From: Octopus vulgaris
Lineage: Eukaryota
DNA: 64,000 nt
Direction of reading: 5' to 3'
Assembly: GCA_951406725.2 (NCBI GenBank)
Contig: OX597820.1
Location: 108,376,001-108,440,000, forward strand
Positions within the stretch are counted from its first letter, which is position 1. The number at the start of each line of letters is the position of its first letter. This document shows positions 1-64,000 of this stretch, one piece after another. The position numbers and the translations under genes are program-made. Under the pieces are notes generated by a model. The model was not told the DNA's origin. It made no database searches and saw only the letters and a list, made by a program, of their open reading frames with translations.

Positions 1-474
1 TTTCGAGCAACCAACGACAGTATGAGTCTTCGAAGACAGTTGTTCCCATAAATACGAAAATAAAATTTTGGGTTTATGGAGGATCAAAGTTAGGAACAAA
101 AAGAGGACAGTGGAGACATACAGGAAAACCAAACGAAAACAAACATGGAGGGTCGTTAGACCTGAACAAGTGGAAAATAGTGCATGCTGAGGGAAATATT
201 TTCTTTGAAAAGAGAAAAAACAGAAGAAAGAGATAGGAGACATCCAATACTGAGAATATCCATGCAGGAAAGAAAGGTAGTCACATGAGGAAAAGAAAGA
301 TGGATGATAGTCACTTGTGAGTAACAAGAGAGAGAGAGACAGATAGAAAATGGTGAAAGGGAGAAAAAGGGAATTAAAGAGGGTAGGGAAGAAAAGAGTA
401 TAGAGTAGAGTTGCTTCAAAAAGGTTAAGATAAACTTACTTGGAAATGGATGCGTGATGTTCAATTAAATGATA

Positions 475-516
<42 letters not shown>

Positions 517-576
517 TACTTGGAGAATAAGAACGGAACAAATCGAATCGAATCGACGCGAGGGCGCTGTCATACA

Positions 577-935
577 ATAGTGTAATAAATAAAATATATG
601 CATACATACATATATGTACGTACCTACATCTACATGTATATATACATGCATATATAAATATATATACGCGAGTACAGGACATGACAACTAGACGTAGAAC
701 GAAACGAAAACGGAAAAACAAGCATGGAACAAACCATTTTTTCTGTTTTTCTGTTGTAAAAAAATGGTTTGTTCCATGCTTGTTTTTCCGTTTTCGTTTC
801 TCGTTGAGTTCTACGTCTAGTTGTGGTGTCCTGTACTCACGTATATATATTTATATATGCATGTATATATACATGTAGATGTAGGTACGTACATATATGT
901 ATGTATGTATGCATATATTTTATTTATTACACTAT
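577..935. repeat. Palindromic (hairpin) element beside TA microsatellite
   Basis: Roughly 165-175 bp arms are reverse complements around a short T-rich spacer near 742-757. Confidence 0.85.
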
Positions 936-995
936 ATATATATATATATATATACAGATACACACACACAAATGCATATATATATATATTGTATA

Positions 996-1387
996 TCTAT
1001 AATATAAATTGAACATGGGCGATCGTTGTATTCTTTCTTGTCTTGAAGTTCACAGCCAAACAGCCAGGTGGATTCGCGTGAAAAATGGCACACATGTGGA
1101 GATGGATGTATAGATTGGAATGTAGTTTGTATTTTTTTCCTAGCCCCCAAGAAAATTGATTAAAACTTTTCTAATGGAATTCCCCCACCAACATACATAA
1201 CCTCTCTCTCCTTTTCTCTGTTACTCACTCGCACATTCTTTCACAACAAGTGAATAACAAAATTTCAGTTAAATCTCTTGTCCATCTTGCACACCCCATC
1301 AAACACACACACATGCTCTCTCTGTCTCACACGCACATGCTCTCTCTCTCTCACACACTCATGCTCTCTCTCTCTCACACACTCATG

Positions 1388-1419
<32 letters not shown>

Positions 1420-2949
1420 TGCATGCACATCAATTCTTCCGCATCACACCAACTTCAAAAGAACTTCACTCATACTATCTGTCTCTTTCGCTTTCACAGC
1501 GACTTCAAAAGATCCCCTTTTCACCCCTCCAGAGATAAACACAAACCACCTCATGCTGACTGCAAAAATCCCGCCAAATTAGCCGGAAAAACACACACGT
1601 CCATTTCATATATCTTCTTTCAATTTCTGCTCTCTGATTACACAGATGTCCAATACAATAGCTCTCACCTACATTTTGTTCTCTAAAAAGGTATGTGTCT
1701 ATTTTTTCTATAAGTGTATAACAATGACTTCTTCCACACTTCTCCACTTCAACTTTTATCTTCATTTTTCTTAAATTGGATATGTTTGCTATTAAGTTGC
1801 AGAACTTTGGCAGTACAGTTAAAAATCATTTCTGCTTTACATCTTACATACAGTTTTCCCGTAAATTCTTACAGCTTCATTTTTTGATGATGCTTGAAAT
1901 GACAAACATTTTCTAACTGTTTAAGCAATTCTTAACGTCAACTTCTTAATGCCTCTTCTGTTTTTTTCCTAGCACCCATACTTACTGAGAAAATCGATTA
2001 AAACTTCTTCCCTTCTTTCTTCCCCCATTAAAATAACCAGTTGCTCACACAACCGCCATATACCTTTCCACTACAGGATGACAGTCACCAAAATTTTCTC
2101 TATGCTGTCTCTCGTCTTTCACCTCTTTGTGGGGTTAATTATCTTTGTCTTTAGTTACAGTTTCTCATTCAAACTACATAATACGCAGAATTGTCAGATT
2201 AATACAGGAGGAGGGTGTTTTGAAGGAGATTTGGCTGCTATTTCTACCAGGTCTACCTACCATGTAGACATCTGAACTTCATTTTCATTCACAAATTTGC
2301 ATTTCAAAAATTTCACATAATCTTTTCCATAAATCAACTATCGTAAAAATTTTCTACTATGACCTCACATTTTCTATGTATGTGTGTGTACCTTAAAAGA
2401 TGTGATTAGACAGAGGTCCAATAGAATAGTTCTCAGAAACAGACTACATACAAATTCTTTCTTCACAACTCCTGAAGCTGTTTTCTGTGAAAATATTTTC
2501 ACTTTACTCACTCTATCTCTCTTTCTCACCCTCTTTCTCTCTCACATATATATGCACAGGCATGCACACACACACATCCATTTCACATGTCTTCTTTCAA
2601 TTTCTGCTATCTGCAAATAAAATTTTTATAGATACAACTGCTTACAAAAATAGAGATTAATGTATAATTTCTTTCTATGCTCATAATTAAATAAATGTTT
2701 TAATGATTGGACAGAGGTCCAATACAATAGCTCTCAGAAACAGACTACATACAAATTCTATCTTCACAACTCCTGAAGCTGTTTTCTGACAGGGGGTGGG
2801 TGGAAAATTTCATACAGCTGGAGGCACCAATCGAAACAGGGGACCCGAAATGATAAGGTTGAGAAACGCTGTTATAGATTATGCCTAACTGAAAACGATC
2901 AGAGCCACATTATCCAAACAGACCGGGTGAAACCGGGCTTAACTGCTAG
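996..2949 (+). mobile_element. Non-autonomous Helitron-like element
   Basis: 5' A|TCTATAATATAAA; 3' GC-rich CCGGGTGAAACCGGG followed by CTAG|T; internal duplication 2404-2488 / 2704-2788. The 5' boundary is inferred. Confidence 0.55.
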
Positions 2950-2975
2950 TATATATATATATATATATATATATA

Positions 2976-4605
2976 CAGGGGTTGGACAAAATAATGGAAA
3001 CACCTAGCATCATAGCACTGTAATATCTATAGAACCATCAAAAGCTTACTCTCTTTCTCTTTTACTCTTTTACTTGTTTCAGTCATTTGACTGCGGCCAT
3101 GCTGGAGCACCGCCTTTAGTCGAGCAAATCGACCCCGGGACTTATTCTTTGTAAGCCCAGTACTTATTCTATCGGTCTCTTTTGCCGAACTGCTAGTGAC
3201 GGGGACGTAAACACACCAGCATTGGTTGTCAAGCAATGCTAGAGGGACAAACACAGACTCACAAACATATACATACACATACATACATATATATACATAT
3301 ATACGACAGGCTTCTTTTAGTTTCCGTCTACCAAATCCACTCACAAGGCATTGGTCGGCCCGAGGCTATAGCAGAAGACACTTGCCCAAGATGCCACGCA
3401 GTGGGACTGAACCCAGAACCATGTGGTTGTTAGGCAAGCTACTTACCACACAGCCACTCCTGCGCTTGTTTATTTTTTTGTTTTTTGGTTTATTATTAGT
3501 GTTACTTAATATGCTTTGCTAAAATTGCTATTTCTTTTCAGATATCATCAGAAAAAGGTAATTAAAATTCATTAAAATGACAGATCTATCGGACTTTCAG
3601 AAGGGTCAAATTTTTTGTGCTCGTATGGTAGGTGCTAGCGTAATGAAAAAAGCTGAAATGTTTATGCATCAAGAAGTACTGTCTTGAAAGTAATGACAGA
3701 CTTTGAGAAAGAGGGGAAAAAGCTCATTGTCGAAACAAAAATCCAGAAGAAAACCCAAACTTTCAGATAGGGACCGTTGGACTCTTATGTGAATTATTAG
3801 AAAGGATCACAAAAGTACAGCTCCCAAAATTACTGCAGAGTTTAATGACCACCTCGAGAACTGAGTTTCCACAAAAACTGTTCGCTGGGAGTTGCAGAAA
3901 GCTGAATTTCAAGGAAAAGTTGCAAAGCATTTAGAGTGGAGTAGAAACCTACAGAATTGGTCCCTAGAGCAGTGAAAGAATGTTATTGTCTTGGACAAGT
4001 CATCCTTTACCTTATTTCCGACCACCGGCCGACTATACATGTGCAGACAGCCAAAAGAAGCATTTGACCCAGACTGCCTTCTTCCAACTGTTAAACATGA
4101 AGGAGGATCTGTGATGATGGGGGTGGGGTATATCTTGGAAATCTGCCGGCCCAATGGTTTCCCTTCATAGCAGAATTAATAGTCAAGATTATTTCAGCAT
4201 TTTATCTGATCAAATTCATCCTGTGCCATTGCGGGACTGTTTCTGGAGAGAAACGCAATCTTTCAGGATGATAATGCACCAATTCACACAGCTAAAGTTG
4301 TTAGTGAATGACATGAGGAACATTCTAGTGAAGTTGATCATCTTATCTGGCTACCACAGTCCCCAGATCTTATTGAACATTTATGGTGCATTTTAGAAAA
4401 ACAAGTAGGGAGTCAATATCCCCCACCATCATCACTATAAGAACTGGAGACTGTTTTAGTTGGAGAATGGACAAAAATTCCTTTGGAAACGATTCAAATT
4501 TTGTATGAGTCCATACCTTATAGAATTCAAGCTGTAATTACTACCCATATTAAAATTAATTTGTTTGCAATTTTAAGGTGTTTCCATTATTTTGTCCAAC
4601 CCCTA
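2976..4605 (+). mobile_element. Tc1-like DNA transposon with disrupted transposase and a nested SINE
   Basis: About 30-bp TIRs CAGGGGTTGGACAAAATAATGGAAACACCT flanked by TA; fragments MTDLSDFQKGQI, FQDDNAPIHTA and WLPQSPDL with frameshifts. Confidence 0.9.
3045..3465 (-). mobile_element. tRNA-derived SINE (family A) nested in the Tc1 element
   Basis: Minus-strand A-box/B-box head (TGGCTGTGTGG ... GGTTCAGTCCC), CTTGGGCAAGT core, (GTAAAAGA)n tail; copies at 11572 and 15390. Confidence 0.85.
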
Positions 4606-4867
4606 TATATGTATGGATATATATATAAATATATATATACATATATATACATATATATGCATACATACATAAATATATATATATATATATATATATTTAT
4701 GTATGTATTCATATATGTGTATATATATATGTATGTATTCATATATGTGTATATATATATGTATGTATGCATATATATGTATATATATATGTATGTATGC
4801 ATATATATGTATATATATGTATATATATATATGTTTGCATATATATGTATGTATATATATATGTATG

Positions 4868-4898
<31 letters not shown>

Positions 4899-4941
4899 GT
4901 ATATATATGTATAAATGTATGTATTTATATATGTACATATA

Positions 4942-5325
4942 TCATCATCATCGTCGTTTAGCGTCCGTTTTCCATGCTAGCATGGGTTGGACGGTTCTAC
5001 TGGGGTCTGTGAAGCCAGAAGGCTTCATCAGGCCCAGTCAAATCTGGCAGTGTTTCTACGGCTGGATGCCCTTCCTAACGCCAACCACTCCGTGAGTGTA
5101 GTGGGTGCTTTTTACGTGCCACCCACACAGGTGCCAGACAGAGCTGGCAAACGGCCACGAACGGATGGTGCTTTTTATGTGCCACCGGCACAAGGGCCAG
5201 GCGAGGCTGGCAACGGACACGAAACGGGGCGGTGCTGGCAACGGTCACGAAACGGAAGATTCTCTTACATGCCACCGGCACTGGTAACACATCTGCAATT
5301 TCCATTGATCGATTTCCATTCTGAT
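4942..5325 (-). mobile_element. RTE-type LINE 3' tail fragment
   Basis: (CAT)n end and GGATGCCCTTCCTAACGCCAACC motif matching the 3' end of the RTE at 39040-39205. Confidence 0.75.
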
Positions 5326-5364
5326 ATATGTATATATATGTATATATATATATGTATATATATA

Positions 5365-5550
5365 TAGATATATGTATGTATATATAGATATATGTATGTA
5401 CATATAGATATGTGTATGTACATGTAGATATGTGTATGTACATGTAGATATGTGTATGTACATATAGATATGTGTATGTACATATAGATATGTGTATGTA
5501 CATATAGATATGTGTATGTACATATAGATATATGTATGTACATATAGATA
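5365..5550. repeat. 20-bp minisatellite (ATAGATATGTGTATGTACAT)n
   Basis: Direct tandem copies visible. Confidence 0.85.
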
Positions 5551-5593
5551 TATGTATTTATATATATATGTGAGTGTGTGTGTGTATATTTAT

Positions 5594-5632
<39 letters not shown>

Positions 5633-5654
5633 TGTATACATGTATATGTATATA

Positions 5655-7266
5655 TCATATCTATAAAAGGCATGATGTGTGTGTGTGTGTACTTATTTTT
5701 TTCCCTGAGGCACCCATGGATAGTGTAAATATCTATTTTCAGACATAGATTTTAGCCATAAAAACTATCGGCCATTGCTTTTTGACAGCGTCTAACAAAA
5801 AAAAAGAGATAAAGAAAAGTTGAAGAAGGAAGCAGAAAGTTTCACGGGAAAGACAAAATGAGAGAGAAAGAGAGTAAGTGATGATGTTCATAGAAAATAA
5901 AATGTAAAATGTTTTGTTTTTTGTTTTTGAAAGGCACTATTTTATAATCATAGTATATATACTTTCTCACACAACAATTATAATATACTGCGTTTCCTTT
6001 TATTTGTTTGTGCGCATGTGTGTGGGTCCGTGTGTGTGTGTGTGTTTGTATGTTAGATATGTAAATAAACAGATTAATATACAGACGGATAATTATATAT
6101 AGACTATATGAACAGACTCATATGGAGACATGGATCCACACATATAAAGATGCACATCCATACATACAAACATGGTACATAGTTACATAACACACACACA
6201 CAAGGAGACAGAGGTGCATATATATACAAACACATGCTCACACACACATACATAGGAAATACACAAACACAGACAGGCAAGCACATAAATATGCAGGATA
6301 CGTACATACAGATGCACACACATACATACATATATACATATGCATACACACATGCAAACACACACACACACATACATGCGTGCATGTATAGGCACACACA
6401 CACACTGACCCACACACATGCGCACAAACAAACAAAAGGGATCGCAGTGTAAATAACGGACAGAGTCAAAACTATGAAAAGGTTGCAAGACGCAATGAAA
6501 ATTTTAGGAAAATAAAAATAAGGAATAACCGGAAATTTTACCGGTGAATGTGTTAAATAAGGCACAAAAAGAAAATGACTCTCCCCAGACACAACAGAAT
6601 ATGCTTCAACACACGAACTCCTATAAAGAATCTTGCAAACCAAATCCAAAACCAAATTGCAATATATTTATTTTAAATCGTTCGTCTTTCTCCCCCCCCC
6701 TCTCTCTCTCACACACATTACTTTGGGTGCGAAAGAGTTTTGTTTTTATTTTGCGCTGAGTAAAAAAGTGTTTTGTTGACAATCCATTTATTTAACAACA
6801 AAAAAACAAAGAGGTGAGTAAAAATTTGTCAGTGAATTACACAATATAAATGGGTACAATTTGCGAGGCTTCCCCCACACCCCACTCCGTTTCACGGACC
6901 ACAAATGGGTTTTGAGGCCAGAGTAGTTGATTCCACGCAAAAAAAACGATTTTTTTCTTAGTGAAAATTGTGCGAGTGTTAATCTACAAATTTAACAACA
7001 TTTTTTCCATTCATTTCTGTTTATGAACATGTATGCATGCACAAAACATGCAATAGGTGTACGTACGTATGTGTGTGTATGTGTGTTCGTGTCTGTTGCC
7101 CATATATATTTATATTATATATATATAATACATATATAATATAACTAATTTCAATGGATTTTGCCCAAATTTAACGTCTATATTACCTAGTTTGGTTTGA
7201 AATAAAGAACTTGATTAGCTTAATAATCGTAACGTAATCCCGAAAAAGGCCGGGTTATACTGCTAG
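5655..7266 (+). mobile_element. Non-autonomous Helitron-like element
   Basis: 5' TC...TATAAAAG; 3' hairpin CCCG-AAAAAGGC-CGGG followed 8 nt later by CTAG|T. Confidence 0.55.
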
Positions 7267-7849
7267 TGTTTATATATACAGCCATACCTCACCCTCCGTT
7301 AATTGGTTTCAGGAGACATGTCTTAAGTCGAAAAACAACTGAAGTCGAATTAACTTGTCTCTAGGTTATGGTAAGCCAAATTTACTTCTCTCTAAGTTAA
7401 ACTGATAATATTCATTTCCAGTTCTGTACTTTATTTATGAGTGCATCTTCAATAATACATGGTTAATAAAAACCTATTTTAAGCTCACAAATAAATAATT
7501 TTTACTTTTTAATACAGTACAGTAGAAAAAAGTAATCCAAATTTACAAATACAATTTGGTGGTGTTTACTGTACATCGTGCATGCTTTATTTATGAATGC
7601 AGTTTACAATAAGTCATTTTTGAGGCTTAAAAAACAAATTCAGTAATTATTATTACTTTGCAATAGTAAAAACAAATTAATTATTTACCAATATGTACAT
7701 GCAATTTGGGATTTGCATCGCGGATGTAGATGGCTGTGGATCATCAACAGCTGACTCTGGCTGTTCTTATTGTTCGATGTGCTTAAATATCCAGTTGAGA
7801 GTTCCTTGGATGGTCTTCTTTTCCTCAAGGATTACATTATAAGGAGCAA

Positions 7850-9310
7850 AAGCTTCGTGACAAGCTCCCATAATCTTGGAAAAGCATTGAGCATTTGGAT
7901 CCATATTGGCATAAAGAATTTCCAGTTTCACCTATATAATCCTTCTTGCATGTGGGGCAGGTTATGCAGTATATTACGTTCTCTGTTTTGCAGTTCATAT
8001 CTGCATTTATTTTGAATATGTGACCAATTTTAAATTTCATTTCTTTGTCTCCCTCTATGTATTTGTAGGTGGGGTTACTGCAGATCCCACACCTACCATC
8101 TCCGCACTCTTTTACAAAGAATTCAGTTTTAGCTTCTGATGAGAATTTCACTCTTGTTAGTTGTTTCTTCAGGTTTTTGTCTTGTCGTCTGCTGTTTTTT
8201 ATGCAATATTTGTTTTGTATGTTTTCCATTTGGGGGCTTTGTAGGACTACTGGTAGGTTTGAATGTATGATTTGAAACATGTTAGTAACTCCAGAGTTGT
8301 GTCTGTTTATGAAAGGGATAATGTTTCTTTATTTTTTGTTTTGGGTGTCCTGAGTTGTGTGATGTCCAGTTTCATTGCTCTTGAGATTCCATTTTTTATT
8401 AGTTTAAGGGGGTATTTTTGTTCTAGTAGGAAGTTTTTAAGTTCATCTAGTCTTATTAGGTGTGTTTGTGAGTCAGTTACTATGCTGTATATACGTCTTG
8501 CCATACTATATGGGATGTTTCTTTTTATGTGGGATGGGTGGCAGGAGTGGAAATTTAAATATTGGTGTGTGTCAGTTTTTTTGTAGTGGATGTCTGTTGT
8601 GATGATGGAGTTGTGTATCTTGATGTTGATGTCTAGGAAAGGAAGTTCGTTGTGGCTGGTATCTATTGTGAAGTTGATAGATGGGTGCAGTGTGTTGAAG
8701 ATGTTGTGGAATGTTCGTAGGTTTTCTTCTAATCTGTTCCAAAAGATGAAGCAGTCATCAAGGTAGTGTTTCCACTTTTTCTTGATGTCTTCTCTGAAGT
8801 CGTGTTCGAAGACTTTCCCTATTTTATCATATAGTTTGTTCTCAAGGAAACCCATCACCAGGTTGGCATATGAAGGTGTGAATTTTGTACCCATAGCCAT
8901 GCCCTTTATCTGTTAGTATGTCTTGTTGAATGAGAATGTATTTTCTTCAAGTATTAATTGGGTGCTTGGGTGATAAAGTCTGTCTTGAAACTTTTATCTA
9001 TGAGTATTTTTCTACCGATTGTTTTATTGCTTCTAGACCTAGGGTGTGTGGTATGTTCGTGTATAAGTTTGTGACATCGAAGCTTGCAAGTATGGTGTTT
9101 TGCGGAACTGTATTTGGAATGTGTGTGAGGAAGTCTATGTCATCGAATCGTTTTTTATTTCGTATATTTTCATTTGTCTTGCTTATTTTTATACTTGGGT
9201 TTTTTGCTGAATTTTTTCTTGAGAACACATTCTTCATGGAAAATGGCGATTTTGATGTCTATATCTAGCATACAGGCTGTCCACTTTTAGTGGTCAGTCC
9301 TCTAAATTTT
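7850..9310 (-). mobile_element. Penelope-like element (Neptune-like): RT and GIY-YIG pseudogene
   Basis: ORFs contain SFDVTNLYTNI, AMGT..PSYANL, YLDD, LPFLD, CGDGRCGIC and NVIYCITCPTCKKDYIGET. Confidence 0.92.
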
Positions 9311-9721
9311 GTGTATATATATATATATATATATATATACAATAAATTCAGGGTGAATACTTGATAAGTGTAAGCACCTGTATATGCCAGCTAGTAGCAG
9401 AGGTGAGAGGATATATGTATCAGATGAAATAATAAACAGGACACAATGGATGTTGCGGTACACATGTTTCAAATATTTCCTTCCCTTACAAGAGGAATGA
9501 ACCCAACCGGAATTTACCCAGTATTCACTCTATATTGAGTGAGAAAACAGTATGGATGGATTTTTGGAGTCCAATAATACCCTGTACACCTATTTGATTA
9601 TGAAGATTTTCAAACATACTTTCTCAGTGATACTCAGTTTACTTACCATTATAAATAATACCAAATGTTCTTTCTCAGACCTTTCATAATGTGATGCAAG
9701 TCTTTGGTGTAGCAATTGCAT

Positions 9722-9813
9722 GCGGCTGAAGAGGGCTTCAAACTATCTGTTATGTTGATTATACATTGATGTAGGAATAAGTTGTTTTATAAAGCTCAAA
9801 ACATGTGTACCGC
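9722..9813 (+). ncRNA. Type I hammerhead motif, probably inactivated (GAAA to AAAA)
   Basis: Stem I GCGG/CCGC; CTGAAGA; stem II GGGCTT/AAGCTC; AAAAC-ATGT-GTA. An inverted partial copy near 9449-9472 retains GAAAC. Confidence 0.7.
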
Positions 9814-9984
9814 GACATCCTTTGTGTTCTGTTTTTTATTTTATTTGATACATATATATATATATATTTGTATATATAAAAGAAGATTTGAAAATGCAAT
9901 CTTAAAAGATTTTTATTCACTTTTCTGGTTTCACTTTTTTAGAAAAAGATTGTCAAAAGTAATATGTAAAATGTGAGAAAACTA

Positions 9985-10715
9985 GGAATATTGGGGGACT
10001 TGTGTGCACAGAGGTCTAAATGCCCACTAAGTGGTATCCGTCTTGTGGTGGGATCACCCAGTTGTTGGCGGTGAACTGTCATTCTTTCTCTGAGGGTAAG
10101 GCTCGTTTGCCCTATGTTGTCTTTTTGGCACCCTTCACACCTTATGACATAGAGTAAATTCTTTGATGCGCAGGTGAAGTTATTTTTATGACAAAAGTGT
10201 GTCCCGACTGGAATTTGTACATTGTTCCTTCAATGAGGTGGATGCAAGTCCTGCAGTTGGAACAACCACATATTTTGACGGTGGGCGGTGGATTTGTGTT
10301 GGGTAATTTTGCATTGGTGAGTAGGTTTTTTTAGGGATTTGGGTTGTCTTTTGCTTTTTATTATTTTATGGGTTGCGAGTACTTTTTTTAGACGTGGGTC
10401 TTGATTCAGCTGTGGAATGTTCTTGTATACAATTGGATTGTGTGTTGATAGGTATGGGGAGGCTATTTACTGTACTGTGAGTGTGTTTTGGTTTTCGTAA
10501 ATCTTGGGTAATTGATTTGGCCCGTTTTATTCCATTGTCAACTAGTGATGCTGGGTAATGTCTTTCGAGAAGAATTGCCTTTAGTTCCGGAGTCTTTTAT
10601 TTCATGTTCTATAATTTTAGACAATTGTGCAGATTCTTCTCGCTAGGTTGAAGGGGATATTTGTCTTCATCTGCTTTAGGTAATTAGAGGTGAACAGAAG
10701 GTATTGTTTGGAATC
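9985..10715 (-). mobile_element. Second Penelope-like (Neptune-like) 3' fragment
   Basis: Minus-strand remnants of IPFNLARRIC, CGCSNCRTC and RMTVHRQQ with frameshifts. Confidence 0.75.
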
Positions 10716-11106
10716 AGTGGAATGATTTTTAATGAATATTTGGAATGATTTTTAATGAAATCTTAATATTATTGAACTTTTTAATATTTTCTCAAGATTT
10801 TTCCTTGTAAACTGTTTTGAACATTTTATTATTATCAAAGAATGTATATATATATTGTAATATTTTGTGAAAACCAGTACTTAACACAACAAAGCTTTTA
10901 CATTTTACTTTTGAAAAACTTTTACTAAAAAAGTGACACCGGTCAAGTGAATAAACATCTTTTAAAATTGCATTTTCAGACCCTCGTTCATATATGGCGG
11001 TGCCCCAGCATGGCCACAGCTCGTGAGCTGAAACTAGATAAAATAAAACAAAAAAATATATATTTCCACTTGTGCAGTACTTTACAAATTCACTTGGTTA
11101 TATATT

Positions 11107-11139
<33 letters not shown>

Positions 11140-11142
<3 letters not shown>

Positions 11143-11560
11143 AAGTTAATCCAAACAAGAAAAACAAAAAAGACAACAACGCAAAAGGTGGAACAATTAA
11201 AGTATTATTAGGCGCTCAGGAAAAAAGGGAAGAAGGAGGGTATGATGTTTTGAGCGGAGCTCTTCGTCGGAAACATAAGAGAAAGAAAGATCCCGAGGTG
11301 GGAGGACAGAGGGAAAAAAACCGCGAGTGGTCTTCACGAGGTAAACATACTGAGAGGCGGAAGTCGTAGACGAGAGGGGACAGGTTTTCAAAGATAGGAG
11401 AGTGGAAAAAGAAGGAAGGTAAAAACACAATGAGTGAGATGAAGAGTGTGTGTATGGGAGTGTGCGTGTGTGTGTATGTATGTATATGTTAGGCGACGGC
11501 TGGTGGCAAGCGGTGTGCGAGATGACAGAGTGTGTGTTTATTAGTGCGTGCGTCTGTGTG
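11140..11560 (-). repeat. Dispersed repeat carrying a hammerhead-like motif (same family at 27575-27760; related at 43305-43470)
   Basis: Shared AAGTTAATCCAAACAAGAAAA ... GGAACAATTAAAGTATTATT ... GAGCGGAGCTCTTCGTCGGAAAC. Confidence 0.7.
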
Positions 11561-11571
11561 TATGTGTGTAT

Positions 11572-11975
11572 ACTCTTTTCTCTCTTTTACTCTTTTACTT
11601 GTTTCAGTCATTTTGACTGTGGCCATGCTGGAGCACCGCCTTTAGTCGAGCAAATCGACCCCACGACTTATTCTTTGTAAGCCTAGTGCTTATTCTATCG
11701 GTCTCTTTTGCCGAACCGCTAAGTAACGGGGATGTAAACATACCAGCATCGGTTGTCAAGCAATGCTAGGGGGGACAAACACAGACACACAAACACACAC
11801 ACACATATACATATATACGACAGGCTTCTTTCAGTTTCCGTCTACCAAATCCACTTACAAGGCATTGGTCGGCCCGGGGCTATAGCAGAAGACACTTGCC
11901 CAAGATGCCATGCAGTGGGACTGAACCCAGAACCATGTGGTTGGTTAGCAAGCTACTTACCACACAGCCACTCAT
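11572..11975 (-). mobile_element. tRNA-derived SINE (family A)
   Basis: Closely matches 3045-3465. Confidence 0.88.
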
Positions 11976-12764
11976 ATTTGTATATACAACTTATAAATAA
12001 GGGCAAACGAAAAATTTTCCAATGCCAGATATGCTGAAATAAGACACATTGTCCATAACCATATAATTTACTACAATAAGCATGCTACTCGAAAAAAGTT
12101 GACAGAAATTTCTGACAAATTCCGTTATTACCATATCGGACCGATTTCAGGGTTAGTTCATAAGAACCCTCCCTTCGTCAGTGATAAATGCGGCAAAAGA
12201 AATAAATGAAATACTTACTCATACCCATGGAAGAAGCAAACACTAAGTCATGAGCACAACTAAGTACCCCAAATATATCCAAAATAGAAAATCACCAGCC
12301 CATTCGAGACATGTGCGATTCGAACTGAAAAAATTTCCAATGCCAAATATGCTGAAATAAGACACATTGTCCATAACCATATAATTTACCACAATAAGTG
12401 AGTTTCAGTTCGAATCGCATGTGTCTCGAAAGGGGGGGGGGGCGGAGAAGAGAGAGAAAGAAGGAATTTAAGAGGGGAGAAGAAAGAGAGCGTGCCAAGG
12501 ATTGGCTTGGCGACAGAATCAGTGAGGTGCAAAGTGAGAAAGACAGAGAAATGTGAGAGAGTGGGGGAAGAGGAGACCAAAGAATCAGAGTCAAGAAAAG
12601 AGAAAAGGAGGAAGAGAAGTAGAGAGAAAGAAAGAGACAGATCAAAGTAGAGTGCAAAGTGTGAAAGGCAGAGAAATGTAGGAGAGAGAGACAGTGTTAT
12701 AGAGTCGTACCAAATTTAAAGGAATATGTACTTACATACAAGGCCATATATATATATTTGTATA

Positions 12765-12799
<35 letters not shown>

Positions 12800-12898
12800 A
12801 TACATATATATATATATATATATATATATTGTATACATATATATATATATATATATATATATTGTATACATATATATATATTGTATATATATATATAT

Positions 12899-13773
12899 AT
12901 ATAAGAAAAAGGGACAGGCAACAGGTTGCTTGACTGCATACCGAAAAAAGTAGAAATAGCAGTCAAAAATGCTTATTTCTAATTTCCACAAATGCAAAAC
13001 AGAAGGAATAGATATTCGAAAACGAAGTCTGGTGGTTATCTGTGAACATCATGTTTCTGGATTATAAACATATTGAATATATATTTCATATATACTTTTG
13101 ATATATATTTCATATATATTGCATATATATTTCACATCCTTCTTCAGCACAGCTTTCCATTGAAATAGATTTATCATAGATTTATCAAATGCTACGTACC
13201 TCAAACCTTCTGACCATGCGACATCAAAATATTTGAAGAAAGCGAGCAAAGGCTAAACCTACATAGACGTTTGAATTCATAAATCTTCCCTCCAAAATTT
13301 TGCCATGCGCACTACAAAAATAGTTGCATGGCAAAATTTTGGAGGGAAGATTTATGAATTCAAACGTCTATGTAGGTTTAGCCTTTGCTCGCTTTCTTCA
13401 AATATTTTGATGTCGCATGGTCAGAAGGTTTGAGGTACGTAGCATTTGATAAATCTATGATAAATCTATTTCAATGGAAAGCTGTGCTGAAGAAGGATGT
13501 GAAATATATATGCAATATATATGAAATATATATCAAAAGTATATATGAAATATATATTCAATATGTTTATAATCCAGAAACATGATGTTCACAGATAACC
13601 ACCAGACTTCGTTTTCGAATATCTATTCCTTCTGTTTTGCATATGTGAATTACAGGGTTTGTCGTGCCTGGAGCCCCATTTGTGGAAATTAGAAATAAGC
13701 ATTTTTGACTGCTATTTCTACTTTTTTCGGTATGCGGTCAAGCAACCTGTTGCCTGTCCCTTTTTCTTATATA
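12899..13773. repeat. Long near-perfect palindrome (about 410-bp arms)
   Basis: Identical ORFs on opposite strands (13049-13249 minus, 13385-13585 plus); centre near 13317; 37 extra bases in the right arm. Confidence 0.95.
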
Positions 13774-13898
13774 CAATATATATACTGAACTTTACAGAAG
13801 TTCCTGCCGGTAATCGGCTATATTTACATACCGAATTCTACCAGTAAATAATTGTGGTCTTTTTTTAAAGACCATTATAGAAATTATTTACCCTTTAT

Positions 13899-13951
<53 letters not shown>

Positions 13952-14004
13952 AATATATATATAGTTGTATATATATATATATATATATATATACAAATAT
14001 ATAT

Positions 14005-14038
<34 letters not shown>

Positions 14039-14093
14039 ACAAATATATATATAGTTGTATATATATATATATTTGTATACAAATATATATATA

Positions 14094-14137
<44 letters not shown>

Positions 14138-14286
14138 CGTTTAAATATTTGTTGTGCAGGATTTTTTTATGTGAAGTCGTGTGTTGAAACAGATATTGTT
14201 ATATTTCGGAATGGTCATAATGACACCAAATATATAGTGTGTGTGTTTTTATTGGCTAAACTGGCAATATGACCATTCCGATTTAT

Positions 14287-14330
<44 letters not shown>

Positions 14331-14356
14331 ATACATATATATATAGATGTATATAT

Positions 14357-15345
14357 TGTTACGTACCTGCCGTCGCTCAACTTGAACTCGGGACCCTAAG
14401 TCGAGTGACAACGACGACCACGCTCAGTCAAATGGAAATCCACCACAGAAAGCGGGGGTGGGCAGCGAACGCAAGCCAGAAACTAGAGATAACAACAACA
14501 ACAGGAAGAGAGAGACAGCGGAAGGCAGTTGCTTATATTTAACAACAATTTATACAATTGTTACAGCATCAATCAAAACGTAATACATTGCAGATACATT
14601 AAAGAAAAACATTTAACAAATCGTACAGAGTTAAAAAGAAAAGCAACAACCAATGCATGCACAATACACAACGTCTGAAAACGATCAGAACAATGTTCAA
14701 CACAATAGAGTTCGAAAACAGTCCAAATTAAAGTCTTTCTCTTCTCTTTTTACAGTTCTTTTTGACACGTTTCAATAGATTACAGTTTATGTCACAATGT
14801 TCTTTTCCCTTCTTTTTCTTTCTTTTCCACAGTTCTTTTTCCTTTTTGTCAGTCTTTCTGTTTTTTTAAACACAACTCACAAGTTCTTTTCTCTTTTCTT
14901 TTACATTTCACATCAACATCCAAAATTCAGCAACAAAAACATAAACAAACATTACCACACGTTCTGAGTCTGCAACAATTTCAGCTCCTACTACAAATAT
15001 TCATGCCTTCTCGCTGTAATCTTCCTCTCACTCCCTTATCCGCTCCGGTCACGGTCTGGCTGACTGTCTCTGGTCAACTCTCTGTTGCCAACTCAACTCC
15101 TCTCGGCAACTCTCTCTCGCCAACTGACTAACTAACCCCCAGCTCGCCGCATTTTAAAGGGTGGTAGATTTATTTTTTTCTTAAACCTTGCTTGACCGGA
15201 TAAGGGTCAGAGGTACTTTCCATCCTCATTAATTTCCCTTACCGGTGACAAGACAAAGCTCCATAACTTCTTTCGCCAGTCCATCTGGCACCAACCAGCA
15301 GAAACTGAGTCATAACACTTTTTCTTCTACTGACCTCGCCTAACA
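14357..15345 (-). mobile_element. Solo LTR-like element
   Basis: TGTTA...TAACA termini, flanked by ATATAT on both sides; diverged inverted homolog at 26463-27442. Confidence 0.75.
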
Positions 15346-15389
15346 ATATATTTGTATACATATATATATATATATATATTTGTATATCT

Positions 15390-15778
15390 CTCTACTCTTT
15401 TTACTTGTTTCAGTCATTTGACTGCAGCCATGTTGGAGCACCGTCTTTAGTCGAGCAAATCGACCCCGGGTCTTATTCTTTGTAAGCCCAGTACTTATTC
15501 TATCGGTCCCTTTTGCCAAACCGCTAAGTGACAGAGACATAAACTCACCACCATCGGTTGTCAAGCAATGCTAGGGGGACAAACACAGACGCACAAACAT
15601 ACTCACACACACACATAATGATGACGGGCTTCTTTGAGTTCCCGTCTACCAAATCCACTCACAAGGCTTTGGTTGACCTGAGGCTATAGTAGATACATGC
15701 CCAAGATGCCACGTTCTGGGACTGATCCCAGAACCATGTGGTTGGTCAGCAAGCTACCTAACACACAGCCACTCCTAT
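15390..15778 (-). mobile_element. tRNA-derived SINE (family A)
   Basis: Matches 3045-3465. Confidence 0.85.
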
Positions 15779-15862
15779 ATATTTGTATATATATATTTAT
15801 ATATTTATAAAAAAGAAGTTTGAAAACGTCACTATATAGGATAAATTTAAATTTTCTTAGAG

Positions 15863-15910
15863 ATTCTACATGTTTCGGTTCTTCTTGAAAAAACAAACCT
15901 TATCAAAAAT
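15863..15910 (-). ncRNA. Minimal type I hammerhead, U3-A8 core variant
   Basis: Minus strand reads ATTT-TTGATAA-GGTT...AACC-GAAAC-AT-GTA-GAAT. Confidence 0.6.
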
Positions 15911-16339
15911 ATTTTAAAAAGTTAAGTGTAATAAAAAAGTTCATAATTGTTTCTTACTAGTCTCAAAAGTTCACATGGTGGTGTTTTGTTGGGGGGAGCA
16001 TAATGGCTGTCTTGTGCATTGACTAGATTCGTTGGCTGTAATCGTGAAAATGACAATTGGCCATAATGGCAGTAGTAGCAGAGACCATTAATTGTAGTAG
16101 TAGTATTAGTAGTAACCATTCTGCCAGATCAAGATTGGAGCCTGGTGCAGCCATCAGGCTCGCCAGCCCTCAGTCAAAAACGTCCATGGAAAGCGGACGT
16201 TAAACGATGATGATGATATATATATATATTTATATGTAGATATATATATTTATATGTAGATATATATATTTGTAGATATATGTATATTTGTATATATGTA
16301 GATATATATATGTATGTATTGTGTATATATATATATGTG

Positions 16340-19300
16340 TGTGTGTGTGTGCTACAAATCTGACCTATCAACATGTGGAAAGGGTAACTGCTGAACAACA
16401 ATCTTTTTTGTCATAGCACAAAAGATTGTACAGCAGCTGACCTGGCTATATCAATCTCACAGATGGGACTATCCCCAATACACAAGATCACCACAGCAAA
16501 TAGACCCAAGGTGGGCACCACTGGCAACAACACACATCACATCAGTGCTCTTACTGAACATCAGAGGACTGTTAACACTTAGTAACAGGACAAAAATCCC
16601 TTTCTTGAGAGACCTTGTTGCATGCAATCAAGCCTTATGCATAGCACTTACAGAAACACACCCGAAACCAGATATAGCAAATGCAGAAATACACATACCA
16701 CAGTATGTTGTATTACGGACCGACAGAAAAGAAAGGAGTCATGGTGGAGTTGCTATGTACAACCGCAAAGACCTCACACCCCAGGTCCTTTTGTCACACT
16801 CAAATTCAGTGACACACTAATTGTACATATAAGGCAACTCAGTGTAGTTATATGTGCTACATATCACCCTCCAGATGCTCCAAGTCATGTAAGCAAGTTT
16901 GAAAACTGCCTTACAAAAATAGAAGTTCTAGTCACATTAGAACAACACATAAGTGTACTTCTTATGGGAGACTTCAATCTGCACAATGTCAGATGGCCCG
17001 AGGGCCTTTCTCTCTCAGGAATGACACAATGTGAACAAGGACAGGTGAAGTCCCCTCTGAACCTCATCAACACTGTATATGGAGCAAGTAATACTCCAAC
17101 CAACCAGGGCAGGTAACACACTGGATCTCTGCTTCACAAATAATATGGATCTCATCCATAATGTGAAAGTTACATTGACACTACTCTCAGATCACAACAC
17201 GGTAGAGCTGACCATGTACGGGCCAAAGGAAAGCATGGACATGCAGCCTACTAGAAACTCTCAGAATCTTTCCAGCTTGAACTTCCATAAGGCAAACTGG
17301 AAACAAATTGAGAAAGAGAGCCTCAAACAAAACTGGCCTAAATGTCTCTCCTCATCGGATATCAACATGAAACTTCAGCAATTCATGTCTGTAATGCAAG
17401 CCATATGCTACAAATGTGTCCCAGAGAGAAAAGCCACTGTATACAAAAACAAAATCCCCAGGGAGAGGAAAATTCTTATGAGACGGCGTATAAAAGTTTC
17501 AAATCGCCTAAACAAACAAATTGAAAGCAGTGAAAATACAACTGCTGGAGATTGAAAAAATTCTGCAACTCTCCCATAAAAAAGAAAGAACAGACAAAGA
17601 AGCCTGGGCTATAGACAGCATAAAATCTAACCCTAGAGCTTTCTACAAGTTTACCAAAGAAACAGCTGCAGTGCACTGCAGCATAGGGCCATCCTTGAAA
17701 AAGATGGTACACTCACAGGAAGCCCAATGAGGATAAGTGAAATACTAAATGAGCAATTCAAAAGTATCCCCCCCCCCGGACTACTTGCATGTCAGCAATC
17801 TGACTGACTTTTTTACTACTGCAGATATAAAAACAGAGGCAATGATGATCGATTACATCAATATAAAGGAAGACGATATAATAAGAGCTATAGATGAAAT
17901 GAACCCAAACTCAACTACTGGCCCTGATAAATTCCCAGCAATCCTTCTAAAAGCATGTAAGAGAGTCCTAGCAAAACCACTGCAGTTCCTCTTTCAGAGC
18001 TTCCTTGTAACTGGCAAACTTCCAAGAAAACTGAAGGAGGGTAAAATATGCCCTATTCATAAAGGATGTAGCAGAGCGGAGACCAAGAACTACAGACCTA
18101 TCTCTCTGACCTCACACATCAGCAAGGTCACGGAACGAATAGTCAGAAGAAAATGACTTGCTGCCTGACATCCAACATGGTTTCCAACCAGGTAGAAGCT
18201 GTCTGATTCAGCTCTTACAACACTATGACTGGGTGCTGAAACAGCTGCTCAACCACTCAAATGTGGAAGTGATATATCTCGACTTTGCAAAGGCCTTTGA
18301 TAAAGTCGATCATGGAATGATATGTCATAATCTGCTTGATCTTGGCATAGTTGGATAATAGGGAGAATGGCTTCATGACTTTCTGAAGGATAGAAGTCAG
18401 GTGGTAGCAGCCAATGAGGCCACCTCCAATGACATGCAAATAGTGAGCAGTGTTCCACAAGGCACTGTTTTGGGACCACTACTGTTCAGAATGGCCCTCT
18501 CAGATATGCCCTCAGCCATGCAAAGAGCCACGATCACAAGTTATGCAGATGATAGAAAAGTTTCACTGGTAATACAGAACCCTGAAGACACTATGCACCT
18601 GCAATGTGAGCTGGACGAAATATACAAGTGGGCTGAAAAGAATAGCATGCAGTTCAATGCTGAAAAGTTTCAAGCTTTATGCTATCAGCATGCAAAACTA
18701 AATGCAATACCTATTAAATACACTTGACCTGGAGGGATTGCAATCCCAGAGGCACAATCAGTGCAAGAGCTGGGTATTTACACAAGTAATGATGCAACCT
18801 TTCATGTGCATGTTGCTAAATTGGCAATGAAATGTAGGCGGCTGACCGGATGTATTCTTAGAACCTTTAGAACAAGAGATCAGGAAACTATGAAGGTCCT
18901 CTGGAGGACACTTGTCCTAAGCCACTTTGACTATTGCTCTCAGCTATGGTCACCAACCAGTGTCAAATTAATCTCAGGACTTGAGGCAACCCAACGAAGC
19001 TACACGAAGCAGATAGCCTCTATGCAGCATATAAGCTATTGGGAAAGACTCAAGAGATTAAGACTCTATTCCTTAGAGCATAGGCAAGAAAGATATGCCA
19101 TAATATACATCTGGAAGATCTTGGAAGGACTTGTCCCAAACTTTGGCATCGAGAGTTACACAAATACTAGAACTGGGCGCCACTGCATCGTGCCAAGGAC
19201 TCGAAATTTGCCATCATGATTTGGGACAATATACTTCAAGAGCCTGAGCTTCAGAGGACAACAGCTCTTCAATATCCTTTCGAAGAACCTGAGGGACCTG

Positions 19301-19536
19301 CATGGGGTGGATGTAGGTGTCTTCAAAATAAAACTGGACCGCTTCCTGTGAAGTGTCCCAGGTGAGCCAACATCACAACAGGAGGTGCTGATGAGGGCAG
19401 TGGCATCAAACTCCCTCATGCACCAAAGGTCAATTCTTAAAAAAGCATCCGTGAGATAAAATTATATAGCAATAGCAAAGGCGATGCCCCAGCATGGCCA
19501 CAGCCCATGAGCTGAAACTAGATCAAATCAAATCAA
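16340..19536 (+). mobile_element. CR1/Jockey-group LINE: ORF2 pseudogene (APE endonuclease and RT)
   Basis: LLNIRGL, ALTETH, MGDFN, LSDH, NYRPISLTS, YLDFAKAFDKV, VPQGTVLGP and YADD motifs with frameshifts; (ATCAA)n tail. Confidence 0.93.
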
Positions 19537-19669
19537 GTCATATATTTGTGTATATATATATATATTTTTATTTGTATATATACATTTGTATTTATATATA
19601 TATGTATATATATTTACGTTTATATATTTGTTTTGCAAGATTTTTGATGTGAAATCGTGTGTTGAAACA

Positions 19670-19941
19670 GATATTGTATTTAGGAACGGTCATTTTGCCA
19701 ATTTAGCCAATAAAAACACACGCACTATATATTTGGTGTTACTTTGCTTCAGCATTATTCATTTTTACATTAATCTTAATCTTGTTTCGGCCAGGAGTAT
19801 GACAAAAGAACTCTGGCTGAAATAAGATTAAGATTAATGTAAAAAAATGAATAACGCTGAAGCAAAGTAACACCAAATATATAGTGTGTGTGATTTAATT
19901 GGCTAAACTTGCAAAATGACCATTCCTAAATACAACAATAT
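19670..19941. repeat. Hairpin element in TA microsatellite (internally deleted relative at about 14190-14295)
   Basis: Arms of about 125 bp are imperfect reverse complements centred near 19804. Confidence 0.85.
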
Positions 19942-19973
19942 ATATATTTATTTGTATATATACATTTGTATCT

Positions 19974-20023
<50 letters not shown>

Positions 20024-20263
20024 ATACATTTGTACATATATGTGTGTGTGTATATATATATATACATATATGTATATATGTACATATATGTGTGTGTGTA
20101 TATATATATATACAAATGGCGGTGCCCCAGCATGGCCACAGCTCATTAGCCGAAACTGGAAAAATCAAAATCAATCATATATACACACACACACATATTT
20201 ATGTATATTTATGTGTGTGTGTGTGTATATATATTTATATATATATATATACATTTGTATATA

Positions 20264-20298
<35 letters not shown>

Positions 20299-20340
20299 CA
20301 CACACACACACACACATATTTATGTATATTTATGTGTGCA

Positions 20341-20386
<46 letters not shown>

Positions 20387-20869
20387 TTTATTGACATAGA
20401 GTTAGAGGTTGTGAATCCAACCAACTAAGGATAGTATCTATCCAATATACTGTTGTTAGAATACACAGGTGTTGGTTATTGCATGGTAATTACACTACTG
20501 ATTATAGTAACTGGGCGAGTGTAATAAGTGTTTTTACCCTTAATTTATATGGCAAAAAGAAAATGGAGGGAATCCAGAGGTAGTATTCATCAGCTGTTTA
20601 ACATTATATTATGTCTATTTATTTATTTAAAACAGTTCTAATAATATATATACATGTATAAAGTACTAGTAATTTCTAGAAAAGAGAAAAAAGAGCAGTT
20701 TCTTACTGCTGTTTCTGCCAAGAGGTCACAGTAACCCTCATGTTATTTCCATCTTTTGAAATCTATCCTCTAATGAAGAAATGTTTAATAAAGACAAGGA
20801 AAAATACAACATAGCACTAAAAAATGCAGGATATAAAGGTAAAATTAAATATCTCCCAAGGAATATTAA

Positions 20870-21089
20870 CCCTTTAGTGTTTAAACCGGCCATACCAGGC
20901 CAAAATTGTCTACCTGTTTTATGCTCAAACCAGCCAGCTCTGACATCTCACACCTACCCTACAAAGTCATTATAAAAATAAACAGGGACATCATTGAAAT
21001 CTCAGAGCTACAAGATGCTGTACAATTAATTTAAAACAATGTGATTAAACAGGCTTTACATTTGACAGAATAATCTGAATGCTAAAGGG
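20870..21089. mobile_element. piggyBac-type MITE
   Basis: TTAA|CCCTTTAG...CTAAAGGG|TTAA; decayed copy near 46235-46460. Confidence 0.85.
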
Positions 21090-21999
21090 TTAACTATAGT
21101 AGCCAGGATAGAGCAACTACCTCTAGCCCCCAAAATGTGGACGACTGTAACTCTACCAAAGATAAATATAAATACAACAATAGAAATATTAGAAATGCAA
21201 TAAAGCGACACATAAATAATAATAGCCATAATAACAACAACAATAATAATGATAATTATTATAAAATTGTTAATAATAATAATAATATTAATTATTAAAG
21301 CAAAAATAGGAATAATAACAAACAATACCCATAATGTAAAAACCTCAATAAGGGAAATAATGAAATTGATACTCTGTTGTTAATCATCCCTTTTGCTATG
21401 CAAATTAAAAATGACATAGTTAAAACAATTTTTCGATTAATTAACAAACACTTTACAAAAGAAAAAAACAAATATTGGGAGATAATCAATAACAAAACAA
21501 TAAAAATATGATATAGTCTAACACATAACCTGGCTACCATCATCTCAATTAACAATAGAAAACTGGATACCTATCTAAGTAGAAAAAATAACAGAAATGA
21601 TACATAGACAAGTAATAATAATAATGATAATAACCGTAATAATAATAATAATAATAATAGAAATTGTGCTCTTGGTAATGATGATGATGATGATGATGAT
21701 GATAATAATAATAATAATAATAACAGCAACAATATAAATGAAAATAATAATATTATTTTAACCAATAGTAATAATAATAATAATAATAATTATTATTATT
21801 ATACTATTACTAGTAATCACAGTAGTAACAACAATAATAACATTATTGGTATCAACAATAGCCACAGTACCAATAATGTAATGACTATCCGCTCCAATAA
21901 TATAAACCCCACACAGCTACATAAAACATGTAATTGTAGAATCAGCAGTAATTGTGTATTCAATGATAACTGTATTAGAAAGGAAGTAATGTATCAATG

Positions 22000-22541
22000 T
22001 AGTTAGTTAGTTAGTTAGTTAATTTGGCTCAAAAGCAAATAGCAAGGCCATGTAGGGGGACATGGAGTTAAGTACAGGGTGGTGTTCATGTAAAGAGTTC
22101 AGGCCACTTGAAGTCAAGGGAGGCTTTGAACAAAGCGGTCGTCGGCATCTTCACCATCTCGTCTAGCAGCTTGTTTCACGGATCCGCAACCCGGACGGAG
22201 AAAGCTCCTCTCCTTCGATTGAGATGAAATCGTCGCAGGTAGAGCTTTTCGGAATGACCCCGCAGCCGACGCTCTGGAGCAGGAGTGAAGAACAGCTTTT
22301 GCGAGAGGTTACACTTTCCGCTTATGATGTTGTGGGCGAGAATGAGATCACCACGGCGGCGGCGTTTTCAAGAGAATAAAGGTCGAGCGTCCTCAGCCTT
22401 TCTTCGTAGGACAAATTTTTGAGACCATGAACCATGCGGGTAGCCAGCTTCTGGACTCTTTCGAGATGCTGTATGTCTTTGAGGAGATAAGGAGAAGAGG
22501 CTTGAATCCCATACTCCAATATGGGTCTCACCAGCGTGACA
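22000..22541 (-). mobile_element. 5'-truncated CR1-like LINE
   Basis: LVRPILEYG...LERVQKLATRMV...YEERL...LYSLE; (TAAC)n tail. Confidence 0.9.
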
Positions 22542-23125
22542 TAGTAAGTACACAATCTGATAGTAAGTTATATGTGGGAATGACCAAAAACAATATGAAA
22601 CCGAGGCTGAATCACCACAGGTATACTTTTAGAAATAGAAATAGGAAGAATACTACAGGATTAAGTGACTATATATGGGAAGTAAAGGATGGGGGAATTA
22701 ACTACAATTTACATTGGAAAATCGTTACAACAGCACCGGTGTATAGTACTAGAAATAGAAAATGTATATTATGTATTAATGAAATTTCCTTTATAATTAA
22801 AGCCAAACTTCCGCTTATAAATAGTCTTAATGAATGAAACGATTCCTATCTTAATAAAACTAGGCATACCTTCTCCAAATAGCACTAGCATCTAATATTC
22901 AAACCCCTACTGACATAATATTTATTTGTGTTGTTCTTGTTGCTCTATTACATCGTATACTTTATATGTACAGGCGTATAAATGAAAGTATGTAGTGAGT
23001 TAGTTATGATTGTGTGCATATATACATGTATGTGTGAGTATATATATTGCCATTATTTTTGTACGTATATCTGTATGTGTATATGTATATGCACACACAT
23101 ATGTGTATGCACGCATGTATGTATA

Positions 23126-23164
<39 letters not shown>

Positions 23165-23562
23165 GTATGTGCATACGTGTATTTGTGTGTGTATGATATA
23201 TGAAGTTCAGGATGAGGATTTGGACTGGGTTGGCAATGTGTATGTGTATGTATATATATATATATATATTGGAGTAAACGCATTAACATAGGTATAGAAA
23301 TACATATCTGATTAGTACTCTAATCGGAGTATTTGTGGATTTATGGATATACTTATGTTGTCATGTAAGTGGACATATGCATGTCCACTTAGATGCGTGT
23401 GTATGCATATGCGAGGAGTTTTAGTGTATAGGTAAAGTCAAGTATAGTTGTGCATATAGAATTTTGTACACGCATAAATTATGGTGTTAATATATATCTG
23501 ATTAGATTTAGTATTAGAACACTTGGAGATCAGTAGATATACTTTAGAATCATACCTTCTCT

Positions 23563-23601
<39 letters not shown>

Positions 23602-24461
23602 GTATGTGTGTGTGTGTGTGTGTATACCTATAATTTATTTAATTTAATTTATCTACTTTTATTTGAAATGGTTGGAGCAAGAGTACAAACAGATATGGAA
23701 ACCAACACCCTGCCATTATGGTATACAAATGCTATATTTTTCCACACTCATAATGATGATAATAATAATAAAGTATACACAAACATGGCTTAGGCAATGA
23801 CATTAATATACCTTAAACAAATACACATAGACTAGCTCATCTTTTATAATAAAATTAAACAATTAAATTACAACCCAATTGGAAGAAATGCCTCATAGTA
23901 TTTTGCCTGATACTCTAACAATTTCCCCAGGAAGTCAGAGATTGGCAAGTTTGAGCACTGTGCTAAATGCTGCCTGTTTTGATTTCAAATTGAAGTTCTA
24001 ATATGGTGCACTTGACATAAGGAGCTAATATACTAAGTACCAGTAATATATTGTGGTTAATTCAACTGACAATACTCCACCTCTGTAATAAGTGGTCTTC
24101 TCTCTATTAAAAAAAAATCATTCATATGATAATTTTTATTAATGTTATTTTTTTTTCTGAAAATTAATTTTATTCAAGCCTTGAATGAGACCACAATTTC
24201 CTTTATGAATTCAAACCTAGCTTGCATCTTGGCTTATTGATTTTGTAAATATCAGTAGTAAAGTGTTTGAAAAAGGTGGCCTAAATATTGTAGAATAGTC
24301 TGAAAGTGATGCTGAGACACTTGTCACTTCTAGCATCTATTGAAATTCCATTTATTTGTGGTCTACAGAATCTGTAACTCTGCTCTCGATACCAGTGATC
24401 AACTGCACGCACAAGCATAACCTTGCTAGTTATTTGACTGTTTTTGGCAACTCCATCGATC

Positions 24462-24569
24462 ATGTGGGTAGCAAGACTGCTTCAATTTCCTGTAGCTCCC
24501 ACTTCCCTCCGGCTATTTCTGCGATGTCTCTCATCTGATCAGTATTGGTCTACTGCTAACACTGTACAG
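24462..24569 (+). CDS. HARS: Candidate alternative 5' coding exon of HARS encoding a mitochondrial targeting presequence (MWVARLLQFPVAPTSLRLFLRCLSSDQYWSTANTVQ)
   Basis: ATG follows an in-frame TGA; 36 codons end at a phase-0 donor CAG|GTATGT, compatible with the phase-0 exon at 35763. The peptide is Arg/Leu/Ser-rich with no acidic residue in the first 25 aa and contains RCL|SS. An assembly gap lies between this exon and the rest of the gene. Confidence 0.65.
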
Positions 24570-26234
24570 GTATGTCTAGTCAATTAAACTTCAAAACTCT
24601 TGTGATCTTCATTTGATTTAATTAATTTGTTATAATTTAGAGTGGCATTTTGAATATTTCACTAGTATGATACTTGGTGTTTTCAGCTCTGATGAATGTT
24701 GAAATGACCCCTGTGGGTAAAACATCTATTAGTGCAAATGAGTATGTTTTATGTCATACTAAACAGACTTGTCTGGGAGAAAGAGATTTCAAGCCTATGT
24801 TGCCCATTTGTGTTCAGTGGACAATTCAGCTTTGTAAATGTTGGCTGTTTTATATATTTAATGGAGAGAAACTTGTAGAATATATTATGTTGCTGATGCT
24901 TCAAATTCCATTGAGATCATCCTTTCCTTTCATCCTTCCAGAGTTAATAAAATAAAGTATTAATCTAGTGGGGGGGCGGGATTTAAATATGTTCTTGTAC
25001 ATGTTGAAATATTTTTCTTTATTTTGTGATGTGATTTGGTAGCTGGAAATTGAAAAAAAGCACTGTTCATCATCACCATCAATTAACATCCATGTTCCAT
25101 GCTATCATGGATTGGATAGTTTGACAAGATCTGATGGGCCCAAGAACAGTATTGGGTTCCAGTGTCTGGTTTGGTATGGTTTCTGCAGCTGGTTATCCTT
25201 CCTAATGCCAATCATTTTATAGTGTATGCTGGGTGCTCTTTTTTGCACCTATTGAGGTCACTATACTGCTTGCATGACTGAGCCATGGTGGAAAGAAAGA
25301 AGTCTCTTTATACTGGAAGAATGAGAAGTAAAAAGGATTAAAGTTTGAGAGGAAAAGGAGGCAGAGTAGAACAAGTTTGTTGCTGTAGGAGAACTATATA
25401 ACTCCTGGCACTGGAAAGCAGAAAAATAATGGTGATGAAGAGTCAGAGTGGACCCTCAAGGTACAAAGTGGGTAAGACTAGTATGATAGAGGTACTAGGA
25501 GTTAGTGGGGGAGTAGATGAAGTCTGATAGTGCAAATTGGCAGAATAAAAATGATACATTAAATGGGAGGATGAAAAAGAGATGACATGCTGTTGGGTAG
25601 GCTGCAAGAAGAGAGAGAAGCAGGCACAGTGGAGGCAGATGGAGTGATATACATACATATATTTATTTTTTATGTATATATATGTATATATATATATGTG
25701 TATATATATATATGTATATGTATGTATATATATATGTATGTATATATGTATGTATATGTATATATATATGTATGTATATGTATGTATATATGTATGTATG
25801 TATATATGTATATGTATATATATATGTATAATATATATATATATATATATGTATAGTATATATATATGTATATATATATATATATATATGTATGTATATA
25901 TATATGTATATATATATATATATATACTATGTATGTATATATATATGTATATATATATATATATATCTATGTATGTATATATATATGTATATATATATAT
26001 ATATATATCTATGTATGTATATATGTATATATATATATCTATGTATATATATATATGTATGTATATATATATGTATATATATATATATATATCTATGTAT
26101 GTATATATGTATATATATATATCTATGTATATATATATATGTATGTATATATATATGTATATATATATGTATGTATATATATATGTATATATATATGTAT
26201 GTATATATATATGTATGTATATATATATATGTAC

Positions 26235-26297
<63 letters not shown>

Positions 26298-26314
26298 TAT
26301 ATGTATATATGTAC

Positions 26315-26377
<63 letters not shown>

Positions 26378-26397
26378 TATATGTATATATATGTATG

Positions 26398-26428
<31 letters not shown>

Positions 26429-26462
26429 GTGTATATATATATATGTATATATATATGTATAT

Positions 26463-27562
<1,100 letters not shown>

Positions 27563-27682
27563 ATATATATATATGAAGTTAATCCAAACAAGAAAACACA
27601 GAAAAAAAGAGAAAAAAACACAGCAACGCAGGACGTGGAACAATTAAAGTATTATTGATGTTCAGGAAAGAAGGGAAGGAGG

Positions 27683-27717
27683 GTTTAACGTTTCGAGCGG
27701 AGCTCTTCGTCGGAAAC
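27683..27717 (-). ncRNA. Minimal hammerhead-like motif with extra A after A9
   Basis: Minus strand reads GTTT-CCGACGA-A-GAGC-TCC-GCTC-GAAAC-GTT-AAAC; decayed copy at 11240-11274. Confidence 0.5.
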
Positions 27718-27799
27718 AAGGAGAAGGAAAGATCCCAAGAAGGGAAGACAGAGGAAAACTTATTTGAGCTGGTGGTGCTCAAGAGATCACATGTTGAAA

Positions 27800-27819
27800 A
27801 TATATATATATGTATATAT

Positions 27820-27888
<69 letters not shown>

Positions 27889-27974
27889 TGTATGTATTTA
27901 TATATATATATATATATATGTATGTATATATATATATATATATATGTATGTATATATATATATATATATGTATG

Positions 27975-28011
<37 letters not shown>

Positions 28012-28038
28012 GTATGTATATATATATATATATATGTG

Positions 28039-28069
<31 letters not shown>

Positions 28070-28141
28070 ATATATATGTGTGTGTATATATATATATGTA
28101 TGTATGTATGTATGTATATATATATATATAATATATGTATG

Positions 28142-28206
<65 letters not shown>

Positions 28207-28211
28207 GTATG

Positions 28212-28310
<99 letters not shown>

Positions 28311-28376
28311 ATATATATATATGTATGTATGTATATATATATATATGTATGTATATATATATATGTATGTTGTATG

Positions 28377-28418
<42 letters not shown>

Positions 28419-28444
28419 TGTATGTATATATATATATATGTATG

Positions 28445-28477
<33 letters not shown>

Positions 28478-28482
28478 GTATG

Positions 28483-28560
<78 letters not shown>

Positions 28561-28570
28561 ATGTATATAT
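27800..28570. repeat. (TA/TATG)n microsatellite; similar tracts at 25670-26460, 30173-30860 and 39215-39575
   Basis: Directly visible. Confidence 0.95.
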
Positions 28571-28880
28571 ATGCTAAGATAATTTGTATAGTGAATATAT
28601 ATCAGTACTGGTTTAGGTCATTTATGAGACCTTTTCAACTGTAACGTATTATATAATTATGTATTTATATATATATGTATGTATATAAAATTGTATGTAT
28701 ATATATATGTATGTATATATATATGTATGTATATATATATGTATGTATTATATATGTATGTATGTATATAAGATATATTATGTATATATATATGTATGTA
28801 TATATATATGTATGTATATATATATGTATGTATATATATATGTATCAGAAAATGCTAAGATAATTTTATAGTGAATCTTT

Positions 28881-28918
28881 CAGTACTGGTTTCGGTCATT
28901 TTGAGACCTTTTCAACTG
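28881..28918 (-). ncRNA. Minimal type I hammerhead, U3-A8 core variant (second, mutated copy at 28603-28641)
   Basis: Minus strand reads CAG-TTGAAAA-GGTC-TCAAAAT-GACC-GAAAC-CA-GTA-CTG. Confidence 0.6.
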
Positions 28919-29154
28919 TAACGATTAAATAATTAAATTTAGAAAAATTAGAAGAAAAGTTTTTTTAAAAGAATATTTCTATAGTAGTGTTCAGATATAA
29001 GTAGCATTCTGCCTTTCTCTGACTCCCTTGTTTGCACTTGTGTGTTCGAGGTCGTTGTGAGTTCTTGGTAGGGTAGGTGAAGAATAAGGAGGCTAGATAT
29101 ATATGTATATATATGTATATATATGTATATATATGTATATATATATATATATAT

Positions 29155-29460
29155 CATCATCATCATCATCGTTTAACGTCTGTTTTCCGCGCTAGCACAG
29201 GTTGGACGGTTTGACCGGGGTCTGGGAAGCCAGGAGGCTGCACCAGGCTCCAGTCTGATCTGGCAGAGTTTCTACGGCTGGATGCCCTTCCTAACGCCAA
29301 CCACTCCGCGAGTGTAATGGGTGCTTTTTACGTGCCACCTGCACAGGTGCCAGGGTGGGTCTGGCATCCTCACGATCGGTTCGAGCTTTTAACGTGCCAG
29401 CGGCACGGAAGCCAGCCAAGGCGGCGCTGGCATCGGCCACGTTCGGATGGTGCTTTTTGG
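29155..29460 (-). mobile_element. RTE-type 3' tail fragment (others near 16115, 25070, 51200 and 58890)
   Basis: (CAT)n plus GGATGCCCTTCCTAACGCCAACC. Confidence 0.75.
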
Positions 29461-30183
29461 GGGTGCAGGTAATATAGGGAAGCACCAGTGGGGAGGGCTG
29501 GGGTAAGGAGGAACGATGACAGCTAGGGTTGATGCAGGTTCGTAGGAAATAAAACGTAGGACATCACGAGTGGGGGAGGGGACTGGAAGGAGATAGCCGG
29601 TTGAGGCAGTGACAGATTCAATAACAGGAGGAAACATAGGATAGGTGGGGCGGTTGATGAGCTGCGGCGCTAGCTGCTTGTCTTGGTGGTGGTGGGGGGG
29701 TAATACACAGTGAAAGCATGTGAGGAGGAGGGGTAGGAGGGAGAGACACACATAATGGTGGTGGGGGAGGGCAGATCTGGTGTAGATGGTGTGAACAGTG
29801 AGAACAGTGTTCACCGGTATTGGTTGTGGGGGTGGGAAAGGGCGGGCGCACCGCGAATGGTGAAGATCGAATTAAAGGATTGAAGGTACTTTAGAGAAAC
29901 GGGCGGGAAATGGCGATGTTTTTTGGGGTAGCATAGAGAAAGAAAAAGGAAAGCAAAGCACGTTGGTGGTATAAGTTCAAAACATTTAAACGGTAGGCAA
30001 ATGTATGTATGTATGAAAAAGAAGTGAGAAATCTTAGCTTGCTTTAGACATCGCTGTGAATCAGAGAAGAAATGATAGGAGTGGAGAGAGAAGGTGCATA
30101 TAAATAGATTGACCGGAAGTCTGAGTTTGGGGAAGAAGGAAGTTTGGTTGGGGCTAATAATGGCGATTTTGGGTATATATATG

Positions 30184-30236
<53 letters not shown>

Positions 30237-30535
30237 GTATGTATATATATGTATGTATGTATATATATATGTATGTATGTATATATATATGTATGTATGT
30301 ATATATATATGTATGTATATATGTATGTATGTATATATGTATGTATGTATATATATATGTATGTATGTATATATATATATGTATGTATGTATATATATAT
30401 GTATGTATGTATATATATATGTATGTATGTATATATATGTATATATATATGTATATATATATATGTATGTATGTATATATATATGTATGTATATATATAT
30501 ATATGTATATATATATGTATGTATATATGTATATA

Positions 30536-30583
<48 letters not shown>

Positions 30584-30607
30584 AATGTATGTATATATAT
30601 ATGTATG

Positions 30608-30640
<33 letters not shown>

Positions 30641-30723
30641 GTATGTATATATAAATGTATGTATATATATATGTATGTATATATATATGTATGTATATAT
30701 ATATATATATGTATATATATATG

Positions 30724-30800
<77 letters not shown>

Positions 30801-31305
30801 GTATATATATATATATGTATATATATATGTATATATATATATGTATATATATATATATGTTGTGCAGGTGGCACATAAAAAGCACCAACCGACCGTGGCC
30901 GATGCCAGACCCCTCTGGCACCTGTGCAGGTGTAGCAAACCAAATGGCGGTGCCCCAGCATGGCCACAGCTCATTAGCTGAAACTGGAAAAATCAAAATC
31001 AAAATCAAAAATCATATAAATATAAAAGTATAAAAATGTAAAATATAAAAACTTATGCATAAACTTCATAATGCTACACTTATATAATATAATACTCATA
31101 GGTACAATAATGCAAGGTAAACAAAACAAAATAAAACAAAATATATATCAGTGTATATATTAATATTAATAAGCACAGTTATTATACATATTTGGCTAAT
31201 AGTTTTAAAAAACTAACACATAGGGAGATGAAAAATAATAATTAAAACCATGGTTCAGTTCATAAAATTATAAAGCTATAAAAGTCAATAAAAATTACTA
31301 TTAAT

Positions 31306-31336
<31 letters not shown>

Positions 31337-31606
31337 GATACAGTTATGTTTGCACCAAGTCCATCCTTTCAAGATCGAAATAACTATGAGTTTAGAAATT
31401 CTGACCACTAGGTAATGATTATTTAGATTAATTCGATTGGCTAGTAGTTTGAAATTTAAATCACAAAAGAAATTTTACGGTTAGTTAGTCAAGGAACGCC
31501 AATATTCACACGCGCATCCACAGATCCATCGCACATACATACGTAATTATATGTATACACACACACATACACTTATACACATACATAACCACACAAGCAA
31601 CAACTA

Positions 31607-31706
31607 NNNNNNNNNNNNNNNNNNNNNNNNNNNNNNNNNNNNNNNNNNNNNNNNNNNNNNNNNNNNNNNNNNNNNNNNNNNNNNNNNNNNNNNNNNNNNN
31701 NNNNNN
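31607..31706. other. Assembly gap (100 N)
   Basis: N run. Confidence 1.
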
Positions 31707-32330
31707 AGCAAGCCATTTGCAGTTCCATCTGTGCAGACCTGAGAGTTCAGAGAGGTCCTCCTTTATCGTTGTTGCCTAGGTCTTCAGCTGCCCACCCGTG
31801 CATTTGCACCAGTTGGGGAGAGGAGAAGGGAAGAGGACATCGCGAATCAGCTCACCCTCTGGATGCCGGACTGCATGACCGAACCACCTTAAGCACTGAT
31901 GTAGAAGCATCGAAGGGAGGGGCTGGAGATTCAGGCGATGACAAAGATTGGCTGTAGGAGCCCGATCAATGCGTCGGAGAAAGTCATTGTCGAACACCTC
32001 CAGCCTTCGCTGATCAACTACCCTCATAGGCCATGTTTCACAACCATACAGGATAGTACAAACGCCAGCCTAGTAGATTTGCCCTTTGGTCACCAAGGAG
32101 ATCTCTCTTCTGTCCCACAGGCACTGCTGGAGGCACACGAATGCAGATCTGGCAGCACCTATGTGACGCTCGACCTTGGCTGCGCCCTGGTCTGTTGGAA
32201 ACACCATTCAACCCAGGTAGATGAAGGACTCCACATCCTCCAGCTCGACGCCCTCAAGAACGTTTGGCTGCCAGTCATCTGCTGCGACCAGAGACGTCAT
32301 CACTTTGGTTTTGCTGACGGTCTAATTTAG
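31707..32330 (-). mobile_element. RTE-clade LINE 3' fragment
   Basis: RRLEVFDNDFLRRI ... LRWFGH. Confidence 0.8.
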
Positions 32331-33277
32331 TTCCTTCTGAAAAACTAAGTAAAATTATATATTTTTTTAATTTATAGATTATTTTCTCTTTATCTAAGAA
32401 ATAGTATAGTTTGTAATTATTGTAGCTTTATGCTTTTGTTTATTGCATTTATGGAGATATTTCCTCTGATAAACTAAGTAAGTTTGTACTTTTTACTTCT
32501 TAGTTACTTAGAATAATGTTTATAGTAGTAAGAATAAATAAATGCGAGCAATTATTATATATTATCATTATATGTAATCTTTTTGAATAATTATCCATAT
32601 ATGAATATTTGTTCTAGTACCTATGATATTTAGTGGATATAGTAAAATTATGTTCTTTTGAACTTGTATATAAACATATAAATTTATAGAATAAAAATAT
32701 TGGATTAACTTAATTTATTTCCTTCTGTTAAACTAAATAAAACTCTGATACTTTATTTATTTATATATTATTATCATTATTATGTAAAAAAAATTGGTAT
32801 GGTTTTATAGTAATCATAACTCTATACATTTGTTTAACATCAGTATATTTGGTAGTAATATACTGAGTGAATGAATTGTTGATTAAGAAGTTTTTTATTG
32901 AACTTAAGTGTCTGAATTAAATATATCCTTATTTATTTATCTTTTTTCATCATAATATATGGTAATTTTAAATAAAATATATTTCCTACTCCACCATAAA
33001 TTTTTGATATATTATACACTATATAGGTATGGATATTATATTATAAAATGGCCAGTGATTATTTTTGATTAATATCATTGGAGATGCATAAGAACATTTT
33101 ATGGCCGTTGTATATTTTCTTTACTTATTTTATCCATTTGAATTTTGTTGTTCTTTTTATTGTATTTATTACGCATTTGAATTATTAACACTCACACTTC
33201 TAAACATAGGTATTTTGTGAATCAGTAGTTTTGTGATTTCGCAGTCCTTACATAGAATTTCATCTGTTTTTTTAACA

Positions 33278-33364
33278 AAAGCCCTGAAGAGGCTTGTATA
33301 CATAGATGTGAATTTATTTTATAAATTCACTAGTGTATATGAGTCGAAACATGTTGTTGGCTTT
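33278..33364 (+). ncRNA. Type I hammerhead ribozyme motif with extended stem II
   Basis: Stem I AAAGCC/GGCTTT; CTGAAGA; stem II GGCTTGTATACA/TGTATATGAGTC plus inner hairpin GTGAATTTAT/ATAAATTCAC; GAAAC-ATGTT-GTT. Confidence 0.8.
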
Positions 33365-33889
33365 ATATTTGTTTTTTAAAGATTTGTTGTGTTATATTAT
33401 ATCTTTTTATTGAATATTATAAAGTAAAAAAAATTTTTAGTTTGTCAATTATATTTCTCTATTTCATTATATATATATATGTACATACATAGACCTATAT
33501 ATTACACATATACATATGATGTGTGTTTGTGCCTCATTGTCTTGACACCATATGATAGTTATAAATGTCTTTCATGCTAGCCATGTCCTTTGTTTCCGGT
33601 CTTCTGTGAAAATATGTCTGGCCATGAGAAATATTACTTTGGTGAGCATTGATGACTGAGAGGGTATTGTACCATAGAAGATCTGCCTCGACAAATGCTG
33701 TCCGACCCTTGCCATCATGGAAAAGTGATGGCAGTAAGGATGATTTAATTATGATTGCTCTGTTTAAAATGTTGACTTATTACCCATCAGCTGGTATTGA
33801 TTAGATCTACATACCCTTGCACCTCAAATTTATGGTCTTGTAACAATTTTGGATACTATCATTATTATTTGTATTATTACTTTTAGAGT

Positions 33890-34550
33890 TAGGGTAATGG
33901 ATTGGCAATATGCCTTGCAAGATTTGGAAATATGCCTTGCAAGATTTGTTCCAACTGTTCTGAGTTCAAATCTTGTTGAAATTGAATTTTGCTTTTCATC
34001 CTTTCAGGCTGGGTAAAATAAAGTACCAGTCAAGTACTGGAGTTGATGTAATCAAGTAACTCTCTCCCGCGAGAATTGCTGGCTTTGTACCTAAATTAGA
34101 AGCAGTTATAACTTTTAGTATTGCAGATGGCGGAGTATGTAGATTACCAGAAAAAATATCTTGTGGTATTTAATCTGATCCCTTTAGGTTTTGAGTTTCT
34201 TTTGAGAGCCAACTTTATCATTCATCCTCTTGTAATTAGCAATAGTAAGTATCAGTTAAGAACAGGAATTAATTAAATATAGGAGCAATTTATTCAATGT
34301 TCCCTCTCTCTCTAATGTAAAGCATTGTCACTGGCAGAATCATTAGTATGTTTAACAATCATTAGTATGTTTGGCATTTCTTCTGGCTCTTTACAACCTC
34401 AGTTCAAATTCTTCTGAGGTTGACTTTGCCTTTCATCTTTCTGAAATAAAAATAAATACCAGTCAAGCACTGTGGTTGATGTAATCTACTAACCCCCTAC
34501 TCCTAAAATTACTGGCCTTGTGCCAAAATTCGAAGTCATTACTATTATTA
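33890..34550 (+). mobile_element. Decayed tandem SINEs (family B)
   Basis: GAGTTCAAAT ... TTTCATCCTTTC ... AAATAAAGTACCAGT repeated about three times. Confidence 0.65.
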
Positions 34551-35597
34551 TTACTTTTGTTGTGCTTTTTATCTGTAGTTTATCTGTAGTTAAATTCTAT
34601 GTACCCCTCAGTTTAGCTTTGACTGAACATTACCAGAAATCAAAGGCTTTTCAGCCAACAGCATCCCATCAACTTTTTTTTTAATAGTGAATTTTGTGTT
34701 TGTGTGTATATAAATGTTTCATGTATTTAACAAGACCCTATGTAGAATGTGTGCAGTGTCTAATAATGATATTTCTGAGGAATTATTGCAGATGTTTGAT
34801 GCCTCTAAACTTTGCAGCATTTTTTTTACAACTTATATTTCAGTTATGTTGGGAACAATTTTTGCATTCATTTCCCACATGCTTTATCACTCACTATCTC
34901 TAGATCCTAGTATTTCAAATGTTTTCCAACATTTTCTTGAGCAATGTTCTGATCTGAATAAATTGCTGATAAAAATTCTTTCCTAACTTTGTCTCTAATA
35001 ATGATAATCACTGTACAGTTTGCTCTCATTTCTTTGTCAGTTTGAATAAGCACATCTCAGAATATTGTTGTGGTTCTGTCATTTTTCTTTCACAGTTTTT
35101 GGTGTTTATGCCATTTGTTATCTTTCTTTGGTAATATTTAAATATTACCCAGTGAACATCATTATTTGTTTGATTAGACCTGTATTTTGTGAACTAAAAC
35201 TTGATAATTTAAGACAGTGTAGTTAATTATTTCCTGATGTGCAGTACATAATAACTAATTACTGCCTCTTGTTCAGTTGGTTATATTTTTGAATAGTTTT
35301 TTCTGAATATTCTATTAAGTGGTGTAGTTATAAAGTGTTCTGTTTCAGCTTTTAACTAATAGTTAAAATCTTAGACAGAAGACTTCTAATCGGTAAACCA
35401 TTTTCCTCTTTCTTTCACTTTTATCTTACTCTTGTTCAGTATTACCAGAGACTGACCTTTTAGGGGTTTAACTCCACTCACACACACACACTTGTACTTA
35501 AGTCTTTCGTTCTTTGTTTTTTTTAAAAATTTGCTTGCTTTCCTCATCTTTAAAAGCCTGGAAATTAACTCCAATATACTCAAATAAGGAACATGAA

Positions 35598-35735
<138 letters not shown>

Positions 35736-35762
35736 ATCTTTGTTTCTTTTCTGTCTTTGCAG

Positions 35763-35852
35763 ATTGCTGAGGAAGTTGCCAAACTTCTCGAGTTGAAAGC
35801 GAAGCTTGGAGATGAATCTGGACCAAAGAAATTTGTCCTCAAGACTCCAAAG
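35763..35852 (+). CDS. HARS: HARS exon: second WHEP helix and linker (IAEEVAKLLELKAKLGDESGPKKFVLKTPK)
   Basis: Acceptor TTTGCAG, donor AAG|GTAAGG, 90 nt; resembles the metazoan HisRS segment EEVAKLL.LKA.LG...KFVLKTPK. Confidence 0.95.
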
Positions 35853-36479
35853 GTAAGGAAAGTAGCTTTTTTCCCCCTGATTACTTTTTCCAAATTGACT
35901 TACAGCTTCACAGGTGCAAATAGTAGGTGTATTAAGGTTAATGTGTGAGATGATAAGTAAATCAACTGAATATGTTTGTGTAATATAACGGATATGTATA
36001 TATACACTAAAATAAGACCAAAACTGTAGAAATTTGAAGATTCATTACCTCTGTTAGCAACAAAGGGTTACTTTTTATCTCTGTATGTGTAAGAAGAATG
36101 ATACTACATGGTAGTGAGGCTCAAGTATAGTATGTAGAGGGCTTGTGGAGACTGAAGAAAAAAGATCTGTTGGATATGATCTGTTATCTTGCCAAAAAAT
36201 TAGGTCACAGGTGAGTTGGTAAACTAGCTGGCTATACTATTAGACATCGGGAGAGAACTGTATTGGAATAGAAATGTAATATAAATGGTTAGTGTGAGGT
36301 GGGTGAAAATATCCCACCATACTGAGACAGAGGGAAGATAGTTGTAAAAACGCAGGAACAAATACTGAGAACAGAATTTAGGATATTGGGTTTCACACGG
36401 ATGGACAGTATTGTATCATAAAACAACTATATGTCAGACTTATCCAAGTACTAACTTAAAAGCTGCACTTTGTGTGGAC

Positions 36480-39205
36480 TTTTATGTTAGCTCTTGCAGA
36501 TGGCTAATTGGGCTTGTGGCTAGTCATTAGCGACTTTAGGCTCGAGGCCAGAAGGATACCAAGATACAGACAAATCCAAAAAAGGATTTGGTAGGTAAAG
36601 AACCCTTCACATGCTCAGAGATTTAGGGACATCTTCATCAAGAAATCTGAGAGGGAGGAGGAGCTACAGACATCAGACATTGAAGGTAGCTGGAAATTCC
36701 TACAGGACAGCTTGCTGAGTGCCACAGACCAAGTCAGTGGATGGTGCAAAGTCCCTTCCAGACCTAGAGTTACATGGTGGTGGAATAGTATGGTAGACAA
36801 TGCCATTAGAGCAAAGAAACAGGCCTGGAAAGCCTGGAAGGGTTGGGGTAGCAGGGAACTGTACCTGGAAGTCAAAAGTGAGGCTGGGCAGCAGGTATAT
36901 ATAGCCAAGGGCAAAGCGGAAAAGAAGAGGTTTGCCAATGTCCAGCGACGTGAGGACCAAAGAACTGAGGTATTTCGTATTGCAAGACAGTGTGTGAGAG
37001 AAAATTGTGATGTCACAGGAGAGAAATGTGTCTGCATGGATGATGGTGCACATGCTTTTAATGTTTCTGAAAAGAAAGAGGCTTGGAGAAGCTATTATGA
37101 AAGACTGCTGAATGTGGAGAATAAATGGGAGGAGGGAGAGCCTGCCAAATGTTCACCCAGTAGAAGGACCAGCTATCCAAATAAACAGCTCCCTAGTAGA
37201 TAAAGTAACAAAGGGTATGAAGCCAGGAAAAGCCCCTGGCCCATCAGGAATCACTGCTGAGATGCTTAAAACATCTGGTGGTGTGGACTATGGCCTAGTC
37301 ACCCGCATTGTAAACCAGGTAGTTCATGATGGAGTCATACCCAATGACTGGCATAGCAGCACCATAGTCTACTGCTACAAGGGTAAAGGTGATGCTCTAG
37401 GTAGAAATAACTACAGAGGCTATTTCTGGATCAGGTGATGAAGGTCATGGAGAGGGTCATAGCCCATCTCATTAGGGAGAGAGACTGCTTAGATGAGATG
37501 CAGTCCGGTTTTGTGCCGTGTAGAAGCACCACTGATGCTATATTCCTGGTTCGACAACTGCAGGAGAAATACCTAGATAAAGATAAACCCCTATACTTAG
37601 CTTTTGTGGACTTGGAGAAAGCCTTTGACAGAGTCCCCCGATCCCTTATCTGGTGGGCGATGCGGAAACTGGAGATTGATGAATGGTTAATAAGGGCTGT
37701 ACAGGACCTTTACAGAGAGGCCGTAAGGTTAGGATTGGCAATGAGTACAGTTAAGAATTCCGGGTAGAAGTAGGGATCCACCAAGGTTCAGCCCTCAGTC
37801 CCCTTTTATTCATCATAGTCCTTCAGGCAATAACAGAGGAATTCAAGACGGGTTGCCCCTGGAAGCTGATGACCTGGCCTTCATAGCAGAATCACTACCG
37901 GAACTAGAGAAGAAATTTCATGTGTGGAAGCCAGGTTTAGAATCAAAAGGCCTTAGAGTCAATGTAGCAAAGACCAAAGTTCTAGTAAGTAGGAAAACAA
38001 ACTCACCACACACCCCTTCAGGTAGGTGGCCCTGCTCGATCTGTAGAAAAGGTGTAGGTAGAAACTCCATAAGATGTACCTAGTGTAAGCTATGGACACA
38101 TAAGAGGTGCAGCAACATCAAAGGAAAATTAACCGAGAAGATAGCTTTCATGTGCGGCAGATGCACAGGGGCAATAGACACCATTGATACTCAGAAAACA
38201 GATTCATCACACTCCAGGGGGAGAAACTAGAAGTAGTTGATAGTTTCCGCTACCTAGGAGACCAAGTTAGTAGTGGGGGTGGATGCTCAGAGAGTGTTAC
38301 CACTAAAATAAGAATAATCTGGGCAGAGTTTAGAAAGCTTCTACCCCTACTGGTGACAAAGGATCTCTCGTTCAGAGTGAAAGGTAGATTGTATAACACA
38401 TGTGTGTGAACTGCCATGCTTCATGGCAGTGAAACATGGGCCATGACTGCGGAGGACATGCATAGGCTCGAAAGAAATGAAGCTAGCATGATCAGTTGGA
38501 TGTGTAATGTCAGTGTGCACACATGAGTGTAAGCACCCTGAGAGAAATGTTGGACATAAGAAGCATAAGATGTGGCGTGCAAGAGAGATGTTTGCATTGG
38601 TATGGTCATGTACTACGGATGGATGAGGAGAGATGTGTGAAGAAGTGCCACTACAAAACAGTTGAAGGAATCCGGGGTAGAGGTAGACCTAGGTAGACAT
38701 GGGATGAGGTAGTCAGGTATGACCTTCGAACATTTGGCCTCACAGAAGCAACAACAAAAGACCGAGACCTCTAGAGATATGCTGTGACTGCGAAGACCCG
38801 AAAAATGAAGTGAGTTTATGGCTCACAGGATGGCCTGCTGTGCTTACCTTGGGTCATTGGGTGACCTGGTGTGCTTGAGGAGACCTATTGAGTCACGTAC
38901 ATCAACATCAAAATAAAAATCAAACAGAAGTTGTTGCTGTGATACCCGAACTGGTGGCACCATCTGAATGTGGCCGATGCCAATGCTGCTTTGACTGGTG
39001 CTGATGGAATGTAAGAAGCACCAACCGATCATGGCATGTAAAAAGCACCCACTACACTCACGGAGTGGTTGGCATTAGAAAGGGCATCCAGCTGTAGAAA
39101 CACTGCCAGATCAGACTGCAACCTGGTGCAGCCCCCTGGCTTTCCAGACCCTGGTCGAACCGTCCAACCCATGCTAGCATGGAAAGTGGAAGTTAAATGA
39201 TGATG
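36480..39205 (+). mobile_element. RTE-type LINE pseudogene with a Cys-rich (PHD-like) insert
   Basis: KAPGPSG, NNYRG, FVDLEKAFDRVPR, ADDL and WPCSICRKGVGRNSIRC motifs; (GAT)n tail. Confidence 0.92.
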
Positions 39206-39272
39206 ATGTTGATGTATATATTTATATATATTTGTATATTATATATATATATATGTATATTATATATATGTG

Positions 39273-39558
<286 letters not shown>

Positions 39559-39574
39559 CATATATATATTTATA

Positions 39575-40630
39575 TGAGGTTGTCAAGAATGTTCTTGGAG
39601 TTTTTAACCTTTAAATTCTGATGCACATAATTCGGCTCAAACGAAACTTTATTAATTGAATTAAACTTCATCAGAATCAACACACTCTTGCTAATGCAAA
39701 ACAAGTTTATTTATGCCAGTAGCGTAAAAATTCTGTGTTCAGGTTGCAATGAAATCGTTGAAGGTGTGTTTGGCATCATCTTGGTTTTTGAAGCATTTCT
39801 CATGCAGGAAGTTGTCGAGATGCTTGAAAAAAGTGGTAGTTGTTCGACAAAAGGTCTGGTGAGTATGACAGATGAGGTAGAATTTCGTAGCTTAAATCGT
39901 TCAACTTCTGCAGGGTCAGTTTCGCGATGTGCAGCCAAGCATTGTCGTAGAGAAGAATCGGTCCTTTTCTATTGACCCATGCTGGCTGTTGTTGTCGGAG
40001 TTTCTTATGCATTTCATCCATTTGCTAACCATACTTCTCCGCCATAATGGTTTCGCCTGGATCCAAAAAGCTGTGACCACCAAACAGACCATGACCTTCT
40101 TTTGGTGCAACTTTGGCTTCAGGAAGTGCCGTGGATCTTTGTTGGCATTCAACCACTGAGCTGAGCATCACCGGTTGTCATAAAGAATCCTTTTTTCATC
40201 GCAAGTCACAATCCAGTCGAGAAATGGGTCATTCTTGTTGCATAAAAGAAGGGAAGACAACACTTCAAAACAGGGTTTTTTTTTTTGGTTGTCATTCAAT
40301 TCATGCAGTACCCATTTCTCAAGTATTTTTGTTTTTCCAATCTCTTTCAAGTGGTTGGAAATTGTTGTATATGTTACGTCTAATTCAGAAGCAAGCTCTC
40401 GATCAGTTGTGTGTGGATTGGCTTTCACTAAGATTCTTAGTTGATTGTTGTCAACATCTGATGGCCGACCACTACGCTTATCTTCAAGACTTGTGTCACC
40501 ATTACGAAATTTCATTAGTGGTTCCTGGGCCAAACACATCATTGAAATCGCGAGCTGTTTCAGCAGCTTTTCGGCCTAGCTTCAGCTGCAATAAGAAAAT
40601 TGTGCAAATTTGCTTTTTGTCCATGTTGTA
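39575..40630 (-). mobile_element. mariner (Hsmar1/SETMAR-like) transposase pseudogene
   Basis: MDKKQICTIFL...RKAAETAR, WVLHEL, IVTCDEKRILYDNR and YSPDL motifs. Confidence 0.9.
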
Positions 40631-42397
40631 TTCAACATTCACTGTCACATCCTGGCGTCACTACCTCGGTAAAGCTTATTACGGCTCAGTTTTTCTGGCC
40701 TAATATGCGCCAGATGATCACCGATTGGGCATGCTCTTGTGTAAAATGCCAGCGTTCTAAAATCCACAGGCATATTCACGTTCCTCTTGGACAGTTTTTT
40801 CCTCCAGAGACTCACTTTTGCCATGTCCACACTGATCTGGTTGGACCATGGCCTGTCAGCCGTGGTTTCTCTTACATATTAACATGCGTCGATCGTTTCT
40901 CTCGTTGGCCAGAGGCCATTCCAATAGTGGACATTTCCGCTGTGTCAGTTGCTCGAGCTTTCACTTCAAACTGGATTGCTTGCTTTGGAGTCCCTGCTAA
41001 AATAACCACTGATTGTGGACGCCAGTTCAAGGCTTCCCTATTTTGTGAATTATCACGAATCCTAGGAGTTCATCCCATTTGTACGACCAGCTACCACCCA
41101 GCCTCCAACGGGATGGATGCTTTCACAGGAAACTGAAGGTTGCCCTACGTGTCACTTCTGATCCACAGTCTTGGACAGAATTCCTGCCTATCATTCTTCT
41201 TGGTTGTCGCACTGCTGTTAAAACAGACTTAGGTTTCTCCTCTGCTGAACTCCTCTATGGTACTATCCTGGCACTCTCTGGTACAATGTTAGTGCCAGAC
41301 AACTCATTGCCTCCTGATCCAACATGGTATGTCACTCAGACTTTGCTCATATTTCTCGAGTCTTCCACCCATGAATCCGTGTGACCAGTCTATTCCCTCT
41401 CGTGTCCCTCCGGATATTGACAAATGGACTCATGTTTTGTTCGGGATGATTCTGTCAGAGGACCTCTCATTTCTCCTTTTAAGGGACCATTTCATGCGGT
41501 ATCGCACACATACAAAACTTTTAGTCTCAACATCCATGGTCAGGCAGAGACCGTGTCGGTTGACAGACTTAAAAGGGCACATTTTGAGGTGTCCACACCC
41601 TTCAATGACATGCCAAAGACGCCCTCCTTTGATATTTTACAATCACCTACACATCCACCTGCACATGCACCTTTGACCATACCATCACCTACATCTTCAC
41701 CTTCGTCGCCACTACTAACATGAATAAACCCTATGTCACCAGGACTGGCTGCACTGTGCATTGGCCCAAAAAACTCACTAAAACTATTTATATCTGACAA
41801 TCTCTTTTGTGTTTCCTGTGACAGACAACTGCTTTCTTGTGTTACTGGACAGTTCCAATACTCTGCCAATGAACATTTTGCCAAATTTTGTGCATGCTAA
41901 TTTATATTTCTTGCAGTTATTATTCTATTTGACTTATCACATTTTTGTACCATATCTTGTTGATTGCAATCAGTTACCATCTTTGCTCTTTCTTGTGCCT
42001 GCTCCAATTATTTTGTTTTTGTACTTCCGCACTCAGGGGGAGCCTTTGTAGCGGCACAAGTAGTCAGCAACATATTGGATGAGATCTTGCGACAGCCATT
42101 GCCATCTGGAGCGAGACCTCACCTGCATCCATTTACCATGTGTGAGATCACAAGGCTCGCGATGGAGAAAACTATATAAAGGGAAAACCTTCTTCAAATT
42201 TCTTTTCTTCGGCGCCACAACACACCAGCACTGGCTGAACAACACTACTGGCTGTGGTTTTCTGCCTGTCTATCTCCAGAGGCAATGCACCCACACTATC
42301 AGAGCTTAAGATGGTAGCTGAGAGTAGCACACTTCACCTTTCCTGTAAATAAACCAGTTGTAATTAGCAGTTGTAAATGCCGGAAGCCTGAACTACA
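40631..42397 (+). mobile_element. Gypsy LTR retrotransposon 3' remnant: integrase, PPT and 3' LTR (42047-42397)
   Basis: SHPG...CVKCQ, HTDLVGP, DRFSRWPEAIP, TDCGRQF and YHPASNG motifs; PPT AGGGGGAG; LTR TGTAG...CTACA containing TATATAAA and AATAAA. Confidence 0.92.
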
Positions 42398-43189
42398 TAA
42401 AGAACAAGTAGAATGAAGGAAGGAGATGATATTCCTCCGATATCATAAACCTTGCCTTCCATTATTAAAAACCTAATAATTACTCCCTCACAACCCTATA
42501 TCTTTTTCCCATTTGAAATTCAAGTGACTTCTATAAAATTATATTAACTATTTGTATTTCCTATTCAAGGAATTTTTTTACAACAATTTCTTTAAATATA
42601 CACTATAATTTATTTTTATTATATACCACTCATGACTGTCAAATCAAATATAAATTTAAATATAGCTATGCTGTCCCATTGGATGCTTATTTCAGCAAGA
42701 CTTCCTTTTGTTCCCACCAAAACACCCCTTTTTTTATTTAATTTTTTTCTACACAAACCCCTGTTTTCAGCTACGAAGTATACGAATCTGCAAAAAAATT
42801 AGCAAAAATCAGCATTTTGGAATTAACCCCACCCCATACACAACTAGACTCAACAGTATCTTAGCATCTATTTATTTTTCATAAGGATATTATGTATATC
42901 CGAATATCTTATGTGACACTCACTAGTCTTCTGTAACAATATAACATTCTTCTTTTGTATTTGTTTTGATGTATTCTTTTTTCGCACTGAGAATAGTAAT
43001 ATGTAATTAATTTAATTATAAATTAAATTAATTTCTAATTTTTTCCATGTTATTTACATGTTAATATTACCATTCAAAACAATCATATGCATGGATTAAA
43101 TTTTTTTAAACCTCTAACACCTTCTCTTCATCTTTAATTGTTTGTTGAGTTTCTGTGGGATACATGTTCTATAAATGCTCATAACACAC

Positions 43190-43232
<43 letters not shown>

Positions 43233-43400
43233 CAAATAAGAAAATGAGAAAATGGAGAAACAAATTTAGTTTGTTCATCATATATATATATATATATATA
43301 TATAACGGGAAGCTTACGAAAATAAATAAAAGACGAAGACAGGTGGAGTACAAACAAACAATTGTATTAGTATGGCGCTCAGGAATAGAAACAAAACAAG

Positions 43401-43438
43401 TCTTTTACGTTTCGAGCCTATGCTCTTCAACAGAAAGA
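43401..43438 (-). ncRNA. Minimal hammerhead-like motif with extra A after A9 (A6 changed to U)
   Basis: Minus strand reads TCTTT-CTGTTGA-A-GAGC-ATAG-GCTC-GAAAC-GTA-AAAGA. Confidence 0.5.
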
Positions 43439-43474
43439 TACACAGAAAAGAAACACGGAGAGAAACAAGGAGAG

Positions 43475-43522
<48 letters not shown>

Positions 43523-43557
43523 GTATATATATATATATATATGGATGTATGCATATA

Positions 43558-43595
<38 letters not shown>

Positions 43596-43596
43596 G

Positions 43597-43917
43597 TGAG
43601 GGCGCGTGGCTTAGTGGTTAGGGCATTTGACTCATGATCGTAAGGTTGTGAGTTCGATTCCCGGCGACGCGTTGTGTCCTTGAGCAAGACACTTTATTTC
43701 ACGTTGCTCCAGTCCACTCAGCTGGCAAAAATGAGTTGTACTTGTATTTCAAAGGGTCAGCCTTGTCACTCTCTGTGTCACGCTGATTATCCCCGAGAAC
43801 TACGTTAAGGGTACACGTGTCTGTGGAATGCTCAGCCATTTGCACGTTAATTTCACGAGCAAGCTGTTCCGTTGATCGTATCAGCTGGGACCCTCGTCGT
43901 CGTAACCGGCGGAGTCT
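43597..43917 (+). mobile_element. tRNA-derived SINE (family C)
   Basis: A box TGGCTTAGTGG, B box AGTTCGATTCC, TGTCCTTGAGCAAGACACTT core. Confidence 0.85.
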
Positions 43918-43941
43918 TTATATATATATATATATATATAT

Positions 43942-44897
43942 ATACTTAAGCAATTAAGGGTTTAGCAACGAATTGCCTCACCACACACCGAATTTAGAAA
44001 TAGCAGTCAAAGAGTTATAGCTATTCTTTCTACTAAAAGGGAGATCTCAGTAAAAACACAGCACTTGAAAGGCAAACACAGATAGGTAAGAGTGAATGAA
44101 ATGACGGCAATCTATCATACAATTTTAAGTCACCTACGGACGTACGTTTCGAAATCAAGTTTTAGGAAAGCATGTGGTGAGGCAATTCGTTGCTAAACCC
44201 TTAATTGCTTAAGTATTACTTAAATTTTCCTCGAATGAGGCTTTTACATGCCGAAATCTACTTGGTGTAATTAATAATTATTCCAAATTAATTAATTTCA
44301 CCCTTTATTGTTACTGATAACCATATTTTATCCCAGTAAATGACCACAGCATCTTGTCTTGGCTACACGCGGGTGGAAGGGGGCTGGTGACACAAACTTT
44401 CATTCACACTTTGAATTTCGTGGTACTGGTAATGCTTTGGCTCGCTCTGACACTGAGTTGAGATAATGCCTTCTAGTATCTCAAAATTTAATATACAATT
44501 ATTCATAATTGGAGTATCCTACGCTGATGAGAAAAGAAGTTTGGGTAAGGTAGGATTTCCTAATTCTTATGCTTTCCTAAAACTTGATTTCGAAACGTAC
44601 GTCCGTAGGTGACTTAAAATTGTATGATAGATTGCCGTCATTTCATTCACTCTTACCTGTCTGTGTTTGCCTTTCAAGTGCTGTGTTTTTACTGAGATCT
44701 CCCTTTTAGTAGAAAGAATAGCTATAACTCTTTGACTGCTATTTCTAAATTCGGTGTGTGGTGAGGCAATTCGTTGCTAAACCCTTAATTGCTTAAGTAT
44801 TACTTAAATTTTCCTCGAATGAGGCTTTTACATGCCGAAATCTACTTGGTGTAATTAATAATTATTCCAAATTAATTAATTTCACCCTTTATTGTTA

Positions 44898-44903
<6 letters not shown>
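43942..44903 (+). mobile_element. Non-coding hammerhead-bearing element (Penelope pLTR or retrozyme-like) between (TA)n tracts
   Basis: 147-bp direct repeats (44173-44319 and 44757-44903, period 584) and a 232-bp inverted copy (43942-44173 of 44569-44800). Confidence 0.8.
44518..44609 (+). ncRNA. Type I hammerhead ribozyme motif, intact core
   Basis: Stem I CCTACG/CGTAGG; CTGATGA; stem II GAAA...TTTC with a long insert; GAAA; palindromic stem III ACGTACGT; GTC cleavage triplet ending at 44603. Confidence 0.85.
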
Positions 44904-44954
<51 letters not shown>

Positions 44955-45288
44955 TTGTATGCACATACACACACACAAATTATCCCCTTATTCGAATATT
45001 TTACCTTTACTAGACCCACACATTGGATTTTATTGTGTTACCTGGATTGTCTATTCCAGCAGAATTTCAATTTTCCTTGAGACTCCAGTTCAAGAGTGTA
45101 GATAGACTTGAGCTCCGGTTTAGTGGTGCATTAGAAATTCTCCAATTTTCTACTCTTTTAGGGCTATAATCTCTGTCTGTCTGTCTGTCTGTCTATCTAT
45201 CGTTATATACATACACACTTACATACACATATGTATAACCATTAAAAGATTGAACACAGTTTTGCATGAATAATATTTCTTTTTGTAG

Positions 45289-45408
45289 GGCACTCGGGAT
45301 TTTAGTCCTCAGCAGATGACTATCAGAGAAAATGTGTTTGCTACAATTATTGAGTGCTTCAAGCGTCATGGGGCTGAGACCATTGACACACCCGTCTTTG
45401 AATTAAAG
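45289..45408 (+). CDS. HARS: HARS exon: GTRD and motif 1 ([40 protein letters not shown])
   Basis: TGTAG acceptor, AAG|GT donor, 120 nt, HisRS signature. Confidence 0.97.
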
Positions 45409-46648
45409 GTGATAACATTTTTTTTTTTACTTTCATTCAAGATAAATATGTTTACTTTCTCTGTTACAAATGTGATTTAGATTTATTGTTATATGCTACT
45501 GTGTGCATGTGTATACAGCAAGCTTTGTTAATACATGCGTGTATGCAGCACAGTATGACCTACAAATGCAGTTATGGCCTTGTAGTGAAAGAGTTTGTTT
45601 TCTAATCATGTTCCAGATTCAATCTCACTGTAGAGCACCTTGGGCTAAGTTTCTTCTTGTTTTGCCTTGGGTCAGTTTAAATCTTGTAAGTGTAATTATT
45701 GAGATGGAATCTTGCGAAAACCTGTTGGTGGGTAGTAGACTTAATTCATTGTCCACTTCAACATCACCCTTCCTTCTAAGTTTGGGTGTCCTTAGTGCAA
45801 GGAGTCTTCTCTGTTTTAGACAACATAGCATGTATTTATAGGTTTGTGTGTGTGTATGTATAAATATGTATGTAGATACATCTCCTGATTTGTCTAAGGG
45901 TTGGTTAATCTAGTATCCATTAATCTGCTTGTAATATTCTGTCTCACAAATTAGAGACTATATTAAGTTAGAGTGTAGGGTTGTTTAATGTAATGTAGAA
46001 TAAGCATGAATTTGTTTTTAATTGTGTATCTCAGCAGTGAGTGACAATGTTTATTTGTAGTGTAGGGTATTAATATACTATAAAATATACATTAATTTGC
46101 TTGTAATAGTTTATCATGTATGTATGAGATTGGGTTGATGTAAACTGTGCTGAAGCCAATCAGAATGCATCAATGATTTGAGAACCAATTTTGTCATGAA
46201 GTGTGATACTGATTCTGCATGAGAAGTAAGTTACTCCTGGAGCATTTAAACTGGCCATATCTGGTCAAAATATTCTACCTGTAATATGTTTAAACTAGCC
46301 AGATTTAGTCTCTCACACCTACTCTGCATACAGTGTCATTGTAAAAATAAACAATCAAATCATCAAAATCCCAAATCTGCAAGATAATGTATGATTAATT
46401 CAAAACAATATAAATAAACAAGCATTACATTTGACAGAATATTCTGAATACTAAAGGATATGAGTATTTATGGAATACTCAACCACTTTATAGTTTAGTA
46501 AGTAGTTCCAGTTATGAAACAACTGTCAAAATCAATAAACGAGTCTGTCAGTAGAATTAATTAGATTTGTTTTAACTAAAATGCTTGCAGTTACTTCCCC
46601 AGTTGCAATTGTTTTTTTATCAAACCATTTTCTTGTTTCTTCTATCAG

Positions 46649-46744
46649 GAAACCCTTACTGGAAAATATGGTGAAGATTCTAAACTGATTTATGATTTGG
46701 TTGACCAAGGAGGTGAAATTCTATCACTGCGTTATGATTTGACC
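46649..46744 (+). CDS. HARS: HARS exon ([32 protein letters not shown])
   Basis: ATCAG acceptor, 96 nt, LRYDLT HisRS motif, followed by the U12-type donor GTATCTTTT. Confidence 0.97.
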
Positions 46745-47349
<605 letters not shown>

Positions 47350-47492
47350 TAAATCTTTCTCTAATGTAGTCACCCTAATTGTTTATCCATTAACGCTGTT
47401 AAACTGATTCAGTTTTCTTTAACACCATTTTTGTATGCTTTAATTTTCAGCATTGCTGATTCTCTTAAATGCCATCTAGTTTAACATTTATT

Positions 47493-47591
47493 TTAACCAT
47501 CAACATCTGTGTTGTTAGGTTTAACTATCAACATCTGTGTTCTTAGGTTTAATCATCAACAGCTATGTTGTTAGGTTTAAACCATCAACAT
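47493..47591. repeat. 28-bp minisatellite (TTAACCATCAACATCTGTGTTGTTAGGT), about 3.5 copies
   Basis: Direct tandem copies. Confidence 0.85.
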
Positions 47592-47689
47592 CACTGCTGA
47601 TTAATTCACCTTTACTTGATCTCCTATATGTAAATATTACGTTGTACCATATCTGTCTAATGCATATCTTTATTATTCTATTGTGATAG

Positions 47690-47797
47690 GATATTGATAT
47701 TGCTGGTCAATATGATCCAATGATCCCTGATGCTGAGTGTGTGAGGATGGTGTCCAGTATCTTAACTGAACTCGATATTGGAAACTATGAGATCAAG
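47690..47797 (+). CDS. HARS: HARS exon (DIDIAGQYDPMIPDAECVRMVSSILTELDIGNYEIK)
   Basis: GATAG acceptor, AAG|GTGAGT donor, 108 nt, in frame. Confidence 0.96.
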
Positions 47798-48349
47798 GTG
47801 AGTTGATCACATTATAAAGGCAGGTGTTGAGTATTCAAGTTTGTGTATGTGTAAGTGGCCATGTGAGTTGAGTGTAGGAGATTGTTGATGTGAAGTGGAT
47901 GTAAGAATCTGTTTGTGAATGAGTTAAAACTGAGAATGAAATATGTACAGAAGAGTGTGTGGGCAATTGGGAATCGAGTGTGGATATGTGTAATCTCATG
48001 AGATGAGTGTAAGAATAGTTTTCATTGAATAAAGTTTTAAATTGAAATAGTATTATAAGGAAATCTTTCATTGGAATAATATTATAATAAAGTTTTCTAT
48101 TTAGGCAGTGTTACAATCAAGCCATTATTGTAACAATATGATGTGAAATTCTTTTATTAAGACTATATTATAAGAAAGAAATAGAGTACCAGTTACGCAC
48201 TGGGGTCGATGTAATCAACTTACTCCCTTTGTCTGTCTTTGTCCCCTATATGTTTAGCCCCTTGTGGGCAATAAAGAAATATATATTATAAGAAAGTCTT
48301 TTATTGACACAGTTTTATAATATAGTGAGTTATTATTATCATTATTATT

Positions 48350-49209
48350 AAGGTGGTGAGCTGTCAGAATCATTAGCATGCCGGGTAAAATGCTTAGCTG
48401 CATTTCGTCTGTCTTCATGATCTGAGTTCAAATTCCACCAAGGTCGATTTTGCCTTTCATCCTTTCGGGGTCGATAAATTAAGTACCAGTGAAACACCAG
48501 GGCTAATGTAATCGACTTAACCCCTCCCACCAAATTCCAACCCTTGTGCCTATAAGAGAAAGGATTATTATTAAAGCAGTGAAGGTGTCAAGCTGGCAGA
48601 ATTGTTACTGCACCAAACAAAATGCTTGATGGCAGTTCTTTGGGCCCTCTACATTCTGAATTCAAATTTTGCTAAGGTCAACTTTACCTTTCAACCTTTC
48701 AGAGTAAAAAAATAAGTACCAGTCAAGTACTAGGGTTGGTGTAATTGACTTCCCCTCCCCTCAAAAACTGCTTGTCTTGTGCCAAAATTTGAAACCATTA
48801 TTGTTATTATTAAGGCAATGAAGGTAGTGAGCTGGCTGAACCATTAATGCATCAGACAAATGCTTAGTGGCATTTCATCCATATTTACATTTTAAGTTCA
48901 TACTCTACCAAGGTTGACTGCCTTTCATCCTTTCAAGGTCAATGAAATAAGTACCATTTTAGCACTGGGGTTGATATAATCAACTTACTCCCTCCCCAAA
49001 TAGACCTTGTGCCTGTAGTAGAAAGGATTATTATTAAGGTGATGAACTGACAGAATCATTAGTGTGTTAAACAAAATGCCTATCAGCATTTCTTCTGGCT
49101 CTTTCATCCTTCCCTGATTATTAATAAAGTACTAGTCAAGTACTGGGGATAATGTAATTGATTTGCTCCCTTTCACTAAATTACTGACCCTGTGGCAAAA
49201 TTAGAAAGA

Positions 49210-49244
<35 letters not shown>

Positions 49245-49245
49245 C
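48350..49245 (+). mobile_element. Head-to-tail array of four family-B SINEs with (ATT)n tails
   Basis: Units start near 48350, 48581, 48821 and 49036 (AAGGTGGTGAGCTG.CAGAATCATTAG...). Confidence 0.8.
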
Positions 49246-49894
49246 ATTTGAAACTAAAATACGTGTGTACAAATCTTTATTTTGAGCACACATTTGTATG
49301 AAACTGAATGTCACAATTTTTGAAAGATGTGATATCTCCAGTATTGAAAGCATGCTGTTGAGAATTCAATGCAGATGGGCATAACATAAGATGATTGCAT
49401 TCCAAAAATTCTTTTGTGTGGCTGACAAGTAGAGGGATTTCACAATAAAGGATAACTTGAAACAATCACTAAAATCCCTACACCTTAATTTAACACCATA
49501 TTGCCTAGAACAATCTGAGTGGTATAAAATGTGTCATGTAGCATCAAAAAATTTGAGTTGCAGGAACAGAACAATAAAAGAATGATATTCTGCAATCAAC
49601 AGACACATTTGTCCAATCACAATCAAAATCATCATCATCCCCATTGTGACTTTATGGCAAAATCCATTCCTGGACTCAAATTATATTCATGCATCTGTCA
49701 CAAATAGATGCAGCTTCTTTTGGTTTTAATCCTTTCCTTCAAACACTTATATGTCAAAATCGACAGGAGGCATCATCATCAACATCATCATCATTATAGA
49801 AATAATAATAATAATGATGATGATGATAATGATAAAGTCTGCAGTTAATGCAGTTGGCTAGATAGTGGCCATCACCATCTTCAAGTTTACTTAA

Positions 49895-50966
49895 CCCTTT
49901 CGTTACCAAACCGCCCGAAACCGCCTGAAAAAAATTTTGGTTAATGTGACCAAGCCGCCCAAAACCGCCCGAATTTACCTATTCATATTTAAATGAGAAT
50001 ATCAGAGCAAATCTCTTTAGTACATTCGTGAAAACGCGTATTCGTAAAGAGTTCAACTACAGTTTTGTACAAAAATCGAAGTGTAATTTTAATTCCGTGA
50101 ATTTTGGGAGATTTTTTTCCGAAATTTGTTCCTATTGTGTTTTCAAAATTTGTAATTCTGACAAAAAATGGATACGAATTTCATTATATCAAGCAGTGAG
50201 TCAGAATTCGAAGGATTTTCTACTGAAGACCTTCATAAATCTAACTCTATGACTGAAAAAAAAAAAGCATGTGGTATTTGATAATGAATCTGATGTTTCA
50301 TTTTCTGAAAGTGAAAACAGTGAATCCGAGAGCTCCGACAGCGATAAAGAAAATGAATTGGCACCTGAATGGAGTGAAAATTTAAAAACTGTTTCTTTCG
50401 GTGATTTTTCTGAAGAAACTGGACCAAGCCACAGACTTTCCCAGAAGGGTAAAGCCTTAGACTATTTCTTTTTACTTTTTCGAATGAGCCTATTTGAAAT
50501 CATTACGGCGGAAACGAACCGTTACGCTAAACGTAAACAAAACGAAAGAAAGTGGTTTCCCATAACCTTAAATGAAATTAAGACTATTTTGCCATAAATA
50601 TTATTATGGGTATCAGAAAGTTACCCAGAATAACAAATTCTATCATAAAATTTTGTTGTATACCCAACTGAATATTAGCTAATAACCCATTTTCTATAGC
50701 GATGTTTAAACAAAATTTTAATAATTTTATATTTTGTTGAATTTACCTGTATCTACCTGCAATTAGAGTCACTTTGTGACAAAAGTTATGGTATAGAATT
50801 GGTTGAGAACATTTCATTAAATTATCTTCCAAAATTCACGTTAATATATTGATAAATAAAAAAGTTATAGTTGTTTAAGGAAACCAGACTAAATTTATGA
50901 TTACATTAGAAATTAATTGAAACATATAAGGGGTGTATTTTGGTCAGAAATATAGTAACGAAAGGG
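49895..50966 (+). mobile_element. Internally deleted piggyBac transposon
   Basis: TTAA|CCCTTTCGTTAC...GTAACGAAAGGG|TTAA; acidic N-terminus and ETNRYA...W..ITLNEIK transposase fragment. Confidence 0.9.
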
Positions 50967-51769
50967 TTAAACAGTCTCTATTACAGGAATAAGCAATTGA
51001 TTATTTGGTGATAGTTGGTGAGACTGTATCACTCAAAAAGGTCTCTAGCTGAATATGCGTGTGAGCATGGATACATACATGTGTCTGTTTATTCATGTGG
51101 ATGCAAGCATAGATAAATAGTTTAGTTCACATTGTAATCATGAAATATTGGGTTCAATTCCAATTATGGCTCCTTTTAACCTTTAGTTGACTCAGGTGTT
51201 CATCATCATCATTGTTTGACGTCTGCCTTCCATGCTGGTATGAGTAGGACGGTTTGATGAGAGCCACCCAGGCAGAAGCTTGCATCAGACTTCTGTGACT
51301 GTTTTGGCAGGATTTTTGCAGGTGGATGCCCTTCTTAACACCAACCACTCAGCAGAGTGGACTTTATGCTTTTTACATAGCACAAACACCGGTGAGGCTA
51401 GTTTTGGCAAGGTTTGTACAGCTGAATGCCCTTCCAAATGCCAACCACTTTACAGTGTGGACAGGATGCTTTTAAGTGGCACCTGCACCGACAGGGTCAC
51501 CAAGTAGCCTGCAAGACAAAAATCCTTTGAGAGGGGAGGGGGTTGATCTTGTGTCAGATGATGAAAGGTTATAGAGAGACAGAAACAGGTGTCTTGCTGT
51601 AAAGGAGGTACAAGATTACCCAACTGGGGAGAGAGAGAGAGAGAAGCATCAGAAATGAAGACAGAGACAGGTGCACTGCCGCAGAGGAGATACATAGCTA
51701 CCCAGCCTGAGGGAAGTGCAGAAGAAGGAAAGAGAGAGTGGAAGACGGCAGGATAGAGGTGAACAAAAA

Positions 51770-53285
51770 CAAAAATTAGATGGAAGCCAGTCAGAAGGAC
51801 TCTATCTGGAAGAGGAATGCCAGAGGACTGGGCACTAAGTATGGTGGTATGGATATTCAAGGGGAAGGGGGATGCAAGAGGAGTGAAGTTATTGGAGCAT
51901 GCAATGAAGATAGTGGAAAGAGTGTTGAGAGGAGAATTTGGAAAGGGGTGGATGTAGATGAGATGCAATTTGGTTTTATGCCAGGAAGGAGGACAATAGA
52001 TGCAGTGTTCATTGTAAGGAGATTGCAAGAGAAATACCGAGATAAGGAGAAGGAATTGTACATGTGCTTTGTTGATCAGGAGGAGGCATTTGACAGGGTT
52101 CCAAGGAAGGTGATTGAGTGAGCATTGAGGAAGAGTGGTGTACTAGAGGTAATAGTGAGAGCAGCGATGAGTTTGTACAAAGGGGTAAAGACAAAAGTGA
52201 GAGTTGGATCAGAGCTGTCGGAGGAGTTTGCGGTGAAAGTTGGTGTGTATCAGGGATCTGTGTTGTCACCATTGTTGTTTGCAATAGTGATTGATGTGGT
52301 GACAGAAAGTGCAAGAGAGGAATTGATAATGGAGATACTGTATGTGGATGACCTTATTCTAGAGGGATTGAAGAAGTTTTGGAAATGGAAGGAGGCATTT
52401 GAAAGCAAGGGTTTGAAGATAAACCTCGGGAAGACAAAGGTGATGGTGAGCGGGGTGGAAGGAGAAGTGTTAGTAAGGTGGATCCATGTGGTGTCTGTGG
52501 GAGGAGGGTAATGGCAAATGCAGTGTTGTGTATGAGATGTGAGAAATGGATTCATGGTAGATGTACAAAAATGAAGAAGGTGACCCCCAAGACTGGCAAG
52601 AGAGCTTGTTTGTGGAAGATGTGAGATAGGAGCTGGAGGGCTGGCAGAACCAGTGAAAATGTTATGTGATGAGGTTTTGTTATTTGGGAGATAGGGTGGA
52701 TGTAAGTGGTGGATGTGAAGCAGCTGTGACAGCAAGAGTGAGACTTAGCTGGGTGAAGTTCAGGGAATGTGGAGCGTTGTTGTATGGGAAAAGGTTCTCA
52801 TTGAAGATGAAAGGAAGGATCTATAGGAGTTGCGTGAGAGCTGCAATGCTGTATGGGAATGAGACATGATGTCTGAGGGGGAGAGAGATGGCAATTTTGA
52901 GAAGGGCTGAGAGAGCAATGGTGAGAGAATTATGTTGATATAAGAGGGGACTGAAAACTTGATGGGGATGCTGAGGTTGGAGGAATTGATGGAACTGTTG
53001 GCAAGGGTAAATGGAGTTCAGTTTTATGGGCATGTGTTGAGGAGGGATGAGGAGCATGTTCTGAGGAGAGTATTTGAATTTGAGGTAAATGGACCATGAA
53101 AGCGAGGAAGACTGAGGAAAACATGGAGGGGACAGGTGGAGGAGGAGATTGGGAGGGTTGGCTTGAGAAGGGAGGACGCCCAAAATCAGGTGAGATGGTG
53201 TGAGGGCAGTTGCTGTGGCATTGAGGTATATCTGGCCACCCCCGTTAACGGGGACAAACCCAAATTGAAAACACTGGATGAATCT
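51770..53285 (+). mobile_element. RTE-type LINE fragment
   Basis: MQFGFMPGR, AFDRVPR, QGSVLSPLLF, YVDDL and FCYLGD motifs. Confidence 0.9.
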
Positions 53286-53834
53286 TATGAACATAAATCC
53301 AATACCCTAACCTCTAAGCCATGTGCCTCCACATATATACATACATATGTGTGTGTGTGTATATATCTTTTATTGTATGCAGACAAAGCTACATATTTAA
53401 TACTTGTGCACAAATATTTTATCATACACATATACAATACGCATACATACATAGCTGTGCTTATATACTCTATCATATACACATATACAATACACATACA
53501 TACATAACTATGTATTTTATACTTGTGCTTTATACAAGTATTATACTCTCATACAGTATACATACAGCTATGAATTTGATATATTTTATTATAGACATTT
53601 ATACAATATACTTCATTAATAAAGCTGCAAAGATATTACAACAGTTCTTGTGATGTCTTTGCAGCTTTATTAATAAAGCAGATTACTCTGCCTCTGGTAT
53701 TCAAGTACTATATTTTCCACCTTGTTTTACATTTATGTGCTTACTCTGGTATATACAATATATGTACATACATAGCTATGTATTTTATATTTGTGCCTAC
53801 ATATTTTATCTATCTGATTTTTTTCATTTCCCAG

Positions 53835-53933
53835 GTGAACCACCGCAAACTCTTAGATGGTATATTTGCGGCATGTGGTGTCCCAGAGAAAGATTTCCGA
53901 CCAATTTGCTCTGCTGTTGACAAACTTGATAAG
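53835..53933 (+). CDS. HARS: HARS exon ([33 protein letters not shown])
   Basis: TTTCCCAG acceptor, 99 nt, DKLDK motif, GC donor AAG|GCAAGT. Confidence 0.95.
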
Positions 53934-54009
53934 GCAAGTCAATGTTTGTGATTCATTATATTTGAAGAATATATTTTTACATTTCAATCATTCCATCTAA
54001 ATTGTCTTA

Positions 54010-54490
54010 CAACTCACCTATGTACAGTCTCACACCTAACCTGCCTACAGTCTCAGGCCTCACCTACACATCTCACCTATCTGCATTGCTTCACACCTCA
54101 CCTACCTACACAGTCTATCACCTCACTTATCTACACAGTCTCACACCTCATCTATCTACACTGTTTCAAACTTCACTTGCCTCCACTTTCAGCTAAATAG
54201 TCTCCTGTCTAACTAAAACTCCTGAAAATCACACCTCACCATCCTAAAAAGAGAAAGACTTATATGTATCCAGAATAATGTGCACTTGGATACTCTACCT
54301 TAAGTAAAGACTAAATGATAATTGCTCTAGCACCTTTTCTCACATGTCTACTCTGTCAAGATTGACCTTTAATGATAAGTCTGCTCAATGAAGAATGACC
54401 TTTAATAAGTCTGCTCAATCAGGAATGACCTTTAATCATAAGTCTATTCAATCAGGAATGACCTTTGATCATGCCTACTCAAAAAGGAAT
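54010..54490. repeat. Two adjacent degenerate minisatellites (about 25-bp CAGTCTCACACCTCACCTACCTACA; about 30-33-bp AAGTCTGCTCAATCAGGAATGACCTTTAATCAT)
   Basis: Tandem copies at 54010-54190 and 54360-54490. Confidence 0.7.
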
Positions 54491-55619
54491 GTCTAAACAA
54501 GTCTCCCTCAAATCACACCCTTCCTTCTTAAAAAAGACGATGTAATCCTGACTGTTCCTGAATAAAAAGGTGGAATGGTTGAATCTGGAATGATTTATTG
54601 ATTGTTTGATGAGATTACCTGATGTTTAGCAGCAACAACAACTAAGAATATGTCTCAAATCTCTTCAGCAACAATGTCTCAAATCTCTTCATCTCGTCTG
54701 TTTTATTAATGTTATCATGTTGCTAGAAGCTACTACATATGGTTCACTTCTACCATATTCATGGTGATAATGTCTGTCGACTCCTCACCAAATCTTTCAT
54801 TGACTGTTGTTAAGTTCTATAGGTAGAAACAAAGTTAAAGTTATTTTTTTAATGCCAGACTATGAAAACATTAAATAAGTGGTTCAACTTTTTCACTTGT
54901 ATGCTTACCTATGAAAAAAAAATACACCTAAGTATATCTGCCCCAACAAGTTCCATCTGATCCATACAAGCTTGGGAAAGTGGACATTAAAACAGTATTA
55001 GTCTCTCTAAATAAAACATTGTACTATTTATTGACTTACTTCTTTGTAGCTCAGGTAGTAGATTGTAAAAAACACAAATTGTGTGTGTGTATAAAATATT
55101 TGTCCTAAGTGCAAAGTAGTCCTGATGTTGTCTTTGCTCACCTTGTTTTGGTGTTCCCTATCAGTTGGTGACCCCTAGAACCAGTATAATAGTCAGTATT
55201 ATTGTTGCTGAGGACAAAACAACCCCTTTAGATGCTGGTGCTGCGATAAAATATATCCAGCACATTGCAAAGTGGTTGGTGAATGGAGATAGAATAGAAA
55301 TGACGTTTTGGTGTTGCTTAAAACACAATGACCTCTCTAATAATGGTGCCAAGATGCATATAAAATGATGATGCATACATGAAATTATAGATATACAAAA
55401 AAATGGAAAGCAAGTTTATTTATAGACGTATGCCTTTTCACAGATATAAATTTATCATTAGTTGCAGCAGCAACAAGAATATTTGACAGCTATCATGGAT
55501 TTCTATGCTTGCAAAGTGCTATTTACTGGTAACTAGTTACTTCCATTCAAGGTGGCTTACTCAGAGGGTCAAAACACCGTATTGTAACCAAAGATTACAA
55601 GGTCATGAGTTAAGGTATA

Positions 55620-56103
55620 CAGTAATCCCTCACCATATTGTGGTGCACTTACTGCGCACTCAGTGCATCACGGATTTTTCTGGCTAATATATGTAAATTT
55701 ATATCATAGACTCCTCAATATATAGTGGGTTTCTGTGGCCGATAGGTATTTATATTTTTTTAGATTTTAATTATTTCTGTGGTAAAATAAGCATTTTCAT
55801 GCCTATAAATTAATAAATAAAAATACAGTACTGTACTGCACTGTATAATACATTAAGTAAAATATATTAAAAGAAAATTCATAGTGTACCATAGATGAGT
55901 AAACAAAAAACTGCACTTACTGTATGGAAAATGAAACTCGGGAGGTGAGTGTGTGGTATTGTTTTGCATTTATATAATAAATATATACAAATTATAAAAA
56001 TGATAAAGAATATATACAGTACAGCACTGTTTCTACTTCACAGATTTTCACCTATCGTAGGAGGTTTTGGAACGTAACACGCTTGATAGTCAAGGGATTA
56101 TTG
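55620..56103. mobile_element. Tc1/mariner-type (pogo/Tigger-like) MITE
   Basis: TA|CAGTAATCCCT ... AGGGATTATTG imperfect TIRs. Confidence 0.65.
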
Positions 56104-56283
56104 CATTGCACTTATATTGGTTCATCACATTATATTAAAGCCACAGTGACTTATGTCGTAAAATCTGAACATATGATCTTGTAGTCAGTTATCCAACATC
56201 TTAATTCATAGACTTTGTGCCTCATATGATTATAATAATGAAATCTTGCAATATATTTATACATTTTCTTACCATTTTCTAAG

Positions 56284-56377
56284 ATGGATTGGTGTGATGT
56301 TCGTAAAGAAATGACAGATGAAAAAGGCCTTGCCCCAGAGACAGCTGATAGAATATGGGAATATGTTAAATTGAAAG
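56284..56377 (+). CDS. HARS: HARS exon ([32 protein letters not shown])
   Basis: TTTTCTAAG acceptor, 94 nt, phase-1 GT donor; W..V..EM..EKGL motif. Confidence 0.94.
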
Positions 56378-57025
56378 GTGACTTTTATAGTATCTCACCC
56401 TTTTCTCTTTCCTCTACTTCCTTTATGTCTCTTTCAGTTTCTTTATCCTAAACCCCTCCCTCTCTTCTCTTAGTCCTCTGCTTTTCTACCTTCTACATAG
56501 TTTGCTCTTTTTCTCTTGTTCCTACCTTTTTTTCTCTCTTATGTTGTTCACTTCAATATTTTTGTTTCCTTTTGCTGCTATTTCCTTGCATTTTACATAA
56601 AACAATTTCTTACTTCATTTTCGCCCCCTCCCCCACCCTCTGATCTTTTTTTTTTTACCAGTCTTTTCTTCCACTTCATTTTCTTTTATTCCCATTTTCT
56701 CTTTCACTCATTCTGTTTCTTTTAACCTTTTTTCCCATTCTCTTCCACCTCTCAATTTTTTTTTCTTTCTCACCATTTCTATGATAAATCCCTTGAAGCA
56801 ACAAGAGATCCTTCACCTACTAGATTTAACTGCAAAATCTTCCCTAAATTACATTTTGCTATTTAAAGAAAGGCTGACATATCAGGTAATGTAGCTCTAA
56901 ATAAACTAGGCTTGAAAAGAAAATAGGAGGTTGATAATAGGAACACCTTTGATCACAGATCTTCTGGTCCAGATATGCTCTGTGACCAAACAAAAATAAC
57001 ATCCCACTTATCTTTTTCTTTACCC

Positions 57026-57070
<45 letters not shown>

Positions 57071-57221
57071 TTCTACTGCCTTCCTCCTTCTTTAGTAAAC
57101 TCTTCACCAACATTCACAAGATTTGTACCTTTCTGGTGTTTATTTGTTTGAGTCCCTGTCACCACTTCTCAGTTAAATTTGAAATCCTTCATTTATTTTT
57201 AAAGAACTGTTTCACTTGCAG

Positions 57222-57349
57222 GCAAAATGGAACTTGTTGACCGATTAAACAATGATAGTGTATTGATGGCACAAAAACCTGCTGCTGAAGGTGTTGCTGA
57301 CATGAAACTGTTACTGAAGTACTGTGACATTTATGGTTGTCTAGACAAG
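57222..57349 (+). CDS. HARS: HARS exon (KMELVDRLNNDSVLMAQKPAAEGVADMKLLLKYCDIYGCLDK)
   Basis: TTGCAG acceptor, AAG|GTAAGT donor, 128 nt restores phase 0. Confidence 0.93.
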
Positions 57350-60183
57350 GTAAGTTGCAAGCTCCACACCTGATGCATCCACATATATTGTTTCAGTTGT
57401 GTTGGATAACTATGCCTACAGAAGCTGGTGCTTGGTCTCAGTTTCATAGTATTATGAGAGATGCATTTCATCTTTGCAAAGTGGCCAATCTGAGGCTAAC
57501 AATGTCCTCAGAGTATCTAACTTATCTTTGGGAGATGAGAAATGTTAGATTGAATTACAGAATGCAGGAAAAGCACATACATTGAAACGCATGACTTGTA
57601 GTCCATTTAGATGATTTGCTAAAGTAAATATGGTTCTAATTAACAGCAATGATCCAACGTGACACTTATGTGTGTTACCCAGAGAACTAGGTCCCTTCCT
57701 TGAGCCACTTCCTATTGATATCCAGTCCCCATTCTTAATGTTGCCCCTCCCCCACCTCTTAACACCCTATCACACATTTCTCCACCACTTTCCTATCTGC
57801 TGTATAATTCTGCTGCTTGAAATGAAAGCAGGACCTATTACTATATACCATACCATATTACCATCTCTGTACTGCCAGTCACCACTTCCTCTTCTCTGAG
57901 CTATATCCAGTTGGCATCCATCCGCATTCTAATAATTGTCCAAACCCACCATTCATATTTCTCACCCCACACCTGTTCATGTTTTACTGTATTCATCCCT
58001 CTATATATAAATGACCACCTCCACTCCTATGTCTATATCTACCTCTTATTCTCTTCCCATAGTTTTACAACCTTATCTACTCTCCCTGATTCTTTTGTGT
58101 CCACCCTCTCTTCCATTCGTCGTCTTGGATATATTATCATCAGAGCATGTTCTGTCACCATTGTATTTATCTCTCTTTCAGGCAGCTCTCCAGCCTCACC
58201 CCAACCCCACATACACCTATGTAAAATGCAAGTAACCATGAGTCTCCTCTCCCAAGAATAAACTCATTCATGCTGGCTCTCTCTAGAATCTTTGTTAATT
58301 GTACCTGAATATGAAATAGATGGAAAAAGAATGTAGAAGTGTGTATAGAGCACTGACAGAAAGATATATGTATGTTGGCTTTTATAAAAATTTATTCATT
58401 CATATTGAGTCTACTTGGTCACAGTGGGGTCTAAATAGAGCCACTGTATGTAGACTACTTTTTAATATGGGCCCTAATGCAGTTTTAACTAAATTAGAGA
58501 AAGATTCATTTATTACATATTCCATTGAGCACAGCAGAGAACTGTAGTATCTGTCCCATAGTTCTTAGCATACCAAGCAAGCTGTTCTAACAAGAGGTGA
58601 GGTTAGGGGAACGGATAGTCTGACATCTTATGTACTTGACTCTGTGTAACCCTAAGATAACAAGGCTGAGAAATAGTACCATAGACAACTGATAGTGTGC
58701 TAGATAACCCTGTAAGGGATTAGAATTTCATTTCTAGTTATCAGCATTGTTTTTCTGAGAGGTGAACAGCTTGCAGTCATGTTTTCAACTGCATAAGTAT
58801 GCCACTTTCTAGCCCAGTTAACTAACGGTCTGTTAAACTATAGTCCTATTAAGCTAATAACCAATTATACTCTAATAAGCCATCCTAGTTCATCATCATT
58901 ATCATTTAACATCCGTTGTCCATGCTGGCATGGGTTGAACAGTTTGGCTAGGGCTGGTAAGCTGAGGGGCTGCACCAGAGTCTAGTCTGATTTGGCATGA
59001 TTTCTATGGCTTGATGCCCTTCCTAATGCCAACCACTCTGAGAGTGTAACGGGTGCTTTTATGTGCCACTGGCATAGGTATCAGTTTGCATGACACCAAT
59101 ATCAGCTGTGACTATGATTTCATTTGGCTTGATGGGTTTTCTTCTCAAGCACATCATTTGTCATTGCTTCCATGAGGCCCAGTGTTCAGAAGGTACTTTT
59201 TATGTACCACCAGCGTGGGTGCTAGTTACACAATATCAGCATTGACCACATTGGCTCCTCTTGTTGTTATTTAGCTCCAAGCCAGTCATAATTGAGCTGA
59301 TATTCCAACCATGATCATTACATCTGTTTTACAGCATTGTATACCCCAGAGTACATTATCCATTGTGTCCAAGATGGAACATCTGATTTGAGAGAGCTTT
59401 GGCTGCTATTTCTTGTAGGTTGGGTAACTATGTAGAAGTTGTCTCTTTGGCTCTTCAGTAAACTAAACCAGTCTAACAGAAATACATGATGCAAGAAGGG
59501 ATATAAGAAGAGGTATGAAAGGAGGTGCTAGAAGTCCTAGATTGTGTATGCTTTAAGGTAATTTGATGGCAGATGAACTTAATGCGTGTACAAACAAACT
59601 ATCATTATAACAAATTTAAATCTACTTTATACAACAAATTTATACAATCTTACATATATTTTATATACTTTGTATAAAGTATTCACTCTGTAAATAATCA
59701 GTAAATGTGACATGCTAATATTATATCATATGCTATTATATCAGATATACTTATATTATGTCAAAAACACTTATATTATATCAAGCACAGTTGAATTAGT
59801 AGCCATTATCATATACCCAAGCCTATTCCCCATTTTTTTGGGAGTGGGTAGCCACAACAAGACACATACCAGGCATTCCATCCATTTCCCAGCTGAAAGA
59901 GGTGAGCCCCGTCCTATGCTTGGATCAAGGCATAGAAATGCAACAAAAATTAGTAGTGCCTGACCAAATTCCTTACAATGTTTAGTTAGAGTGGTTCTGT
60001 TCTGAGATCAAATTCCATTGGGTTTTCACTCTGTTTTTCAGTCCTCAAGGGTCATTTAGCAGATATAGATACCAGTCATATATTGGGATTACTTCTTTTT
60101 ACAATCTTGTGACTTCTCTAAATATCAGAAATGAATAAGTATTGCAACTTTATCAAGTCTAAATATTTCCTTTCTGTCTTCAG

Positions 60184-60256
60184 GTATCTTTTGATCTGAG
60201 CCTCGCAAGAGGACTAGATTATTACACTGGATTGATATATGAAGGTATTCTCAAAG
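60184..60256 (+). CDS. HARS: HARS exon: HisA loop ([25 protein letters not shown])
   Basis: CTTCAG acceptor, AAG|GTAAGA donor, 73 nt, RGLDYYTG HisRS hallmark. Confidence 0.97.
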
Positions 60257-61334
60257 GTAAGAGTGTTCTAAGGTAAATGGACGTTTATACAAGAAGGGAA
60301 CAAATAATGAACTGAAGATCATTATTAGCTTTTAGTTGGTTTTGTATGCACACACTCTTATATAAATGCACATATACATACGCATGTCTTGAATGCACTC
60401 ATATACCTACACACACTGCATGGTCAACAAGTTTGCTTTGCAATCATATGATCCTGGGTTTCATCACACTCTATGGCATCTGAGTCAAGTGTTGGTTACC
60501 TTTGCTTCAGGTTGCCTTGAACCTTGTGTTTGAAATTAGGGTAAATGGAAACTGTGGGTATAGGTCATGTGATCAAACAGCTGAAAGTTTGTCATTGAAA
60601 CCATCAGAGACCCATTTACTTACTTTTCTGTATATACCTGCAAAAGCTCCTATTTCCAGTATTCCAATCATCAGTTGGCAAATCAAGCCTTTGAAATATT
60701 CACTGTCTGGATACTTTTTGGAATATGAAATGAAAGTTTGAAGAAAATACTTGTCCTTATGTTCTTCTGTTTAAAACCTTTGTGAATGACGTGTGCAAAA
60801 ACCGCTGCTTCAAGCTCACACTTTTTAAAATTTCATTTCTGATTGACTTGGTAGCATTATTATAAATGTCTTAAACTCCATACAAGTGTCATCATGAAAA
60901 TGCATTGATTTTAAATAATACATTAATATGATTGCCCTGTGCAGGTGCATACATATACACATGTACACTCATACACACACACAGAATTATTTATTCATGT
61001 ATGTATTCACATATGCATATATACATAAACACACACATATCAAAACATATATTAAGAAAACTTATTAAACATTTCAGAACCAACATTTTTTTTCCAAACC
61101 AGAATGAAATTCAAGGAGGCTTGTATATGCATACAAGATACTTAGTTGCATGCATAAAAGGCATTAACAATTCATTTCTTTCATTCAAACTATTGCTCCC
61201 TTGAGTCAAAATTCTCAATTTTTTGCTCAAACAAAAGTCACACTGAATCTTTGATTTGAAGCTTCCATTCTTGTGTGGTTGTGCACTATTGACGGTAGAC
61301 CAGGTAATTTTGAATTTGTGAGGATATGTGCATA

Positions 61335-61860
61335 CAAAGGTCAGCTGAAGAGTTCATAGGCTGACTAAGATACTCTCATGGAACGTGACCAAATGATGTG
61401 ATCAGCCTGATGCACTTTTGATCAGGTGTCAGAAGACTTTATCATAAAACCTTCATCATGCCAAGTTCATTGTGCAGAACATTCTCTACTGTCTCACAGG
61501 ATATGCAAATAGCATTAGTAATTTGATTTATAATCAGCCACCTGTCATCTATCACCATATAGTTAACGCAATCAATGTTTTCCTTGGTGGTGGAAGTTGC
61601 AGGATGTCCAGCATTTGAGCTGTCTTCAAAACTCTCTCTTCCTCTCCTAAATTCAGCTGCCCACTTTTGCAGTGCATCATCCCCTAATGTAGCAACCATG
61701 TCAGCATGAATGTTCTTGGGGGCTAAGCCCTTTTTCTGCTGATGCCAAATTTTGTCAGTTTTCAAGAGAAGTCACTACTAGTTACCAGTTATTAATAAAA
61801 TGAGTTCAAAATTAATGCATGCAAGATTTCACAGTTCTAGCATCACTCTTCCATAGGCAG
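61335..61860 (-). mobile_element. mariner transposase N-terminal fragment
   Basis: IHADMVATLGDDA...KWAAEFRRGRES.ED...LHNELGM.KV. Confidence 0.8.
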
Positions 61861-62727
61861 CTTAAGTGTATGTGTCTGCACAGATGCACATAAAATGAAT
61901 ACTCACATATACACTGATTGTTTTTTATAAACATTAATTAATTATATGTAAGTGCAGATGTGTGTTTGTATATACATGTGTGTGTGTGTGTGTGTGTGTA
62001 TGCATGTATATATGTGGTAAATGGGTATATAAGTATATGTGTATATGTGTGTGTTTGTGTGTGTGTATATATATATATATATTTGTGTGTATGTAAACAT
62101 GATATATACTTATGAGTATGTGTGTGCATGTGCAATTGCATCTATTAAAGGTAATAAAATATATGTATGTGTGTGCTGCTGTAGGATAAATGGCAATAAC
62201 CATACCTTTTATCTGGTGTTTCTTTTATTTTATTCTCATTTTTCCTCTAATGTAATTGTCTTCCTTGATTCTCCAGATAGGGCCATAAACTAATTAAGAT
62301 AGCGATTTGAGAAATTTGATAAGTTTTGAACCATGGCTCTTACAAGCAGCCTTTTGAAATTCTGCAAGTCTTGGTAGCTTCACTATGTAACATCATGAGC
62401 TGGCTAACTTAAATTTTCCATCTTACCACTCTGTTTAAAATCACCTGAAGATGGCAGATTTTTGTCATGATGTAATCTAAGAATTCATCTGTAAAGGATG
62501 CTGAAACAGCTTTTAATTTTAAATCCCATTTGTGTTATATATATATATATTTATTTATTGTGGAGTGCCTAACTAACTTGAAACAAGCAAGCACAGTTTT
62601 ATGATTTGTGGTGCCTTGATAATAAAATGAGCTGATTCATTGCTATTAAAAACATGGCTTGTTTTTTTTCATTTTAAGTACATATAATGATTACACTTGT
62701 AGTATCGTTTTCCTTCATACTTTCTAG

Positions 62728-62909
62728 GTTACACCTATAAATCAGATTCTGGAGATTCAACAGAATCCGTTGCTGTTGGCAGCGTTGCTGGTGGAGGACG
62801 TTATGATGGTCTTGTTGGAATGTTTGACCCAAAAGGCAAAGAAGTACCTTGTGTTGGTGTCAGTATTGGAATAGAACGCATCTTCGCCATTATGGAAGCT
62901 AAAGTTTTG
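62728..62909 (+). CDS. HARS: HARS exon: HisB loop and motif 3 (YTYKSDSG...[13 protein letters not shown]...[18 protein letters not shown]); gene continues beyond the window
   Basis: TTTCTAG acceptor, TTG|GTAAGG donor, 182 nt, GGRYD and GIERI motifs. Confidence 0.97.
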
Positions 62910-64000
62910 GTAAGGTTTAGAGACATAGCAGAATGTTTTACTTAAAATAATTTCAATTTCAACAGTAAATAGCCCCTTTTTCAACAGTATTTATTATCTT
63001 GCTGTCAGACTACTAAGTATGTAACACATATTCAATTATTGGTTGTAGCTATTTCACTTATTAATGCTTTGGGAAAGGCATCAATGTTATAAAATCACAT
63101 TTCTGTTTACCTCAATCAATAAACTTATTCGCATTTTAATTGGTATTTTCGTCCCATAAAAGTTAAACAATTTACTTTATTGTCAATTAGCACCTGGTTA
63201 GCTCTGTTCAAACCAGCCTAAATCACAAAGCATTCCACTCATGACCACTCTACCACTCTACCAAATATAGTATATGTACAATTACATTATCCAATGTGTA
63301 CCACTTTTTTTAAAGATGATTTTTAGGGAAATTTGGCTGCTATTTCTAGCATGTTGAGTGACTTTGTAAAGCACCTTCATCAATTATGTCATCATTAGTA
63401 TTGGTATTGTTATTTAGCATTTCAGCTAGACCATCTTGTCTTGTTTTGCAGTATATCTAGGACTACATTAATTAATGCGTCCTTCTGTTTATGATAGTAA
63501 AATATTATTTAAGAAAGATTTTACTAAATCCCTACATAAATGTTCCTCTCTTACTCTTAAAATTGACTCAAGCACTTAAAACAATTAAGTGAATGCATGA
63601 TACATGTTAACCAAGTCATACTTGCTTGTGAGAGATGGCTGTGGGTTTTTATTATTTTGATTAATCTGTCTTGCATCAATAAAACACAAATGAACATAAC
63701 TTTTGTAGATGTAAAATGGTTTGGAATATAAGGTATTGGACTATCAACTCAAAGACTGACAGTCAATATGTACCAAAGGTGTTGTTGAACACTTAAAACT
63801 GGACACATTGCTTTTGATAAGATGTAGACCCAAGTATCTTTGCTTCACTAATTCATCTACTATCAAATACATTGAGGTACACACACCCTGGCACCCCTTC
63901 TTATATCATTAGTTTCTGTAATTTAGCCTTGCACTTTTTCTTAGAGTCTGTGACACAACCTGCTACCCTTTCTTGCATCACTGGTTTCTGTAATACTTGT

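What the first reader, a model, noticed from the sequence alone, without database searches (positions are those of the whole stretch)
24369..24569. Hidden mitochondrial-targeting exon suggests a dual-localised single HARS gene
Seen: a 36-codon ORF absent from the ORF track, in apparently unique sequence, ending at a strong phase-0 donor that fits the exon at 35763. The peptide resembles a presequence, with RCL|SS as an R-3-type site. A possible acceptor (CTACAG|, exon start 24369) is in the same frame but hits TAA at once, so splicing from an upstream WHEP exon would end that ORF and leave ATG 24462 as the start. Established: several animals, including zebrafish and C. elegans, make both cytosolic and mitochondrial HisRS from one gene. 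Inference: this exon replaces the first WHEP helix in a mitochondrial isoform.
Basis: partly seen in the sequence, partly recalled or inferred. Interest (0 to 1): 0.7.

Follow-up and report, generated by a model that had tools for sequence, protein, structure and literature searches.

The report
Octopus HARS mitochondrial cassette exon
The single octopus gene for the enzyme that loads histidine onto tRNA has an optional 201-base exon that is spliced in or skipped in assembled transcript-like contigs, and including it likely swaps the cytosolic start for a predicted mitochondrial address tag, the same design already shown in zebrafish.

Summary
Window 24369-24569 is cassette exon 2 of the only HARS gene found in this genome. 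Exon 1 (WHEP helix 1) lies 16.7 kb before the window. One contig from a related organism spans the exon exactly, joined to exon 1 in front and to the exon at 35763 behind. Another run shows exon 1 joined straight to 35763. Inclusion stops the exon-1 frame after two more codons (TAA 24375) and leaves ATG 24462. That ATG opens an arginine-rich, acid-poor 36-residue leader with an R-3-like site, in frame with the enzyme. Zebrafish hars and human KARS1 use this same layout (PMC5608375, PMC7600831). Five other bilaterian genera show both N-termini at the same junction. Mitochondrial import is inferred, not tested. One extra: the exon, including its 93 non-coding bases, has 0 of 201 differences in two related organisms, while nearby intron differs at 23 of 390. 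That hints at regulation. Neither look-up in the scan's notes showed this gene. New member of a known kind; interest 0.3.

The parts
24341..24368 (+). 3' splice site (acceptor) of the cassette exon, ending TACAG
   Evidence: sequence; contigs of X1, X2, X6 and X11 start their match at 24369; exon-1 letters in front are shown for X1 (8 nt), X2 and X11 (29 nt)
24369..24569 (+). Cassette exon 2 of HARS, 201 nt (67 codons)
   Evidence: X11 record 10 and X6 record 26 (260 nt each) cover exactly 24369-24569 with 0 other letters; skipped in X23 record 9; single copy
24375..24377 (+). TAA that ends the exon-1 (WHEP) frame two codons into the cassette, making a 34-codon upstream ORF; further in-frame TGA at 24396 and 24435
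   Evidence: translation; it lies 192 nt before the next junction and 84 nt before ATG 24462
24369..24461 (+). 93-nt leader part of the cassette, no ATG in any frame, invariant in organisms C and D
   Evidence: no unusual fold (z = 0.09 for the whole exon); no Rfam match inside it
24462..24569 (+). 36-codon predicted mitochondrial presequence, in frame with the exon at 35763; R21-x-L23|S24 site
   Evidence: 3 R, no acidic residue before position 26, 53% S/T/A/L/R, peak hydrophobic moment 0.66; same type as the alternative N-termini of relatives; import not tested
24570..24575 (+). 5' splice site GTATGT, phase 0
   Evidence: sequence; X11 contig leaves at 24569 into the exon at 35763
35763..35852 (+). 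First shared exon (second WHEP helix and linker; residues 33-62 of P0124)
   Evidence: target of both junctions
45289..45408 (+). HARS exon, residues 63-102
46649..46744 (+). HARS exon, residues 103-134
47182..47307 (+). HARS exon, residues 135-176
47690..47797 (+). HARS exon, residues 177-212
53835..53933 (+). HARS exon, residues 213-245
56284..56377 (+). HARS exon, about residues 246-277 (ends read from the AG and GT beside the matched block)
57222..57349 (+). HARS exon, about residues 277-319 (ends read from the AG and GT beside the matched block)
60184..60256 (+). HARS exon, about residues 320-344
62728..62909 (+). HARS exon, about residues 344-404. Two more exons were mapped beyond the window end; exon 1 lies outside the window at G000:C7:108359264-108359359 (L007:3264-3359)

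Best explanation
Window 24369-24569 is an optional second exon of the only HARS gene found in this octopus genome: skipping it joins exon 1 to the enzyme and gives the WHEP-containing, likely cytosolic form, while including it stops the exon-1 frame and leaves ATG 24462, which likely starts a mitochondrial precursor with a predicted cleavable presequence. Shown: both splice forms in contigs, the stop, the in-frame ATG, one locus. Inferred: ribosomes reach ATG 24462 by leaky scanning past the exon-1 ATG, or by reinitiation after the 34-codon upstream ORF across the 84-nt spacer; the presequence is imported; it is cut near R21-C-L|S24 (R-3 rule, recalled); and the mature enzyme, lacking the first WHEP helix, charges mitochondrial tRNA-His.
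For: Inclusion: X11 record 10 (260 nt) covers 24369-24569. Its 29 letters in front equal the end of exon 1 (0 of 29 differ). Its 30 letters behind equal the start of the 35763 exon (2 of 30 differ, both synonymous). X6 record 26 has the same length and span; its loose letters were not displayed. X1 and X2 enter at 24369 with exon-1 letters in front. Skipping: X23 record 9 (770 nt) has 105 letters on exon 1 and continues with the exact start of the 35763 exon. P0124 (named O. vulgaris), P0016 (Argonauta) and P0126 (Sepia) are skip-type proteins; 492 of 510 residues of P0124 map exactly on this locus. Single locus: 13 of 13 matches with P0124 (16 candidates scored) and 10 of 10 with the divergent P0109 (12 scored) lie here. 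Relatives: of the 10 clusters looked up, Sepia, Ischnura, Watersipora, Ornithodoros and Mobula have a WHEP-type and a basic, acid-poor N-terminus before the same junction, on contigs of equal length per species. Precedent with experiment: zebrafish hars exon 2 (309 nt) carries a stop for the exon-1 start and a second in-frame start, and the tagged variant co-localised with mitochondria (PMC5608375).
Against: No localisation or proteomic test was possible, and no TargetP or MitoFates run. The leader is only moderately basic (3 R in 36) and its hydrophobic moment (0.66) equals that of the WHEP helix control. The exon-1 ATG is in a strong context (A at -3, G at +4) and the stop lies 192 nt before the next junction, so part of the included mRNA may be decayed (rules recalled). 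The 24569-to-35763 letters were displayed for 1 of 4 runs laid (X11, organism D). In X1 and X2 the listed pieces end inside the exon, at 24526 and 24490. The short sides are 29-30 letters, just under the tool's 31-letter rule for bridging. The runs are only guessed to be RNA and no DNA run was laid as a control. No octopus protein with this leader scored in the protein collection (27 candidates, 0 at E<=10; weak). The genome search is insensitive to distant homologues: the Pfam HisRS model missed even this gene.
Confidence: 0.88

Rival explanations
1. The exon is purely a poison exon: inclusion sends HARS mRNA to nonsense-mediated decay and no protein starts at ATG 24462; mitochondria would get HisRS another way.
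For: Strong-context first ATG, 34-codon upstream ORF, stop 192 nt before the next junction. The non-coding leader is invariant: 0 of 93 against 23 of 390 in intron, Fisher p = 0.012. High conservation of poison exons is recalled.
Against: It leaves the in-frame ATG and presequence-like peptide unexplained, as well as the same kind of N-terminus at the same junction in five other genera and the zebrafish localisation. No other HisRS locus was found. Included forms are stable enough to be assembled in 4 of 4 runs laid; those runs were chosen for holding the exon.
Confidence: 0.06
2. The mitochondrial protein comes mainly from transcripts that start at or just before this exon (alternative promoter), or inside exon 1 below its ATG. 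The exon-1-joined form would then be secondary.
For: X2 record 17 (24073-24395) runs unspliced across the acceptor. One exon-1 contig begins at L007:3267, three bases after the A of the ATG; two others begin at 3255 and 3257. Contigs cannot show starts.
Against: The contigs that cover the exon body enter it exactly at 24369 (X1, X2, X6, X11). The unspliced piece can be pre-mRNA or DNA; X1 also has a purely intronic piece (24585-24860).
Confidence: 0.05
3. Chance ORF, splicing noise, or an assembly misjoin at the N gap.
For: A 100-N gap at 31607-31706 lies between the two exons. The exon sits in a repeat-rich first intron.
Against: Exact AG/GT boundaries recur in four organisms and four studies. 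The exon is invariant while the intron diverges. Exon 1 and the 35763 exon, on opposite sides of the gap, are joined in X23. All mapped exons are collinear.
Confidence: 0.01

Closest known systems
Zebrafish hars exon-2 cassette (PMC5608375; parts 2 and 3 of 5 of the text read: end of Methods, Results, part of Discussion)
   Same: Single HisRS gene. Cassette exon 2 between the WHEP-start exon and the shared exons. The exon-1 start is stopped inside exon 2 and a second, in-frame start lies in exon 2. Products differ only at the N-terminus.
   Different: Here a mollusc; exon 201 nt against 309 nt. Localisation was shown by tagging in zebrafish and is only predicted here. In the parts read, the paper does not discuss conservation of the exon's non-coding part.
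Human KARS1 (LysRS) exon-2 inclusion (passages of review PMC7600831; passage of PMC10196762; the original paper, PMID 10952987, seen only as a citation)
   Same: Including exon 2 brings a stop for exon-1 translation and a downstream start with a mitochondrial N-terminal addition; skipping gives the cytosolic enzyme.
   Different: Different synthetase gene.
Single dual-localised HisRS genes of Drosophila, C. elegans and yeast HTS1 (passages: PMC4826098, PMC10196762, PMC7600831)
   Same: One gene serves both compartments.
   Different: Yeast uses two transcript starts. Drosophila is a Mitoprot prediction on a longer polypeptide. C. elegans is stated to use alternative splicing. I did not see their exon layouts, so identity of mechanism is untested.
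Annotated two-isoform HARS models of Sepia pharaonis (P0126 and P0048), Ischnura, Ornithodoros, Watersipora, Mobula
   Same: WHEP-type and presequence-type N-termini exchange at the same residue. Seven of the eight presequence-type leaders printed, and the octopus one, are 29-38 residues ending in Q; so is the eighth, a goby model with no partner looked up.
   Different: The leader sequences show no evident similarity to the octopus one by eye.

Membership tests
Eukaryotic HisRS (HARS) gene | WHEP, HisRS catalytic and anticodon-binding domains encoded by collinear exons | tested here: met
   P0124 has PF00458, PF13393 and PF03129 over cut-off; 492 of 510 residues map exactly, in 13 blocks; the last 18 residues were not found in the stretch fetched
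Zebrafish-hars / KARS1-type dual-targeting cassette exon | One gene, no separate mitochondrial paralogue | tested here: met
   13 of 13 and 10 of 10 matches at one locus; close paralogues would show, distant ones may be missed
Zebrafish-hars / KARS1-type dual-targeting cassette exon | Exon 2 included between exon 1 and the first shared exon | tested here: met
   X11 record 10 with both flanks displayed; X2 and X1 front junction; short sides 29-30 letters
Zebrafish-hars / KARS1-type dual-targeting cassette exon | Exon 2 skipped in another mRNA | tested here: met
   X23 record 9, 105 letters on exon 1 and the 35763 exon behind
Zebrafish-hars / KARS1-type dual-targeting cassette exon | Stop in exon 2 ends the exon-1 frame; a downstream start in exon 2 is in frame with the enzyme | tested here: met
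   TAA 24375, ATG 24462, phase-0 donor
Zebrafish-hars / KARS1-type dual-targeting cassette exon | The exon-2 peptide has presequence properties | tested here: inconclusive
   Basic, acid-free for 25 residues, R-3-like site, 53% S/T/A/L/R against 25% for exon 1; the moment does not separate it from the WHEP helix; no trained predictor available
Zebrafish-hars / KARS1-type dual-targeting cassette exon | The included isoform is imported into mitochondria and charges mitochondrial tRNA-His | not testable with these tools
   needs tagging, import or complementation
NMD-coupled poison exon | Premature stop more than 50-55 nt before a downstream junction (rule recalled) | tested here: met
   192 nt
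NMD-coupled poison exon | Included mRNA rises when NMD is blocked and yields no protein | not testable with these tools
   no raw reads or perturbation data were offered

The most novel reading that the evidence does not exclude
The stop-then-presequence cassette at this HARS junction is an ancestral bilaterian switch, older than the mollusc-vertebrate split. In octopods its invariant 93-base leader is a regulatory element: splicing of one exon, coupled to partial nonsense-mediated decay, would set the ratio of cytosolic to mitochondrial histidyl-tRNA synthetase by tissue or condition.
Probability: 0.25. Interest if true: 0.55.

Novelty: new member of a known kind. Interest (0 to 1): 0.3.

Why it matters
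It completes the octopus HARS gene. None of the three named octopus HARS models seen carries this N-terminus (P0124, P0014, P0121), so the likely mitochondrial enzyme is missing from them. It extends a splice design shown in zebrafish to a mollusc, and the same junction in arthropod, bryozoan and ray models suggests that this was the state before vertebrates split HARS1 from HARS2. The exon's invariance offers a testable handle on how one gene divides an essential enzyme between two compartments. None of this overturns a known rule.

Tried and rejected
No RNA holder was listed on record: all runs are 'RNA?' guesses, kept as contigs, with no raw reads. Contig depths (X1: 152 on the cassette, 205 on exon 1; X6: 6.5 and 10.1; X23: 670 on exon 1 with only the skipped form laid) cannot rank parts of a gene, so no inclusion ratio or tissue difference is claimed. 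X21 laid nothing on exon 1, which proves nothing. The Pfam PF13393 genome search found 0 matches, missing even this gene, so it was not used as evidence of absence. The WHEP family search gave 6 matches at other loci and missed this exon 1. tblastn and motif scans for exon 1 inside the window were negative because it lies upstream. Conserved RNA structure was rejected: the exon folds no better than shuffles (z = 0.09). The 3 Rfam matches in 23500-25500 all lie at 23548-23630, far under their cut-offs. None of the 6 inverted-repeat pairs has an arm in the exon. No TGCATG or ACTAAY motif occurs in 24001-24950. A-to-I readthrough of the stops was rejected: there are three in-frame stops, and no other letter is listed inside the exon in the 4 runs (contigs drop rare variants). 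The MAFFT alignment of the 36-residue leader with full-length proteins was uninformative and was dropped. Cassette against exon-1 conservation is not significant (0 of 201 against 2 of 103, p = 0.11 for organism C; against 2 of 59 flank letters, p = 0.05 for organism D). No structure or complex job was run, as it would not bear on the question.

Full report
Observation. The window (G000:C7:108376001-108440000) holds most of a HARS gene on the plus strand. There is an acceptor ending TACAG before 24369 and an in-frame TAA at 24375, with TGA at 24396 and 24435. The first ATG of the exon is at 24462. A 36-codon frame (MWVARLLQFPVAPTSLRLFLRCLSSDQYWSTANTVQ) ends at CAG|GTATGT at 24569, in phase with the exon at 35763-35852. 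The stretch is single-copy. In 52,403 bases upstream of 35763, only 2 ATG-started frames of 25-45 codons end at a comparable donor, and only this one is basic and acid-poor.

The gene. A search with one window exon returned cephalopod HisRS proteins, and cluster look-up gave P0124, named O. vulgaris by its source. Searching G000 with P0124 gave 13 matches, all at this locus, including the WHEP-start exon 16.7 kb before the window. That exon is L007:3264-3359, 96 nt, 32 codons, with ATG in a strong context and a phase-0 donor. Exact 8-mers place 492 of 510 residues in 13 collinear blocks; the last 18 residues were not in the stretch fetched. A divergent query (P0109) gave 10 matches, again all here. 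A close HARS2-type paralogue is therefore unlikely. A very distant one cannot be excluded, because the Pfam model missed even this gene. Exon 1 holds the first half of the WHEP domain (profile positions 2-23), so the cassette replaces that helix.

Splicing. All 24 runs listed are contigs; 18 are guessed to be RNA. Four were laid on 23800-25400. X11 record 10 and X6 record 26, each 260 nt, cover exactly 24369-24569 with no other letter. For X11 the 29 letters in front equal the end of exon 1 (0 of 29 differ) and the 30 behind equal the start of the 35763 exon (2 of 30 differ). X2 (29 letters) and X1 (8 letters) also enter from exon 1, but their listed pieces end inside the exon. The 24569-35763 letters were thus displayed in 1 of 4 runs, and the short sides fall just under the tool's 31-letter rule. 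Lengths of 29 and 30 are what a 31-letter assembly graph gives when the rival path is exon 1 joined to 35763: both branches start with A, and exon 1 ends in A (inference; word length assumed). The skipped form was then seen directly. On exon 1, X23 record 9 has 105 letters on the exon and continues with the exact start of the 35763 exon. X1 and X6 records stop one letter past the donor, as expected at a branch, and X21 laid nothing. No DNA run was laid as a control, but G000 shows no retrocopy. The joins span the N gap at 31607-31706, so it is not a misjoin.

Mechanism. Skipping gives the 510-residue WHEP form, cytosolic by family knowledge. Inclusion turns exon 1 into a 34-codon upstream ORF that stops 84 nt before ATG 24462. 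The new leader has 3 arginines, no acid before D26, 53% S/T/A/L/R and an R-x-L|S site at 21-24 (the R-3 rule is recalled). Its hydrophobic moment does not separate it from the WHEP helix. How ribosomes reach ATG 24462 is inferred: leaky scanning, which a short leader would help (exon-1 contigs begin at L007:3255, 3257 and 3267, though contigs cannot show starts), or reinitiation. Import and cleavage are untested.

Relatives. Among the 10 clusters looked up, five genera have both a WHEP-type and a presequence-type N-terminus before the same junction: Sepia (P0126 against P0048, P0127, P0128), Ischnura, Ornithodoros, Watersipora and Mobula. The other clusters gave one form or partial models. The eight presequence-type leaders printed are 29-38 residues and end in Q, as here, with no evident sequence similarity to the octopus leader. 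Whether those exons are cassettes was not testable. No protein with the octopus leader scored in the collection (weak).

Known systems. PMC5608375 (parts 2 and 3 of 5 read) describes zebrafish hars: a 309-nt exon 2, a stop for the exon-1 start inside it, a second in-frame start, and mitochondrial co-localisation of that variant. It calls the single gene ancestral. PMC7600831 (passages) gives the same layout for human LysRS. PMC4826098 and PMC10196762 (passages) list fly and worm HisRS as dual-localised. Six searches (listings only, top rows) showed no title on a mollusc HisRS isoform or on decay of such an exon. The library lacks most subscription journals, and supplements were not searched. 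The scan's own notes gave 0 hits by words, and none of the 8 shown of 682 by place concerned this gene.

What is left unexplained. The exon has 0 of 201 differences in organisms C and D, including the 93 bases before the ATG. A nearby intron contig of organism C differs at 23 of 390 (Fisher p = 7e-5 for the exon, 0.012 for the 93 bases). Against making much of it: the baseline is one low-depth contig, C and D are not independent, and the contrast with exon 1 is not significant (p = 0.11). No RNA structure, Rfam family or inverted repeat explains it. Raised conservation of alternative exons is a general trait (recalled). With the stop 192 nt before a junction, a regulated, partly decay-coupled switch stays possible (0.25).

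Verdict. A real, spliced cassette exon that most likely makes the mitochondrial HisRS precursor (0.88), by the mechanism already shown for zebrafish hars. New member of a known kind; interest 0.3.

Noticed in passing
L007:3097-3197, minus strand (G000:C7:108359097-108359197): A head-to-head transcript lies 67 nt before the HARS ATG. Contigs in X1 and X23 leave it at a minus-strand donor near 3096 to three different downstream sequences. One maps about 2.8 kb away and shows no long ORF in the 1.1 kb examined. A CCGGAAG motif (ETS-type, recalled) sits at L007:3227. It looks like a bidirectional promoter; the partner gene is unidentified.
   Followed up: partly
window 18647-18667: The O. sinensis model P0014 begins with seven residues that also occur in a reverse-transcriptase-like ORF here in intron 1, and the O. 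bimaculoides model P0121 starts at internal Met72. Both models appear to lack the true 5' exons.
   Followed up: partly
P0016 (Argonauta): Its first WHEP helix is unusually acidic (10 D/E in 33 residues) and lacks the QG..VR.LK pattern seen in the other skip-type N-termini.
   Followed up: no
P0048 against P0127 (Sepia): The two presequence forms differ at the last leader residue (K against Q), and P0128 lacks four leader residues; possibly allelic or splice-site variants.
   Followed up: no
window 24921-24960 and 25070-25240: Short high-copy repeat fragments just downstream of the cassette draw many unrelated contigs.
   Followed up: no
window 17500-19200, 36600-38700, 39900-40580, 40550-41130: HARS introns hold decayed mobile-element ORFs by look of the translations: two LINE-like stretches, a mariner-like transposase and an integrase-like stretch; no family scan was run on them.
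   Followed up: no
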